DNA of 64,000 nt from Acidimicrobiales bacterium. GTDB lineage: Bacteria > Actinomycetota > Acidimicrobiia > Acidimicrobiales > Poriferisodalaceae. Where the stretch lies: contig CBDBZP010000005.1 in assembly GCA_965213585.1 (NCBI GenBank), forward strand, positions 1,329,376 through 1,393,375, given 5' to 3'. The notes beneath the pieces are model-generated. The model had not been told where the DNA came from and searched no databases. It saw only the letters and a list, made by a program, of their open reading frames with translations. The position numbers and the translations under genes were made by a program. The stretch's first letter is position 1; every line of letters starts with the position of its first letter. Shown here one piece after another: positions 1 through 64,000 of this stretch.

Positions 1-621
1 CCAGTCGCCGTCGAGCGGGCCGGGTCGCTCCCCCGCCGCAGCGCGCAGAAGTTCGACGGTGTCGGCGTCGAAGCAGGCCTCACCGTCGATCAGCTCGAAG
101 CCGACCTCCTCGGTGGCCAGACGGGTCGGGCACCCGGGCAGGGAACCGAGCTGGAACCGGCCGCCCGTCGCAGCGCCAACCGCGTCGGCCAGCACGGCAG
201 CGTCGAGCCCGGCCGCAGCGGCGGCGTCGGCCACGGCCCACACCTGGGCGCCCTGGTCGTTCCATCGGGTCCACGATCCGACTCGTAACTCTGACCGGCC
301 CGCCGAGCCGCGAGCGGCCACCAACCGCTGCCCGGTGGCCGGATCCCGGCCCGACAGAAGCGCCTCCAACGCCTGCGGGTCCACCGTTCCGGCCAAGCCC
401 AGCCGGGTGGCCCCCTCGCCCAGCCACCGGCCCGGGCCCTCCACCGAGTCGGCGTAGTACACGCCCACCCCTGACCGGCCGTCGCCCGGAGCCCGGGCGT
501 CGGGTCGGGCCGTCGGGTCCGGTCGGGCGCCCTCGTGGAGGTAGCGGACCAGTCCCGCCGCCACCCCCGCCGCGGTTGTCGCACCGGCCGAGGTGCCCAG
601 CGGGGTCACCCGGATCAGCAC
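1..621 (-). CDS. MobF/TrwC-family conjugative relaxase, N-terminal part (gene continues beyond the left edge; start GTG at 621 or 630)
   Basis: Own minus-strand translation; absent from the ORF track because there is no stop in the window. It reads VLIRVTPLGTSAG...GVGVYYADSVEGPGRWLGEGATRLGLAGTVDPQALEALLSGRDPATGQRL. The PGRW-G-GA--LGL pattern is typical of TrwC-type N-termini and recurs in the fragment at 62440-62712. Confidence 0.7.
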   Translation of the reverse strand, partial: MLIRVTPLGTSAGATTAAGVAAGLVRYLHEGARPDPTARPDARAPGDGRSGVGVYYADSVEGPGRWLGEGATRLGLAGTVDPQALEALLSGRDPATGQRLVAARGSAGRSELRVGSWTRWNDQGAQVWAVADAAAAAGLDAAVLADAVGAATGGRFQLGSLPGCPTRLATEEVGFELIDGEACFDADTVELLRAAAGERPGPLDGDW

Positions 622-693
622 GCCGACCACTTCACCGGCCCGAGCCCATGGCTGCGCCGACCGGGCGCAGCCCCCGGAGGGGCCGCAGGCTCC

Positions 694-720
694 TGCAGGT
701 GCCGCTGAGCGGCACCTGCA
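694..720. promoter_or_regulatory. Perfect 12-bp-stem inverted repeat (tgcaggtgccgc-tga-gcggcacctgca) upstream of the relaxase gene; candidate oriT hairpin or operator
   Basis: Read directly from the DNA. It lies 70-100 bp 5' of the relaxase start, in a divergent intergenic region. Confidence 0.35.
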
Positions 721-790
721 AGTGTGTGTGTCATGGATACTTGTCGTAGTTGAGATGCCCTCGTCCCTTCGGCCTTGCTCGCAGCGTGGG

Positions 791-811
791 CCTCAATTGA
801 GGACTTGAGGT
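791..811. promoter_or_regulatory. Perfect palindrome CCTCAATTGAGG followed by a TTGAGGT half-site
   Basis: Same motif family as the cluster at 2061-2751. Sits in the relaxase/990-1826 intergenic region. Confidence 0.45.
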
Positions 812-989
812 CGGCACCGACACTGAGCCGATGCATCCCGGTGGGCCGGCCCTGGGCCGGCCCACCGGTCGACAGGACCGGCGTCTGCCTGGCGGGCCGT
901 CCGGCGCGACGACAGGCTGCGGGCAAGCGCCGCCTCGGTGCGCTCGCCGCTGCGGGCGACGGCGGGCATGTGGGTGTTCGCCAGGGCGG

Positions 990-1826
990 TCACAGCCGGC
1001 GTCCGCATGCGGGCCGGGCCTCCGTCGTCGGGCGGGGCGCCGGTCGGGTGGGGACGGTGAGGCGGGCGTGGGTGACCTGGACCAGTTCCGACAGGGCGAC
1101 CACGGCGCCCGGAGCGGCTGCGGGGACCGTCATCGACACGGCCACCTCGACGCTCCGGCCGTCGGGACGCCGTAGGGCGACCAGGCCGGCTTCGCTCAAC
1201 CGGCCCAGCGACCGGTCCAGCCCGGCCGGGCGACTCCCCGCCGCTGCGGCCACCTCGCCGGCGGCGACGGCGTCGAGGCCGTCGGCGACAGCGCGGGCCA
1301 GGTGCCGGTAGACGGCGACGTCGCGGGGCAGGACCACCCCGGCGCCGATCACGTCGAGCACGTAGGCGTCGGACCAGACGAACCGCAGGGCCCGGTCACG
1401 GCCGACCAGGTGCAGCAACGGGCCCGGGGGCGGGCCGGTGCCCGACAGCGGCCCGCCGGCTCCCAGCCGGCGCACCAGGGCCGGCAGGCCCGCCATCTGG
1501 GCGGGGGTGAGGTCCGGTACCGACATGGCCACCTCGGCCCGCACGGCGGCGTCAGGGCGGCCTGGCGGGCCGATACGGACCAGCCCGGCCTGTTCGGTGC
1601 GGCGGAGCAGGCGGCCCAGCTCGTCCTGGTCGACGCACACCGCCCGGGCCAGCGACCCCACCGTGATGACCCCCAGGTCTTGTTCGGCGGCCCGGGCCAG
1701 CTGCCGGTACAGGCGCACACCGGCCGGGCCCAGCGCCGTGGCCGACATCACGTCGGCGACGTAGGCGTCTGACCATGCGTGACGGCCCCGCCTTCGGTGT
1801 ACAGCTGCGACCTCGATCATTGCCAT
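990..1826 (-). CDS. Hypothetical protein built from two tandem homologous modules (possibly winged-helix-like DNA binding)
   Basis: ORF 990..1955. ATG at 1826 (MAMIEVAAV) is the likely start. Two internal repeats each contain WSDAYV-DV ... VYR-LARA ... LGRL-EAGLV-- ... P. Confidence 0.6.
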   Translation of the reverse strand: MAMIEVAAVHRRRGRHAWSDAYVADVMSATALGPAGVRLYRQLARAAEQDLGVITVGSLARAVCVDQDELGRLLRRTEQAGLVRIGPPGRPDAAVRAEVAMSVPDLTPAQMAGLPALVRRLGAGGPLSGTGPPPGPLLHLVGRDRALRFVWSDAYVLDVIGAGVVLPRDVAVYRHLARAVADGLDAVAAGEVAAAAGSRPAGLDRSLGRLSEAGLVALRRPDGRSVEVAVSMTVPAAAPGAVVALSELVQVTHARLTVPTRPAPRPTTEARPACGRRL

Positions 1827-2060
1827 GACCCCCCGAGAGGCCGGGCCGCCGCCCCCCGTTGCGCCCCTCCAACCGCCGCACCCCCCCCGGCTGCCCCCGG
1901 GTGCGGCGGTGGCCACGATTCCACCCCCGCCCGCCCGGCGCTGCGGCAACGACACCGGGCCCCTGGGGCGGGCTCGCCGTCAGGGCGGCGGCCACCCGGC
2001 CCGAGTTGCCGCCCGGTCCGCCGATCTCGCTGCCGTCCGCTCGGACGGGCTGGTTCTTGA

Positions 2061-2751
2061 CCTCAGTTGAGGTGGCCGGCGGCCTCAGTTGAGGTGACCG
2101 GCGGCGGGTTGAGGTCCCGGCCGTCCTGCCCCGAGGCTGCAGTCGACGCCCGCCGTCCCCTCGAGGTCGGCGGGCACCTCAATTGAGGCGCTGAGGACGG
2201 TCGAGGCGCTGGTCAGCGGCCTCGCCGGGTCGTGACCGGTCCGGACTGGGGGTGCCGGTTGAGGTGCGACTTGAGGTCTCAGTTGAGGTCCCCGTCGGCA
2301 GGTTGAGGTCCCCTCCTGCGGGACCCGCCGGGCGTCGATCAGCGGCCTGGCCGGAGGGTCCAACCCAGGCCGGTGCCCGCCCACGGCGACCGCGCGGCGG
2401 TGCCGGCGGGGTCCTGGCCGGCGACCTCAATCGGGGAAATCTTCCCGGTTGAGGTGTCGGCGTAGCTGCCGCTGAGGTCCGGTGACAGGTGGGTGTGGTT
2501 CTGGTGCTCTCCCCAACCCAGGAGGAGATCACCGTGGCCCACACCTACCAATCAGCGACCGGGGTCCCATGGGCGCGCTACCAGCCCCTGGCCGACGTGA
2601 GGACGGTCGAGGCGCTGGTCAGCGGCCTCGCCTCGTGACCGGCCTGGGGGTGCCGGAGGGACCAGGTTGAGGTCCCCTCCCGCCCCCGTCGGCGGTGCCG
2701 GCCGGGGTCCTGGCCGGCGACCTCAATCGGGGAAATCTTCCCGGTTGAGGT
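2061..2751. repeat. Iteron field: at least 12 TTGAGGT half-sites, several forming CCTCA(A/G)TTGAGG palindromes
   Basis: TTGAGGT at 2067, 2089, 2109, 2259, 2271, 2283, 2303, 2449, 2667 and 2745. Variants at 2183 (TTGAGGC) and 2472 (CTGAGGT). Palindromes at 2061-2072, 2083-2094 and 2177-2188. Confidence 0.85.
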
Positions 2752-2895
2752 GTCGGCGTAGCTGCCGCTGAGGTCCGGTGACAGGTGGGTGTGGTTCTGG
2801 TGCTCTCCCCAACCCAGGAGGAGATCACCGTGGCCCACACCTACCAATCAGCGACCGGGGTCCCATGGGCGCGCTACCAGCCCCTGGCCGACGTG
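2193..2895. repeat. Tandem duplication: unit 2193-2599 (about 407 bp) repeated as 2600-2895 (about 296 bp, with an internal deletion)
   Basis: Near-identical blocks 2396-2599 and 2691-2895. gaggacggtcgaggcgctggtcagcggcctcgcc occurs at 2193 and again at 2600. Confidence 0.85.
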
Positions 2896-3630
2896 CTCGA
2901 CGGCCAGTGGGAACACACCATCGCCGGCCGCCGTCGGCGCATCGACCGACGCTGGGCCCAGGCCCACCCCCGACTGGACGTCGCAAGCGCCGTCGACCGC
3001 TCCCACCCCGACGCCGACGAGCTCCTCGACGTGCTGCTCGGTCTGGCCGCCGCCGGCGACCCCGCTGCGGGCCCGGCCATCCTCAAGCGGCACTGCCCCG
3101 CCCTCGTGGCCGTGGCCCGGTCCCTGGACCTGCACCGCTCGTCGGGCCCCAACCGGCCCGGACCCGACGAGATCCTCGTGGCCGACGCCGCCGGGATCGC
3201 CTGGATGGCGTTGGCCACCATCGTCCGTCTCCGACCCCGCCGTCCCGGCGTGCGGCTGCTCTACGAGTTCCGTCGCCAGCTCCTGACCGCCATCCTGGGC
3301 CGCCGCTCAGACACCGTCACCCCCGTCGTAATACCTGTGCTCGCCGGTGACGGTGTCGCCCACAGCCTCGACCGGGCCGCCGCCGAGGGCCGCATCGCCC
3401 CGACCGAGGACACCGCCGTCGCCAACGTGCTCTGCGACCAGATCCTGGCCGCGCTGAGCACCCCCGCGGTCGCCGCTGTCATGGCCGCCGCCCAGGGCCA
3501 CCTCTGCACCCGAGACGCGACAGCATCGGCCACAGCGAAGCGGTCCCGCCTCCACCGGGCCCGCCGCCAGGCCCGCGCCGGCCTCGGTGACGCCATCAAC
3601 GTCGCTCGCTCGACCGAGCAGGCGGCGTGA
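2830..3630 (+). CDS. Hypothetical protein (possible regulator); start GTG 2830 behind an AGGAGG site
   Basis: ORF 2785..3630. caggaggagatcaccGTG gives a good RBS. The sequence is helical and Arg-rich at the C-terminus. No motif recognised with confidence. Confidence 0.6.
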   Translation: MAHTYQSATGVPWARYQPLADVLDGQWEHTIAGRRRRIDRRWAQAHPRLDVASAVDRSHPDADELLDVLLGLAAAGDPAAGPAILKRHCPALVAVARSLDLHRSSGPNRPGPDEILVADAAGIAWMALATIVRLRPRRPGVRLLYEFRRQLLTAILGRRSDTVTPVVIPVLAGDGVAHSLDRAAAEGRIAPTEDTAVANVLCDQILAALSTPAVAAVMAAAQGHLCTRDATASATAKRSRLHRARRQARAGLGDAINVARSTEQAA

Positions 3631-3859
3631 GCGGGTCGCCGTTCAGCACTACCTTGACACGGCCGCTGCGCCCGGTCGGCCATACAACCGGCGCCGAGCG
3701 CGGAACCGTCGAGCCCGCTGGTCTGCCCCGGCTCGGAGGCTGGCAGCCGCAGCCGGCACTGCCGGGCCGAGACCCTCGCCTGGGCTCTCGCGGCGGCCGG
3801 CGTGGCATCGTCGCTCCGTGAGCGATGTCAACTCGGGGACGGGTGACAGCTTCGACCCG

Positions 3860-4360
3860 ATGCCGATCCTGCGGGTCCTCGACGATCACGGCGTGGACTA
3901 CATCGTCATCGGTGGCGTCGCGGCCCGGGCCCACGGTGCCCGCCGGATCACCTTCGACCTTGACGTGGTCACCGAACGGAGCCGACAGAACCTGCAGCGC
4001 CTCGCCACCGCCCTCATCGAGCTCGGTGCTCGCCTGCGGGTCGCGAACCTGGCCGAGGACCTCGACCTGCCCCATCTCAACGCCGACCTGCTCGCCGGGT
4101 GGCGCAACGTGACCTGGTCCACCCGCTACGGGCCCTTCGACGTCCTCGGCGACGTCCCCGGCCCCGGCCGCCAGCGCTACGACTACGACCGCCTCTCGAC
4201 CAACGCCGTCCGCACCATCCACACCGACCCCGACGGTCGCCTGGCGGTGTGGGTGGCCGGCCTCGATGACCTCGTTGACTCCAAGAGAACCGTCGGCCGC
4301 CCCAAGGATCTCGAGGCGCTCAGCGAACTCGAACAGCTCAGGCGCCGGCGCCGGCGCTGA
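3860..4360 (+). CDS. Minimal nucleotidyltransferase-fold protein (MNT-like)
   Basis: MPILRVLDDHGVDYIVIGGVAARAHGARRITFDLDVV matches the hG[GS]x9-13DhD minimal NTase pattern. In-frame ATG at 3860 of ORF 3587..4360. Confidence 0.65.
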   Translation: MPILRVLDDHGVDYIVIGGVAARAHGARRITFDLDVVTERSRQNLQRLATALIELGARLRVANLAEDLDLPHLNADLLAGWRNVTWSTRYGPFDVLGDVPGPGRQRYDYDRLSTNAVRTIHTDPDGRLAVWVAGLDDLVDSKRTVGRPKDLEALSELEQLRRRRRR

Positions 4361-4387
4361 CGAGCCGGCCCGACCAGGCCGTTGTGG

Positions 4388-4597
4388 CTAGCGGGCCCGC
4401 CTGGTGGGCGGGGCGGCCGCTTCGTGGCTGAGCCGGGCCTCGGCCCTGGCCACGTGACGGTCGATCGCAGCCTGGGCCTTCTCGACGGTGTCGAGCCGTT
4501 CGCCGCGCTCGTCGATGCTCACATCGTCAGAGGTGGGAGGGCCGGCGCCGTCGAGCAGCGTCGCCCAGTCGACGATGAGATCAGGCTCGTCCGCCAT
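4388..4597 (-). CDS. Small acidic hypothetical protein (69 aa)
   Basis: ORF track only. Convergent with the NTase gene. No recognisable motif. Confidence 0.3.
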   Translation of the reverse strand: MADEPDLIVDWATLLDGAGPPTSDDVSIDERGERLDTVEKAQAAIDRHVARAEARLSHEAAAPPTRRAR

Positions 4598-4746
4598 CGG
4601 CCCATCCTACCGGCCGGGTTCCGAGCTCGACCTAGGTGTGCAGTGCGGGAGGTTGTCCCGGGCGGTCGCAGTGAGGGCGCGACGGGGGTGGACCAGCCGA
4701 GGGCGCCGTGGGCTCGGTGGTGATTGTAGCTATGCGGGTGATTCCG

Positions 4747-5393
4747 TCAACCCCTGTGGGGGAAGACATCGCCGCAGCGCACCGTCAGCACCATGGCGAA
4801 AGCGGATGCGCAGCTGCAGATCTCGTCGGCACGCGCCGGTGAGGCGGTGTCCTTGCTGACGGTGTAGCCGGGCGCACCGTCTGGGAGGAGCACGGCGCTG
4901 TTGTGTGCGCTTCGGCGGTCTCCATGGACCACGCTGTTGAAGTCGTCGAGGAGGTCCTTCAAGCCGGCGGTGACGATCGCGGGGGGGACGTTGTCGCGCC
5001 CGCCGATAGTCCGTAGACGGGTTTGGAGGCTTGGCCGTGACGAGTGAGGCCAGCCGCTCTGCCAGCTGGTGATGGCTTCGTCGTGGTCGATCAGGTAGGT
5101 GAACGTGCTGACGCGTTCGATGAGCGGGCGGAGCAGGATCCGAGCGGCCAACAGGTAAGCCTGCCGAATGAGCTCTCGCACGCTGAAGGCGACCGAGCAT
5201 GCGCCCGGCACGATCTCACTGGCGGCCTGTTGGATGGGTGTGAGGTCGTTGCTTCGAGTCCAGGGGCCGATGCGGTGTTGCTCGGCAGCCAGGGTGCGAA
5301 GGACCTGGTCGAAGAAGAGCAGGCTGGGGCGGCCAGGTAGGGCTCATTGTCCGGAGTGAAGATCGTGGGCGGCCCGGAGGCGTCGGCGGTCAC
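4747..5393 (-). pseudogene. Frameshifted hypothetical gene coupled to the recombinase remnant
   Basis: GTG at 5393 overlaps the upstream stop (GTGA). The frame MTADASGPPTIFTPDNEPY is lost near 5335 and continues in the frame of ORF 4747..5211 (LPGRPSLLFFDQVLRTLAAEQHRIGPW...SVRELIRQAYLLAAR...). Confidence 0.5.
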
Positions 5394-5881
5394 GAGGCCT
5401 CCTGGTCGTCGAGACGGTCCAGGAGTCCATCGAAGATCTTCTGTCGGCCGATCTTGCCCTTGTCGGCGGCGTCGTCGCGTTCGCGCTGGACGGTGGGTCG
5501 GAACTCGACGGTGGTGACGAAGAACGTGCAGGTCTCACAGATCGACTCGAAGTGGCAGTCCATCTCGACTGATCGTGCGCAATAGCCGTTACCCAGCATG
5601 CGGCGATGCATCTCGCCGCGGAGTTTGCGCATCTCGGTGCCCTCGTCGTCGGCGTCGACCTGGCGGGGCTGGTCATAGAGGGCTTCGACCTTCTCGGTCA
5701 CGGCGAAGTACTCCTCGGCGACCTTTAGGTCGAACGCCGTGGCCAGCACCCTGTTCCGCCGTGCCCGGGCAGTCACCAGCTCGACGTAGGCGTCGAGCAG
5801 CGGATGGTCGAGTGTGATCACGTCGCCGGCCTCACCTCCAGCGGGTCGAACGAGGCACGGCATGAACGCCACCTCACCCAC
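5390..5881 (-). pseudogene. Tyrosine recombinase/integrase remnant with a large internal deletion
   Basis: An N-terminal piece (LDAYVELVTARARRNRVLATAFDLKV) is joined directly to the characteristic C-terminal tail (MLGNGYCARSVEMDCHFESICETCTFFVTTVEFRPTVQRERDDAADKGKIGRQKIFDGLL). The catalytic core is absent. GC is visibly lower here. Confidence 0.55.
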
Positions 5882-5998
5882 GGTTCCAACCCGCCCGAAC
5901 CCAGTGGTGGATCACCCCGGTGGGGGCAGCCCGGTAGCATCTTGGGTGTGGGCAGTGCCGACCCGTTCTCGCGCCGTCGTGGCATCCGGAGCGCTGTC

Positions 5999-6184
5999 GT
6001 GGCCGCCGAGGTCGGCTCTGGTCGCCTCGAGAGAGCGGAGCCCGACGACGACGTGGTCGCCCTCGCCGATGCGTTGATGTCGGGCGAGTTGAGCGTGGCG
6101 GAGTTCGAGGCCGCGGTCGACGCCCACCAGGACGCCGTGGTCGCCGAGTCCCGGCTGCGGGAGTTCGTCCCCCGGAGCGGGTGA
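5999..6184 (+). CDS. Putative small antitoxin partner of Fic (start uncertain)
   Basis: The short ORF end overlaps the fic start (GTGA at 6181-6184). The position matches VbhA-type antitoxins, but I could not see a clean inhibitory S/TxxxE(G/N) motif. Confidence 0.4.
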   Translation: MAAEVGSGRLERAEPDDDVVALADALMSGELSVAEFEAAVDAHQDAVVAESRLREFVPRSG

Positions 6185-6831
6185 GCTTCGATCCGTATCT
6201 GCGGCCCTCTGGGGTGCTGCGCAACACTTTGGGGCTCGATGACGCCGTGGCCCTCACCCGGCTCGAGGCCAACGCCGTCCTGCGGGGCTGCGTCGTCATG
6301 TTCCGCCGGCCCGATGTCGTCGCAGCGTCATGGGATCTCGGCCATCTGCAGCGGCTCCACCGGTTGCTGTTCGGGTCGATCTACCCGTGGGCCGGGGAGC
6401 TTCGCACGATCGACATCGCCAAGGGCACGACACGGTTCGCCAACGCCGGGTACCTCCAGACGGCTGCGGCCGACACCTTTGGTCGCCTCCTCGATCCCCG
6501 AGCCCGCTTCCAGGGCCTCGACCGGGACGACACGGTGTTGGCTGCGTCGGCGTTGTTGGCGGAGCTGAACCTCCTGCACCCGTTCCGTGAAGGCAACGGT
6601 CGGGCGCAGCGGGCGTTCCTGCAGCTTCTCGTCCTCGAGACCGGTTCGGTGATCAGGTGGGACCGCGCGACCCCGGAGGAGAACGTGGCCGCGTCGATCC
6701 GGTCGGTGAGCGACGACGACGCGTTCGTCGACATCCTCGACCGCATCCTCGAACCGGCCGACGCCATCTCCCTCCCTCCCGTGAACCCTCGCAAAGGGCG
6801 GGGTGTCGACCCGGCGGGTCCCTCCCGGTAG
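6181..6831 (+). CDS. Fic family protein (AMPylase-type toxin)
   Basis: Canonical Fic motif HPFREGNGRAQR (HxFx[D/E]GNGRxxR) in ORF 6181..6831. Confidence 0.9.
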   Translation: MSFDPYLRPSGVLRNTLGLDDAVALTRLEANAVLRGCVVMFRRPDVVAASWDLGHLQRLHRLLFGSIYPWAGELRTIDIAKGTTRFANAGYLQTAAADTFGRLLDPRARFQGLDRDDTVLAASALLAELNLLHPFREGNGRAQRAFLQLLVLETGSVIRWDRATPEENVAASIRSVSDDDAFVDILDRILEPADAISLPPVNPRKGRGVDPAGPSR

Positions 6832-7135
6832 CCGCGGGCCTCCGCCGCCGTCGGTCGGGGTGGCGTGCTGGATCCCCGCCCCTGACGTGATCGCAGCCTG
6901 GTCTCCGAGACGGCGACCCGTCGTGCGGCCTGCGGGCGTGACCCCGGCGGGGGAGGGAATCTCCGGCGGAGGCTTGACGAGCGTTCGTTGGGGGTGTAGA
7001 GATTTCCGCTCGAGGAGCAAGCCGCCTACCGCCGGTCCTCCTGCCTACGGGCAGAGTGGTGTGCCCCTTACGTGGGTAGCGCGACGGATCACCCCGAACG
7101 GGGATGATCGTCCCTGTGCACGGAAGGAGGCATGC

Positions 7136-7798
7136 GTGCGTCGCTTGATCCAACCTCGTCGACTGACGACCCGCCAGATGGCTCTCGGTCTGGTGGCCGC
7201 TGTGGCGATGGCCGGGTGTTCGGGCAGTAGCGCCGACACCGGCCCGGTCGTCACGACCATCCCGGCCCTGACAACGGTGGAGTCCACCGCTCCGGTCACC
7301 GCCTCGACCGTCACGTCGACCACCACCACGTCGATCACGGCACCCCCCACGACGGAGGTGCCGACGACGACAACCCTCCCGCCGGAGGAGGCCGCCGCTC
7401 GGGAAGCGGCCGAGATGTTCGTGCCGGCGACCGACGCTGCGTGGGGGATCGTTCCTGTCGGAACCCCGAATGCTCAGCACCCGGAGCTCCTGCGCTGGGT
7501 AGCGCCACCCGTTCTCGACAACATCCAGCGGACGTTGGAGACGGCCGCCGAGCTCGGGCGGTACTCGGAGGGCGAGTCCACGTTCGAGATCCTTGGTGAT
7601 CTCCGAGCCCAAGGCGACGGGTCGTTCTGGGCGGCGTTCTGTCTCTTCGAGGACAACGCTGTCTTCGAGGCCGACGGGACGGTGCAGAGCCCTCCGGCGA
7701 CGGAACCGCAGCTCTACCGGTTGGTGCTGGTGGAGACCGAGGCGGGCTGGGCGACGAGTGAGTTCATCCGCATCGACGGTGAGACATGCGAGCTGTAG
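7136..7798 (+). CDS. Putative lipoprotein with a Thr-rich linker
   Basis: GTG 7136 behind ggaaggagg. Lipobox-like LVAAVAMAGC, followed by the stretch TVTSTTTTSITAPPTTEVPTTTTLPP. Confidence 0.65.
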   Translation: MRRLIQPRRLTTRQMALGLVAAVAMAGCSGSSADTGPVVTTIPALTTVESTAPVTASTVTSTTTTSITAPPTTEVPTTTTLPPEEAAAREAAEMFVPATDAAWGIVPVGTPNAQHPELLRWVAPPVLDNIQRTLETAAELGRYSEGESTFEILGDLRAQGDGSFWAAFCLFEDNAVFEADGTVQSPPATEPQLYRLVLVETEAGWATSEFIRIDGETCEL

Positions 7799-8643
7799 CC
7801 GCCTGCTGCATGGTGGTCGCAGTCATCATGGCGACAGCTGGCCCAGCCGCTGCCCCTCGACTCGATCCCGACGTGTCGGGGACGTCGAGTGGGGGGTCGG
7901 TGACGGTCACGTCGTATGAGCAGTCGGGCGGGATGGGCAACGGCGGGTCGCCGTGCGTGTACTCGGTGGTGCCGACGGTGGAGCTGCCGGGCTGGGTGGA
8001 GCCGGTGGGCGGCGGGACCGGCGATGTCGGTGTCGAGGACGACCGGCGGTGGGTGGTGGTGCGTTGTCCGAACGCGCCGGGGTTCAACGGGGTGGCCGAC
8101 ATCTACGAGCTGGGCGACACCCCGCCGGTGTCGCTGCTGGTGGGGATGGCCCGCCGGCTGCTGGTCCTACCCAAGGCCCAGGCGGACATGGACCCGACAC
8201 CGGATTTCGGGGTGGCCCAGGCGGCGGTGGCGCTGTGGGTCGATGACAGCATCTGGGTCGAGCATTCGGTGACGGCGTCGCTGCCGGGGATCTCGGCCAC
8301 GTTGACGGCGACGCCGGTGCAGGTGATCTGGGATATGGGGGAGGGCTCGGATCACAAGGGGGCCGACCGGTACGTGTACTGCGGGGGTCCGGGGGAGCCG
8401 TTCCACGCCGAGCGGCTGTCCCGGGAGGCGTCCACGTCGTGCTCCTACCGGTACACGACCACCTCGGGCCGCCAGCCCGACCTGCGGTTCCAGGTGGTGC
8501 CGTGGGTGGAGTGGACCCTGCGGTGGGTGTGCGAGCCGGGCTGCGGGTCGGGGTCCCTCGACAACCTCGTCATGGGCGGCGACCCCGTGGGTGTGCGGGT
8601 GGGCGAGATCCAGGCGTTGGGCACCAACGGAGGAGTGAGCTGA
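7786..8643 (+). CDS. Secreted hypothetical protein
   Basis: Signal-peptide-like MRAVAACCMVVAVIMATAGPAAA. Overlaps the upstream stop. First gene of the Tad operon block. Confidence 0.65.
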   Translation: MRAVAACCMVVAVIMATAGPAAAPRLDPDVSGTSSGGSVTVTSYEQSGGMGNGGSPCVYSVVPTVELPGWVEPVGGGTGDVGVEDDRRWVVVRCPNAPGFNGVADIYELGDTPPVSLLVGMARRLLVLPKAQADMDPTPDFGVAQAAVALWVDDSIWVEHSVTASLPGISATLTATPVQVIWDMGEGSDHKGADRYVYCGGPGEPFHAERLSREASTSCSYRYTTTSGRQPDLRFQVVPWVEWTLRWVCEPGCGSGSLDNLVMGGDPVGVRVGEIQALGTNGGVS

Positions 8644-8644
8644 C

Positions 8645-9442
8645 ATGACCGCCACCCAGACCCGAACCGACCCCCCCGCCGGTGGGCAGCCGCGACCGGC
8701 TGGTCTGCCGCTGAGCGGGCGGGTCAGGCCCCGGCGTCTGCCGTGGGCGGTGCTGGGGGTGATGGTGGTGGCCGGCGCGGGGCTGGCCTTCGCCATGTGG
8801 GCCGGCGCGCTGGGTGACCGGGTCCAGGTCCTGGCCGCTGCCGGTGACCTCGAGCCCGGCGAGGTCCTCGACCGGGGGGACCTGCGGGTGGTGGAGCTGG
8901 CCGGCGGCGACGGGGCCGCGGTCGTGGCGGCCGCCGACGCTGACCGTCTGGTGGGTCTGACCGTCCTGGGTCCGGTCCCGGCCGGGGCGCTGCTGGCGGG
9001 GGCCATGTTCGATGACCGTGACCCGCTCGGGCCCGGGGAGGTGATCGCCGGCGCCGTCCTGGCGCCCGGCCAGTACCCCGACGCGGGACTGCGACCGGGG
9101 GAGGTGGCGGTGCTGGTCCGTCCCGAGGTCACCGGCGCCGCCGGTCAGGCCCGGGCGGGCCGCCCGCTGGGGGTGGCCACGGTGTGGTCGGTTGACCCGC
9201 TGGCCCAGGCCGAGTCGCTGCTGGTCGGGTTCCGGGTCGACGCCGGCGTGGCCATGGCGGTGGGCGCCGCCGCCGCCGACGGGGAGCTGCGGATGCTGTC
9301 CGCTGACCCGGCCGGCGTCGACGCCCTGCTGGCCGACCTCGAGGCCGCCCACGCCGTCACCTTCGAGGTGGCCGCCTCCGAGGCGGCCGCCGCCACCGAC
9401 GCCGGCCCGGAGCAGGCCGCCGGGGCCGGGGTGGGGGAGTAG
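8645..9442 (+). CDS. cpaB: Flp pilus assembly protein CpaB/RcpC-like
   Basis: An N-terminal TM segment is followed by a SAF-like region (GEVLDRGDLRVVEL...). Its position immediately upstream of the cpaE/cpaF homologues fits. Confidence 0.7.
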   Translation: MTATQTRTDPPAGGQPRPAGLPLSGRVRPRRLPWAVLGVMVVAGAGLAFAMWAGALGDRVQVLAAAGDLEPGEVLDRGDLRVVELAGGDGAAVVAAADADRLVGLTVLGPVPAGALLAGAMFDDRDPLGPGEVIAGAVLAPGQYPDAGLRPGEVAVLVRPEVTGAAGQARAGRPLGVATVWSVDPLAQAESLLVGFRVDAGVAMAVGAAAADGELRMLSADPAGVDALLADLEAAHAVTFEVAASEAAAATDAGPEQAAGAGVGE

Positions 9443-9444
9443 CG

Positions 9445-10215
9445 GTGTTGTCGGTGGCGGTGTGCTCGCTGCGGGGGGCGCCGGGGGCGTCCACCGTGGC
9501 GGCCGGGCTGGCGGCGGCGTGGCCGGTGACCGACGCCGGTCGGGTGGTCCTGGTCGAGGCCGACCCGGCCGGTGGGGTGCTGGCTGCCCGGTGGGCGCTG
9601 AGCGAGAACCCCGGTCTGTTGGACCTGGCCGCCCGGAACCGGGCGGGGGACCTCGCCGCGGTGGAGGCGGCCGCGCAGGCCTGGACCGACACGGCCGGGG
9701 TGGTGGTGGCCCCCACCGACCCTGACGCCGTGGCCGGGTTGTTGGCGTCGGCGTCGGGGCAGGTGGTCGACACCCTGGCCGGTCTGGGGGTGCCGGTGGT
9801 GGTCGACGTCGGGCGTCTATCGAGGAAGTCGATGGCGCTGCCGCTGGCGGTACGGGCGGCCCGCGCCGTGGTGGTGTGCCCGAGACGCCTCGACGCGGCG
9901 GCGGGGATGGCGCCCTGGGCGGCCCGTCTGGTCGACACCGGCGCCCGCCCCGTGCTCGTCGCCGTCGGCGACGGCCCCTACTCCCCGGCCGAGGTGGCCG
10001 CCTCGGCCGGCCTCGAGCTGGCCGGGGTGCTGCCTTCGGACCGGCGGGGGGCCGCCGCGCTGTGGGCCGGGGACCGGCGCCGGCTGCGGCGCTCGGTGCT
10101 GTGGCGGGCGCTGCGCCAGCTCGCCGCCGACCTCGCCGCCGCCACCACTACCGCCGTTTCGGTCGTACCGGAGCCGGTGCGGCTGGTGTCACCAACCGAA
10201 GGAGACTCACCATGA
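9445..10215 (+). CDS. ParA/MinD-like ATPase of the TadZ/CpaE type (degenerate P-loop)
   Basis: VAVCSLRGAPGASTVAAGLAAAW...VVLVEADPAGG. The gene order also matches Tad loci. Confidence 0.6.
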   Translation: MLSVAVCSLRGAPGASTVAAGLAAAWPVTDAGRVVLVEADPAGGVLAARWALSENPGLLDLAARNRAGDLAAVEAAAQAWTDTAGVVVAPTDPDAVAGLLASASGQVVDTLAGLGVPVVVDVGRLSRKSMALPLAVRAARAVVVCPRRLDAAAGMAPWAARLVDTGARPVLVAVGDGPYSPAEVAASAGLELAGVLPSDRRGAAALWAGDRRRLRRSVLWRALRQLAADLAAATTTAVSVVPEPVRLVSPTEGDSP

Positions 10216-11546
10216 CCACCACCGCCGTCGATCAGCGGGAGCGGGCCTGGCTGGTGGGACGCCTGGCCGGTGACGTGCAGGCCGCGGTCGTCGACGGGTT
10301 GGGTCAGGCGGCCGAGTCCGCAGCCGACGATGACGCCGCCCGTGTGCGGGCCGTTGACGCCGCCCACGCCGCGCTGGCCGACATCAACCGGGCCCGCCTG
10401 GCCGCCGGGGAGGTGCCCCTCGACCACGACGTCGAGATCGACGTGATCGACACGGTGCTCGACAACTTGTACGGCACCGGGATCTTCGCCCCCTACCTGC
10501 GCGGCGAGGACCTCGAGGACTTCGTGGCCAACGGACCCGGCCGCGTGTTCGTCCGCCGGGCCGGCGGCGACGGCTGGGAACCGGCCCCACCCCTCGGCGT
10601 CGACGAGGCGGGCCTGATCGAACAGGTGAGGGCCCTGGCCGCCCGGGCCCGCACCGAGCGACGCTTCGACGCCGCCAGTCCCATCGTCGACCTCCGCCTC
10701 CCCGACGGGTCCCGCCTCAACGCCGTCATGGACGTCACCGCCACGGTCACGGTGTCGATCCGCCGCCACCGCCACCTCGACATCACCCTCGACGACCTCG
10801 TCGCCCTAGGCACGCTCGACAAGGCCCTGCACGGCTTCCTGGCCGCGGCGGTGGCCGCCGAGCTGAACATCGTCGTCACCGGCGACCAGGCGTCGGGCAA
10901 GACGACCCTGACGCGGGCCCTGCTGGGCGAGGTCGGCCCCCGGGTGCGTCTGGCCACCATCGAGGACCGCCTCGAGCTGCAGCTGTCCGCCAACCCGGAC
11001 CGGTTCCCCAACGTCGTCGAGTCAGAGACCCGCCTGGCCAACGCCGAGGGTCAGGGGGAGGTGACCATGCGGACCCTGGTCCGGGCCGCCCTCACCCAGG
11101 CCACCGACCGGGTCGTCGTCGGGGAGGTCCGCGGTGACGAGATCATCGACATGCTCGACGCCATGAGCCTGGGGGCCAGGGGGTCCCTGTGCACCCTGCA
11201 CACCCTGGGGTCGGCTGAGGCCATCAACCGGATCTGCACCCTGTGCGCCCGGGCCCCCGAACGCCTCCCCCGAGACGTCGCCCAGCAGCTCATCCGCGAC
11301 GCAGTGCAGCTCATCGTGCACCTCGAACAGCTCCCCAACGGGCGCCGGGTGGTGCACTCGGTCCGGGAGGTCACCACCTACCGGGACTCCGACGGGCTGC
11401 AGACCAACGAGATCTTCGCCCCCGACCACCACGGCCGGGCCTGCCCCGCCCACCCCCCCGAGGCCCGCACCATGGCCCGCCTCGTCGCCGTCGGCTTCGA
11501 CGACACCGTCCTGTTCCAGCCGGCCGGGTTCTGGGACCAGCCGTGA
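10212..11546 (+). CDS. cpaF: CpaF/TadA secretion ATPase
   Basis: ATG 10212 overlaps the upstream stop. Walker A VVTGDQASGKTTL. The segment RVVVGEVRGDEIIDMLDAM...GSLCTLH is typical of VirB11/CpaF ATPases. Confidence 0.9.
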   Translation: MTTTAVDQRERAWLVGRLAGDVQAAVVDGLGQAAESAADDDAARVRAVDAAHAALADINRARLAAGEVPLDHDVEIDVIDTVLDNLYGTGIFAPYLRGEDLEDFVANGPGRVFVRRAGGDGWEPAPPLGVDEAGLIEQVRALAARARTERRFDAASPIVDLRLPDGSRLNAVMDVTATVTVSIRRHRHLDITLDDLVALGTLDKALHGFLAAAVAAELNIVVTGDQASGKTTLTRALLGEVGPRVRLATIEDRLELQLSANPDRFPNVVESETRLANAEGQGEVTMRTLVRAALTQATDRVVVGEVRGDEIIDMLDAMSLGARGSLCTLHTLGSAEAINRICTLCARAPERLPRDVAQQLIRDAVQLIVHLEQLPNGRRVVHSVREVTTYRDSDGLQTNEIFAPDHHGRACPAHPPEARTMARLVAVGFDDTVLFQPAGFWDQP

Positions 11547-11574
11547 CCCCCCACGCCGTCGACGGGGCCCGCTG

Positions 11575-12432
11575 ATGGTGCCGCTGATCGGGGCGCTGTT
11601 CGGTGCCACCATCGGGCTCGGGGTGCTGATCGTCGTGGGGGCGGTCACGGGCCGCTTCGACCGCACCGCCCTCACCGCCGGTGGGCGCCTGGGCCGCCTG
11701 GTCGGCGCCGAACGGCCCCTGCTGTGGGCCGCCGTGTGGGTGACCGTGTTCGTGGTCGTCTGGGCGGCCACCGGGTGGGTGGCGGGCGGGCTGATCGCCG
11801 TGATCGTGGCCCGGGTCGTGCCCCGCATCGTGGCCACCCGCCGCCGGCGGGCCGCGCAGGTAGCCCGCATCGAGGCGATCGCGTCGTGGTGTGAGATGCT
11901 GCGCGACACCATCTCGGCCGCCTCGGGCCTGCACGAGGCCATCCGGGTCACCGCCCGGGTCGCCCCCGAACCGGTCGCCGGGCCCGTCGGCCGTCTGGCT
12001 GCCCGCCTGCACCACGTCCCCCTGGAACGGGCCCTGCGGTCCTTCGCCGACGAGGTCGACCACCCCATTGGTGACCTGGTGGTGGCCAGCCTCCTGCTCG
12101 CCGCCGGCGGCCAGGGCGGCTCCATGGCGGGCCAGCTCACCGAACTGGCCGGCACCGCCCGCGCCAACGCCACCATGCGCCTCCGGGTCGAGGCCTCCCG
12201 GGCCCGGGTCTACACCGGAGCGTCGACGGTGGGCGGGGTGTTCGCCGTGTTCGCGGTCGGGCTGGTGGTGCTGAACCGCTCCTACCTGGCGCCCTTCGAC
12301 GACGCCGCCGGTCAGCTGGTCCTGCTCGTCATCGCCGCCATGATCCTGGGGGGCTGGGCTGCGATGTACCGGCTGGGGGACTTCACCGAGATGCCCCGGG
12401 TCCTGCACCGCCCCGACGGCGGGCCCCGGTGA
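11575..12432 (+). CDS. tadB: TadB-like type II secretion F-family membrane protein
   Basis: Polytopic membrane protein directly after cpaF. Confidence 0.8.
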   Translation: MVPLIGALFGATIGLGVLIVVGAVTGRFDRTALTAGGRLGRLVGAERPLLWAAVWVTVFVVVWAATGWVAGGLIAVIVARVVPRIVATRRRRAAQVARIEAIASWCEMLRDTISAASGLHEAIRVTARVAPEPVAGPVGRLAARLHHVPLERALRSFADEVDHPIGDLVVASLLLAAGGQGGSMAGQLTELAGTARANATMRLRVEASRARVYTGASTVGGVFAVFAVGLVVLNRSYLAPFDDAAGQLVLLVIAAMILGGWAAMYRLGDFTEMPRVLHRPDGGPR

Positions 12433-12463
12433 CCGGCCCGGCGGCCTCGAACCGGGACCGGTC

Positions 12464-13336
12464 GTGCTGACCGGCCTGGGGTTGGGGGCGCTCACCGGCC
12501 TGGGGGTGTGGCTGGTGGGCCGGGGTCTGACCCCGGCCCGGCGGCCGCTGGCGACCGACCTGGCCGCCCTGGCCGCCCCCGCCGGGCTGGCGGCGGGGCC
12601 GCCCGCCCGGCGACGGGACCGGTCGGTGGCGGCGCTGGTGGGCCGGGCCGGGGTGGACTTCTCGCACCTGGCCGCCGACCTGGCCGTGTGCGGGCGCACC
12701 GTCGAACGTCACGCCACCGAACGGCTCGGCTTCGCCGTGTTCTTCGCGGCCCTGCCCGCCGTCGCCTGGGCCGCCGCCGGGGCGGTGGGGGTGTGGCTGT
12801 CACCGGCGCTGGTGGCCGTGGTGGCGGCCGCCGTGGGGGCGGCCGGGTGGGCGTTCCCGGCCATCGAGCTGCGGTCCCGGGCCCGGGCCCGGCGCCGGGA
12901 GTTCGCCTCCGCCCTGGGCGTGTACCTGGATCTGGTGGCCATCAGCCTGGCCGGCGGAGCGGGCGTGCAGACCGCCCTACGCCGTGCCGCCGAGGTGGCC
13001 GACGGGTGGTCCTTCGCCGAGATCCGCCACACCCTGGCCGTGGCCCGCCTCACCCGTACCTCCCCCTGGGACGCCCTGGGGGCCATGGCCCGGCGCTTCG
13101 CGCTCCCCGAGCTGTTGGAGCTGACCTCCAGCCTGGCGCTGGCCGGCACCTCCGGTTCCCGGGTCCGCGACTCCCTGGTGGCCAAGGCCCAGAGCTTCCG
13201 GGCCCATGACCTCGCCGAGACCGAACGGAAGGCCCAGGCGGCCTCCGAGAAGATGTCAGCACCGGTCGTGCTGATGCTCACCGGCCTGCTCCTGCTCATC
13301 GGCTACCCGGCCGTGCGGGCGCTCATGTCGGTGTGA
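12464..13336 (+). CDS. tadC: TadC-like type II secretion F-family membrane protein
   Basis: Second F-family paralogue. GTG start at 12464. Confidence 0.8.
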   Translation: MLTGLGLGALTGLGVWLVGRGLTPARRPLATDLAALAAPAGLAAGPPARRRDRSVAALVGRAGVDFSHLAADLAVCGRTVERHATERLGFAVFFAALPAVAWAAAGAVGVWLSPALVAVVAAAVGAAGWAFPAIELRSRARARRREFASALGVYLDLVAISLAGGAGVQTALRRAAEVADGWSFAEIRHTLAVARLTRTSPWDALGAMARRFALPELLELTSSLALAGTSGSRVRDSLVAKAQSFRAHDLAETERKAQAASEKMSAPVVLMLTGLLLLIGYPAVRALMSV

Positions 13337-13369
13337 CACCCACCAACCCGCCCAGAAAGGGCCACGCCC

Positions 13370-13570
13370 ATGACCATTACCCGACTGACCGCCACCCTGG
13401 CCGCCGCTGCGGCCGTCATCTCGGCCCGAGCGGCCGACGCCCGCGCCGACGACCGGGGTGGGATCACCCCCCAGACCGTCGTCGTGGCCGTCTTCGCCGC
13501 CCTGGCCATCACCGTCGGGGCGATCATCACCGCCGTGGTGGTCGCCAAGGCCAACAGCATCAGCCTCTGA
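13370..13570 (+). CDS. Small Flp/DUF4244-like putative pilin (66 aa)
   Basis: Leader ...ADARADDRGG, then the hydrophobic helix ITPQTVVVAVFAALAITVGAIITAVVV. It sits where actinobacterial Tad loci carry the pilin. The usual EY after the cleavage Gly is missing. Confidence 0.5.
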   Translation: MTITRLTATLAAAAAVISARAADARADDRGGITPQTVVVAVFAALAITVGAIITAVVVAKANSISL

Positions 13571-13596
13571 GCTGCCGCCCCCAGGACCCATCCCCG

Positions 13597-14091
13597 GTGA
13601 CCGCCACGAGCAGGCCCGGGTCCGCCCCCCACCACTTCGGTGTCGGGGGCGGGCCCGGACCCGGCCAGCACCCGTCAAGGCCGCCCGCTGCCCGGTCACG
13701 GATCGGCGCGCTGCGGGCCCGGGCCGCCGCCGACGACTGCGGTCTGGTCTCGGTCGTGCTGCTCGTCCCGCTGGTGGTGCTCATGGTGCTCCTCCCGGCC
13801 CAGCTGGCCATGGTCTGGCACGCCAACAACGTCGTCGAAGCGGCCGCCGTGGACGGCCTGCGGGCCGCCCAGGGCGGCGGGGACGGCCCCGCCACCGCCG
13901 CCGGGATCATCGGCGGCGCCAACCGGGGCGGCCTCCTCGACGACGTGCACATCGCCGTCGACGCCGGCCCGGTGACCGTCACCGCCACCGTGTCGGGCGC
14001 CGTGGCGTCCATTCTGCCCGTGGGCGGGTGGCGGGTCACCGCCACCGCCTCGGGACCGGTCGAACGGTTCATCGGCGAGGCCAACCGATGA
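13597..14091 (+). CDS. TadE-like pseudopilin (start uncertain; first in-frame GTG used)
   Basis: Frame of ORF 13333..14091: DDCGLVSVVLLVPLVVLMVLLPAQLAMVWHANNVVEAAAVDGLRAA. Confidence 0.55.
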   Translation: MTATSRPGSAPHHFGVGGGPGPGQHPSRPPAARSRIGALRARAAADDCGLVSVVLLVPLVVLMVLLPAQLAMVWHANNVVEAAAVDGLRAAQGGGDGPATAAGIIGGANRGGLLDDVHIAVDAGPVTVTATVSGAVASILPVGGWRVTATASGPVERFIGEANR

Positions 14092-14528
14092 CCCCCGCCG
14101 GCGGCCGCACAGACCGGTGGGTGCGGGCTCGCAGCGAGGACCGGGGGACCATGACCGTCGAGGTGGCGGTGCTGGCGCTGCCGCTGATGCTGGTGGCCGG
14201 GTTCGTGGTCCTGGTCGGCCGTCTCGGCGGCGCCGACGCCGATGTCGGTCAGGCCGCCCGTGACGCAGCCCGGGCCGGGAGCCTCTACCTGCCCGACCGG
14301 GCCCGCCCCGAAGCGGTCGCCGCCGCCCGGTCAGCGCTCGACGCCTCCGGTACCGCCTGCGTGGACCTGACCGTGGCGGTGACCACCAGCGGCCGGCCCG
14401 GGGATCTGGCCACCGCCACCGTCACCTGCGTGGTGCGGGTCAGCGAGTTCCCCCTCCTCGGCCCCGTCGCCAAGACCGTGACCGCGACGGCCGCTCACCC
14501 CATCGACTCGTGGCGGGCCGACCCGTGA
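14088..14528 (+). CDS. TadE-like pseudopilin
   Basis: ATGA overlap with the upstream gene. EDRGTMTVEVAVLALPLMLVAGFVVLVGRL...AARDAARAGS. Confidence 0.65.
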   Translation: MTPAGGRTDRWVRARSEDRGTMTVEVAVLALPLMLVAGFVVLVGRLGGADADVGQAARDAARAGSLYLPDRARPEAVAAARSALDASGTACVDLTVAVTTSGRPGDLATATVTCVVRVSEFPLLGPVAKTVTATAAHPIDSWRADP

Positions 14529-14959
14529 CCGTGGCCCCGCCGGGCCCGCCTCGGCTGGACCGCCGGGATGACCGGGGGTCGGTATCGGTCATGGTGGTGA
14601 TCCTGCTGGTGCCCCTGGTGGGCCTGGCCGGGCTGGCCTTCGACGGCGGTCAGGCCCTCGCCGCCCGCCGCGACGCCGCCGACGTGGCCTTCTCCGCCGC
14701 CCGGGCCGGCGCCCAAGCCCTCGGCGACGAGACCGGCGGGTTCGTCGACGCCGCCCCCGCGGCCGCTTCCGCCCGGGCTGCCGCCGCCGCCGGCGGCTGG
14801 CCCGCCGTCACCGTCACCGTGACCGGCCCTGACGTGACCGTCACCGTGACCGGCACCGTCGACTACGCCCTCCTCGGCCTGCTCGGCGTCCGGTCCGGTC
14901 CCGTCACCGCCACCGCTACCGCCACCGCCACCTGGGGGGTCCTCGATGCCGTCACCTGA
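14525..14959 (+). CDS. TadG/TadE-like pilus assembly protein
   Basis: GTGA overlap. DDRGSVSVMVVILLVPLVGLAGLAFDGGQALAARRDAADVAFSAARAGA. Confidence 0.65.
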   Translation: MTVAPPGPPRLDRRDDRGSVSVMVVILLVPLVGLAGLAFDGGQALAARRDAADVAFSAARAGAQALGDETGGFVDAAPAAASARAAAAAGGWPAVTVTVTGPDVTVTVTGTVDYALLGLLGVRSGPVTATATATATWGVLDAVT

Positions 14960-17900
14960 GCGACGGGTCACCCGCCGGCGTCGTCTCGCCGATGCCGCCA
15001 CCGGTCTCGGCGCCGCCGCCGCCATCGCCGCCCTCGTCGTCGGTGTCCCCGCCGCGCTCCTGGCCGTGGTCGGCTCGCCCCTGCCGGCCGGTGTGGCGTC
15101 CTGGGAGGAGATCTCCGCCGCCCTCGAATCGGGCCAGATCGCCGAGTCCACCATCGTCAAGGCCGTCTCCTGGCTGGTGTGGGCCGCCTGGGCGCAGCTC
15201 ACCCTGGTTCTCGCCGTCGAGGTGGCCGCCCTGGCCGCCAACCGCACCCCCCGCCCCGTCGGTCCCGCCGGCATGCATCACCTCGCCGCCCGCCTGGTGT
15301 CGGCAGCCACGCTCACCTGGGCCGCCATCGGCGGGCTCAGCCCCGCCGGGGCCAACCCACCCATGCCCGGACCTGTCGCCGCCGCCCGCTACGACCAGCC
15401 CACCCCCACCCCCGCCGTCGAGATCGACGCCGTGGCGCCGGGACCGGTGTCGGTGCTGGCCGGGCGGGTGCACCGGGCCACCCACGGTGACACCTGGACC
15501 AGCCTGGCCGGCGCCTACCTCGGTGACCCTGCCGCCTGGGGTCGCCTCCTCGACGCCAACCGGGGCCGCACCGTCGCCGCCGGCACCACCGTGGCGGCGG
15601 CCGGGCCCATCCACGCCGGCTGGGAGCTCCTCATCCCGGCCGCCACCCCCGACCGTCTCTCCGTGCCCGTCACCGCCCGCCTCAGGGCCCTGGACCCCGA
15701 CCTGGGCGACGACCCGGCCCCCGACGAACGCCTCTACACCGTCGCCTGCGGTGACAACCTCTGGGACATCGCCGAAACCCACCTCACCGGCGCCTGGGGC
15801 CGCCCGCCCGAGGACCCCGAGACCTTCCGGTACTGGACCGAGCTCATCGACCACAACATCGCCGCCCTCGACGACAACCCCGACCTCATCCACCCCGGCG
15901 ACCAGCTCGTGCTGCCCTCCCTTAGCCCCGTCCCCGCCGCACCCCCCGCCGCCAGCCCCGGACCGGCCGACGACCCCGCCCCCCCGGACCCGCCGGCGCC
16001 CGACGCCGAGGCTGCGCCCCCCCAGACGACCGACAGCAACACCGCGGCAGACCAGGACCCCGAGGCGCTGCCCGACACGGACGACGTCGACCCGCCGGCA
16101 GCCGTCGAGGCCGGGCCGGGGCAGTGGCCGGCCACAGCAGACGCACCCCCGACCGCTCCGTCGGCCGTGGCCGTCACGGGCCCGTCGGTCCTGCTGCCCC
16201 CGCCACCACCGCCGCCCCGGCCCGATCCGCTCCCGGCCGCCGCCGCCGCCGACCACCCTGCCGTCGCCGACGGCGCCGCCCTGATCCCCCAGCCCGGGCC
16301 CGACCGGGCCGACAGCCCCACCCCGCCCGAGAGTCCCGGCGGTGAGCTGACGCCGCCGACCGAGCGGGGGGTGCGGATCGGTGAGCTGGTCGCCGGTCTC
16401 GGCGTGGCCGCCGCCGGCCTGGCCGCCGGGGTGTTGTGGTCGCTGCGGCGCCGGCGACGCGCCGTCATGGCCCGCCGGCCCGCCGGTCACCTCGTCGAAC
16501 CGGTCCCCGACGCCGCCGCCGACACCGAACGGGCCCTCGCCGACGTGGCCGCCACCGACGACGACCTGGAATGGACCGCACGGGCCATCGCCTCCCTCGC
16601 CGTCGCCTGCCCCCGCCCCGGCGCCCCCGTCGCCCAGCCGCTGCTGTCCCAGTACGCCGACGGGGTCCTCGAGGTCATGGTCACCCCCCCCATGGTCGAC
16701 CCCCCCGACCCGTGGCGGCCCCTGTCCGGCGGCCAAGTCGTCCGCCTCGACCGCTCCGTACCCACCGGCGAACTGCCCGACCCGGGCGACATCTACCCGG
16801 CCCCGGGATGGGTGACCCTCGGCGGAGGTGACACCGTGGCCCGCCTCAGCCTCGAAGCCGTTGGCGCACTCAACGTCAGCGGCGACAACCCCGACGGGCT
16901 CGTCGCCTCCATGGTGGCCGAGTTGTGCACCGGGCCCGGCGCCGCCCAGGTGCTGCTGTCGAGCCCCGAACCCGACCCCGTCTTCGACGTGTTCGACACC
17001 GTCCGACGCCTCCCCCTCGACGACGCCGACGGCGAGCTGCGCCGCTGGATGGGCGACATCGACGAGCACCTGCGCTCCTACCGGGTCCCCACCGCCCTCA
17101 CCGCCCGGGCCGGCGGCACCGGTGACCCCTGGCCCGTGCTCGTGCTCATCACCCGGACCGCCCCATCGGCCGAACTCGTCGAGCTGGCCGCCCGCGGCGG
17201 CCGCGCCGTCGCCGTCGTCGGCGTCGACTGCCTGCCCGCCGCACCCGTCCAGGTCCGCCTCCACGGCGACCAGGTCACCATCGACCCGTGGGCGCTCACC
17301 TACACCGCCCAACGCCTCACCCCCCACACCGTCACCGCCGTGGCCCGCCTCTGGGACCACGCCGGCGCCGACCCCGTCCCCGTCGAACTGTTCGACCACC
17401 CCGACCCTCATGACACCGCAGCGGGCCCCGACCCCGACGCGCCCGCCGACCAGCCCCCACCAGACCCCGACCCCGCAACCCTCCCAGCCGACCGCGACAG
17501 CCGCCCGGCGGTACCGGCGGAAGCGACCGGACCCGGTGACGACGACGACCCCGACCCCGACTCCGCCCCCACCCCCGCCACCGAGCCGGGCCAGGGGCGT
17601 GACCCGGTGCCGATCGTCGCCTCCACCCTCGCCCCCGTCGTCCGCCTCGGCGAGGAGCACTTCGCCGACCCCGACATCGACGTCGAGGTCCGGGTCCTCG
17701 GCCCCGTCGACGTCATCGGCGGCCCCGCCAGCCTGCGGGGCGTCAACCTGGCCCTCCTCGCCTACCTGGCCACCCGCACCGACCCCGTCACCCTCGACGC
17801 CATCCGCGACGCCGTCTGGGGCGGCGCCGCCGTCAACCCTCAACGCGTCTACACCGCCGCCAGCACCCTGCGCACCGCCATCGGCCCCGACGCCCTCCCC

Positions 17901-18386
17901 GGCGCCGGCGAACACGGCTACCAGCTCACCCGAGGGACCGTCACCACCGACCTGGCCCGCTTCCAGTACCGGGTCATCTACGCCGACCGGACCGGCACCG
18001 ACGCAGCCGTCTGCACCCTCGTCCAGGCCCTCAGCCTCGTACGCGGGCAACCCTTCTCCGCCACCACCGCCGAGGACCAGTGGTGGCGCTGGGCCCACGA
18101 CGAATCCCTGGCGTCAGCCACCGAAGCCCACATCGCCGACATCGCCCACCGCGTCTCCTGGCTGGCCCGCGAGGAACGGCGCGACCTGGACCTGGCCCAG
18201 TGGGCCGCCGAACAGGGCCTGGCCGCCAGCCCCCACTGCGACCGCCTCGTCGGCGAGCTCATGCGCGCCCACCTCGCCGCCGGGCGGCGGACCACCGCGG
18301 CGCGCATCCTCGCCGACCACGACGAGGCCATGGCCAACCTCGGTCTCACCGCCGACGACGACCTCCGCGCCATCCTCGCCCCCTGA
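14946..18386 (+). CDS. Large membrane protein: two LysM-like segments, a Pro-rich spacer, a second TM segment and a C-terminal SARP/BTAD-type winged-helix regulator domain
   Basis: LysM-like HRATHGDTWTSLAGAYLGDPAAWGRLLDANRG and YTVACGDNLWDIAETHL...LIHPGDQLVLP. C-terminal VEVRVLGPVDVIGG...LALLAYLATR...YQL...TDLARFQ resembles OmpR/SARP plus BTAD. Confidence 0.8.
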   Translation: MPSPERRVTRRRRLADAATGLGAAAAIAALVVGVPAALLAVVGSPLPAGVASWEEISAALESGQIAESTIVKAVSWLVWAAWAQLTLVLAVEVAALAANRTPRPVGPAGMHHLAARLVSAATLTWAAIGGLSPAGANPPMPGPVAAARYDQPTPTPAVEIDAVAPGPVSVLAGRVHRATHGDTWTSLAGAYLGDPAAWGRLLDANRGRTVAAGTTVAAAGPIHAGWELLIPAATPDRLSVPVTARLRALDPDLGDDPAPDERLYTVACGDNLWDIAETHLTGAWGRPPEDPETFRYWTELIDHNIAALDDNPDLIHPGDQLVLPSLSPVPAAPPAASPGPADDPAPPDPPAPDAEAAPPQTTDSNTAADQDPEALPDTDDVDPPAAVEAGPGQWPATADAPPTAPSAVAVTGPSVLLPPPPPPPRPDPLPAAAAADHPAVADGAALIPQPGPDRADSPTPPESPGGELTPPTERGVRIGELVAGLGVAAAGLAAGVLWSLRRRRRAVMARRPAGHLVEPVPDAAADTERALADVAATDDDLEWTARAIASLAVACPRPGAPVAQPLLSQYADGVLEVMVTPPMVDPPDPWRPLSGGQVVRLDRSVPTGELPDPGDIYPAPGWVTLGGGDTVARLSLEAVGALNVSGDNPDGLVASMVAELCTGPGAAQVLLSSPEPDPVFDVFDTVRRLPLDDADGELRRWMGDIDEHLRSYRVPTALTARAGGTGDPWPVLVLITRTAPSAELVELAARGGRAVAVVGVDCLPAAPVQVRLHGDQVTIDPWALTYTAQRLTPHTVTAVARLWDHAGADPVPVELFDHPDPHDTAAGPDPDAPADQPPPDPDPATLPADRDSRPAVPAEATGPGDDDDPDPDSAPTPATEPGQGRDPVPIVASTLAPVVRLGEEHFADPDIDVEVRVLGPVDVIGGPASLRGVNLALLAYLATRTDPVTLDAIRDAVWGGAAVNPQRVYTAASTLRTAIGPDALPGAGEHGYQLTRGTVTTDLARFQYRVIYADRTGTDAAVCTLVQALSLVRGQPFSATTAEDQWWRWAHDESLASATEAHIADIAHRVSWLAREERRDLDLAQWAAEQGLAASPHCDRLVGELMRAHLAAGRRTTAARILADHDEAMANLGLTADDDLRAILAP

Positions 18387-18423
18387 CCTTGGGCGCCGCG
18401 GATCCGGCGGCGATGCGGATCAG

Positions 18424-19032
18424 TCAGGGCCCGTCCCTGAGAACCTCGAGCGCTGCGACCGCCTCGTCCAGCTCACACCTGCGGCTGGGCCACAGCCGCT
18501 CCTCGACGGCTCGTCGAGCTGCAGCGACAACCTCAGGGACCGCCTCGCTGTAGACGTCCAGGCTGCTGGCGTCGAAGGCGACGAGGACGGCTACCGGCAA
18601 GACGATCGCGAAGAACGCCTCAGGTCCGCCACCGGGCCCGATCATCGTGGGAGCGCGGCGGGCGGCGTGGGCGTTGATCGCAGCGAGCTGCTCGAGGCCC
18701 CGACAGATCGGGTCCGCTGCGAGGAAGTGCACGGTGCCGACGCCAGCCATGGTGGCCGCCGACCGGCACAGCAGACACGGCTCCAGCGTCGTGTAGAGCC
18801 GGAACTCTGTGTAGTCGCCGAGGGGCAGTTGGGCGAGCACGTCCATCTCAGCGTGGGCGATGCTCGTGTTACGCAATCGCCCCGCAGGAGCGTCGGCTTC
18901 GCCGATCCGGTTGCGCCCCTCGGCGACGATGCGGTCGTCGGCATCGACCAGTACCGCTCCCACGGGAAACGAACCCGCTCTGAACGCTTCCCACGCAAGT
19001 TCCAGCGATCGTCGCATCGGAGGATGAACCAC
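18424..19032 (-). CDS. Zinc-dependent nucleoside/nucleotide (CDA-fold) deaminase
   Basis: HAEMDVL ... LEPCLLCRSA (H-A-E and P-C-x-x-C zinc motifs). Opposite strand to all neighbours. GC visibly lower. Confidence 0.8.
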   Translation of the reverse strand: MVHPPMRRSLELAWEAFRAGSFPVGAVLVDADDRIVAEGRNRIGEADAPAGRLRNTSIAHAEMDVLAQLPLGDYTEFRLYTTLEPCLLCRSAATMAGVGTVHFLAADPICRGLEQLAAINAHAARRAPTMIGPGGGPEAFFAIVLPVAVLVAFDASSLDVYSEAVPEVVAAARRAVEERLWPSRRCELDEAVAALEVLRDGP

Positions 19033-19170
19033 CCGGCGAGACTGTCACGACCCCGGGCACCTCGGGCGCACGGACCCCAGCTCAGCGGGAACCACAGGGG
19101 CGCCCACGCCCGGTCGACGGAACCAGCCGGTGCGACAGAGGAGCGCAGCGCTGGCCTCTTGGGGTGAGCG

Positions 19171-21621
19171 ATGGGCGCCCCGAGCAACGATGCCACCGAC
19201 ACGACCGCCGTGCTGGCCGCCGCCGTCGCCGCCGCCGGCGGGGTGTCGGCCGGGGTGGTGTGGGCGGCGGCGCAGCTGACCCAGCGGGCGGCGACAGGGC
19301 GGTGGGCGCCGATTGATCTGGCCGGCACCGTCGCAGCACTACCGCGGCTTCCTTCCACGGCCGCCCGCCCGGCTGGGGCATGGGAGCACACCGCTGGCCT
19401 GGTTCTGCCGCCCGGGTTGTTCTGGGTCGCTGTCGTCGTGGTCGCCGCCCCCGCCGTGGCCACGGCCGTCGCGATCGCACGCCGGGCGAGCCGGTGGGGG
19501 GCCGGCTCGGTGCCCCGTCGGCGTCTCGGCGTCGACGCCAACCCGTGGCTGGCCAGCTCCGCCCAGCTCGCTGCGCTGACCACCACCCGCTCGGGGGCGG
19601 CGGGCCGGTTCATCCTGGCCCGCCACGGCCGCCGTCTGCTGGCCACGCCCACCGGGCGGGCCTCGGCGCGGGACCGGGCCCGGCGCCGGCCCCCCGGCGG
19701 GCGGGGGGCTGTGGCCATCATCGGCCCCTCCCAGTCCGGCAAGACCACCACGGTCATCGCCGGGCTCCTGGACTGGGACGGGCCGGTGGTGTGCTCGTCG
19801 GTCAAGACCGACCTCATCGGCCCCACCATCGGCTGGCGGTCCACCCTCGGGCCCGTCGCCGTGTTCGATCCCGCCAACGCCACCCCCAATGACACCTGCG
19901 CCTGGTCGCCGCTGCGCACCGCCTCCGACTTCGTCGGCGCCGTCGAGGCCGCCCGGCGCATCTCCGAGGCCACCCCCCGCAACTCGGGGTCCGTCACCAA
20001 CGAGTCCTTCTGGGACAACCTGGCCCAGCAGCTCCTCGGTACCTGCCTGTGGGCCGCCGCCCGAGGCGGGCGGACCATGGGCGACGTGGTCGCCTGGGTG
20101 GCCACCCACGACGGTGTGGACCCCGAACGCTCCGATCTGTTGGGCCTCCTCGCTCGTTTGGCCCCGCCCGGGCACCCCGGGCCCCTCGCCCCCCGCCCCG
20201 CCGCCATGCCCGAGGACCCCGATGCCCGGGCGGCGTGGGAGGACTACGACCAGGCCCTCCAGCCCCTGGCCGGGATCCGGGCCGCCCCACCCGACACCCG
20301 CTCCAGCGTCTACATCACCGCCCAGACGCTGCTGTGGCCCTGGTCCCAGCGCACCGGCGCCGCCTCCGCGCAGGGCCGCAGCGTCGACCTGGGCTGGCTC
20401 TACGCCGACCCCGACACCGGCCGGCCACGCCCTGCCAGCCTGTACCTGTCGGCCCCTCTGGGCGCCCAGGCCCGCTACGCGCCCGTCATCGGCGGACTCC
20501 TCGGTGACCTCATCGACCAGGTCTTCGCCCACCACGCCCGCACCGGCGAACGCCTCGACCCGCCCCTGCTGGTCGTCATCGACGAGGCGGGCCAGACCCC
20601 CCTCGAGCAGCTCCCCCAGATCGCCGCCACCGTCGCCGGTCTGGGTGTGCAGCTCGTCACCGTCTGGCAGTCCAAGGCCCAGCTCGACACCGTCTACGGC
20701 ACCGGCGCCGACACCGTGTTGACGAACCACCCCACCAAGCTGTTCTTCTCGGGGCTGTCCGACTCCGCCACCCTCGCCTACCTGCGGGACCTCACCGGCG
20801 TCGAGCACGTCCCCACCCGCAGCCTCACCCGCCCGGCCGGGCTGCTCGCCACGGGCGGACGTTCGGAGAACGCCACCACCCACGAGCTGTCTCTCCTTCC
20901 CGCCCACGTCATCCGCCAACAGGCCCGCGGTCACGCCCTGCTCGTGCACGCCAACCTGGCCCCCGCCGCCGTCGCCGGCCGTCACGCCCCCAGCGACCGC
21001 CACCTCCGCCGACGGGCCCGCACCCCCCTGCCCGCCGGCACCCCCACCATCGGCCCCACCGCACCAGCCGACCCTCCGGCCGGGCCGGGCGACCGGTCCG
21101 TGACCCATCACCCCGACGGGCGGCCGGCCCCACCCGGCGTCGACCCCGCCACCGGTGAGATCCTCGAACCCAGCCCACCCCCAGCACGCGCTGCCGGTGC
21201 TGACGGCGGGGCCGGGAGCTACGTCTACCCGCCCGGCGTGACCGTCTTCTCCCACCCGCCGGCCGGCCCCGACGGCGACCAGGACGACCCCGACCCGTGG
21301 TCCGCCGACGTGGTCGACCCCGTCCTCGACGACCCCACCCTGGCCGGCACCCAGCTCAGCTTCGACCTCGACCTCGACCTCGACCCCGACCCGCCCGGAC
21401 CCGACGGCCCGGCCGGCGACGGGTCCGCAGCCGCCGGCGACAGCGGGGACGGTCCCGCTGACCTTTACCTCGACCTCGACGGTTGGGGCCCGGTCGAGGA
21501 CCTCGACCTCGACGGCTACGGGCCCGCCGACGGCGCCGACCCCTGGCCCCCGACGACGGCACCGGCGGCGACGGTGACAGCGCTGGGCGACCGTCACTGC
21601 CCGGAGCAGGGCCCACGGTGA
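19171..21621 (+). CDS. Type IV coupling protein (VirD4/TraG family) with a long acidic Pro/Asp-rich tail
   Basis: Walker A AIIGPSQSGKTTT. Walker B PLLVVIDEAGQ. The stretch GVQLVTVWQSKAQLDTVYG is also typical. Confidence 0.85.
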   Translation: MGAPSNDATDTTAVLAAAVAAAGGVSAGVVWAAAQLTQRAATGRWAPIDLAGTVAALPRLPSTAARPAGAWEHTAGLVLPPGLFWVAVVVVAAPAVATAVAIARRASRWGAGSVPRRRLGVDANPWLASSAQLAALTTTRSGAAGRFILARHGRRLLATPTGRASARDRARRRPPGGRGAVAIIGPSQSGKTTTVIAGLLDWDGPVVCSSVKTDLIGPTIGWRSTLGPVAVFDPANATPNDTCAWSPLRTASDFVGAVEAARRISEATPRNSGSVTNESFWDNLAQQLLGTCLWAAARGGRTMGDVVAWVATHDGVDPERSDLLGLLARLAPPGHPGPLAPRPAAMPEDPDARAAWEDYDQALQPLAGIRAAPPDTRSSVYITAQTLLWPWSQRTGAASAQGRSVDLGWLYADPDTGRPRPASLYLSAPLGAQARYAPVIGGLLGDLIDQVFAHHARTGERLDPPLLVVIDEAGQTPLEQLPQIAATVAGLGVQLVTVWQSKAQLDTVYGTGADTVLTNHPTKLFFSGLSDSATLAYLRDLTGVEHVPTRSLTRPAGLLATGGRSENATTHELSLLPAHVIRQQARGHALLVHANLAPAAVAGRHAPSDRHLRRRARTPLPAGTPTIGPTAPADPPAGPGDRSVTHHPDGRPAPPGVDPATGEILEPSPPPARAAGADGGAGSYVYPPGVTVFSHPPAGPDGDQDDPDPWSADVVDPVLDDPTLAGTQLSFDLDLDLDPDPPGPDGPAGDGSAAAGDSGDGPADLYLDLDGWGPVEDLDLDGYGPADGADPWPPTTAPAATVTALGDRHCPEQGPR

Positions 21622-22472
21622 GGCCACCGTTCCGGTACTTCGGCGGCAAGACGCAGCTGGCCGGCTGGATCGCCGCCCAGCTGCCCCCGCACCGCACCTA
21701 CGTCGAACCCTTCGCCGGCAGCGCAGCCGTGCTGTTCGCCAAGACCCCCTCACCCAACGAGGTCCTCAACGACCTCGACACCAACCTCGTCACCCTCCTG
21801 CGGGTCATACGGGACCGGCCCGACGAGCTGACCGCCCGCCTCGAGCTCACCCCCTGCGCCCGGGCCGAGTTCCTCGCCTGCCGGGACCGCCTCACCGCCG
21901 CCGGACCCGCAGATGACCTCGAACGGGCCCGGGCCACGTTCGTGCTCATCACCCAGTCCGTCTCGGGGACCACCCGCGCCGGGACCGGCTGGTCCACCTC
22001 CACCCGCACCGGCACCAACCGGGCCCGCACCGTGCAAGCCGGCCTGACCCGCCTGCGGGCCGCCGCTGACCGCCTGTCCGGGGTGATCCTCGACAACCGG
22101 CCCGCCGTCAAGATCATCGACCTCTACGGCACCCCTGACGCCGTCATCTATGCCGATCCCCCCTACCTCGGTGCTGTCCGCCACCGCCCCGACGGCACCA
22201 CCACCCCCACCGCCGGCGCCTACACCGTCGAGATGATGGGCGAGCCCGACCACCGGGCCCTCGCCACCGCCCTCAACAGCACCCCCGCCGCGGTGCTGGT
22301 GTCGGGCTACGCCAGTGACCTGTACGACGACGACCTCTACGCCGGCTGGTACCGCACCGAGATTGGCGTCACCACCCGCGCCGCCAACCACACCCAACCC
22401 TCCCGCAACCGGGCTCGGGCCGTCGAGGTGATCTGGTCCAACCGGCCCCTCGGCACCGGGCGGCTGTTCTGA
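21618..22472 (+). CDS. DNA adenine methyltransferase (Dam/D12 class), with no partner endonuclease seen
   Basis: FRYFGGKTQLAGWI, EPFAGSAAV and YADPPYLG. GTGA overlap with the coupling protein gene. Confidence 0.9.
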   Translation: MRPPFRYFGGKTQLAGWIAAQLPPHRTYVEPFAGSAAVLFAKTPSPNEVLNDLDTNLVTLLRVIRDRPDELTARLELTPCARAEFLACRDRLTAAGPADDLERARATFVLITQSVSGTTRAGTGWSTSTRTGTNRARTVQAGLTRLRAAADRLSGVILDNRPAVKIIDLYGTPDAVIYADPPYLGAVRHRPDGTTTPTAGAYTVEMMGEPDHRALATALNSTPAAVLVSGYASDLYDDDLYAGWYRTEIGVTTRAANHTQPSRNRARAVEVIWSNRPLGTGRLF

Positions 22473-23065
22473 TGGGCGCCCACCCCGACCGACACGGGCC
22501 CACCCCGCCGCCGGCGGGCCCGTCCCCCCACACCCCCGACCGCAGCGAAGCGTCCCAGCACGCCCGGGCACGCCCCCCGGCCGGGCCCGTGACCCGCATC
22601 GGGGTCCGCCTGGGACCCGACCCCTACGCCGAACCCGGCGCCGTGCCCATCGGCTCGGCCTACACCCAGCAATGGTGGCTGCCCGTCCTCGGGCCCACCT
22701 GCACCTGCCTGCTCGCCCACGCCGCCCGCCACGCCGACACCTACACCGCCGACTGGCAGTGGCCCGCCGTCGACGACCTCGCCGTGGCCGTCGGCCTCGG
22801 CGCCAAACCCCGCCACGGGTTCAACAGCCCCCTCCTACGGGCCCTGGACCGCCTCGCCCAGTTCCAGGTCGCCACCTGGGTCAGCACCCCCCGCTCCGCC
22901 ACCGACGACGCCCGCATCGCCATCCACGACACCGTCCGCCTCGTCCCCGAACCGGCCACCCGCCGCTGGCCCGACGCCATGCGCGCCGACCACGCCGCCG
23001 ACCTCGCCGACCTCGCCCGCACCCGGCGCACCCCACCCGCCGCCCACCAACCCCGCCGACGGTAA
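22472..23065 (+). CDS. Hypothetical protein
   Basis: ORF track. Coupled to dam by a 1-nt overlap. No motif recognised. Confidence 0.5.
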   Translation: MGAHPDRHGPTPPPAGPSPHTPDRSEASQHARARPPAGPVTRIGVRLGPDPYAEPGAVPIGSAYTQQWWLPVLGPTCTCLLAHAARHADTYTADWQWPAVDDLAVAVGLGAKPRHGFNSPLLRALDRLAQFQVATWVSTPRSATDDARIAIHDTVRLVPEPATRRWPDAMRADHAADLADLARTRRTPPAAHQPRRR

Positions 23066-23079
23066 GGAGCACCCCCGCC

Positions 23080-23952
23080 ATGACCCACCCCGACACCACC
23101 CCCGGCGACCCGATCGACCCGGCCCTGGGCGACGCGATCCGAGGCCGCCTCGGCTGGTTCGCCCCGAGCGGTGTCCAGGCCAAACTCCTGGCCGCATCCC
23201 TTCACGGCCACGAACTCACCTACCCGCGCCTGTTCGCCACCCTGGCCCGCATGCCCGACGTCCTGGCCGGGCCCCGCCCCGACCGGGACGGCTACGTCGT
23301 CGCCCTCACCGCGCCCACCCGGCTCCCGGCCCGGAACCTCATCACCACCGATATCGAGGCGGCCTGCGTGCGTGCCCTTCACCAGAAGGCCCCCACCACC
23401 ATCACCAGCGCCCGCGACCTGCACGTCCTGGCCGAGATCGCCCCCCACGCCACAGCACTGGCCGGCGCAGCCGGCCACCTGGCCCGGCCCGCCGCCCAGG
23501 TCCTCGACGGCGTCGGCGCCTACCACCACTACAACCGGGACCTCCCCGCCGCCGAGACCGCCCTCGTCGCCGCCCTCGCCCACCACACCACCGCCGGCGG
23601 CCCCCACAGCCGCCCCGCCGCCGACACCCTCCGCGCCCTCGCCGACGTCCACCTCGACGCCGGCAACACCACTACCGCCCTCACCGCCCTCCAGGCCGCC
23701 ACCGCCGCCTACGAGACCGCCTGCGGGCCCCGCAGCCCCGAAGTCGCCGAAACCGCTCTCACCGTCGCCGGCGTCTACGCCACCGGGGGCCGTCCCGACC
23801 TGGCCCGCGAGCTCCTCGACGAGATCGACCGCCGCCTCGACGCCCCCGCCGGTCACCCCCTCCGCCAAGACCTCGACGACGAGCTCGCCCGCCACCCCCC
23901 ACCGGCCCGGCCCGCCCGGCACCTCGCCACCGTCCCCGCCCCGGCCCGATGA
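23080..23952 (+). CDS. TPR-like repeat protein
   Basis: ATG 23080 behind taaggag. The C-terminal half has Ala-rich helical repeats (TLRALADVHLDAGNTTTALTALQAATAAYE...). Confidence 0.55.
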   Translation: MTHPDTTPGDPIDPALGDAIRGRLGWFAPSGVQAKLLAASLHGHELTYPRLFATLARMPDVLAGPRPDRDGYVVALTAPTRLPARNLITTDIEAACVRALHQKAPTTITSARDLHVLAEIAPHATALAGAAGHLARPAAQVLDGVGAYHHYNRDLPAAETALVAALAHHTTAGGPHSRPAADTLRALADVHLDAGNTTTALTALQAATAAYETACGPRSPEVAETALTVAGVYATGGRPDLARELLDEIDRRLDAPAGHPLRQDLDDELARHPPPARPARHLATVPAPAR

Positions 23953-24383
23953 GCGACCCCGACCCGCACCACCAGGGCCACGCGCACCCCGCTGCCGCCG
24001 TCGGACCCCGCGCCGCAGCCGACGAGGTCGCCGACGCCACCCGGCGACTCAACCACACCCTCACCGGCACGAGATGGCTCACCGTCGCCGACCTGTACGG
24101 CATCGTCGGCTCCCTCGACCAGGCCGCCACCCGCATCCAGAACACCCTCGGCGTCCTCGCTGCGGGAGTCGACGCCCACCGCACCATTGGCGGTCACCGC
24201 CACGACCACCACGCCGACCCCGCCACCGAGCTGGCCGACGCCCGAGCCCACCTCGAGCGCTCCGTCGCCTACACGGCCGCCATCAGCAGCTTCCTGGGCC
24301 AGGCCCAAGCCGGACTCGGCCACCTGACCGAACCGAACCCGTCACGACCGGAGCCAGGACCCAGCACCGCCCGCGTCCGGTAA
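23949..24383 (+). CDS. Hypothetical protein
   Basis: ORF track. ATGA overlap with the upstream gene. Confidence 0.5.
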   Translation: MSDPDPHHQGHAHPAAAVGPRAAADEVADATRRLNHTLTGTRWLTVADLYGIVGSLDQAATRIQNTLGVLAAGVDAHRTIGGHRHDHHADPATELADARAHLERSVAYTAAISSFLGQAQAGLGHLTEPNPSRPEPGPSTARVR

Positions 24384-24439
24384 CGCCGCTATCCTGCACC
24401 CGCACCGGGAGGCGACGCCGACAGGGACGGGCCTGCCGC

Positions 24440-24718
24440 CGTCAAGATGGCTTTGGCTCGGCGCTGTTCGGCGTTCTCCCGCTTCAACCGCTTGACCCCG
24501 GCCGCCTCGGCGCCGGTCACCCCCGGCCGACGGCCGGCGTCGGTCTCGCCTGACGAACGCACTTCCGCACCGTCTCAGCCGTCGGGCCCAGCTTCTCGGC
24601 CACCGCACAGATCGTCTCCCGCTGCGAACTGTGCTCGTGCTCATGGTCGAGCACCATCCGCACCGCCCGCTCCCGGCATCTCCACCGGGTACCGACCCGG
24701 CGTGCGCTGGTGTGTCAT
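24440..24718 (-). pseudogene. IS3-family transposase OrfA remnant (at least 2 frameshifts, no OrfB)
   Basis: Own translation across frames: ...RERAVRMVLDHEHEHSSQRETICAVAEKLGPTAETVRKCVRQAE/TDAGRRPGVTGAEAAGVKRLKRENAEQRRAKAIL. Confidence 0.7.
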
Positions 24719-24828
24719 CGCTCCATCCTCTCAATGCGTGGAGCCTCCGCCAGACCCGGGGGCGCTTCAATGTCACACCCCGCTCCTATAATGAGGGCCG
24801 TTCAAACAAGAGCGAAAGGCGGCCGTCC

Positions 24829-25995
24829 ATGGCCTTCGAAGTGTCCGACCGCGGCTTCATCTTCTGGCCTGTCGGCTGCGGTGACAGCACCACGATCAAG
24901 GTGAACGACAACGTCTTCCTGCAGGTCGACCTTCGCCACACCGAGAAATCCGAGGACGACGACGAGCCGACCAGCCCCGTCGTCGACGAGCTCATGGAGC
25001 TCCTGCCGGAGATCAAAGGCACGAAGTACCTGGCGGTGTTCGCGCTCACCCACCCCGATCTCGATCACTGCCAGGGGTTTCAGATCCTCATGGAGAAGGT
25101 CGAGGCCGGCGAGCTCCGCATCGGCGAGCTGTGGTTCACGCCACGGATCTTCCGCGAGTACGACACCGATGAGGGCCTGTCCGAGGACGCCCAAGCGTTT
25201 TGCGACGAGGCGACCCGGCGGGTCGAGGCCATGGTCGGCAAGTCCGAGGACGAGATCGAGTCCGGCGACCGGGTAATGGTCATCGGGAACGACGACATCC
25301 TCGACGATGACGACTACAAGCAACTGCCTGACCGGTTCAAGACCCATCCGGGCCAGAACATCGTCGTGCTCGACGGAGCGAGCCACGAGGGCACGTTCCG
25401 GGCGTTCATTCACGCGCCGTTCGGCGACGACTCCGCCGGCGAGCGGAACCGGACGAGCCTCGCGATGCAGGTGACCCTGACCGACGGTGAAGGGTCAGGA
25501 CAAGTCCTTCTGTTCGGGGACCTCGACTACCCGGCGCTCAAGCGGATCTTCGACTACAGCGACGCCGAGGACCTTGCTTGGGACGTGCTCCTCGCGCCGC
25601 ACCACTGCTCGAAGTCCGCCATGTATCTCCAGGAGGAATTTGACGAACAGGCCGTCCTGAAGAAGGACATCGTAGTCGCCATGACCGACGCCGCCGGCGA
25701 GACCGGTTGGGTCGTCTCCTCCTCCGTGAAGGTGCCGGCCACGAACCAGCCGGGCGACAACCCGCCGCATGCGAAGGCAAAGGCGCAGTACGAGGCAATC
25801 GCCCCGGACGGGTTCCTGTGCACTGGCGACGACGGAGGCAGCGACGACCCGATCGTGTTCGCGGTCGGCGCCACCGGAATCTCGCTCCTCACGTCTGTCG
25901 ATGCCGGTGAGTCGAAGGTTGCGGCCGCGATCACGGCGGCTCGGGGCGGAACCGAGCCGCACGGGCAACAGGTCGGCTTCGGCCGACCGGCATGA
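24829..25995 (+). CDS. Metallo-beta-lactamase-fold protein (first gene of the cassette)
   Basis: ATG 24829 behind gaaagg. Motif LTHPDLDHCQG (25048-25068), an HxHxDH-like site. Later FGDLD and LLAPHHCSKS. GC visibly lower than the surroundings. Confidence 0.8.
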   Translation: MAFEVSDRGFIFWPVGCGDSTTIKVNDNVFLQVDLRHTEKSEDDDEPTSPVVDELMELLPEIKGTKYLAVFALTHPDLDHCQGFQILMEKVEAGELRIGELWFTPRIFREYDTDEGLSEDAQAFCDEATRRVEAMVGKSEDEIESGDRVMVIGNDDILDDDDYKQLPDRFKTHPGQNIVVLDGASHEGTFRAFIHAPFGDDSAGERNRTSLAMQVTLTDGEGSGQVLLFGDLDYPALKRIFDYSDAEDLAWDVLLAPHHCSKSAMYLQEEFDEQAVLKKDIVVAMTDAAGETGWVVSSSVKVPATNQPGDNPPHAKAKAQYEAIAPDGFLCTGDDGGSDDPIVFAVGATGISLLTSVDAGESKVAAAITAARGGTEPHGQQVGFGRPA

Positions 25996-28900
25996 CACCA
26001 GGGCAGGTACAGGCTGAAGCTGAGCTGCGACGAATCGCTGCGGCGTCTCCAGGAGCGATCGAGATCGACAGCATCACTCACACCGGAAGCTCGATGGTCG
26101 CTGTCGTCGGTGTCGACTGCCGCGGCTTCGACCACGTCGAGGGCGGCATCAAGCTCCGGCAGCGTGAATGGTTCGATATCTCGGTCCCGGCGAAGTTCCC
26201 GTTCAAGCCGCCTTCGGCGTGGGTACGTCACGAACGTTGGGCCGGGGCTCCGCACGTTCAGTGGAAGCGGTCCCTCTGTCTCTACGTCGCTACGGCCGTT
26301 GAGTGGAACCCGTCCGACGGCATGTACGGCTTCCTCGACCGCCTCGTCCGCTGGCTACGTGAAGCAGCGCTGAACCAGCTCGACCCTGTCGGAGGTCCCC
26401 AGCATCCCCCCGTTGCGTACCCGTCGCCCGGAACCCCACTCTTCATCCCACGCGTTGATACCCCGGCCGTCGGTCTTGCGTCGTGGGCTGGGTTCGCCGA
26501 GTTCACGTCCCCGGCTGACCGTCGCCACGACCTCGTCGGGTGGCACAAGATCGGCAGCGACAACCTGCGGCCGGAGGCCCGTTACGCGGCAGCTGTCCTC
26601 CTCAACGAGCCTCTGCCGTTCGAGTTCCCGAGGTACCTCGGCCACCTCATCCGTGATCTCGAACGCGGACGGTTCGACAAGGACGTGCTGTACCTGCTCC
26701 TCGGGATCGCCGCTCAGCGCCTGAAGGAGGACGAGCCGCTGTACGTCGTCATTGGGACGCCGATGCGGGCCACGGCAGAAGGCGAACCTCGCCAGCATCT
26801 CGCCGTGTGGCGGCTCGATGCCGAGCCTGCGGACTCGTTCAAGACGCTGCTCATCGACGCCGGCGACAACCAACGGATGAGGGAGCTGCTGGCGCGGCTT
26901 GAAGAAGCCGTCGACAAGTGGGCGCAGGTCGCGCCGGTCGAATGGTGCAAGGTCCGTGAGGCACGGCCAGAGGTCACACAGGACCGCGCTAGTGGGTCGC
27001 CCCTGCGGGTATTCGAGGGGCGGAAGGTCGCCGTATGGGGTTGCGGAGCGATCGGCTCCCACGTCGCCGAGATTCTCGTGCGGGCAGGCGTCGCTCACCT
27101 CGTGCTCCGCGATAGCGGGATCGTCGCACCGGGTGTCCTCAGCCGGCAGTGGTTCGACGACTCCGACATCGGTGAGAGCAAGGCAGCCGCGCTGAAGGAC
27201 CACCTTCTTGCCATCAACCCCGACCTCCAAGTTGACGCCCACCACGGCGACGTCATCACCGACAGCGGGATCGAGTCCGACTGGACCGACGGCGCCTCGC
27301 TGGTGGTCGAAGCGACCGCAAACAACGCGGTCTCTCGGTACCTCGAAACACGCCGGATGAACTCGTCTCGCGCCGCGCATGTCGCAACCCTGGTGTTCGG
27401 GCACACCGCTGAGCACGGGCGCGCCACGTTCATCCCATCCGAATCAGGTGCCGGGCCGGCGGACGCCGCACGGAACGCCAAACTCGCCGCCCTCCGGAAC
27501 CCGGACCTCCGAGCGTTCGCCGACGAGTTCTGGCCCGACCCGCCGCGCACCGCCTACTTCCAGCCCGAGCCTAGGTGCTCGGAACCGACCTTTACGGGCT
27601 CCGAGGCAGAGGTCTCGGCGTTGACGGCGTACATGGTCGGCTTCGTCGCACAGGAATTTCATTCGGGACAGGAGTCGATCTCGGCGTTCTACGCGTCGGT
27701 CGCAGACGATGGCCCCAACAGCTCCGTCGTCCGGTTCGCCGCCGACCTCGTGCTCAACGAACCCTTCGGCGGCTACGAGGTTCGAATCGCGGCCTCCGCC
27801 CTCGCTGAGCTTCGGGCCTGGACGCGGCGAAGCGAACGGAACGCGCCGGGCCACGAAACAGGAGGAGTCCTCTTCGGGGAACGGGACGACGCCCTGCAAG
27901 TCATCTGGGTCACCGATATCCTCGGTCCTCCGCCGGACAGCCAGGCGTCGCCGTGTGCGTTCATTTGCGGCATTGATGGGGTCGACGATGCCGCTGCGTA
28001 CTTTCAAACACGCGCTCGCGATTCGTCGTCGCCGATTGGCATGTGGCACACCCACCCCGACGGCCCCCCGCGTCCGAGCCCGACCGATCGCGGCGGCATG
28101 GCACAGCTCGTAGGCAACGACGACCGGCCCCTGCCGAAGCAGCTGTTGCTCATCGTCGGCGGCAGCCGGGAGTCGCACAACCTCGCGGCGTACACGTATG
28201 ACAGCGACACGCCGCCGCCAGCGACGTTCGAGGTCGCCACTCGGCCCCTGCCGGTGGACGGGCGACCTCCCCATCGGATTGGCCTCGCCCTTTCAGGGGG
28301 CGGCTTCCGAGCCGTCGCGTTCCACCTCGGCGTTCTCCGTGGCCTACACGACCGGGGCGTCCTCGAGCACGTGGACGTGGTGTCCTCGGTGTCGGGCGGC
28401 TCGATCATCGCTGCGATGTGGGCGTACAGCGACGACTCGTTCGAGGAGTTCGACGCCCGAGTCGTATCACTGCTCAAAGGCGGCCTGACCGGGAAGCTCC
28501 TCGGCGTTGCACTGCGCCGAGGGCCGCAAGCCGCAGCGTCGAGCGTCGTCGCAGCAGCCGGCTCAGCGTGGAACCTCGCCGCCGGGATCGCCCGACGTGT
28601 CACGGGGACAGCGAGACGACCCGCCGAGCCGCCGTTCCGGCGTGCGGTGACACGCACGCGGGCCCTCGAGGACGTCTTCGCCGCCCGCTTGTTCGGACAG
28701 GCAACGGTTGACGAGCCACTGCGGCCCCTGGCGACCGTCATCAACGCCGCCGAGCTCCGGAGCGGCAACGCGTTCCGCTACGGCAGTGCAGAAGGCGGCT
28801 CCAGCCGCTTCGGCCGGCTCACCGGGCCGGCGCCGACAGTCGCGCGCGCTGTAACCGCCAGCGCCGCCTACCCCGTCGCGTTCCCCGCGATGGACGACGT

Positions 28901-29402
28901 GCTCGCCTTCACCGGCTTCGACGGCACCGAGCGCACGGAGCGCGTCCTTCTCACTGACGGAGGCGTCTACGACAACCTCGGCGTCACAGCTCTTCAACCC
29001 GGCCGGAAACCCCGCTACAGCACGAACGTTCACCCGGTGGACTTCATCGTGTCCGCCGACGCCGGCTATGGCGTCCTTGACACCGACAAGTGGCCGTTGT
29101 GGTGGCCCACACGGATGAAGCGATCCTTCGAGTCCGTGTATCGGAAGGTCCAGGACGCCGGTAGGGGCCTCCTGCACGAGCACCGTGACAACAGAAAGAT
29201 CCGCGGGTTCGCGCTTCCGTTCCTCGGCATGAACGACCGGGCGCTACCGCTCCGGCCACCCGACCTCGTGCCGCGCGACGCCGTCGCCGGATACCCGACG
29301 AACTTCGCAGCGATGACCGACGACGACCTCGCGCTCCTCACCCTGCGCGGCGAACAGCTCGTGCGGCTCACGATCGAAGCGCACTGCCCCGAGATCGCGT
29401 GA
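25992..29402 (+). CDS. Four-module fusion protein: E2-like + E1-like (ThiF/MoeB) + JAB/JAMM peptidase + patatin-like phospholipase
   Basis: E2-like APHVQWKRSLCLY (Cys96, 26277-26279). E1 Rossmann VAVWGCGAIGSHVAEILVRAGV...LSRQ (27039-27056) and Cys529 (27576-27578). JAMM E622 plus HTHPDGPPRPSPTD (28047-28088). Patatin GGGFRA (28296-28313), SVSGG (28386-28400) and DGG (28956-28964). ATGA overlap with the MBL gene. Confidence 0.9.
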   Translation: MTPGQVQAEAELRRIAAASPGAIEIDSITHTGSSMVAVVGVDCRGFDHVEGGIKLRQREWFDISVPAKFPFKPPSAWVRHERWAGAPHVQWKRSLCLYVATAVEWNPSDGMYGFLDRLVRWLREAALNQLDPVGGPQHPPVAYPSPGTPLFIPRVDTPAVGLASWAGFAEFTSPADRRHDLVGWHKIGSDNLRPEARYAAAVLLNEPLPFEFPRYLGHLIRDLERGRFDKDVLYLLLGIAAQRLKEDEPLYVVIGTPMRATAEGEPRQHLAVWRLDAEPADSFKTLLIDAGDNQRMRELLARLEEAVDKWAQVAPVEWCKVREARPEVTQDRASGSPLRVFEGRKVAVWGCGAIGSHVAEILVRAGVAHLVLRDSGIVAPGVLSRQWFDDSDIGESKAAALKDHLLAINPDLQVDAHHGDVITDSGIESDWTDGASLVVEATANNAVSRYLETRRMNSSRAAHVATLVFGHTAEHGRATFIPSESGAGPADAARNAKLAALRNPDLRAFADEFWPDPPRTAYFQPEPRCSEPTFTGSEAEVSALTAYMVGFVAQEFHSGQESISAFYASVADDGPNSSVVRFAADLVLNEPFGGYEVRIAASALAELRAWTRRSERNAPGHETGGVLFGERDDALQVIWVTDILGPPPDSQASPCAFICGIDGVDDAAAYFQTRARDSSSPIGMWHTHPDGPPRPSPTDRGGMAQLVGNDDRPLPKQLLLIVGGSRESHNLAAYTYDSDTPPPATFEVATRPLPVDGRPPHRIGLALSGGGFRAVAFHLGVLRGLHDRGVLEHVDVVSSVSGGSIIAAMWAYSDDSFEEFDARVVSLLKGGLTGKLLGVALRRGPQAAASSVVAAAGSAWNLAAGIARRVTGTARRPAEPPFRRAVTRTRALEDVFAARLFGQATVDEPLRPLATVINAAELRSGNAFRYGSAEGGSSRFGRLTGPAPTVARAVTASAAYPVAFPAMDDVLAFTGFDGTERTERVLLTDGGVYDNLGVTALQPGRKPRYSTNVHPVDFIVSADAGYGVLDTDKWPLWWPTRMKRSFESVYRKVQDAGRGLLHEHRDNRKIRGFALPFLGMNDRALPLRPPDLVPRDAVAGYPTNFAAMTDDDLALLTLRGEQLVRLTIEAHCPEIA

Positions 29403-29930
29403 ACTCGCACCCGTCACCGCTGGAGACGGCATCGCTCCCGCACGCGAATGTTTATAAGAGCCCTCAACGAAACAGGCCGCCCGCTGCCTATGACCGTCGA
29501 CGCTCTACGCCATGCACAATCGACTGGGAGATCGGTACGGCGGTCCCGCCCCAAGTGGCGAGATCCGGTGACCCACCGGAGCAGCCCCAATGTGCCGTTG
29601 GCGGACATGGGTGGCGAGCGCCCGGAACGGCACGACGGCCGACGCAACGGCTCGTGCGCGACTCGGCGTTCGTCACGCTGCGTACAGGCCGGGACGAGGA
29701 CTCTGTCGGCGTGAGTGCGCGGTTCCTACTAGTCGCTGACGGCCCCTCCGCCTCGCGTGCTGGCGGTGACGTCTCGCTGTTCGGAGCCGAACCACCTGAC
29801 GATGGTGGTCCGTCGTCGTCGGACCCGGCAGGGCGGGCCGTGACCGACCCGCTCAGCGTAGGCCAGCCGGCCATCGGGTCGACCCGGTCCGTGGGTGGCA
29901 CCCGCCGTGGGCTGCGGGATCACCGACGGG

Positions 29931-31136
29931 TCAGTTGCCCGGGGTCCTTCCGCCGGCAGCGTCGCCTCGGCGACCCGTGGTTGGGGGCGGCGCGATCTGG
30001 GCGGTGATCCAGGCGGCCAGGCCGGGGAGGGCGAACTCGACGTGGCCGTAGCCGGCCGGGGTGAGGAGATGGTGCTCGCGAATGAGGCTGTCGCGCACCG
30101 GTGAGAGCTGGCGGTGGGTGCGACCCAGGGCCTCGGCGATGGCGCCGGTCGGCACTCGCTCGACGCCGAGCGACGCCGCTGCGGTCAGGTAGCGCTGCTC
30201 TCCGGGGCTCAGTCGATCCCACCGGCCGGCGTAGAGGTTGCGTTCGAGCTGGCGGGCCGCCTCGGCTGCGCCGGTGCGGGCGTGGGCCACGCCGACGACG
30301 TCGATGTCGGCGGCGGCGTCCCAGGTGTGCTTGCCTGCCAGTTGGATGGCGTAGGGGTAGCCGCCGGTGGCGGCCCACAGCACGTCGAGGGCGTCAGGGT
30401 GCACGTCTCTCCCCGCTCGCAGGAACGGCGCCTCCAGCGCGTCAAGGGTCCCGTCCCGGTCGAGGTTGGCCAGCACCGTCAGGTCCTGACGCTCGATGAA
30501 GGTCGTCCCTGGGGTGGCGGCGAGAACCTCGCGAACGTGGGGTAACCCGGCGGCCAGCAACGCCACCGGGAGGCGCCGCTGGTTGGCGACGAGCTGCAGT
30601 GTGCCCGACAGCGCAGCCAGGTCGGCGGCGGAGGCGCCTTGGAGCTCGTCGACGACCAGGAGCACTGACAGGCGCCGCTCGGCGGCCTGGCGGCCGAGGT
30701 CCTCGACGAGCGCCGTCACAGAACGGGCCGGGACGGGCTGGGACCTTGTGAACTCGGCCCGGGCGCCGCCCAGTGGGGTGGTGGCCTCGATGCTGGCGGG
30801 CCGCACGCTGCGCCCGGCCCGGCGCAGCGTGCCGACCAGTCGGGGCTCGAGGCCCGGGAGCTGCTCGGCGAGCATCTGGGCTAGACCCCAGTCGGGGCGG
30901 CCCGCCCAGTTCAGGTCCAGCCAGCCCCACTCGTCGATGACGTGACGGCGGACGTGGTCCAACAGCACGGTCTTGCCCGTCCCGCGGGGCCCGACGACGA
31001 TGGTGTGATACTCGCCCCGGCCCGGGCCCCGCTGGAGGTTCATCAGGATCTGGTGGATCAGCTCGCCCCGCCCGGCCAGCACCGGCGGGGCCACCCCGTA
31101 GCCGGGGTTGAACGGGTTCTCGCCGTAAGACTCCAT
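29931..31136 (-). CDS. AAA/ORC-like ATPase with a C-terminal winged-helix domain
   Basis: Walker A VVGPRGTGKTVLL. Walker B LLVVDELQ. C-terminal LSPGEQRYLTAAASLG...IAEALGRTHRQLSPVRDSLI. Confidence 0.75.
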   Translation of the reverse strand: MESYGENPFNPGYGVAPPVLAGRGELIHQILMNLQRGPGRGEYHTIVVGPRGTGKTVLLDHVRRHVIDEWGWLDLNWAGRPDWGLAQMLAEQLPGLEPRLVGTLRRAGRSVRPASIEATTPLGGARAEFTRSQPVPARSVTALVEDLGRQAAERRLSVLLVVDELQGASAADLAALSGTLQLVANQRRLPVALLAAGLPHVREVLAATPGTTFIERQDLTVLANLDRDGTLDALEAPFLRAGRDVHPDALDVLWAATGGYPYAIQLAGKHTWDAAADIDVVGVAHARTGAAEAARQLERNLYAGRWDRLSPGEQRYLTAAASLGVERVPTGAIAEALGRTHRQLSPVRDSLIREHHLLTPAGYGHVEFALPGLAAWITAQIAPPPTTGRRGDAAGGRTPGN

Positions 31137-31231
31137 AAGACTCCGGCCCTCGGTGCGAAGGAGGAATGTGCTGAGCTGGTTCTAGACTGTACTAGACTGT
31201 TGTTTGCGGCTGGGGCGGCGGGCTACGGGCC

Positions 31232-33478
31232 TCACGGGTCGCTGCGGGGCCCGATGGGCGCTCGGGCCAGGACGATGTCGTCGAGGTAGAGGTGGGTGGG
31301 GCGGTCGACGCCGGCGGGGCCGCCGTAGAAGGTGTCCATGCGGATCTCGTTGATTCCCCAGCCGAAGGTCTGGTGGGTGGGCCCGTAGAAGGTGACGGTC
31401 AGGTCGAGGCCTTCGGTGCCGTTGACCCAGCCGGTGATGCGGCCGTCGTGGCGGCCGGGGGTGTTGATCCGGTAGCGGACCTCGATGGTGTTCCACGCCC
31501 CTTTGGTGAGCCGCAGGGGGGCGCCGTTGGGGCGGCGGAAGTAGGGGTCGATGCCGACGTAGCGGCCGTCGGGGCGGGGGCCGTCGCTGATGTGCTCGCT
31601 GCCGGCGGCCCAGACGTAGAAGTAGCCGACGAGCGCGCACCCGGAGCGCCACATGAGCCGGCCCGACCAGGCCGACTGGTGGTAGGTGCCGCCACCTGAG
31701 CCGGATCCGGGTGCGGTGCCGGCTCTCGGGTTGCCGGCCAGGCCGGGGAGCTTCCCGCCGACGGTGTCGCACCCGAAGTCGCCCGGGACGTAGAGCCGGT
31801 AGCGGAGGTACAGCTCGTCTTCCCAGGCCCGGGGGTGACCGAGGGCGGTGAGGGTCTGGTGGTAGCGGGCCCCGAACTTGGCTGAGTCGGTGTGGGCGGG
31901 CTGGCTGTGGGGGTTGAAGTCGACCCGCAGGGCTTGGCCGTGACCGCCGGGCGGGGCGGGCACGGCGCGGAGGCGCCGCCCGTCGGGGCCGGTGCCGTCG
32001 TCGGGCCCGAACGTGGCCGAGATCCCGTAGTCGGCCCACCAGCGCGGTCCGGGGTGGTCGTAGGTGCCCATCCAGATGACGTCGGCCCGGCCGGCGAGGC
32101 GGGCCTCGGCGGTGGGGGTGTCGGCGTCGCCCAGCACCCGCCCGGGGACCGCCGACGCCCCGGCTACGTCGCCAGGGTCAGCCGGGGGCGCGGGTGGTGG
32201 CGGCGGGGGGGTCTCGAACGCGACGTGAAAATGGTGGCGGTGGAGGCTGTTGGTGAACCAGCCCGGCCGGCGGGCCAGGTCGGCCCAGGGCTGGCCGACC
32301 TCGTCGGGGCTGAGCAGGTCAGCGGGCCGCCCGGCCAGGTAGTCGGCTAGGGCCCGGGCGTGGGGGTTGGTGGCGGTGACGGGCACCGCCGGGCTGTCGG
32401 CGGGTCCGACCAGGGCGATGTCGGTGGCCCGCCCGTAGTAGTGGTTCGAGACCGAGCAGCCCGGCCCGGTGTTGGCGCCGCCGGGGAGGACGGCGCAGCG
32501 GGAGTGGCCGGTGGCGAAGTTGATCAGGTGCAGCCGCCACCGCCCGGCCAGCTCGGCCAGGAGGGCCACGAGGCGCCAGTCCACCGTGCCCGCTTCGAGG
32601 TCGGCCCGGGCGGCGGCGCTCATGGTCACGTTCGGGTGCGCCAGGAGCACGGCCACCTCGACGGGACCGCCGCCGGTGAGGGTGTAGCGGGCGGCCCAGG
32701 CCAGGACGTCGTCGGCGTAGACGCTCGAGCGGTTGTAGGCCCACAGGGCCCGGCGTTCGTCGTTCTCGTCGTCGATGCGGCCTCCGGCGGCGTGGCAGAG
32801 GTAGTCGGCGGCGCCGACGGCGGCGTCGGGGTAGGTGTGGGGGCTGGCGGTGCCGTCACCGTCGGCGTCGACACCCCACGCGGCCCAGGTGGCGGTGATG
32901 AACTGCATGGGTCCGGTGGCCCGGTCCCAGCGGGGGTCGTCGTGCCAGGGGCTCCCCCCGGCCGGGACGGCGATGGCGGCGACGCCTGGTGAGCCGTCGA
33001 GGGCGGGGCCGACGATGGGTGGGGTGACGTCGAGGTCGGCGGTGAGGGTGGCGCTCCCGTAGCGGCCGTGGTCGGACTCGATCTTGGCCACGGCGGCGAG
33101 GAGCTGCCAGCGCAGCCCCGGGCAGCGGGCGGCGGCGTCGGCGTAGACGCCGAGGAGCACGGCGGGGATGTCGGCGACGGCGCCGCCGGCGACGGCGGGC
33201 TGGGTGAGACGGGGGGCGGCCACCAGCAGCGGCAGACCCATCGTCGTGGCCAGCATCCCGGTGACCGCGGCGGCGGCCACGATCGCTCTGGGGCGGCCTC
33301 GCCGTTGCTGTCGGCGGCGGGCGACCCAACGGAGGGCGGGCAGGGCGGGACCGGTCACGTCTCTCCCGAGAGTCCACCCGGCAGCCCGGGTGCCGCCCGC
33401 TCGGGTCCGGCGCCCATGTGGGCGGTAGCGGCGCGACGGATCGGCGGGGGGCGGCCTCTTGGGGTTGGGAGGCGCCAC
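31232..33478 (-). CDS. Three-domain cell-wall hydrolase: lytic transglycosylase + LAS/M15-type metallopeptidase + C-terminal polysaccharide-lyase/concanavalin-like domain
   Basis: SLT-like LLAAVAKIESDHGRYG...GPMQF. LAS motifs SNHYYGRATDI and HRHHFHVAF. The C-terminal part GGTYHQSAWSGRLMWR...WNTIEVRYRINTPGRHDGRITGWVNG resembles the PL14-like fold. Confidence 0.75.
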   Translation of the reverse strand: MAPPNPKRPPPADPSRRYRPHGRRTRAGGTRAAGWTLGRDVTGPALPALRWVARRRQQRRGRPRAIVAAAAVTGMLATTMGLPLLVAAPRLTQPAVAGGAVADIPAVLLGVYADAAARCPGLRWQLLAAVAKIESDHGRYGSATLTADLDVTPPIVGPALDGSPGVAAIAVPAGGSPWHDDPRWDRATGPMQFITATWAAWGVDADGDGTASPHTYPDAAVGAADYLCHAAGGRIDDENDERRALWAYNRSSVYADDVLAWAARYTLTGGGPVEVAVLLAHPNVTMSAAARADLEAGTVDWRLVALLAELAGRWRLHLINFATGHSRCAVLPGGANTGPGCSVSNHYYGRATDIALVGPADSPAVPVTATNPHARALADYLAGRPADLLSPDEVGQPWADLARRPGWFTNSLHRHHFHVAFETPPPPPPAPPADPGDVAGASAVPGRVLGDADTPTAEARLAGRADVIWMGTYDHPGPRWWADYGISATFGPDDGTGPDGRRLRAVPAPPGGHGQALRVDFNPHSQPAHTDSAKFGARYHQTLTALGHPRAWEDELYLRYRLYVPGDFGCDTVGGKLPGLAGNPRAGTAPGSGSGGGTYHQSAWSGRLMWRSGCALVGYFYVWAAGSEHISDGPRPDGRYVGIDPYFRRPNGAPLRLTKGAWNTIEVRYRINTPGRHDGRITGWVNGTEGLDLTVTFYGPTHQTFGWGINEIRMDTFYGGPAGVDRPTHLYLDDIVLARAPIGPRSDP

Positions 33479-33514
33479 CGCAGGGGTGCGCCGCCCGAGA
33501 CCGAGAGGAGTCGA

Positions 33515-33802
33515 ATGGTGATGCCGGCACAGGCGGTAGTGGCCCAGGTGGGGGGCAGCCCGGACAACTCAGGGCCGGGTTCGGAGCTGATCCAGCAGGC
33601 CACGAACTGGCTGATGTCCTACGGGCTGTGGGCGTGCCTGGCGGCCGTGCTGGCCGGCGCCGCCCTGTACGCCCTGGGCCAGTCGTCGGGCTCGTACGGG
33701 GGTGGGGGCACCGGCAAGAAGATGATCATCGGCGGCGCCGCCGGCGCCGCCATCATCGGGCTGGGCCCGTCGGTCATCAACGCCGTCTTCAACGCCACCT
33801 GA
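33515..33802 (+). CDS. Small two-TM membrane protein (possible VirB2/TrbC-like pilin analogue)
   Basis: ATG 33515 behind gagaggag. Reads ATNWLMSYGLWACLAAVLAGAALYALG...GGGGTGKKMIIGGAAGAAIIGLGPSVI. Confidence 0.5.
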   Translation: MVMPAQAVVAQVGGSPDNSGPGSELIQQATNWLMSYGLWACLAAVLAGAALYALGQSSGSYGGGGTGKKMIIGGAAGAAIIGLGPSVINAVFNAT

Positions 33803-33808
33803 TCGCCG

Positions 33809-34501
33809 GTGGCCCGCACCCGCTTGCTGATCGTCGCCGCCGTGGCCCTGGTGACCGGGGCCGCCGCCGGGCGCCTGACCGCCCCCAGCCCCCACCCCGA
33901 CACCGAACCTGACCGGCCCGCCGGGACGACCGTCGACGTGGAGGCGCCGGCGGCGGACGGGTGGGCGGGGCTGGTGGGCCGGGTGGTGGAACTCAACGAC
34001 GCCAACCAGGCCTGGGTGTACTCGACCGACGCCGACGTCGCCGCCGAGGTGGCGGCGATGACGGCGCCGGGGGCCCGGGACGGGATCGTCACCGACGTGA
34101 CCGCCCAGCTGGGCGGGCTACGGGACCGGCTGGACCGCCGGGCGCCGGTGTGGTGGGTCTCGCGGACGCTGGCGGTGCGGGTCACCGACGCCGACTTCGA
34201 AGCGGGGACGGCCACGGCCGAGGCGTGGGCGGTCCACGTCCTGTCCCAGCGCGGCACCGTCGACCCGACCGTCACCTGGACCCTCACCGCCCTGGACCTG
34301 GTCCGCGTCGACGGGGTGTGGCTCCTGGCCGCGGTGTCAGACGGCCCGGGACCCGCCCCGGCCCCCGGGCCGGGGGCGTGGCATGTCGACGCCGTCACCC
34401 TCGACGCCCGCCTGGACGGCTTCGCGCTCATCGGCGCCGACGGCGGCCCCCAGTTCCCCCCGCCCCCCAGCCCCGGCGACGGGCGGGAGGGGGGACGGTG
34501 A
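33809..34501 (+). CDS. Membrane-anchored hypothetical protein
   Basis: GTG 33809. A single N-terminal TM segment. Confidence 0.5.
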   Translation: MARTRLLIVAAVALVTGAAAGRLTAPSPHPDTEPDRPAGTTVDVEAPAADGWAGLVGRVVELNDANQAWVYSTDADVAAEVAAMTAPGARDGIVTDVTAQLGGLRDRLDRRAPVWWVSRTLAVRVTDADFEAGTATAEAWAVHVLSQRGTVDPTVTWTLTALDLVRVDGVWLLAAVSDGPGPAPAPGPGAWHVDAVTLDARLDGFALIGADGGPQFPPPPSPGDGREGGR

Positions 34502-35604
34502 GCGGGCGTCCGGCCGGTGCGTGGGTGCTGGCGTTCAACCCGTTCGAGCTGCTGGACACGGCGGTGGGCTGGATCGCGGGGCGGGCCGGGGACGTGATCG
34601 CCGGCACGGCCGAGGGGATGCTGAACCTGGTGGCCGGCTGGGTCATCGACGGGGCCTTCTACGTGACCGGCCTGGTCTTCGACGCCGTGTTCGCGGTCAG
34701 CTCCCCGCAGTTGACCTCACCGTGGTTCTCGGGGCCTACGGGCCCGTACCGGATGATGGTCAACGTCGGCGCCAGCCTCCTGGTCGGCGCGGTGTGCGTG
34801 GGGGTCATCCGGGGGGTCGCCACCGGCGACGTGGGCGCCATGACCCGACGGTTCGCGCTGGGCCTGCCCGGGGCGGCGTTCATCCTGGCCACGGTGGTGG
34901 TGTTCGCCCAGGTGGGCGTGGACGTCGTCGACGAGCTGTCGGCATGGGTGTGGGACACCGGCGGCACCAACGCCGAAGCCCTCGCCGACGGGCTGCTGGG
35001 GATCAGCGACCAGGTGGCGGCCACCTCGGGGGTGATCCCGCTGGTGATGGTGGTCGTGGCGTTCGTGTTGATGGTGGCCGCCCTGTTGGTGTTCGTGGTG
35101 CTGATCGTGCGCTCGGCGCTGATCTACCTGCTGGTGGCACTCATCCCCCTGGCCGTGGTGGCGCTGGTCACCGGCCACCGGGCCGTGTTCGCCAAGACCA
35201 TGGAGCTGCTGGTGGCCTTCGTGGCCGCCAAGCTGGTGGTGGTCCTGGCGTTGGTGCTGGGCACGGCCGCCTTCACCGGCACCGGCGCAGCCGAGTTCAC
35301 CAGCCCCCCTCCGGGCGGACCCGACGGCACCCCCGCCGCGCTGGTCGCCACCGTCGACGGCTGCGACGACACCGCGGCGGCGACGTGCGTGGCCGACACC
35401 ACCGGCCTGGCTCAGGCCATCGGGGCCATGTTCGTGGGGGTGGTGGCGTTCGGGTTGGGGACCTTCAGTCCGTGGCTGCTGATGCGGCTCATGCCCGGCG
35501 GGGAGGCCACCCAGACCGCCCACCCGTCCCCGGGGGGGATCATGCACGTCGCCCACACCGCCGGCACCCTGCGGCCCCGCCCCCGCCCGACCCGGGGGGC
35601 CTGA
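34498..35604 (+). CDS. Polytopic membrane protein, VirB6/TrbL-like by position and topology
   Basis: GTGA overlap with the upstream gene. At least 6 hydrophobic segments. Confidence 0.55.
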   Translation: MSGRPAGAWVLAFNPFELLDTAVGWIAGRAGDVIAGTAEGMLNLVAGWVIDGAFYVTGLVFDAVFAVSSPQLTSPWFSGPTGPYRMMVNVGASLLVGAVCVGVIRGVATGDVGAMTRRFALGLPGAAFILATVVVFAQVGVDVVDELSAWVWDTGGTNAEALADGLLGISDQVAATSGVIPLVMVVVAFVLMVAALLVFVVLIVRSALIYLLVALIPLAVVALVTGHRAVFAKTMELLVAFVAAKLVVVLALVLGTAAFTGTGAAEFTSPPPGGPDGTPAALVATVDGCDDTAAATCVADTTGLAQAIGAMFVGVVAFGLGTFSPWLLMRLMPGGEATQTAHPSPGGIMHVAHTAGTLRPRPRPTRGA

Positions 35605-35607
35605 GCG

Positions 35608-37125
35608 GTGCCCACGACGACCGGCCCCGCCGGCCCGCCCCGGGTGGGGGAGGGGCGGGTGCTGGCCTTCACGTTCGCCTCCCACCGGGGCGGCGGCCTG
35701 TTCCTCGGGCTGGGGGCAGCCCAGCTGGGAATCCTCGCCGTCGGCCTGGCCGTGGGGTTCGCCGGCTTCCGGGCCGGCGCCCCCGCCGCCGCGCTGGGCG
35801 CCCTGGCGGTGGCGGCCACCCTGGCCCTGGGCCAGGTCGGCGGCCTGTACCTGTGGGAGCACACCCGAGCCCTAGCCGTCGGCGCCCTGGCCGCCGCCAC
35901 CCGACGCCGCTGGCAGGCACCACCGGCCTCGCATCACTTGGGCCCGGTCCCCGGCGTCGAGGCGTCCCTGCCGGGGTGCCTGGCCGGGGTGGAGCTGCGC
36001 TCAGGGACCGGGCCCCTCTCCGGCGCCGGGCTCGTCTACGACCGCGCCGACCGGTCCCTGACCGTCACCGTCGGGGTCCCCGGGGTGGCGTTCACCCTGC
36101 TGTCGGGCGACGAGCAGCTGGGCCTGCTGGCCGGCTGGGGGGAGGTGCTACGCGCCTTCGCCACCGAACGGGGCCCGGTCGTACGGGTCGGCTGGTCTGA
36201 CTGGGCGGTCCCCGCCGCGCTGGCCGACCATCACGCCTGGGCCGCCACCCAACCGGGCGGACCCCCCGCCGCCCGGGACTCCTACACCGCCCTGCTGGGC
36301 GGGGTGGCCGGTGAGGCCACCAGTCACGACGTCACCGTCACCGTCACCGTGACCGCGGCGCGCTCCCGCCCGGCCGGCAGCGGCCGACCCGGATCGGCCG
36401 CCCACCTCGACCGCCTCGAGCACCTCGCCGCCCAGGCCGCCGCCGACCTGACCGCCGCCCTGCGCCAGGCCGGGCTGTCACCCACCGAACCGCTGACCGC
36501 CACCCAGATGGCCCTTGCCGTCCGGGAACGAGTCGACCCCTTCGGGTGGCGGCCCGACCCCGCCGTCGGAACCCTGGTGGACCGCCTCGGGCTGGGCGCC
36601 GTGGGCCCCGCCCGAGCGGACCTGGCCCGCCGCCACCTCACCGTCGACGCCGCCTCCCACCGCGTCTACCAGATCCTCCAGCTCCCCCAGACCCCCCTGC
36701 CCGCCGACTGGTTCCGGCCCGTCCTGCAGACCACCGGGCTCCGCCGGGCCATCACCGCCGTCCTCGAGCCCGTCGCCCCGTCGCTCAGCCGCCGGCGTAC
36801 CGCCCGGGAGATCCTCCGCCTCGAATCCGACGCCGACACCCGCGTCGAACGGGGCTTCCGGGTCTCAGCCGCCCACCGACGCGCCGTCGCCGACGCCGAA
36901 ACCCGAGAACAAGAACTCATTTCCGGGTTCCCCGAGTACACGGCCGCCCTGTTCGTCTGCGTCACCGCCCCCGACCCCGACCACCTCGACGAGGACTGCG
37001 CCACCCTCGAAGCCACCGCCCGCCAACACGGCCTCCTGCTACGACCCCGCGACGGCGAACACGACCTGGCCTGGGCCACCAGCCTGCCCCTCGGTCTCGG
37101 TCTCACCCCCGCCGGACTCCAATGA
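35608..37125 (+). CDS. SCO6880-like conjugation membrane protein
   Basis: An N-terminal double TM segment (GGGLFLGLGAAQLGILAVGLAVGFAGF) precedes a large soluble domain. It sits immediately upstream of the VirB4-like ATPase, as in actinobacterial ICEs. Confidence 0.55.
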   Translation: MPTTTGPAGPPRVGEGRVLAFTFASHRGGGLFLGLGAAQLGILAVGLAVGFAGFRAGAPAAALGALAVAATLALGQVGGLYLWEHTRALAVGALAAATRRRWQAPPASHHLGPVPGVEASLPGCLAGVELRSGTGPLSGAGLVYDRADRSLTVTVGVPGVAFTLLSGDEQLGLLAGWGEVLRAFATERGPVVRVGWSDWAVPAALADHHAWAATQPGGPPAARDSYTALLGGVAGEATSHDVTVTVTVTAARSRPAGSGRPGSAAHLDRLEHLAAQAAADLTAALRQAGLSPTEPLTATQMALAVRERVDPFGWRPDPAVGTLVDRLGLGAVGPARADLARRHLTVDAASHRVYQILQLPQTPLPADWFRPVLQTTGLRRAITAVLEPVAPSLSRRRTAREILRLESDADTRVERGFRVSAAHRRAVADAETREQELISGFPEYTAALFVCVTAPDPDHLDEDCATLEATARQHGLLLRPRDGEHDLAWATSLPLGLGLTPAGLQ

Positions 37126-38492
37126 GCACCCCACCGGCCACCCACCGGCCCGACCCCGGCGGCGGCGGCGGTGACGGCGACGGCGCCGGGGGCGGGCGGG
37201 CCCGGCGGCGGCTGCGGGCCGGGCGACTGCGAACCACCACCGCGCACCTGTGCTCCATCTACCCCTGGTCGGTCGAAGACGACCTCGGCCACCGGGGCGT
37301 CTACTGGGGCACCGACGCCCTCTCCGGCGGGGGCCCCATGTTCTGGGACCCCTTCGAGGCCTACCACCACCTCCCCGACGGGCCCACCAACCCCAACGTG
37401 TTCATCGTCGGCGCCCCCGGCAACGGCAAATCCGCTCTCGTCAAGACCGGCCTGTGGCGCATGCACGCCCTCTACGGTCCGGCCCGCTGGTGGGCGATCT
37501 GTGACCCCAAAGGCGAATACGTCGACCTGGCCCACGCCATCGGCGCCGAACACCTCCGCCTCGCCCCCGGCGGCGTCTGCCGCATCAACCCCCTCGCCGC
37601 CGGGCCCGCCGGCGGCGCCGACCCGGCCCGCCGAGCCCGCCGCCACCACGGCCTCCTCCGGGCGCTGTGCGCCCTCGGGATGGGCGAAACACCCAGCCAG
37701 GAAGCCGACGCCGTCCTCTACGCCACCGCCCGCCACCTCAACACCGGTCCCCACACCACCCCCAGCCTGGCCGACGCCCGCACCCTCCTCCACCAGCCCC
37801 CACCCCAGGTTCTCGACGCCGCCCGCCTCGACGACCCCACCCACGCCCGGGCCGTGACCCGGCCCCTGGTGCTGGCCCTGGACCGGCTACTGGGCAACGA
37901 GCTGGCCGGCATGTTCGACGGCACCGACCCCGTCCCCGTCAACTGGACCGCCCCCGGCCTCGTCCTCGACCTGTCCGCCGTGTTCGGCGACACCGACGTC
38001 TTGTCGGTGGTCATGGTGGCCGCCACCGGCTGGCTGACCGAACTCATGGGCACCCCCGGACCCCAACGGGTCCAGGTCTTCGACGAGGTCTGGGCGCTCC
38101 TACGCGATCCCGCCGCCACCCGGCACCTGCAGCACTGCTGGAAGCTGGGCCGCACCTACGGGGTCGCCAACATCGCCGTCTGCCACCGGCCCTCCGACCT
38201 CACCGCCCAATCCGACGACGGCACCGCCCTATCCAAGATCGCCGCCGGACTCCTGGCCGACACCGCCACCAAGATCCTGCTCCGCCAGGACCCCGACCAG
38301 CTCGCCCACGCCCAGGTCGCCTTCGGTCTCTCACCCGCCGAGGTGGCCGTGGTAGCCGGCCTGCGTCGCGGGGAGTCGCTGTGGCGCACCGGGGAACGCT
38401 CCGCCCGCCTCACCCACCGCTACCACCACACAGAAGCCGCACTCATCGACACCGACGCCCGCATGCGTCACCCCGACGAGCAGCGGCTGTGA
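37122..38492 (+). CDS. VirB4-like conjugation ATPase (SCO6881-like)
   Basis: ATGA overlap. Walker A IVGAPGNGKSAL. Walker B RVQVFDEVWALL. Confidence 0.8.
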   Translation: MSTPPATHRPDPGGGGGDGDGAGGGRARRRLRAGRLRTTTAHLCSIYPWSVEDDLGHRGVYWGTDALSGGGPMFWDPFEAYHHLPDGPTNPNVFIVGAPGNGKSALVKTGLWRMHALYGPARWWAICDPKGEYVDLAHAIGAEHLRLAPGGVCRINPLAAGPAGGADPARRARRHHGLLRALCALGMGETPSQEADAVLYATARHLNTGPHTTPSLADARTLLHQPPPQVLDAARLDDPTHARAVTRPLVLALDRLLGNELAGMFDGTDPVPVNWTAPGLVLDLSAVFGDTDVLSVVMVAATGWLTELMGTPGPQRVQVFDEVWALLRDPAATRHLQHCWKLGRTYGVANIAVCHRPSDLTAQSDDGTALSKIAAGLLADTATKILLRQDPDQLAHAQVAFGLSPAEVAVVAGLRRGESLWRTGERSARLTHRYHHTEAALIDTDARMRHPDEQRL

Positions 38493-39640
38493 ACCGCTGG
38501 CCGGGTCCGCGCCCGTCGTCGCCGGACCGGCCGGCGGCCCGCTGGGACCGCGCCGAGATCCTGGCCCGCACCGACCTGGCCGCCCTCGCCGACGAGCTCA
38601 TCGGCGGCCGCAAAGGCCACGGCACCGCCGCCCGCTGGCCATCCCCCGTACCCGGCCACCCCCAGACCGGGCGCACCCCACCCATGAGCATCTTCACCGA
38701 CCGCTCCGGCGTCCAGCGCTTCACCTGCTGGTCCACCGGCACCTCCGGCACCGCCATCGACCTCCTCATCGTCACCCGCAACATGGGCGCCGGCGACGCC
38801 CTCGCCCTCCTCGCCCACCGGGCCGGCCTGCACCGCCCCCACACCATCCCCGCACCCGCCGCCCGGGCCCGGCCGGCGCCCCGCACCCAACCGCCCGAGC
38901 CGGTCACCGACCTGGCCCGCCTGCGCCGCTACCTGACCGCCACCCACCACCAGCTCCGCTCGGCCGCAGGCGCCGAGGCCCGGGACTGGATCTCCGACCG
39001 GTGGGGCATCGACACCGCCAGCGTCGCCCGCCACGGCCTCGGCCTCGACACCCACCCCCGGGTCCTGGCCCGCTCACCGGCCGGCGCCGTCGTCCTACCC
39101 GTCCGCGACCAGACCGGGCGGGCCGTCTACTACCAGGCCCGGCTCCTCTCACCCGGACCCGACCAACCCAAGTACCTCAACCCACCCAACCGCGTCGCCA
39201 CCAACCCCCTCATCGGCTGGGTCCGGCCCCCCCGGCCCCGGCCCGGGCCCCTCGTCATCTGCGAAGGCGTCCCCGACGCCATCGCCGCCGCCGACGCCGG
39301 CTACCCCGCCGCCGCCCTCATCGGCGTCGCCGCCGCCCGCAACCCCGCCGTCGCCGCGACCCTCGCCTCCCACCTCGACCACCACGGCGCGATCGTCGCC
39401 CTCGACGCCGACCCCGCCGGACGCGCCGCCGCCGCCCACCTCACCGCCACCCTCACCCACGGCGCGGCCGGGCCGGTCGGCGAGATCGTCACCTACCACC
39501 ACAGCGACCTGGCCGCCTGGCGGCTCGCTACCGGACCCCACTGGGCCGACACGCTCGCAGCCTGCGTCACCAACGCCGCCCACCGGCCCGACCTTGCCAC
39601 CCTCGAACGGTCCGGCCCCGGCCGGGCCCGCAGCCGGTAG
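38489..39640 (+). CDS. DnaG-like primase with a Toprim domain and a cysteine-poor zinc-finger-like N-terminus
   Basis: GTGA overlap. Toprim PLVICEGVPDAIAAADAG ... IVALDADPAG. The N-terminal WPSPVPGHPQTGRTPPMSIF...FTCWSTGTSGTAIDLL resembles a CHC2 finger with its ligands replaced. Confidence 0.7.
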   Translation: MNRWPGPRPSSPDRPAARWDRAEILARTDLAALADELIGGRKGHGTAARWPSPVPGHPQTGRTPPMSIFTDRSGVQRFTCWSTGTSGTAIDLLIVTRNMGAGDALALLAHRAGLHRPHTIPAPAARARPAPRTQPPEPVTDLARLRRYLTATHHQLRSAAGAEARDWISDRWGIDTASVARHGLGLDTHPRVLARSPAGAVVLPVRDQTGRAVYYQARLLSPGPDQPKYLNPPNRVATNPLIGWVRPPRPRPGPLVICEGVPDAIAAADAGYPAAALIGVAAARNPAVAATLASHLDHHGAIVALDADPAGRAAAAHLTATLTHGAAGPVGEIVTYHHSDLAAWRLATGPHWADTLAACVTNAAHRPDLATLERSGPGRARSR

Positions 39641-39703
39641 CACCATGACGACGATACGTCAATGCTGTTGACGCAACGCCTGGGTGGGAGGAGGATGGGG
39701 ACG

Positions 39704-40021
39704 ATGCCCGCACCGCTCCCCGGCCCGGTGCTGCCGCTGATCGGGGGATCGACCCGCTCCCAGCTGGCTAGCGTCGCGGTCGTGCCCGGCGGCCGGCCCC
39801 CCACCTACGGTCACGACACCGCCGACCTCCTCGACCAGATGTCCGCCCTGGCCGACGACCACGCCGCCGCCACCGCCGTCGTCGAGGACCTCCGGGCCCG
39901 GCGCATCGCCCTGGCCCAAGAGGCCGCCCGCCGGGGCGCGTCCGGCGGAGTCATCGCCGCCGCCCTGCGGGTCAGCCGCCAGCAGGTCCACCACTGGATC
40001 GGCCCCCGGAACCCGGCATGA
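39704..40021 (+). CDS. Small protein with a C-terminal helix-turn-helix
   Basis: ggaggagg lies 9-12 nt before ATG 39704. C-terminal GGVIAAALRVSRQQVHHWI. Confidence 0.5.
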   Translation: MPAPLPGPVLPLIGGSTRSQLASVAVVPGGRPPTYGHDTADLLDQMSALADDHAAATAVVEDLRARRIALAQEAARRGASGGVIAAALRVSRQQVHHWIGPRNPA

Positions 40022-40767
40022 CCGCCCCCACCCGCCAGCAGTCCGCCATACCCGCCCTCGACCCGCCCGGTCTGACCGTCGCCCGCAGCCCCGCCGACCG
40101 GCGCGCCGCCCAAGTGGCCGGCATGCAAGCCCGCCTCCGTCGAGCCCGCCGCTACGGCGACAACGGGCCGTCCCCACGCTGGCTCCACCTCGGCGCCATC
40201 GTGGCCGGGGTCCTCGCCCGGGGAGACCCCCGCCGCACCATCTACGTCACCTCACCCGTAGCCGCCAGCATCTTCGTCGTACCAGCCCGGCTCGGCCGCT
40301 ACGCCGTCACCCGGGCAGCGGCGTTCCTCGCCGCCTGCGCCGTCATCTTCCTCGCCGCCTTCTCCGGCGCGCTGATCGCCGCAACCGTCCCCGCCCCCGC
40401 CGTCCTGATCGTCGTCGCCCTGACCTTGGCCGTCCTAGTCGTCCCTGCCACCTGGATGGGCGACTCGCTACGGGCCCTGCACATCACCACGATGGTCGCC
40501 CGGTTCCCCTTCCCCCTCACCCACTACAGCTACGGACTCGGTCGCAGCCCCGACCACCAACCCGGCGGCGGCGCCGCCTACCTGGCCTCCCTCCACGCCT
40601 GGATCGACACCATCCCCGGAGGCTGCGTCGGCGGCCACGTCGACGACAACACCGACGACTGGGCCCGCCTCCGGGACTGGTACCTCGCCCACGGCCGCAC
40701 CCTCGTCGACCCCGACGACCCCCACGAACGCCGCACCTACCACCCCCACCCCCCGCCACCGTCGTGA
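40018..40767 (+). CDS. Membrane protein, hypothetical
   Basis: ATGA overlap. Several TM segments. Confidence 0.5.
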   Translation: MTAPTRQQSAIPALDPPGLTVARSPADRRAAQVAGMQARLRRARRYGDNGPSPRWLHLGAIVAGVLARGDPRRTIYVTSPVAASIFVVPARLGRYAVTRAAAFLAACAVIFLAAFSGALIAATVPAPAVLIVVALTLAVLVVPATWMGDSLRALHITTMVARFPFPLTHYSYGLGRSPDHQPGGGAAYLASLHAWIDTIPGGCVGGHVDDNTDDWARLRDWYLAHGRTLVDPDDPHERRTYHPHPPPPS

Positions 40768-41213
40768 GCGCCGCCGAGATCGCCGTCGCCGCCGCCGGGC
40801 TCACCGGCCCCGCCATCGCCTCCGTCATCGACGCCCGACACCACCGCCTCCCCACCCCGCTCCTGCACGCCTCCACCGCCGCCGTCACCATCGTCATCGC
40901 AGCCGCCACCACCGCCGGCCAGCCCGCCAGCCGAGCCATCACCGCGGCAGTCGTAGCCGTCGCCGTCGCTGCGCCGGCCGCCGTGCTGTGGTGGATCGCC
41001 CCGGCACACATCGGCTTCGGCGACGTCCGCCTCCTCGCCGTCGCCGCCCTCACCATCGCCTGGATCGACCCCACCCTGGTCTGGGTCTGGCTCCTCGCCG
41101 CCCTCACCCTCACCGGCATCTGGGCAGCGCTCACCCGCTCCCGCCTCATCGCCTTCGGCCCCCCACTCACCGCCGCCGCCCTCGCAGCAGCAGGCATCGC
41201 CCTCAGCGGGTAG
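40764..41213 (+). CDS. A24-family prepilin peptidase (TadV/CpaA-like)
   Basis: First Asp in SVIDARHHRLP, second in the GFGDVRL (GxGD) motif. Polytopic membrane protein. Confidence 0.7.
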   Translation: MSAAEIAVAAAGLTGPAIASVIDARHHRLPTPLLHASTAAVTIVIAAATTAGQPASRAITAAVVAVAVAAPAAVLWWIAPAHIGFGDVRLLAVAALTIAWIDPTLVWVWLLAALTLTGIWAALTRSRLIAFGPPLTAAALAAAGIALSG

Positions 41214-41490
41214 AGCGACGAGCGATCCCCCTCCGATGCAGGACGTCTGCCATAGGAGCTCGGCGCCGCCGTCGCCGGGCGTTGAGCGCACGGGAACGGA
41301 CAACTCGGGCGTCCCAGACCGGCACGTCGGGGATGGTGCGCCGGAACCCGGCGGTCGACGGATAGGGGGCGCTCTGCCCGTGCCTGGATAGCGGCGGTCT
41401 TCCCGCATGCAGCTTCGCGGTGTCGGACCCCGCCGCCTCGACAACCGGCAAGTCATCGATCGCGTGACCGATGTTTCGTAACATCGTGCG

Positions 41491-43980
41491 ATGGCCTCGA
41501 AGTCACAGCGGCGTCGCGCAACCAAGCGCAAGCGTGCGCTGCACCGCGCACGCGCTTTGCGAGCGGAGGACCTCCCGACGCTACCTCGGCCGCTTCGGCT
41601 GGCAGCCGAGGGCTACGAGCGGATGGCCAAGCTCGTGGGCCAGTCCGCCAGCGAGGCGGAGGCGCGCGACACTCTCGAGAGGCAGCTGCGAGCTGCGGTG
41701 GAGCGAGTCGTGGAGCTAACGGAGCGCTTCGACGCATTCGATGTCATCGAGTGTCTCAAGATCTCGGAAACTCTCTTCGATCCAGAGACGTACTGCGAGA
41801 CGGAGAACGAGGGCATGGCCGCAGTGATCGAGCTAGCTGCGGCGATCCTCTCCTGTCGCGGCACGCGGTACCCGGACGCAGAGCATCTGGCAACGAGCCG
41901 TCAGCCCGACGAGGTAATCGACGACGTCCGTGCCGCCTGCCGGGAGATCCTTGATGTCGGGTCGATGGCCCTCTTGCTCGATGGGCTGACCGCGTCGGAT
42001 GATCAGGCGAAGCTTGCGATGTCTGCTGCACTCCGTGAGGTCTTCGTTCGCAACTTGATCTATGAGCACATGCTCGTTGACACGCTCTCCGGGCTCTTCG
42101 ACGAGCCGGCCGTCGAGCTGGCCTGTCGTCAGACAATCGGGTGTTCGGGTGCCGAGGTGCGAAGCGTGGTGTCCGCGCTTCAGGAGATGCATGCGGGGGC
42201 CTGGCACGCACGATTCGCCTCTGCAGCGGAGTTCATGAACTTTTTGACGGAAGCGCACGCTGTCCGGGTAGCCGAGGCCGAAGCGGCGGATGCGGCCGGC
42301 GATCCGCTGCGAGCGATCGACGATGCTGAGCGGGAGCGAGCTCGCGAGCTGCACGACGCTGCATGGGAGAGGCCAGCGGACGCTGCTGTTGTGGACGTAC
42401 TCGCCGTGTCGAGCCGGACAGGTCTTCCCCCTGAGGTGGTCTCGACCGCCGTTCAGCTCCTTTCGCAGCCGATGACCTCCGGGAACCCTGTGACGGCTGC
42501 GAAGGCACTTCTGTCCGGCCGAGCTCCGTTTCGTACGCGACCTATGCTGAGCGATCCAGACGGCTCGGTGATGGCCGTCCACGAGAGTCTGGTGCTGGCA
42601 GGCGTCCGAGATCGGATGGAGGGGAAGCTCAAGAACTCGACGGGGTGGAATCTCTACGCCAAGCACCGCGGTGAGTTCCTAGAGACTGTCAGCCTTCGGC
42701 ATCTTCAGACGTTGCTCCCAGGCGCGAGTGTATACTCGTCATTGAAGTACTTCGTGCCGGATCCGACGAACGACGAGCCAACCCCAGCGACGTACACGAA
42801 GCTGGTCGAGGGCGACGGCCTCCTGCTGTTGGACGACATCGCGATAGTCCTTGAGGCGAAGGCCGGTGCCTTCGGCACCGAGGCACGGGCGGGCAACCGA
42901 AGTCGGCTCAGGTCCGACCTTCGCAAGCTGTTGACCGAGGCGGCGGCGCAGTCGGCGCGATTACGGGAGCGCCTCGACCGTGACGGTGGTATTCGGCTGC
43001 AGGATGGAAGCTGGCTGGACCTCACGAGCGTACGAGAGGTTCATCAGGTCTTGGTCACTCTCGAGGACCTCTCATCTATCGCCACCGAGACCGTCGAGCT
43101 TGTGACAGCTGGACTGCTGAGCATCGACGACGTGCCCTGGACCGTGTCGGTGCACGACTTGCGCATCATCGCCGAACTCATCGAACGGCCCGCCGAGTTT
43201 CTGCTGTACCTTCGTCGGCGCACCGCTCCAACGGTGACCTCGTTCCACCATGCGGTAGACGAGCTCGACTTATTCCTCGAGTTCTTCGCCCACGGTCTGT
43301 ATGTCGAGCCGGACCCTGAGGAGGTCTACGCCCGCATGCCGCACCTCGGCGAGCCGTCCGTTGCCGATCGCCGACGGTTCAAAAAGCAGGGCGTGACCAT
43401 CCTTGCCAGCCGAACCGACGCACTCGATGCCTGGTATTTCCACAACCTGGGGATCCGTCGGACAGAAGCGCCGAAGCCAAAGCACAACGCAAACCCGAAG
43501 GTGCGGGAGCTCGTCGACTCGCTCGAGCGGCTGCGGCCGGACGGTTGGCTGGCGACCGGTGCGACGCTCCTTGGTGCCTCATCGGCACTACAGGACCGAT
43601 TCGCCAAGATGGCGCCCGACCTTCGGCGACTCACAGGGCGTGACCATAAATCCCACTCGTACACGACGTTCTCGGCTGGTGACGGTAACGACACCGTCCT
43701 GCTGGTTTGGGTGACGCTTGCGAAGACTGAGTCAGTGGCCTCGGCGACGCAACGGCTGCGCGCCTACATGCTCGCCAAGAAGCATCAGATGCAAGCGGTC
43801 ACGGCGGCGTGCATGATCTTCGGTACCGATCAGCTGCCGCTAGCACTGCTCTACGAGAACAAGCCCCCAGGCCCAGACCTCGATCTCGACGCCGTGATTG
43901 CCCGGTCCGACCTGCGTCCGCCGACTGCGGGGGTCGACCCGAGACCTGGGCGAGGAGCCCGTCGAAGGCCTCTGCGGTGA
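41491..43980 (+). CDS. Large hypothetical cargo protein (829 aa) with a possible PD-(D/E)xK-like motif
   Basis: Clean long ORF in a lower-GC segment. GDGLLLLDDIAIVLEAKAG (about 42810-42870) resembles a D...ExK nuclease core. No other motif recognised. Confidence 0.7.
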   Translation: MASKSQRRRATKRKRALHRARALRAEDLPTLPRPLRLAAEGYERMAKLVGQSASEAEARDTLERQLRAAVERVVELTERFDAFDVIECLKISETLFDPETYCETENEGMAAVIELAAAILSCRGTRYPDAEHLATSRQPDEVIDDVRAACREILDVGSMALLLDGLTASDDQAKLAMSAALREVFVRNLIYEHMLVDTLSGLFDEPAVELACRQTIGCSGAEVRSVVSALQEMHAGAWHARFASAAEFMNFLTEAHAVRVAEAEAADAAGDPLRAIDDAERERARELHDAAWERPADAAVVDVLAVSSRTGLPPEVVSTAVQLLSQPMTSGNPVTAAKALLSGRAPFRTRPMLSDPDGSVMAVHESLVLAGVRDRMEGKLKNSTGWNLYAKHRGEFLETVSLRHLQTLLPGASVYSSLKYFVPDPTNDEPTPATYTKLVEGDGLLLLDDIAIVLEAKAGAFGTEARAGNRSRLRSDLRKLLTEAAAQSARLRERLDRDGGIRLQDGSWLDLTSVREVHQVLVTLEDLSSIATETVELVTAGLLSIDDVPWTVSVHDLRIIAELIERPAEFLLYLRRRTAPTVTSFHHAVDELDLFLEFFAHGLYVEPDPEEVYARMPHLGEPSVADRRRFKKQGVTILASRTDALDAWYFHNLGIRRTEAPKPKHNANPKVRELVDSLERLRPDGWLATGATLLGASSALQDRFAKMAPDLRRLTGRDHKSHSYTTFSAGDGNDTVLLVWVTLAKTESVASATQRLRAYMLAKKHQMQAVTAACMIFGTDQLPLALLYENKPPGPDLDLDAVIARSDLRPPTAGVDPRPGRGARRRPLR

Positions 43981-44114
43981 CGGCCTGAGTCCGCGATTGG
44001 TAGGCGAAGTCGCCCTCGAACACGCTGAGCCGCTCCAGCGACGGCCCTGCCACCTACCGCCGGCTGGATGGCGCCATCAACTCGGCCAGAACGTCGCCGG
44101 CGCTCCGTGGCCCG

Positions 44115-44438
44115 CTACTGGTGCGCCGGGTCCGAGCGAGCCCCGTCGGCATCGGACGGGCGCTGGGGGGGCCAGTCGATCCGGCCGCCGATCAGTTGCT
44201 CGAGAGCGGCTCGCGGGACACGCAGTCGGCGTCCCAAGCGGACCACGGGTAGACCGTTGCGGCCTCCCGAGTCGAGGAACTCGTGGGCGAGGTCGTACGC
44301 ACAAGTCCGCCCCACCCTCAGCACCACGGCGGCCTCCTCAACGGACAGCAGCGGTGGTGCCGGCGATCGAACGGCCGGTTCCGCTGGCAGACGGTCGCGA
44401 AGGGGCGAGCAGGGACGGTCGCGGTGCGGGCGGGCCAT
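44115..44438 (-). CDS. Excisionase-family/MerR-like HTH DNA-binding protein
   Basis: LLSVEEAAVVLRVGRTCAYDLAHEF...LPVVRLGRRLRVPRAALEQLI. Adjacent to the tRNA-like repeat. Confidence 0.65.
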   Translation of the reverse strand: MARPHRDRPCSPLRDRLPAEPAVRSPAPPLLSVEEAAVVLRVGRTCAYDLAHEFLDSGGRNGLPVVRLGRRLRVPRAALEQLIGGRIDWPPQRPSDADGARSDPAHQ

Positions 44439-44672
44439 GAGCACAATTAGAGGCCGGCTCATCGAGAATGCGTTGCAAGATCGGGTTCGGGCATGCCGGG
44501 GCCCAGCGCCATGGGCCGTCCCGTTCTCGGCCCGGGGTGCACGAAAGGTGCACGGACGCCGCCGGACGGGCCCGGATCAGCCGGATCGGCGGCGCCCGCC
44601 CGAGGGGCGTTCTGCCTGGTCACGGCGTACGAAGGCGCACTTGGACGGACTCCGCCGGAAGGGCCGGACGCA

Positions 44673-44716
44673 ACTTCTAATCCGACGGTCGCAGGTTCGA
44701 ATCCTGCCGGGGGCGC
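44673..44716 (+). repeat. tRNA 3'-half-like sequence (anticodon loop to discriminator), putative att site and right end of the ICE
   Basis: acttctaatccgacggtcgcaggttcgaatcctgccgggggcgc contains a canonical T-arm (GCAGG-TTCGAAT-CCTGC). No matching 5' half or CCA. Nearly identical to 47295-47338. Confidence 0.7.
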
Positions 44717-44774
44717 TGCGAATTACCAGGTCAGCAGCCTGGACGGCTCGGGGCGGCAGGCCCGAAACCGCAGT

Positions 44775-44816
44775 TGTCCCATCTCTGTCCCATCAATCGG
44801 TCCAGGCTTGTCCCAT
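44775..44816. repeat. Three TGTCCCAT motifs (44775, 44786, 44809)
   Basis: Read from the DNA. A homologous pair lies at 47169 and 47181. Confidence 0.6.
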
Positions 44817-44837
44817 GGCCCGGGGGAGCATCCGCCT

Positions 44838-46300
44838 GGAGGTTGTCCCGGTAGTCGTGGAAGTTGAGGTGGCGGTCCCCCGCTCGAGACCTGCCGGCTG
44901 GTAGGTGTCGGGCGACCGCCAAGTCACTCGACAGCAAGGGACCACCACCTGTGACCAAGAACTACCAGACCACCACCGCGCCCGACATGATCGACGAGAC
45001 GCTGGCGATGCCGGCCGAGGTGACCGTCGCCCTGGCCGAGATCGGCGGCGCCGCCCGGGAGGGCCTGCTGGCCCTGGCGGTAGCCACCGGCCTCGAGGTG
45101 ATGGGCGCCATGATGGAGGAGTCCGTGTGCGCCCTGGCCGGCCCCAAGGGCCGCCATGACCCCGACCGGACCGCGGTCCGCCACGGCAGCGAGGACGGCT
45201 CGGTCGTCCTCGGCGGGCGGCGGGTGCCGGTGCGCCGGCCCCGGGTCCGTACCGCCGACGGCACAGCCGAGCTGGCGGTGGGCGCCTATGAGGCGTTCAC
45301 CGGCTCGGATCTGCTCGAAGCGCTGGCGTTGGAGCGGATGATGGCCAAGCTGTCCACCCGCCGCTACTCCGCCGGGCTTGAACCCGTCGGCGCCGCCGTC
45401 GAACAGAGAGCGAATTCGACGTCGAAGAGTTCGATCTCTCGGCGGTTCGTGGCCCGCACCGAGACGGCCCTGGCCGAGCTGATGGCCGCTGACCTGTCCG
45501 GTCACGACATCGTGGCCCTGATGATCGACGGCGTGCACTTCGCCGGGCACTGCTGCGTCGTGGCCCTCGGGATCAGCATCGACGGCACCAAGATCCCCCT
45601 CGGCCTGGTCGAGGGCGACACCGAGAACACCACCGTCGTCCGGGACCTTCTCGCCGGGCTGCGGGACCGGGGCCTGGACACCACCCGCCCGGTGCTCGTC
45701 GTCATCGACGGCGCCAAAGCCCTCGCCGCCGGGGTACGGGCCGTGTTCGACCACCCCGTCATCCAACGCTGCCAGCTCCACAAGATCCGCAACGTCGAAG
45801 CCCGCCTCCCCAAGTCGACTGCGCCCACGGTGGCCAAGAAGATGCGGGCCGCCTACCGCTGCACCGATCCGCTCACCGCCGAGGCGACCCTCGAAGCGCT
45901 CGTCCGTGACCTCACCCGGTCCCACCCCGGCGCGGCGGGGTCGCTCCGGGAGGCCCTGGCCGAGACGCTGACCGTCAACCGGCTCGGGGTGCCACCCACC
46001 CTGGCCCGGACCCTGCGGTCGACCAACGCCATCGAGTCGATGATCGAGATCTGCCGGGACCACAGCTCGAACGTCAAGCGCTGGCGTGACGGCCAGATGG
46101 TGCTGCGCTGGTGCGCCGCCGGCATGGGCGAGGCCGCCCGCCAGTTCCGACGGGTCAACGGCCACCTCCACCTCCGAGCCCTCCGCCAGACCCTCGACGA
46201 CCACACCACCGGCCGTGTCACACCCCCATGCCATGATGAGGAAGCCGCCTGAACCACACCGGGCCGCCACCGAAGTTCCACGAAACTCGGGACATCCTCC
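44838..46300 (+). mobile_element. IS256-family insertion sequence
   Basis: Imperfect terminal inverted repeats: ggaggttgtcccggtagtcgtggaagttgaggtggcgg (44838-) against the reverse complement of 46261-46300 (ggaggatgtcccgagtttcgtggaacttcggtggcgg). They enclose the transposase gene. Confidence 0.8.
44951..46252 (+). CDS. IS256-family (Mutator-like) transposase
   Basis: GTG 44951. MIDGVHFAGHCCVVALGISIDGTKIPLGL..., VIQRCQLHKIRNV and TNAIESM are typical of the family. Confidence 0.9.
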   Translation: MTKNYQTTTAPDMIDETLAMPAEVTVALAEIGGAAREGLLALAVATGLEVMGAMMEESVCALAGPKGRHDPDRTAVRHGSEDGSVVLGGRRVPVRRPRVRTADGTAELAVGAYEAFTGSDLLEALALERMMAKLSTRRYSAGLEPVGAAVEQRANSTSKSSISRRFVARTETALAELMAADLSGHDIVALMIDGVHFAGHCCVVALGISIDGTKIPLGLVEGDTENTTVVRDLLAGLRDRGLDTTRPVLVVIDGAKALAAGVRAVFDHPVIQRCQLHKIRNVEARLPKSTAPTVAKKMRAAYRCTDPLTAEATLEALVRDLTRSHPGAAGSLREALAETLTVNRLGVPPTLARTLRSTNAIESMIEICRDHSSNVKRWRDGQMVLRWCAAGMGEAARQFRRVNGHLHLRALRQTLDDHTTGRVTPPCHDEEAA

Positions 46301-46303
46301 CTG

Positions 46304-46960
46304 CTAGCTCCCGACGTCCCGAGACACGCCGCCCCCTCCGCCGGGGACACGGCCACCATCGGCCACCTCACCGCCGCCGGCTGGGCCGTCGACGTCGTCG
46401 ACGACGACACCCTTACCACCGGCACCGCCGAGGCCGCCGACGCCGTCATCGTGTCCCGTGACGCCACCACCGCCACCGTCAACACCCACCTCACCGCAGC
46501 CCGGGTCCCCGTGGTCGCCTCCAACTCCCAGCTCTTCGACGACCTGGGTCTCACCACCGGCACCGGCACCACCACCCAGAACCGGACCGCCCTGACCATC
46601 ACCAGCGCCGCCCACCCCGCCGCCGGGGGGGCCAGCGGCACCGTCGGGGTCTTCGGGGGCAGCCGCAACATCGTCACCGTCCCCACCGCCGACGTCGCCG
46701 CCAACGCCACCATCATCGCCACCGCCGCCGGCCAACCCGACCAGGCCGCCCTCGACGCCGGCCAGGACGGCGCCGACGGCCAACCCGCCCCCGCCCCCCG
46801 GGCCGCCTGGTGGGCCACCAACACCAACACCACCGCCCACACCCCCGGCGCCTGGGACCTCCTCGACGCCACCCTCACCTGGGCCACCACCACCCCCGGC
46901 ACCACCACCACCCGCCGCTACAGCCCCGACGGGCTCCTCGCCGCTTCACACGGCAGATCT
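46304..46960 (+). pseudogene. Start-less fragment of a secreted/repeat protein, truncated at both ends
   Basis: The in-frame reading begins right at the IS256 end (APDVPRHAAPSAGDTATIGHLTAAGWAVDVVDDD...) and ends in ...RRYSPDGLL, after which composition changes. Confidence 0.45.
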
Positions 46961-47168
46961 CACGCACTTGGTGACACGGGCCGGACGGCGACGCATTCTG
47001 CGGACCGCGCATCGGACGGACCTGACCAGGCCTTTTCGGACTCGACGGGTCCCGGCGAACGGCTGTCAAGGCCCTTGCGTTCCGCAGGCTCGCCACCGTG
47101 ATCGCCGACGCTTGCGTTCGGATCTCGGGGGCGGTCCGTCAGTCAGTCGTGGCCCCCGTGCGGGGTCC

Positions 47169-47188
47169 TGTCCCATCAGTTGTCCCAT
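47169..47188. repeat. Two TGTCCCAT motifs (47169, 47181)
   Basis: tgtcccatcagttgtcccatcaa is homologous to 44775-44797. Confidence 0.6.
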
Positions 47189-47294
47189 CAACTCGGCGGC
47201 ATGGGCTCGGACGGGGGCGGATGGGAAAGCGCTGGGAGTGGACTTGACCTGGTCAAACAGGACGGGCCCGGACTGGACGGACGGCTCGGCGGAC

Positions 47295-47341
47295 ACTTCC
47301 CATCCGACGGGTCGCAGGTTCGAATCCTGCCGGGGGCGCCA
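47295..47341 (+). repeat. Second tRNA 3'-half-like sequence, ending in CCA (putative outer att/original tRNA 3' end)
   Basis: acttcccatccgacgggtcgcaggttcgaatcctgccgggggcgcca. I could not fold an acceptor 5' strand (gcccccg), D-arm or anticodon stem upstream, so it is not called as a tRNA gene. Confidence 0.6.
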
Positions 47342-47394
47342 GTCGAGTGGCGGCGGCTCCCTGGCCGGATATCAGATCGGATAAGATTCGGACG

Positions 47395-48078
47395 GTGACC
47401 GCTCCCGTCCCTCGCTTGGCCGAGGTCCTGGCCAGCGCCGCCCGGCTTCAGGAGATCGTGCCCGGAGCCGTCCTGGTCGGGGGTACCGCTGCGGCCCATT
47501 ACGCAGGACACCGCCTGTCGACGGATCACGACCACGTCGTCGCCGACCTGGCCGACCGGTTCGAGACGGTCCTCGCCAACCTCGAGGCGTTGGGTGACTG
47601 GACCACGGCGCGGGCCCAGGCGGGTCGGATCATCCTCGGTGAGCTGGGCGGAATCGAGACGGGGATCAGACAGCTACGGCGGAGCCGCCCCCTCGAGGTG
47701 GAACAGGTCGAGATCGGTGGACGCCCCCTGACCGTTCCCACCGCGACGGAGACGCTGCGCGTCAAGGCATGGCTCGCGCTGACCCGCAACCAGACCCGCG
47801 ACTACCTCGACATCGCCGCCCTGGCGACACTGATCGGCCCGTCTGCGGCGGCGGCAACCCTGGCTGCCATGGACGACTACTACGCCGACGTCTACGAGGG
47901 TGACGATCGCGTTGCCACGCAGGTCGCTCGACAGCTCGCCGACCCCCGGCCCCGTGACGAGAGGACGGTCGACAGCCTGCGGACCTATCGCCGCCTCGAT
48001 CCGCGCTGGCACCGCTGGGACGACGTGGTCGCCGTGACGCGCGACGTGGCGCGCTCGATGCTGGAGGTGGAGCCGTGA
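47395..48078 (+). CDS. AbiEii/AbiGii-like nucleotidyltransferase (putative type IV toxin); start uncertain
   Basis: AVLVGGTAAAHYAGHRLSTDHDHVVADL fits the GGTA...R-S-D-D pattern of the family. Confidence 0.55.
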   Translation: MTAPVPRLAEVLASAARLQEIVPGAVLVGGTAAAHYAGHRLSTDHDHVVADLADRFETVLANLEALGDWTTARAQAGRIILGELGGIETGIRQLRRSRPLEVEQVEIGGRPLTVPTATETLRVKAWLALTRNQTRDYLDIAALATLIGPSAAAATLAAMDDYYADVYEGDDRVATQVARQLADPRPRDERTVDSLRTYRRLDPRWHRWDDVVAVTRDVARSMLEVEP

Positions 48079-48560
48079 GCGCACCGACCCCGACCAGCCG
48101 GCTTCGCTTCCGCAACGTCGACGTCGATCCGGACGAGCCCGTCGCCGGCTGGCCACACGAGGCGATCCACACCGCCCTCGAACGGGGCACGCTCGCCGAC
48201 TGGCGGCGCATCGCCGCCGAGATCCGCCGCTCGCCCTGGGGGCCGGTGGCCCGCACGGTCGAGGGCATCGTGGCGTGGGGCGAGCTGTACGGCGTCGATC
48301 CCCTCATGGCAGCCGTCATGGAGCGGGCCCGCGCCGAGGTCACGATGGCCGGCCGTCGCCGCTTCGCCGACCACCTCCGAGCGCAGCGCGAGCACTCGGG
48401 TCTGACGCTGCGCGAGCTCGCCGCCCTCGCCGGCACCAGCGCCTCCCGCCTCAGCGCCTACGAGAACGCGCGGGTCTCGCCGACCACCGACGTGGTGGCC
48501 CGGCTCGAGCACGCCGCTGCCGTGGCCCGGCCGGGCGTGGGGACCGGCGCCGACCCGTAG
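48075..48560 (+). CDS. XRE-family HTH protein coupled to the NTase gene
   Basis: GTGA overlap. C-terminal LTLRELAALAGTSASRLSAYENARVSPTTDVVARL. Confidence 0.7.
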   Translation: MSAPTPTSRLRFRNVDVDPDEPVAGWPHEAIHTALERGTLADWRRIAAEIRRSPWGPVARTVEGIVAWGELYGVDPLMAAVMERARAEVTMAGRRRFADHLRAQREHSGLTLRELAALAGTSASRLSAYENARVSPTTDVVARLEHAAAVARPGVGTGADP

Positions 48561-48565
48561 AGTCC

Positions 48566-49786
48566 GTGGGCGTGGAGGGGGGCGTCGACTCGGCCCGGGC
48601 GTGGCGGGTGGCCACGGCGGCATCGGTGATCGTCGGGGTCTCGTTCGGCACGATCTACTCGTTCGGGGCCTTCTTCGACGCCATGGCCGACGAGTTCGCC
48701 GCCGGGCTCGGCACCACCTCCATCGTGTTCAGCGTCACCGTGTTCCTCTTCTTCGGGACCGGTGCGGCGTCCGGGTTCGCCGCCGACCGCTGGGGCGCAC
48801 GGCCCCTCGTGTGGGTGGGCGGCGCCATGTTCGCCGCCGGGCTGGCCGCCACGTCACAGGTGACGGCGCTCTGGCAGGGACACCTCACCTACGGGCTCGG
48901 GCTCGGCCTGGGGGGCGGGCTGTTCCTGTCACCGCTGTTCGCCATCTCGGCCGCCTGGTTCGACCGCCGGCGGGCCGTGGCGCAGGGCCTCGTGGCCACG
49001 GGCAGCGGGCTCGGCACCCTGCTCCTGCTGCCACTCGCCGAGCGGGTGATCGACGGTGCGGGATGGCGCGACGCCTACCTCGTCCTGGCCGCCATCACGG
49101 CGGTGACGTTCCTCGTCGGCGGCGTCCTGATCGAGCGGCCGCCGGTACCGCCGGCCCGCCCCGGGTTCGCCCGGGTGAGGGCGGTGCTGACCACCCGGGC
49201 GTTTCGTCGCCTCGGCCTCGCCGGCACCCTGCAGTCGGGCTCGATGCTGTCGGCCTTCGCCTTCCTCGTCCCCTTCACGACCGACGACGGGGTCAGCTCG
49301 TCGACGGCCGCGCTGCTGGTCGGACTCATCGGGGCGTCGAGCATCGTCGGGCGGCTGGCGCTGACGGGTCTCGCCGGACAGGTCGGCCCCGTGCGCATGC
49401 TCCAGCTGTCGTTCGTCGTGCAGCCGATGGCCTTCCTCATCTGGTGGCTGGCCGGCGACAGCGTGCCGCTCCTCGTGCTCTTCGTGGTCGTGTTGGGCGT
49501 CGCCTACGGCGGGTTCGTGGCGCTGATCGGCGTCGTCACCGCCCACCTCTTCGGCGTCGAGGGGCTCGGCGCCATCATGGGCTGGGTCTACCTCGCCGGC
49601 GGGGCCGGGAGCCTCGTCTTCCCGCCCCTCGTCGGCTTCATCGCCGACGCCAGCTCGACCCACACGCCACCGATCCTCACCGCCGCCCTGCTCTCGGCCG
49701 TCGGGGCGGCGGTGCTGCTCGGACTGCAACGGGAGCCGGTCGGTGACCCCGGACCAGTAGTTGCCGCCGCCCCCCCGGCGTGGTAA
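48566..49786 (+). CDS. MFS transporter
   Basis: About 12 hydrophobic segments. The start is GTG 48566 or 48572. Confidence 0.8.
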   Translation: MGVEGGVDSARAWRVATAASVIVGVSFGTIYSFGAFFDAMADEFAAGLGTTSIVFSVTVFLFFGTGAASGFAADRWGARPLVWVGGAMFAAGLAATSQVTALWQGHLTYGLGLGLGGGLFLSPLFAISAAWFDRRRAVAQGLVATGSGLGTLLLLPLAERVIDGAGWRDAYLVLAAITAVTFLVGGVLIERPPVPPARPGFARVRAVLTTRAFRRLGLAGTLQSGSMLSAFAFLVPFTTDDGVSSSTAALLVGLIGASSIVGRLALTGLAGQVGPVRMLQLSFVVQPMAFLIWWLAGDSVPLLVLFVVVLGVAYGGFVALIGVVTAHLFGVEGLGAIMGWVYLAGGAGSLVFPPLVGFIADASSTHTPPILTAALLSAVGAAVLLGLQREPVGDPGPVVAAAPPAW

Positions 49787-49796
49787 CAGAGCGATC

Positions 49797-50984
49797 ATGA
49801 CCATCCATGACGGGATCGACTGGTCCACCGACTTCGACGTCGGGGACCCGGGTTACCAGGCCGACCCGTTCGAGGTCTGGGACGAGCTGCGGGCGACGTG
49901 TCCGGTGGCCCGCACGCAGCGCCGGGGCGGCGCCGTCCTGCTCACCCGCTACGACGACATCGCCGCCGTCGCCCACGACGTCGAGACCTTCTCCAACGTC
50001 GATCCGAGCGTGCTCCCGCTCGTGCCCGGGGCGGGGCTCCTGACGGCGCCTCCCATCACGTCGGATCCGCCCTTCCACACCGAGTCCCGGCGGATCCTGC
50101 TGCCCTTCTTCAGCCCCCGGGCCGTGGATCAGCTGGAGCCGGCCACACGGGACATCTGTGACGCCCTCGTGGACGAGCTGGCCGGCTGCGACACCGCCGA
50201 CGCCGCCGCCGACTACGCCCGCCACATCCCGGTGCGGGTCATCGCCCACATGCTGGGCGTTCCGCCCGCCGAGGAGGACCGCTTCACCGACTGGGCCGTG
50301 CGGATCTTCCAGGGCGGAACGGAGGACCAGAGGGTCATCCGCGCCGCCGTCCGGGAGGTCCTCGCCTACTTCGCCGAGCAGGTCGAGTCCCGGCGGGTCG
50401 AACCCCGCGACGATCTGATCAGCCACCTGCTGGAGGCCGAGCTGGACGGCGCGCCGTTGACCGACCGGCACATCCTCGGGTCGTGCTTCCTCCTGCTCCT
50501 GGCCGGGATCGACACGACCTGGTCGGCCATCGGGTCGAGCCTGTGGCACCTGGCCGCCCACCCCGCCGACCGCGACCGTCTCGTGGAGGACCCCGGCGCC
50601 ATCCCCACCGCCGTCGAGGAGCTGCTGCGGGCCTACGCCCCCGTCACCATGGCCCGGGTCACCACCACCGACACCGAGATCGCCGGCTGCCCGGTCGGCG
50701 CCGACGACAAGGTGCTGCTCTCGTTCCCGGCCGGCAACCGCGACCCGGACCGGTTCGACCGGGCCGACGAGGTCGTGATCGACCGGGAGCGCAACCGCCA
50801 CTTCGCCTTCGGGATCGGCATCCACCGCTGCATCGGCTCCAACGTGGCCCGCATGGAGCTGCGTGTCGCGCTCGAGACCTGGCTGGCCCGCTTCCCCCGC
50901 TTCACCCTCCGGCCCGGTGCCGAGGTGCGCTGGAACGGCGTGCAGGTGCGCGGTCCCCGGGAGGTGCCCGTCACGCTGGGCTGA
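49797..50984 (+). CDS. Cytochrome P450
   Basis: Heme loop FGIGIHRCIGSNVA. I-helix LLLLAGIDTT. EELLR motif. Confidence 0.9.
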   Translation: MTIHDGIDWSTDFDVGDPGYQADPFEVWDELRATCPVARTQRRGGAVLLTRYDDIAAVAHDVETFSNVDPSVLPLVPGAGLLTAPPITSDPPFHTESRRILLPFFSPRAVDQLEPATRDICDALVDELAGCDTADAAADYARHIPVRVIAHMLGVPPAEEDRFTDWAVRIFQGGTEDQRVIRAAVREVLAYFAEQVESRRVEPRDDLISHLLEAELDGAPLTDRHILGSCFLLLLAGIDTTWSAIGSSLWHLAAHPADRDRLVEDPGAIPTAVEELLRAYAPVTMARVTTTDTEIAGCPVGADDKVLLSFPAGNRDPDRFDRADEVVIDRERNRHFAFGIGIHRCIGSNVARMELRVALETWLARFPRFTLRPGAEVRWNGVQVRGPREVPVTLG

Positions 50985-51011
50985 CGGCACCCGATCTGGG
51001 AGGCTGGCGGC

Positions 51012-51905
51012 GTGACCAGCGCCCGCACCCATGACCCCGCCGGGGCGACCGGACGTGACCTCCGGTTCCACCCGGCCGACCCCTCCGCGGCCCGGACGCT
51101 GACGGTCGACCAGATCGACCACTACAACGCCGCCGGCTTCGTGGCCCCCGTCACCGTGTACGGCCCGGAGGAGGCGGCCCGCCTCCGCGCCTACGTGGAC
51201 GACCTGCTCGCCGCCGTGCTCGGCGCCGCCGACCGCCGCAACTCCTACTCCGTCAACAGCTACCACGTGGTCTGCGCCGGCCTGTGGGACATCGTCACCG
51301 AGCCCCGCATCGTGGCGCTGGCGCAGGACATCCTCGGCCCGGGGCTCGTCTGCTGGGGCTCGCACCTGTTCGCCAAGCTCCCCGACGACGGCAAGGTCGT
51401 CCCGTTCCACCAGGACGGCATCTACTGGCCGCTCACCCCGTCGCGCTCGGTCACCGTCTGGCTGGCCATCGACGATGCCGACGCCGGCAACGCCGCCATG
51501 CAGTTCGTCCCGGGGAGCCACACCGTCGGTCCGATCGAGCACGAGGGCCTGGCCCTCGACGGCAGCCGGGTCCTCGGGCACCAGGCCACCGGCATGGCGT
51601 CCCGGCCGGAGCGTTACGTGAACACGCTCGCCGCCGGCCAGGCGTCGCTGCACAGCGACCTGCTCCTGCACGGTTCCGACGCCAACGGGTCCGACCGTCG
51701 CCGCGCCGGCCTGACCCTGCGGTACGCAGCGGCCGACGTCCGCCTCATCGACGGCTACGACGTGTGGCGCAAGAGCGCCGTGCACGTCGGCGACGGTGAT
51801 CCGTCCGGGTTCTGGTACGACCGGGCGCGACCCGACGGTGAGCACCCTGATCGCATGGCCGACTTCTGGGGTGAGTTCGACGGCCAGCCCCTCCCGACGG
51901 GTTGA
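51012..51905 (+). CDS. Phytanoyl-CoA dioxygenase (PhyH) family Fe(II)/2OG oxygenase
   Basis: VPFHQDGIYWPL and FVPGSH ... LHGSDAN pattern. Confidence 0.75.
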   Translation: MTSARTHDPAGATGRDLRFHPADPSAARTLTVDQIDHYNAAGFVAPVTVYGPEEAARLRAYVDDLLAAVLGAADRRNSYSVNSYHVVCAGLWDIVTEPRIVALAQDILGPGLVCWGSHLFAKLPDDGKVVPFHQDGIYWPLTPSRSVTVWLAIDDADAGNAAMQFVPGSHTVGPIEHEGLALDGSRVLGHQATGMASRPERYVNTLAAGQASLHSDLLLHGSDANGSDRRRAGLTLRYAAADVRLIDGYDVWRKSAVHVGDGDPSGFWYDRARPDGEHPDRMADFWGEFDGQPLPTG

Positions 51906-53110
51906 TCGGAGTGCCGGCCGGTCTGACCGGAGACGGGTTCACGGTCGCCGTCGGGGAGGAGACGTCGGACCCGCTCGTCCTGCGCCGGGGGGTCGAGCAC
52001 CGGGTCGACGAGCTGGCCGACAGCGAGCACCTCGACCGCCTCGACGCCGACCTCGCCGACGTGGCCGCCCTCGGCGTGACCGTCGTCCGCTACGGCATGC
52101 CGTGGCGGCTGACCGAGCCCACGCCCGGAACCTACGACTGGTCGTGGTGGGACCGTGCCCTCGCCGCCTGTGACCGCCACGGTCTCGACCCGGTCGTCGA
52201 CCTGTGCCACTTCGGCCTGCCCGACCACCACCGGGGGTTCTGCCATCCGGCCTGGGTCGACGGTTTCGTCCGCTACGTCGAGGCGTTCCTGGCCCGGTAT
52301 CCGGAGCCGACGATGTTCTGCCTCGTCAACGAGCCGCACACGACGGCGCTGTTCTCGGGCCGCCTGGGGTTGTGGAACGACCGGCGGCGCAGCCCGGAGG
52401 ACTTCGCACTCGCACTCGCGCACTGCGCCCTCGCCAACCTGGAGGGCTTGACCCGGGTCCGCTCCGACCGGGACGGCTGGTGGGTCGGCGCCGAGGCCGT
52501 GACCTGCCCGGCCGTCGACGTCGACCGGCTCGACGACCGGACCCGTCGTCAGGTGGCGCTGGCCCGGGCCACATGGGACCTGCACCTCGGCCACCCCCTC
52601 GACCCGGAGCTGGAGTCGGTTTTCGCGGCGGTGCCCGACACCGTCCGGGCGCGCCTCGACGAGCTGGCCACCACCGACCACGTCGTCGCCGGCCACGACC
52701 TCTACCCGGTGTCGGTGGTGGGCGGTACCGGACCCTCCCGGACCGACCGGGTCGACGCGTACCGGCGCTGGGCCACGGACTGGTGGGAGCGGTACCGCGT
52801 GCCGTTCTGGGTGGCGGAGACGTCGAACCTCGGCCTGCCCGTCGCCGAGCAGGTGGGCTGGCTCGACGACCTGACCGACGGCCTCCGGCGGCTCCGGGAC
52901 GACGGTCTGCCGGTGCGGGGCCTCTGCTGGTACAGCCGGGGCGACCAGTTCGACTGGCAGACGGCGCTGGTGGAGCCGACCGGCGCCGTCACCGAGGTGG
53001 GCCTGTTCGACCAGGAGCGGCGGCCCCGCCCCGTGGCCGGACGGCTGGCCCGGCTGGCCCGCGACCGTGACTGGTGGAACGGGCCGCCACGGCCGAGACT
53101 GGTGAGGTGA
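51902..53110 (+). CDS. GH1-like TIM-barrel glycosyl hydrolase family protein
   Basis: VVRYGMPWRL, LVNEPHT and FWVAETS (candidate acid/base and nucleophile Glu). Confidence 0.55.
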   Translation: MIGVPAGLTGDGFTVAVGEETSDPLVLRRGVEHRVDELADSEHLDRLDADLADVAALGVTVVRYGMPWRLTEPTPGTYDWSWWDRALAACDRHGLDPVVDLCHFGLPDHHRGFCHPAWVDGFVRYVEAFLARYPEPTMFCLVNEPHTTALFSGRLGLWNDRRRSPEDFALALAHCALANLEGLTRVRSDRDGWWVGAEAVTCPAVDVDRLDDRTRRQVALARATWDLHLGHPLDPELESVFAAVPDTVRARLDELATTDHVVAGHDLYPVSVVGGTGPSRTDRVDAYRRWATDWWERYRVPFWVAETSNLGLPVAEQVGWLDDLTDGLRRLRDDGLPVRGLCWYSRGDQFDWQTALVEPTGAVTEVGLFDQERRPRPVAGRLARLARDRDWWNGPPRPRLVR

Positions 53111-53457
53111 CCAGCGCCACCCGGGCCCCGGGCCCCGGCCCGACCCCCGAACCCGTCGCCGCCGACGACGACGCCCAGCGGGTCTTCAGCACCTCGATCG
53201 TCATCTCGGCCATCCGCTGCACCCTGACCTACGTCATCTTCCCGTTCGTGGCCCCCCTCGTCGGCATCGCCTCCGGGGTCGGGCCCACGGTCGGCATCGT
53301 GGTGGGGACGGTGGCCATCGCCTTCAACGTGCTCAGCATCCGCCGGTTCTGGCGGGCTCGGCACCCCTGGCGACTTCCGGTGACGGCCCTGAACGCAGGG
53401 ATCATCGTGTTGCTGGTAATCCTCGTGGTCATCGACATCGGAAGTCTCACCGGCTGA
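53107..53457 (+). CDS. Small membrane protein, hypothetical
   Basis: GTGA overlap. Three hydrophobic segments. Confidence 0.5.
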   Translation: MTSATRAPGPGPTPEPVAADDDAQRVFSTSIVISAIRCTLTYVIFPFVAPLVGIASGVGPTVGIVVGTVAIAFNVLSIRRFWRARHPWRLPVTALNAGIIVLLVILVVIDIGSLTG

Positions 53458-53486
53458 GGCTCCGGTGAACCAGCGGGGAGCGGGTC

Positions 53487-54353
53487 ATGGACGAGTCAGG
53501 GACGCAGACCGGAGGGTCGTCGCGACGCCGCCGTGCGGTGGCGATCGGCGCCGGGGTGGTGGTGCTGGCCCTGATCGCAGCGGGCGTCGGCATCTGGTGG
53601 TTCTTCCGGGACGACGCGCCCGACGAGGTGGCCCTCGAGGCCGGGGTGGTGGCGGCCGAGCAGGCGCAGGCCACGACGGCCCCCGTGACCTCCGCCGCGA
53701 CGGTGGCCAGCACCGACCCGCCGGCGACATCGGCCGTCGAGGAGGTCGCAGCGACGGCCGACCCCCCGGTGACGACGGCCGCGGCCGTCGAGGGCATCGA
53801 GGGGATCTGGACGGTCGACACGTCGCTCGGTGAGTTCGACTTCGAGTCGGCCACCGGCAGCTTCGTCGGGTTCCGGGTGCAGGAGGAGCTGCGTGGCATC
53901 GGCTCGACCACCGCCGTCGGTCGGACCGGGGCGGTCGAGGGCACCATCGAGATCGCCGGCACCACCGTCGACTCGGCCCGGATCGAGGCCGACCTGAGCC
54001 AGCTCGGCACGAACGACTCCCGCCGCGACCGGGCGGCGCGGGGGGCGCTCAACGCCGACGAGCACCCGCTCGCCACGTTCGTCCTCACCGAGCCGATCGA
54101 GCTGGGGGAGCCCGCCGTCGGAGGCGACCCGGTCACGACCACGGCGGTGGGCGACCTCACCGTCAACGACGTCACGAGCTCCGTCACGATCCCGGTCGAG
54201 GCCCAGCTCGTCGACGCCGTCATCGTCGTGGTCGGCTCCCTCGACGTGGTGTTCTCCGACTACGACGTGGCCGTCCCCGAGGCCCCCATCGTCGTGAGCG
54301 CCGAGGACGAGGGGATCATGGAGCTCCAGCTCCTCTTCACCCGCGGCGACTGA
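53487..54353 (+). CDS. YceI-family protein with an N-terminal membrane anchor
   Basis: WTVDTSLGEFDFESATGSFVGFRV...TNDSRRDRAARGALNADEHPLATF...GDLTVNDVTSSV. Confidence 0.8.
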   Translation: MDESGTQTGGSSRRRRAVAIGAGVVVLALIAAGVGIWWFFRDDAPDEVALEAGVVAAEQAQATTAPVTSAATVASTDPPATSAVEEVAATADPPVTTAAAVEGIEGIWTVDTSLGEFDFESATGSFVGFRVQEELRGIGSTTAVGRTGAVEGTIEIAGTTVDSARIEADLSQLGTNDSRRDRAARGALNADEHPLATFVLTEPIELGEPAVGGDPVTTTAVGDLTVNDVTSSVTIPVEAQLVDAVIVVVGSLDVVFSDYDVAVPEAPIVVSAEDEGIMELQLLFTRGD

Positions 54354-54393
54354 CACGGGCAGGTGCCGCCGAGCGGCCACCCTGCCCGTGTCA
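54351..54393. terminator. 13-bp-stem hairpin between convergent genes (likely bidirectional terminator)
   Basis: tgacacgggcagg, then a 17-nt loop, then cctgcccgtgtca. Lies between the stops at 54353 and 54420. Confidence 0.6.
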
Positions 54394-54419
54394 GAGCGTC
54401 GGTCGCGACACCGAGGTGA

Positions 54420-55577
54420 TCAGCTCACGTCGGCTGCGAGCTGACCACGGACCACACCGGCCGGGTGATCGACGGAGTGCACGTTGACGTACACGTTCCC
54501 CTCGGCGATCTCGGCCATGAGGTCACCGACGGAGGCGCCCTGGAGCGGACCGATCAGGCTGGCGTCGGTGATGTCGCCGCTGACGACGATCCGTCCGCTC
54601 CGCGGGTCCGCCGCCGTGTCGAGGAGAATGGCCACGACCGGGCCGTTCTCACCGGGCTGACCGAGGTGCAGGTGAGCGGCGACGACCTCGTCGGCGTCGC
54701 GTACGGCGAGGCGGTACACGACGCCCTCGTTGCGGTCGACCCGCACGGCGGCGTCACCGGTGGTGGGGGTGTCGACCGGGGGGACCTCCGCCGCGCCGGT
54801 CAGATCGGTGGCGAAGCGACGATCGGGCAGCTCGGTGGCCTCGAAGGTGATGGTGGCCACCTGGTAGCCGGGGGCCAGGAAGTCGGCGTCGGCGAACCTC
54901 GGGTCGTCGAGGATGCCGCCGCTGCCGGGCCGGTTCAGGCCACGGTGGAACGCCACGCCGACGTTCTCGAACTGGCCCGTGTCGGGCTCGGTCTGACCGA
55001 AGGCGGCCGTGTTCTCGGGGATCTCGTCGTTCAGCTCCGAGCCGGCGTCGAGCACCATCTCACCGGCGATGGTGATGTCCTCGGCCACGAAGTTGCGGCC
55101 CCGGTCGAAGATCCGGTGGGCGAGCGGGTCGCCGTTGGCCACGAAGGCGTCGTTCGACGGGATCACCATCGAGGCGTAGCTGAAGTAGCGGCTCCGGGCC
55201 AGCGCCGGGTTCAGGATGAACGTGCGCGACGCCGATTCCCCCGGGGCGATCGGCCCGTTCGGGCCGAGAAGCGTGGCGTCGGTGCCGTTGTTGGTGGCGC
55301 CGAACAGGTCGGCGATCGGGCCGGTGTTGCCGTCCTCGGCCAGCCGCTCCAGCTCGGGCGAGATCGGCACGCCCCGGTCGTAGAGGTCGAAGCTGCCCCG
55401 GTGGAAGCCGACCCAGGCCGGCGTGAGCAGCCCGCCGTTCTCCGGCGCCTCGTTGGTGATGGTGACGGTGACGGCGTAGAGCGAGTCGTCGTCGGCCCCC
55501 GCGGCCGGGGCAACGAGGATCGCGGCCACCAACCCCAGGAGGGTGGTGAACAGGACGGTCAGTCGACGGATGGGCAT
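54420..55577 (-). CDS. Secreted spondin_N + CHRD domain protein
   Basis: Start MPIRRLTVLF with a signal peptide. Spondin_N-like LLTPAWVGFHRGSFDLY...SMVIPSNDAFV. CHRD-like AAHLHLGQPGENGPVV...VYVNVHS. Confidence 0.7.
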   Translation of the reverse strand: MPIRRLTVLFTTLLGLVAAILVAPAAGADDDSLYAVTVTITNEAPENGGLLTPAWVGFHRGSFDLYDRGVPISPELERLAEDGNTGPIADLFGATNNGTDATLLGPNGPIAPGESASRTFILNPALARSRYFSYASMVIPSNDAFVANGDPLAHRIFDRGRNFVAEDITIAGEMVLDAGSELNDEIPENTAAFGQTEPDTGQFENVGVAFHRGLNRPGSGGILDDPRFADADFLAPGYQVATITFEATELPDRRFATDLTGAAEVPPVDTPTTGDAAVRVDRNEGVVYRLAVRDADEVVAAHLHLGQPGENGPVVAILLDTAADPRSGRIVVSGDITDASLIGPLQGASVGDLMAEIAEGNVYVNVHSVDHPAGVVRGQLAADVS

Positions 55578-55949
55578 GGCGGCTCCCCTTTCGGATCGTG
55601 TGTGAGCCGCCGACGACAACCACCACCGACCCGGGGCCCACCTCACAGCGGAGCAGTGTTCCGCGCTTGTTCATCCCCGGACGGGGGACGTTCGGCTCAG
55701 GGGGGTCCGATCGCGAGGATGGCGGGGTCGCCCAGCTCCTCCCCGTCGGGGTCCTGGTACAAGACGTTGCCGTCGCGGTCGCGCACCCGGATGGCCCGGT
55801 TGCCCGTCACGACGGTGAAGGTGCGGTCCCTTCACGACCGGTGCTCCTGGCAGCACGACCTGCGCGGGCACCGGCTCCTCGCCGACCTGGAGGACGCCGT
55901 CGGCGCCGCCCGCGACCCCTTCGGCCGGCTCGATGACGGGCCCACCTTC

Positions 55950-56330
55950 GAGGTGGCCGCCACCCGGGCTGAGCCGGGGCGTCTCTACGCCGGCGGGACC
56001 ATGGCCTTCGGTGGCCCGGACGCGCCGGCCGACTCGTTCCCCTCGGTCGCGACCCGACCCGCGACGAGCGGGTGGCCGACGGCCTGGCCCGGCCGGCATC
56101 CGTCCCCGGCGACAGCGCCGTCAGCCGGGCCCACGCCCGCATCGCCGCTGTCCGAGTGGGCCGCCGTGCCCGTCGACGCCGGCTCGGCCAACGGCACGTT
56201 CCACCCCCGCCGGGACGGGGGGAATGGGCCCGCGTCGGACCCGACGACGTGGTGGTGCCCGACAACGACCACCGGATCCGGCTCGGGCCGACACCGAGCT
56301 CGGCTACACCAGGCTCCGGGTCCGCTGACC
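55950..56330 (+). pseudogene. Possible FHA-domain remnant spread over two frames
   Basis: SRAHARI (frame of ORF 56072), DAGSANGTF (frame of ORF 54465), then DDVVVPDNDHRIRLG (frame of 56072 again). These are the three FHA signature blocks, but they do not share one frame. Confidence 0.3.
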
Positions 56331-56391
56331 GTTGCTCAGCCCCGGTGACCGGTGGCGCCCGATCGTCGTGTCGATCCAATAGGTTCGCATC

Positions 56392-57465
56392 GTGGCCCTG
56401 CCGAGCGTCGACGGCTTCGAGGACGCTGAGGGCGCCGACGGCGCAGCACTCCCGGTCGAAGCGGGCCTGGCGGGCGGCCCAGACGGCACCGAGCGGGTGG
56501 CGTCGGGGCCGATGCCACGGCCGGAGGCGCTCGACCTGGGCCGCCGCCCGGCCCGGGCGCTGGCCGCCGCCCACGAGGCCGGCGTGCTGCACCGTGACCT
56601 CGAGCCCGAGAACGTCCTCTTGTCGGCGTGGGGTGAGCCCAAGCTGGTCGACTCCGGCATCGCCCGCATCGAGGGTGGCCACGAGACGGCCTCGGGGGTC
56701 GTGACGGCCAGCGTCGCCTACGCACCGCCCGAGGTGCTGGGCGGCCAGCGCCCCGATCAGCGCTCCGACGTCCACTCCCTGGCCGCCACCCTGTACACGC
56801 TGATCGCCGGGTCTCCGGCCTTCGCCCGCGACACCGACGAGGGGAACACGTCGATCATCGCCCGGGTCGCCGCCGAGGACCCGCTGGCGTTGCGACCCGC
56901 GGTCCCCGACGAGCTGGAGCGGGCCCTCGCGATGGCCATGGCGGAGGACCCGGCCGATCGGCCCCCCACGGCCGAGGCGTTCGCCTCCCTCCTCGACGCC
57001 GTCTCCACCGAGGCGGGCGGGAACGGGCCGGCTGCGGCCGTGCCCGCCGGCGACGCGGCGGTGGCCACGTTCGCCGGAACGGGCCCGTCGGCCCCTCCCG
57101 CCGACACCTCGCCGGCGGCGCCTCCACCCGGGGCCCCGGTGGCCCCTGGTTGCACACGACGAGCGGACCGACCGGCCTGGCTCCTGCCCGCCGCCCTCGG
57201 CGCCGCCGCCGGTCCGGAGGAGCCGGGGACCGTCGCCGTCGTGCTGTCCGGCGGTGACGACGACCCGTCGGCGTCACCCGCGAGCGCCGTCGACGACACC
57301 GCCGTCGTCGGCCCCTCCGGTGACCTCCGGATCGACCTCGGCGTCGGGGCCGTGCGGAGTGGCCGCGCGGTCGTCCTGGTCACGCACTACGGCGTGCCCC
57401 CCGTCGTCGGTGGGCCCGACACGCTGCTGTACGACACCGTCGAGACCCGCCTGGAGGCCCGGTGA
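56392..57465 (+). CDS. Ser/Thr kinase-like protein lacking a recognisable N-lobe (pseudokinase or pseudogene)
   Basis: HRDLEPENVLL (Lys replaced by Glu in HRDLKPxN), DSG in place of DFG, APPE present. No GxGxxG/VAIK region. An in-frame stop lies just upstream (about 56380). Confidence 0.55.
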   Translation: MALPSVDGFEDAEGADGAALPVEAGLAGGPDGTERVASGPMPRPEALDLGRRPARALAAAHEAGVLHRDLEPENVLLSAWGEPKLVDSGIARIEGGHETASGVVTASVAYAPPEVLGGQRPDQRSDVHSLAATLYTLIAGSPAFARDTDEGNTSIIARVAAEDPLALRPAVPDELERALAMAMAEDPADRPPTAEAFASLLDAVSTEAGGNGPAAAVPAGDAAVATFAGTGPSAPPADTSPAAPPPGAPVAPGCTRRADRPAWLLPAALGAAAGPEEPGTVAVVLSGGDDDPSASPASAVDDTAVVGPSGDLRIDLGVGAVRSGRAVVLVTHYGVPPVVGGPDTLLYDTVETRLEAR

Positions 57466-58745
57466 CGTCGACCTGGTTGGAGGAGCGGCGCCGGCGTGTG
57501 GCCGGGCGGTGGGACCTCGACGACGAGGTGGTGGTCGTCCCCGCCGGGGAGCCGCCGCTCGTCCCCGGGCGCGACTTCCCGTACCCGTTCATGGTCCACC
57601 CCGAGCACCGCTACCTCGCCGACGCCGACATCGCCGGGGCGGTGCTGGCCCACGACGGCGCCACCGGCGAGTGGGTGCTGTTCGCGCCCCGACCCGACGC
57701 CGACGACCGGGTCTGGCACGCCGCCGCGCCGCCGGTCGGTCGCGATCTGGCCGAGCTGCCCGACTGGCTGGCGGAGCGGTCCGGCCGTCCCGTGGTCGGG
57801 ATCGCCGACGACGAGCGCGCCGACCAGCCCCTCAGCGCCGCCCTCACCGACCTGCGCCGACGGAAGGACGACGAGGAGCTGCGCCGCCTCCGCTCCGCCG
57901 CCGCCGCCACCCGGGTCGGCTTCGAGCGGCTGGTCGAGGTGGCCCGCCCGGGCCGGACCGAGCACCAGGTCAGGGCCGAGCTCGACGCCGCCTTCCTCGC
58001 CGCCGGGGGGGAGCGGACGGCCTACGACTCCATCGTGGCCACCGGCCGCAACGGCGCCGTCCTGCACTTCGCGCCGGGCCCCACCGAGCTGCGGGCCGGA
58101 GACCTGCTCCTCGTCGACGCCGGTGCCGAGGTGGGCGGCTACGCCTGCGACGTGACCCGCACGTTCGTGGTGGGCGCCGATGCCACCGAGGTGCAGCGTG
58201 ATCTCTGGGAGATCGTCCGGTCGGCCCAGGCCCAGGGGGTCGAGGCGTGCGTGCCGGGGGTCGAGTACCGGGAGCTGCACCTCGACGTGGCCCGCTCCAT
58301 GGCGGGCGGGCTCGTCGAGCTGGGTCTGCTGCGGGGATCGCCGGCCGATCTGGTGGCGACGGGGGCTGCGGCGTTGTTCTTCCCGCACGGCGTCGGGCAC
58401 CTGCTGGGGCTGGCCGTGCACGACCCCGGCGGGTACGCCCCCGGGCGGGAGCGGTCGCCGGCCGCCGGCCTGCGCTACCTCCGGACCGACCGGCCCCTGG
58501 AGGAGCGCATGGTGGTCACGATCGAGCCGGGCGTGTACTTCATCGAGGTGCTGCTCACCGACCCGGAGGTGCGGGCCCGCCATGGCGCCGCCGTCGACTG
58601 GGACCGCGCCGAGGAGCTGCTCGACCTGGGCGGCATCCGCATCGAGGACACGGTCCTCGTGACGGCCGACGGCGGTGAGCCCCTCACCGGTGACATCCCC
58701 AAGGTGCTCGCCCCCCACGCCACCGGGGCGCCGGTCGCGGGCTAG
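57462..58745 (+). CDS. M24-family Xaa-Pro aminopeptidase
   Basis: GDLLLVDAGAEVGGYACDVTRTF, HGVGHLLGLAVHD, VVTIEPGVY and GGIRIEDTVLV. Confidence 0.85.
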   Translation: MTSTWLEERRRRVAGRWDLDDEVVVVPAGEPPLVPGRDFPYPFMVHPEHRYLADADIAGAVLAHDGATGEWVLFAPRPDADDRVWHAAAPPVGRDLAELPDWLAERSGRPVVGIADDERADQPLSAALTDLRRRKDDEELRRLRSAAAATRVGFERLVEVARPGRTEHQVRAELDAAFLAAGGERTAYDSIVATGRNGAVLHFAPGPTELRAGDLLLVDAGAEVGGYACDVTRTFVVGADATEVQRDLWEIVRSAQAQGVEACVPGVEYRELHLDVARSMAGGLVELGLLRGSPADLVATGAAALFFPHGVGHLLGLAVHDPGGYAPGRERSPAAGLRYLRTDRPLEERMVVTIEPGVYFIEVLLTDPEVRARHGAAVDWDRAEELLDLGGIRIEDTVLVTADGGEPLTGDIPKVLAPHATGAPVAG

Positions 58746-58779
58746 CGGGCGGCCGGCCCGGCGCCGGCTCCGGGCCGGC

Positions 58780-59637
58780 TCAGGAGAAGGCGGGGAGGAT
58801 GTCGTCGGCCCAGTCGTCGAGGAGGGGCAGGCACACGTCGGCCGACGCCGGCGGGAGGCCGAGCATCACCCGGTCGAGGCCCTGGTCGGCCAGGCCGGAG
58901 ATGAAGTCGACGTCCGGCTTGGCTCCGAACATGGCGAGGTGCAGGCCGTCGAAGTCCCGCCCGGCGGCGTCGCATGCCTGGCGCAGACCGCTCAGCCCGT
59001 CGGCGAGGGAGTGTCGGCCGCCGATCGGCATCCACCCGTCGGCGTAGGACACCACGGCGTCGAACATCTTCGGTCCGGCCCCGCCCCCCAGGATGATGCG
59101 GGGGTGGGGTTCCTGCAGCGGCTTCGGCCAGGCCCACGACGGTTCGAGCGACACGTGCTCGCCCTGGTAGGACGCCTCGTCGGAGGTCCAGAGGGCCTTC
59201 ATCAGCGCGATCTTCTCCCGGACGATCTCCCGCCGCTTCCCGAAGTCGACGCCGTGGGTGGCCATCTCCTCCTTGTTCCAACCGAAGCCCACGCCCAGGT
59301 CGAAGCGGCCCCCGGAGATCAGGTCGAGCGAGGCGACCTCCTTGGCCAGCCAGACGGGGTCCCGCTGGGCCACGAGGGTGATGCCCGTCCCCAGCCGGAT
59401 CCGCTCCGTCACCGCCGCGCAGGCGGACAGGGCGACGAACTGGTCGTAGGTCCTCGAGTACTCCTCGGGCAGGGGCGGCGCGTCCTTCATCAGCCCCCAG
59501 GGGGTCTCCCGGCTGGAGGGGATGTGGGAGTGCTCGGGGAACCACAGGGACTCGAAGCCCCGGGCCTCGACCTCCCGGGCCAGCTCGACCGGCGCGATGG
59601 CCTGGTCGGTCGGAAAGATCAGCACGCCGATGTCCAC
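58780..59637 (-). CDS. LLM-class (luciferase-like) F420-dependent oxidoreductase
   Basis: MDIGVLIFPTDQAIAPVELAREVEARGFESLWFPEHSHIP... is a typical N-terminus of the family. Confidence 0.85.
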   Translation of the reverse strand: MDIGVLIFPTDQAIAPVELAREVEARGFESLWFPEHSHIPSSRETPWGLMKDAPPLPEEYSRTYDQFVALSACAAVTERIRLGTGITLVAQRDPVWLAKEVASLDLISGGRFDLGVGFGWNKEEMATHGVDFGKRREIVREKIALMKALWTSDEASYQGEHVSLEPSWAWPKPLQEPHPRIILGGGAGPKMFDAVVSYADGWMPIGGRHSLADGLSGLRQACDAAGRDFDGLHLAMFGAKPDVDFISGLADQGLDRVMLGLPPASADVCLPLLDDWADDILPAFS

Positions 59638-59699
59638 GGTTCCCCCTCGTTTGGTGGTGTGCTTAACCGTAGGTCAGCCGCCGTAGGATCACGGCCCGA

Positions 59700-59776
59700 C
59701 GGGGAGTGGCGCAGCTAGGTAGCGCACCTGCTTTGGGAGCAGGGGGTCGCCGGTTCGAATCCGGTCTCCCCGACCA
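59700..59776 (+). tRNA. tRNA-Pro (anticodon TGG)
   Basis: Hand fold. Acceptor CGGGGAG/CTCCCCG. D stem GCGC/GCGC. Anticodon stem CCTGC/GCAGG with loop TTTGGGA. T arm GCCGG-TTCGAAT-CCGGT. Ends in ACCA. 77 nt. Confidence 0.9.
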
Positions 59777-59959
59777 GTCTGACCAGGCATGATGCAGTCC
59801 GAGGCCGGTAGCCGACGGGCCGATGTATCAGCGATGTATCAGGTGGCTGGCTCGGTATCAACTGGTCGGAGGTGCGGGATGGGGTGGAAGGCGACGGGGC
59901 AGCCGACGGTGCGTCGCCAGCGCGACAAGTGGTGTTGCGGGTCGACGGCATCGACACGT

Positions 59960-60975
59960 CGACGGGCAAGCACCGCCCCCCGGCAGCTGGGAACGTTCGC
60001 GTCGCAGCGGTCGGCGCTGCCGGCTCGGTGACTGGCCGACCGTCCTGGCGGAGGCGTGCGCCGTCGGGGACGGGTCGGGAGATGTCGACGCAGAGCCGTT
60101 CGGTGGCGGTGCGGGTGGCCCAGTCGAGGAAGGCGACCACGCGGTCGGCGGGGAGGTGGGCGTCGGTGGGCAGGGCGGCGGCGATCTCCCGGGTCAGCTC
60201 GGCCGGCCGCCACGTCGACTGCCGCTCCGACAGCGCAGCGACGGCGTCGTTGGCGGCCCGCTCGACGGCCCGGGCATCCAGCGGCCGGGGAGTGGCCCGG
60301 CGCGTGGCGTCATCGACCATCCGGCGAGGGTCGACGCCGAGGCCAGCGGCTCGAGCTGCCCACTCGGCCCGCAGGTCACCGGCCACGGCCTTCTTGGCGG
60401 GGCGGCTGTCGAGGACAGCTTCTCGTTCGAGCCGCCACCGCTCCCGGGGCGTCGGCTCCCGCCCGAACGTCCCAACGAACCGTTCCCGCTTCACGGCTAT
60501 CCGGCGGGCGATGTCACCGGTCCGGGACGAGAACACGGCCATCACCTCGTCGGGAACTCCGGCGATGTCGGCGATGCCGTTCACGACAGGCCCCCAGGCC
60601 ACGCCGAGGCGGCGGGTCAGCTCGGCTCGGAGGGTGGCGTGGTAGACGGCCGACAGGGTCCGCTGGTCCAACTTGAGCGCCCGAGCGTCGTGGGTGAGCC
60701 ACCGGCCGTCGGGGGAGCGGACCCGGTTGGCCACCACCAGGTGGGTGTGCAGCTGGGGATCGCCGGCCCGAGAGGTGTGCTGGCGGAACGTGGCGGTGAG
60801 GGTGCCGTCTGCATCGGGCACGGCCACCTCGCCGTCGATGCGGTAGCGGGTGTGGGCGTGGGCCTCGATCCAGTCCGCCACGACTGCGACGGCGGTGTCG
60901 TGGCCGCCGAGCACGTGGGCGCGGACGATGTCGTCGCCGAGGCGAACAGCGTCGACACCGACTACTGGGGGTCCA
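59960..60975 (-). pseudogene. TrwC/MobF relaxase, central fragment (no helicase part; 3' end abuts tRNA-Pro)
   Basis: FRQHTSRAGDPQLHTHLVVANRV (relaxase His triad) in ORF 59715..61031. The ORF tail is merely the antisense of the tRNA. Confidence 0.75.
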
Positions 60976-60979
60976 CCAC

Positions 60980-62439
60980 TGCGGTCTGCCTGATGGGTTG
61001 GGCTGTGGTGGAGCCGTCGATGGGTGAGCACACGACACTGACCGAGCCGCTGAGCTCTTACCCAAGAGAGTGCCCCTGTCGATGAGCGGAGAGGTTGGAA
61101 CGGCTCATGTGATGGCGTGCCGCGAGCACTTCCAGTAGTCCGCCGCCGGTCTCTTCTGGCTCGACACGACCCGATCCCGATGAGACGAGGTGCAGATGAT
61201 CTTCGTAGGTGATGACTGGTCCGAAGCTCACCATGATGTCGAGCTGCAGGACGAAGACGGGAAGTGCCTGGCGCGGGGTCGGCTACCCGAGGGAGTCGAT
61301 GGCTTGGCGGCGTTGCACCGGCTCATCGCTGAACACGGCCGTGATGCCGGCGAGGTCGTGGTCGGTATAGAGACCGATCGGGGGTTGTGGGTTCAGGCGC
61401 TCGTCGCTGCGGGGTACGAGGTGCACGCGATCAACCCGTTCGCAGCCAGCCGTTACCGGGAGCGGCACAGCCCCTCGGGTGCGAAGTCCGACCCAGGAGA
61501 TGCTGCGATGCTCGCATCGATCGTTCGCACCGACCGCCAGCACCACCGCGTCGTCGCCGGCGACAGCGCACTCGCAGAAGGAATCAAGATCCTGGCGCGT
61601 GCTCATCAGAACATGATCTGGTCACGTCAGCGCGAAGCCCGTCGGCTGCGGGCTCTGCTCCGCGAGTTCTACCCGGCGGCCATGGCCGCGTTCGACGACC
61701 TGACCAGCACCGACGCACTGTCGGTGCTGGCGGTAGCGGCGTCGCCGGCCGCAGGGTCCAAGATGACCCCGAAGCGGGTCGCCGCCGCATTGCGTGCTGG
61801 GGGCCGCCAACGCAGCGCCGGTGTCAGGGCCGGCGAGATCGTCACTGCCCTCCGCAGCGATCACCTCGAAGCGCCGCCCGAGATCGTCGAGGCGTCCGCT
61901 GCTGTGGTCGCCGCTCTCGTCGCAACCATCGCGACCATGGGCCAGCAGATCGAAGCATTGGATGCCGCCCTCGAGACACACTTCGAGCAACACCCGAACG
62001 CTGAGATCATCCGCAGCCTGCCCGGCCTTGCGACAGTGCTGAGCGCCCGCGTGCTCGGCGAGTTCGGCGATGACCCCACCCGCTACGCCGACGCCAAGGC
62101 GAGACGGAACTACGCCGGCACATCGCCGATCACGCGGGCATCAGGCAGGAGCCACGCTGTGCTAGCTCGCGTCGGCCGCAACCGACGCCTCGCAGCGGCG
62201 TGCCACTGGTGGGCGTTCAATGCGCTCAACACATCGTCCGGAGCACGGGCGTACTACGACGAACGCCGCGCACGGGGCCAGAGCCACAACCAAGCCAGCC
62301 GGGCCCTCGCGAACAAGCTCGTCGGCATCCTCGACGGCTGCCTCAGCAACGGCCAGCTCTACGACGAGCAACGAGCATGGCCGAATAGATCCCCCGACTC
62401 GGAGGCGCCCGCCGCTTGACGGCTACGAGCATGTGATGT
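60980..62439 (+). mobile_element. IS110-family insertion sequence interrupting the relaxase gene (borders approximate)
   Basis: The relaxase reading frame stops after ...FDVTASAPK at 62440 and resumes near 60975. An IS110 transposase lies between. GC is lower. Confidence 0.7.
61190..62419 (+). CDS. IS110-family transposase
   Basis: MIFVGDDWSEAHHDV..., PGVGALTA-like LPGLATVLSARVLGEFGD, and YAGTSPITRASG. Confidence 0.9.
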   Translation: MQMIFVGDDWSEAHHDVELQDEDGKCLARGRLPEGVDGLAALHRLIAEHGRDAGEVVVGIETDRGLWVQALVAAGYEVHAINPFAASRYRERHSPSGAKSDPGDAAMLASIVRTDRQHHRVVAGDSALAEGIKILARAHQNMIWSRQREARRLRALLREFYPAAMAAFDDLTSTDALSVLAVAASPAAGSKMTPKRVAAALRAGGRQRSAGVRAGEIVTALRSDHLEAPPEIVEASAAVVAALVATIATMGQQIEALDAALETHFEQHPNAEIIRSLPGLATVLSARVLGEFGDDPTRYADAKARRNYAGTSPITRASGRSHAVLARVGRNRRLAAACHWWAFNALNTSSGARAYYDERRARGQSHNQASRALANKLVGILDGCLSNGQLYDEQRAWPNRSPDSEAPAA

Positions 62440-62712
62440 CTTCGGCGCCGACGCCGTCACGTCGAAGCCCCGGACGGAGCCCTCGCCGTAGTGGCGACCG
62501 AGCGGCAGGTCGTAGGGCTGGTTCGGGTCGAGGCCGGCCATGACCCGCAGGAAGGTGTCGTCGTCGATGTCGCCGCTCAGGCCGAGCTGCTCGGCGCCTC
62601 GGCCCCGCCAACGACCGGGCGGTTCGTCGCCGTCGAGGTAGTAGCCGCCCAGCGCCTCGACGTGGTAGGCCCCCGCCTCGGGGCCCTTCAGGGTCGTGAC
62701 CCGCACCGTCAC
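62440..62712 (-). pseudogene. TrwC/MobF relaxase, N-terminal fragment
   Basis: MTVRVTTLKGPEAGAYHVEALGGYYLDGDEPPGRWRGRGAEQLGLSG...SVRGFDVTASAPK, then IS sequence. Confidence 0.8.
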
Positions 62713-63705
62713 CGGCCCCGGCCTCCGCCGTCCGGTCGGGCGGCCTCGATCGGGACCGCCTCAACGGGCGTGCACCCGTCTGTGCTCGTTGGCGGTGGAG
62801 TGGTGCTCCGGTAGCGCAGTGCTGTCGAGGTGTGCCCATCACCCCTTACGTGAGGCCAGCCGGGGCCCGAGGTGTTGCAGGGTGTCCCTCGCCGGGGGGC
62901 GTGCTCAGCGCGTCCGTGTGCTCCGAAACTCGCCGTCCTCATCGCCGCCGACTCGGCCGGGCTGGGGGTCGTGTACGTCGTGGCGTTCGTGGTCGGCGCC
63001 GGCGAGGTCGCCGTCGATTCGGCCTCCCAGGCCGCCATCCCCCGCCTTGCCGCCGGCGGTCACCCGGTGGTGAAGAAGCCGAGTGAGATGGTCTGGATGC
63101 CGGTCTCATCGAGGGCGAGGACCTCGACCTCGTAGAGGGTGCCGGGCTGCAGGAACCCGTCGGCGACGAGGAGCTCGGTGACCTCGGGGGAGACGTGGAC
63201 GCGGCGCCAGGCTGGGTGCGGCCCGTTCAGCTCGGGCTTGCCGCGCCGTCACCGCCGGCGTGGTCCTGCGCCGCCGCCGCTGGCCGGAGGCGTTGGCCGA
63301 CGGCATGGCGTGCCGGCTGCTCCTCGACCCGAACACGCATCACTGGACCGCCGGGCTCCTCCTCGGCTTCCTCGCCCGGGAGACCCGGCGCACCGAGCGT
63401 CCCGTGGCGAAGCGCCGCGAGCGCAGTCGTGGTCGGGGTCGCAGCGGTCGACATCGGTGCAGGGGGGACGGTCGCCGCGCTTCGTTTCGCCGTGCTCACC
63501 GGCGTGGCCCTCCTGGCTCTAGAACCCAGGCCCGTGACCCGGGACTGCACGGCGGCGGCCGGATGGAGTGTCGATGCTCCGGCGGCGCGCAGCGGCGACT
63601 GAGGCCGACTCGGGCGGGAGCGGACGCGACAGGACCCGGCAAGCGGTCCGGAGGCTTGCCGGGTCCTGGTCTTACGGGGGCTAGGGCGGGGTCTGCCCGT
63701 GAGGA

Positions 63706-64000
63706 TCAGTCGTCGTCTTCGGTCTCGCCGGCGTCGCTCTCGGTGCCGATGACCTCGAAGTCCTCGGTGAGGTGGACGTCGACCTCGTCACCGTTGTCGA
63801 GGGTGACCTCGACCTCGTAGAAGCCCTCCTCGTCGCCGACCTCGGTGTCAGTCACCCGACCCTCGCCGGTGTGCTCGAGCGCAGCCGTAGAGGCCGGCTC
63901 GAGTGCGTCGCCGGTGATGGGGACTTCGTTCTCGTCGTCGTCGTCGAAGGCGCCGCCCGCGTAGGCGATGCCGGTACCACCGGCGACCATGGCCACGGCG
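63706..64000 (-). CDS. PepSY-domain protein (N-terminus probably beyond the right edge)
   Basis: ITGDALEPASTAALEHTGEGRVTDTEVGDEEGFYEVEVTLDNGDEVDVHLTEDFEVIG. Confidence 0.7.
   Translation of the reverse strand, partial: AVAMVAGGTGIAYAGGAFDDDDENEVPITGDALEPASTAALEHTGEGRVTDTEVGDEEGFYEVEVTLDNGDEVDVHLTEDFEVIGTESDAGETEDDD

Follow-up and report, generated by a model that had tools for sequence, protein, structure and literature searches.

Tandem elements at a tRNA gene

Tandem accretion of an ICE and a CIME (cis-mobilizable element) at tRNA genes is on record for ICESt1/ICESt3 of Streptococcus thermophilus and for the composite island at the tRNA-Lys gene of S. agalactiae (PMC5704250). The locus described here resembles these systems in its order of parts: an intact tRNA gene, an element, a probable chimeric internal att site, a decayed element without an integrase, and a probable attR that retains the native 3′ end of the tRNA. 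It also resembles them in that two distantly related integrases have a common tRNA core as their target. It differs in its host, an actinobacterium of the Acidimicrobiia type, and in that the remnant appears to have been gutted by an IS256-family element.

We consider the two elements, termed A and B, to be tandem site-specific insertions in the 3′ half of a single tRNA-Arg(TCT) gene, and place the probability of this reading at roughly 0.88. The layout of ICE, chimeric att, decayed element and attR is that of textbook tandem accretion, which is well known and ordinary, and the pair of elements reveals no new kind of mechanism. For the annotation of this genome, the locus fixes the boundaries of a 66.8 kb ICE. 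It also brings to light a family of small integrative elements in Acidimicrobiia that had not been described before and whose candidate arm sites (TGTCCCAT) have a fixed spacing, and it serves as a worked example of telling, from where tRNA identity stops in each repeat, which attP gave which side. The window is the whole stretch of DNA analysed, 64,000 nucleotides in length; positions are those of the window, and those preceded by C5 are contig positions.

The target gene and its partial copies

C5:1307280-1307356 (window -22095 to -22019), plus strand: intact tRNA-Arg(TCT) gene, 22 kb left of the window
44673-44716, plus strand: copy 1, identical at 44/44 positions to tRNA-Arg(TCT) nucleotides 32-75
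47295-47341, plus strand: copy 2, with an exact part at 47310-47341 that is identical at 32/32 positions to tRNA-Arg(TCT) nucleotides 46-77, CCA included

The tRNA-Arg(TCT) gene is the only one in the genome. It stands intact at one end of the tandem, and exact direct copies of its 3′ portion, 44 nt and 32 nt long, begin at 44673 and 47310. The preliminary description had spoken of two nearly identical tRNA 3′-half repeats; this is correct, with the addition that copy 2 has a diverged left part. There, 47295-47309 is a diverged, anticodon-arm-like stretch, and the match reaches 47295 if one additional G and two mismatches are allowed. It was also right that only the outer copy has CCA: copy 1 lacks it because TGCG follows directly. 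ARAGORN reports no tRNA at either copy and Rfam gives no tRNA match at E ≤ 1 within 44400-47600, in agreement with the earlier view that neither repeat, including that at 47.3 kb, is an intact gene. The intact plus-strand tRNA gene had been predicted to lie left of the window, where a search for it and for an integrase was advised; it is found there, with a tyrosine integrase directly downstream. The term 'nested' for the att sites has to be replaced, as the layout is tandem.

From the limits of identity, copy 1 (nucleotides 32-75, no CCA) would consist of the left side of the element A attP and the right side of the element B attP, and copy 2 (nucleotides 46-77, with CCA) of the left side of the element B attP and the tRNA end that belonged to the chromosome originally. 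On this reading, copy 1 would be a chimeric att that serves element A as attR and element B as attL, and copy 2 would serve as attR of element B and hold the native 3′ end of the tRNA. The earlier assignment, by which the ICE ends at copy 1 and a second, small and decayed element at copy 2, is retained.

The ICE

C5:1307357 to window 44716, plus strand: element A, about 66.8 kb, the right two-thirds of which is window 1-44672
Spanning the left edge of the window: TrwC relaxase with AAA_30 helicase, 1172 aa
9876-11546: T2SSE/VirB11-like secretion ATPase
19171-21621: T4SS coupling protein (T4SS-DNA_transf/TraG-D_C)
31232-33478: SLT hydrolase
37667-39640: Toprim primase
44115-44462, minus strand: excisionase-type HTH_17 protein (Pfam HTH_17, E=1.4e-8), adjoining the right end of element A
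44536-44553, plus strand: GGTGCAC-N4-GGTGCAC pair, 134 nt left of the copy 1 core, read as P-arm sites of element A

Element A has the gene content of an ICE, with relaxase, coupling protein, secretion ATPase and SLT hydrolase encoded between its att sites. TadB/C-like T2SSF proteins are encoded as well, and Pfam shows no VirB4-type ATPase in the element. RHS toxin genes and a defence system are also carried. The tyrosine integrase next to the att site, IntA, is a 384-aa Phage_integrase protein with an Arm-DNA-bind_4 domain (Pfam); its gene starts 93 nt past the tRNA.

The spaced GGTGCAC pair occurs three times in the genome. Two are at the ends of element A: besides the pair at 44536-44553 there is one at C5:1307415, which falls 17 nt ahead of the intA start in the stretch that separates this gene from the tRNA. 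An unrelated coding region holds the third. These pairs are candidate arm sites, and their position and conservation suggest that IntA binds them. The closest IntA relatives (41-49% identity) adjoin tRNA-Leu genes and do not confirm these sites, the spaced pair being absent from all of their loci that were examined. Element A is probably still able to excise, which would take place by recombination between the tRNA copy and copy 1.

The second element and its arm-type repeats

Copy 1 to copy 2, 2.6 kb: element B, the husk of a second integrative element
44775-44816, plus strand: three TGTCCCAT repeats (at 44775, 44786 and 44809), read as P′ arm-type sites of element B
44815-44838, plus strand: integrase stub, the first 8 codons (MARGSIRL)
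47169-47188, plus strand: two TGTCCCAT repeats (at 47169 and 47181), read as P arm-type sites of element B

The TGTCCCAT repeats have periods of 11 and 23 nt in the left group and 12 nt in the right pair. The sequence is found 19 times in the 3.8 Mb genome, counting both strands, and five of these are inside element B, against about 0.013 expected per 2.6 kb. Intact relatives of the element in other Acidimicrobiia have the same arrangement. A 12.3 kb element inserted in tRNA-Arg(CCT) of another genome (G008) has TGTCCCAT pairs inside both ends, and its integrase starts 32 nt after the left pair. Measured from GTCGCAGG of the core, the left repeats of the window are at +87, +98 and +121, and those of this intact element at +98, +110 and, in degenerate form, +122. 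On the right side, the distance taken from the first TGTCCCAT up to where CAGGTTCGAATCC ends is 158 nt in the window and 158, 159, 158 and 158 nt at the attR of four other elements (L014, L053, L054 and L055, respectively); a spacing of 157-159 nt is kept across the five. Eleven Actinomycetota loci show the order tRNA-Arg(CCT), TGTCCCAT pair and integrase homologue (42-92% identity). The members of the element B family elsewhere in Acidimicrobiia are about 12-14 kb elements in tRNA-Arg(CCT), with TGTCCCAT pairs at fixed distances inside both ends.

The TGTCCCAT repeats are thus candidate arm sites, with binding by the element B integrase suggested by position and conservation. The preliminary description had taken them for arm-type sites, and the intact relatives, with the same distances beside a homologous integrase, support this. 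Their location inside both repeats is arm-like for the small element; they do not belong to the ICE, the presumed sites of which are the GGTGCAC pairs. No earlier description of either motif was found, and a literature search with TGTCCCAT returned unrelated primer sequences only.

The arrangement is reminiscent of lambda-type tyrosine integrases, with direct repeats of 7-8 nt at a period of 11-12 nt inside both ends of each element, their distance from the core being fixed. By Pfam, IntA has an arm-binding domain, and each integrase gene follows the arm sites, beginning just inside attL. In contrast to lambda-type systems, a tRNA gene supplies the core here, with its T-arm and acceptor end, and the arm sites are putative.

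A different role for TGTCCCAT has to be weighed. The left repeats are just upstream of the integrase start codon and overlap it, so they might be promoter operators of some other regulator; or the motif might be related to the ends of the IS256-family element described below, the inverted repeats of which contain TGTCCCG and have the hexamer TGTCCC in common with TGTCCCAT. In other phyla, too, tRNA genes are followed by similar pairs, at times where no integrase adjoins. However, the right pair is 870 bp from the IS, the distance of 157-159 nt to the recombination core is kept in five elements of which four have no IS there, and the pairs travel with homologous integrases in the 11 loci. In elements of this class, arm sites commonly overlap the int promoter. 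We regard the operator or IS-end explanation as very improbable. The matches in other phyla (9/20 pattern matches, several at loci with no nearby integrase) had also suggested an arm-site specificity shared across phyla. This idea was set aside, since a few chance coincidences of an 8-mer are to be expected among very many tRNA-adjacent elements.

The arm motifs also bear on whether A and B might be one composite. The working right end would then be copy 2, with copy 1 only an internal relic, and the ICE integrase would recombine the tRNA with copy 2 and carry the remnant along, i.e. accretion with cis-mobilisation. The tRNA and copy 2 have an exact core of 32 bp in common, T-arm included, the integrases of the two kinds are homologous (34% identity), and CIME-ICE tandem transfer has been recorded in other bacteria (PMC5704250). 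Yet the arm motifs of the two elements are unrelated in sequence and there is no GGTGCAC pair left of copy 2; the nearest, at 44536-44553, is beside copy 1, which the excisionase gene also adjoins. A single composite is therefore improbable. As for use of copy 2 by the element A integrase, the core is common and the arm motifs differ, with no GGTGCAC pair near that copy; because the arm sites of element B differ from those of the ICE, cis-mobilisation by element A is doubtful.

Decay of the second element

44839-46299, plus strand: IS256-family element, IS-b, about 1.46 kb (Pfam Transposase_mut, E=8e-31)
46327-46944, plus strand: internal fragment of an RHS/YD-repeat gene, in an open frame at 46298-47098, cut on its 5′ side by the IS
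46943-47088, plus strand: segment with 80% identity to element A at C5:1313551-1313695

The preliminary description stated that no integrase gene remains between the repeats. There is indeed no integrase gene in the 44.7-47.3 kb interval, but the 8-codon start of one survives: ATGGCCCGGGGGAGCATCCGCCTG can be aligned to ATGGCACGGGGCAGAGGGAGCATCCGACTG (MARGRGSIRLKR), with which the integrases of three related loci (L029, L030 and L033) start. In the intact relatives the tyrosine integrase gene stands at the equivalent position; in element B the stub is all there is of it. It ends at 44838, and the IS begins at the very next base.

The IS is present in three copies in the genome, at 99-100% identity. 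It resembles the IS256 family in its length, in a single Transposase_mut open reading frame (a Mutator-type transposase), in imperfect terminal inverted repeats (GAGGWTGTCCCG), and in the 8-9 bp target duplications of two of the three copies, CGTCCACC and GCGCGAACG at IS-a and IS-c. Unlike these two, the copy in the window has no target-site duplication, its flanks being TCCGCCTG and CCTGCTAG, which suggests that an adjacent deletion removed the rest of the integrase. The second element had been called decayed, which holds; the IS at 44839-46299, inserted with no duplication, can now be added as the likely cause. Insertion and associated deletion would have removed the integrase after codon 8 and most of the element, and both att sites and both arms would have outlasted the deletion.

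The mismatched flanks of IS-b might also be explained as an artefact that arose in the assembly or through IS-mediated rearrangement, for example by a wrong join across the 1.46 kb IS, in which case the copy 2 region would not mark a second element. Three copies at 99-100% identity can mislead assemblers. With a wrong join one would expect either another IS copy whose flanks do not match or a contig that ends within an IS, but the other two copies are each flanked by matching duplications of 8-9 bp, and contigs C1-C4 have no IS fragment. In addition, the left flank of IS-b independently has family-typical arm sites and an integrase start, and the right flank an arm pair at the family-typical 158 nt from the core. 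There is very little chance that the locus is an artefact.

Tandem insertion followed by decay would leave element B in a state comparable with that of a CIME. It has kept both att copies and both arm-site clusters, and the interval holds only the IS and the RHS fragment. As the genome has no cognate integrase, the element is best described as an immobile, CIME-like husk. The RHS fragment at 46327-46944 is 93% identical at the DNA level to part of the RHS gene that element A has at C5:1316608-1317234, and is oriented the opposite way; compared with that locus, the element B copy lacks the RHS C-terminal end and the neighbouring gene of 510 aa. IS-a, which is near the tRNA, and IS-b are inverted relative to each other, and an inversion between them was considered as the source of the odd orientation and was rejected, because a matching 9-bp duplication flanks IS-a on both sides.

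A possible hybrid attP

Copy 1 is followed by a trailer like those of tRNA-Arg(CCT) in the element B relatives. All relatives that were found are in tRNA-Arg(CCT), but element B itself is in tRNA-Arg(TCT), and the tRNA-like stretch left of copy 2 is TCT-like, in contrast to the CCT type of all other family members. Together these imply a hybrid attP, a point against the tandem model. Perhaps element B was a natural retargeting intermediate, or alternatively the ICE still drags the husk along via the shared 32-bp core; we hold this tentatively and think it rather unlikely. If true, the hybrid attP would be a record of a tRNA-specific integrase family switching between isoacceptor genes that have a T-arm in common.

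Conservation of the flanks

DNA searches with the right flank in 40 relatives gave no syntenic match, the immediate tRNA flanks are not alignable or conserved at the DNA level across genera, and the flanking AbiEii protein, when looked up, led to no other strain on record. At the level of coarse synteny, the tRNA-Lys/His/Arg cluster is conserved in relatives, and the orthologue of the gene at 58780-59637 is 19 kb from tRNA-Arg(TCT) in one of them (G003), as opposed to 81 kb here.

The tRNA-Arg gene and its partial copies

The genome under study is 3.8 Mb in length with ~73% GC, and the window (C5:1329376–1393375) has tRNA-Pro at 59700 as its sole tRNA (ARAGORN). A single tRNA-Arg(TCT) gene is found genome-wide, on the + strand at C5:1307280–1307356, 22 kb to the left of the window (ARAGORN). 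BLAST finds two further matches of this gene in the genome:

Partial copies of tRNA-Arg(TCT) (window positions)
44673–44716, + strand: copy 1, 44/44 identity to nt 32–75 (BLAST)
47310–47341, + strand: copy 2 core, 32/32 identity to nt 46–77 (BLAST)

Copy 1 has TGCG at its 3′ side and hence no CCA, copy 2 ends with CCA, and the copy 2 match reaches left to 47295 if one extra G and two mismatches are allowed. Neither is called as a tRNA by ARAGORN, or by Rfam at E ≤ 1; no intact tRNA is found at copy 2 (47.3 kb). BLAST, ARAGORN and a motif count show the preliminary description of the repeats and their motif pairs to be accurate, and the intact tRNA it placed beyond the left side of the window is the tRNA-Arg(TCT) gene, with an integrase beside it.

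Element A

The interval from the intact tRNA to copy 1, element A, is 66.8 kb in size.

Features at the ends of element A (window positions, or distances from the intact tRNA)
58 nt after the tRNA, 17 nt before the integrase start: left-end copy of GGTGCAC-N4-GGTGCAC
Start 93 nt after the tRNA: IntA, 384-aa tyrosine integrase (Phage_integrase, SAM-like domain, Arm-DNA-bind_4)
44115–44462, − strand: excisionase-type protein, 115 aa (HTH_17), just left of copy 1
44536–44553: right-end copy of GGTGCAC-N4-GGTGCAC, 134 nt left of the copy 1 core

Between the integrase and excisionase are genes for a TrwC relaxase/helicase, a type IV coupling protein, a secretion ATPase, TadB/C-like proteins, a cell-wall hydrolase and a primase, and because of these the label ICE is justified for element A; no VirB4-type ATPase was identified among its genes. 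GGTGCAC-N4-GGTGCAC occurs three times genome-wide, once within an unrelated coding region, and the two pairs at the ends of A are read as its putative arm-type sites.

The left end of the ICE (C5:1309085–1325264, outside the window) is full of insertion sequences. Here an IS256-family copy identical to that in the window is itself interrupted by an IS21-type element (IstA/IstB), and a second IS21-type element divides a ~2600-aa RHS/YD-repeat gene into parts of 1376 and 1257 aa. The ICE cargo includes one 1136-aa protein with Prok-E2_A, ThiF (E1-like), JAB and patatin phospholipase domains (25992–29402). Between the excisionase and the transfer genes (41491–43980) is an 829-aa open reading frame of lower GC (~64%), for which Pfam gives no match.

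Tandem arrangement

With attB written as B-O-B′ and attP as P-O-P′, a tandem would have the layout tRNA [B-O-P′(A)], element A, copy 1 [P(A)-O-P′(B)], element B, copy 2 [P(B)-O-B′], where element B is the 2.6 kb from copy 1 to copy 2. Copy 1 would then show the identity limit of A on its left (nt 32) and that of B on its right (nt 75, no CCA, B-type trailer), and copy 2 the limit of B on its left (nt 46) and a native right end (CCA plus chromosomal flank). The sequence agrees with both predictions, for copy 1 and for copy 2. Copy 1 is followed by a trailer, CTGCGAATTACCAGGTCAG, similar to those of tRNA-Arg(CCT) (CTGGCGAAATCCCAGGTCAG in relative G008) in the B family, i.e. elements in tRNA-Arg(CCT) that are related to B and have a homologous integrase. 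Nested att sites had been proposed earlier. Two att copies, one at an ICE end and one at the end of a small decayed second element, fit the identity limits, transfer genes and B-family features, but the limits of both copies indicate a tandem instead of nesting; with that change, the interpretation is supported at the sequence level. The arrival order of A and B is not deducible, because either order yields the same structure.

Chromosomal setting

The divergent tRNA-Lys/tRNA-His/tRNA-Arg(TCT) cluster is kept in five relatives and in the genome under study, and therefore the left side is native. The distance from tRNA-Pro(TGG) to tRNA-Arg(TCT) is 7–8 kb in two order-level relatives, and the gene at 58780–59637 has its G003 orthologue 19 kb from the tRNA. 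In the genome under study, tRNA-Pro and this gene are 81–82 kb from tRNA-Arg(TCT), which shrinks to ~12 kb on removal of A and B (69.4 kb). The shorter distances give coarse support for insertion; immediate flanks gave no alignment across genera, and no other strain of the organism is on record.

Directly outside copy 2 (47395–48560) is an AbiEii-type nucleotidyltransferase gene, with no AbiEi-type partner evident, which overlaps a gene for an HTH protein of the XRE type, whose N-terminal extension is long.

Relatives of element B and candidate arm sites

Comparisons were at the family level, with relatives from other genera and the genome under study as the sole member of its genus; loci were fetched around tRNA-Arg genes. 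In G008 the motif TGTCCCAT is present four times at one locus (L014). An intact tRNA-Arg(CCT) precedes the left pair by 70 nt. The right pair follows 12 kb later, and 110 nt beyond it the 3′ part of the tRNA recurs as a 40-nt repeat. The gene for a 384-aa tyrosine integrase (34% identity to IntA) begins 32 nt past the left pair.

With each species represented by one genome, a scan for TGTCCCAT pairs that lie within 60–90 nt after a tRNA T-arm yielded 20 loci; 11 are from Actinomycetota (Acidimicrobiia or others) and have tRNA-Arg(CCT). Most of the 11 have a homologue of the G008 integrase after the pair (42–92% identity, some truncated or frameshifted), with no match at L027 and L034, and the right-end arrangement is present as well in three of those genomes. 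At the right end, the distance between the first motif and the end of CAGGTTCGAATCC measures 158 nt in the window; in four relatives it is 158, 159, 158 and 158 nt. At the left end, window and G008 agree in having sites +98 and about +121 from the core. Because the core distance is conserved at both ends and a homologous integrase is adjacent, the repeats look like arm-type sites, as had been suggested, and are candidate sites of the B family.

Pairs of TGTCCCAT are also found 60–90 nt after a tRNA T-arm outside Actinomycetota, in Methylococcaceae, Acidobacteriota, Alphaproteobacteria, Rhodanobacteraceae and Chitinophaga (L024–L026, L028, L032, L035, L038–L041), beside Ser, Gly, Cys or Gln tRNAs or tRNA fragments. 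An integrase lies near some of these loci, an IS6-type transposase near one, and some show core genes only; these pairs are judged a probable coincidence among many arm-repeat 8-mers. An order-level relative (locus L012, G026:C154, 5967–9586) has tRNA-Arg(TCT) and, 3.5 kb downstream, a 30-nt repeat of nt 46–75; this marks a further small island in that tRNA position, and TGTCCCAT is absent from it.

Contents and decay of element B

TGTCCCAT occurs 19 times genome-wide (both strands counted), five of these between copies 1 and 2, all on the + strand (44775, 44786, 44809, 47169 and 47181).

Other features of element B (window positions)
44839–46299: IS-b, IS256-family insertion sequence (Transposase_mut; inverted repeats GAGGWTGTCCCG)
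46327–46944: RHS/YD-repeat gene fragment, 93% identity to part of element A's RHS gene, opposite orientation

The RHS fragment is followed by a 146-nt stretch with 80% identity to another part of A; the fragment may have been cargo of B.

Of the three IS256-family copies in the genome, the other two have matching 8–9 bp target duplications. The IS-b flanks differ (TCCGCCTG on one side, CCTGCTAG on the opposite side) and therefore were not originally adjacent, the adjoining DNA having been lost. A wrong assembly join at IS-b is unlikely, since mismatched flanks are confined to this one copy and the small contigs contain no IS fragment. Inversion between IS-b and the copy near the tRNA is excluded, as the latter has an intact duplication.

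In relatives the integrase starts with ATGGCACGGGGCAGAGGGAGCATCCGACTG (MARGRGSIRLKR) soon after the second motif. The window has ATGGCCCGGGGGAGCATCCGCCTG (MARGSIRL) at 44815–44838, its ATG overlapping the third TGTCCCAT, and the IS begins at the next base, 44839; thus the integrase of B is cut after codon 8. A whole-genome search with the G008 integrase gives ≤34% identity, except for a fragment at C5:3127910–3128200 beside tRNA-Arg(CCT) (51%), and therefore no cognate integrase for B is left in the genome. The earlier statement that no integrase gene remains in the interval holds, but an eight-codon stub survives.

The 51% fragment belongs to a second decayed B-family member (C5:3127827–3128200, outside the window), in which the tRNA trailer joins integrase codons ~117–220 directly, with arm sites and integrase N-terminus deleted. 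The IS-b inverted repeats (44839–44852 and 46288–46299) and the arm motif have the hexamer TGTCCC in common, and the third arm site is 22 nt ahead of IS-b; the sharing may reflect chance, or transposase preference for sequences resembling its own ends.

Possible hybrid attP and comparison with known tandems

Left of the copy 2 core, 47295–47309 is TCT-tRNA-like, with two mismatches and one extra G, whereas the same stretch left of the attR core is CCT-type in all other B-family members. Element B thus seems to have had a hybrid attP, possibly from gene conversion by neighbouring repeats or from a retargeting history.

In a known pattern, an element integrates and decays into a cis-mobilizable element (CIME), with attL and attR kept and the integrase lost; a second element then enters the same target, leaving a tandem whose internal att site is chimeric (PMC5704250). 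The two integrases of a tRNA-Lys tandem share <30% identity (PMC5704250). The present locus is a further instance of this pattern. Cis-mobilization of the husk of B by ICE A is doubtful, because the arm motifs of A and B differ. The locus departs from the tandems of PMC5704250 in the group its host belongs to, in A and B having different arm motifs, and in that the cause of decay is visible in B.
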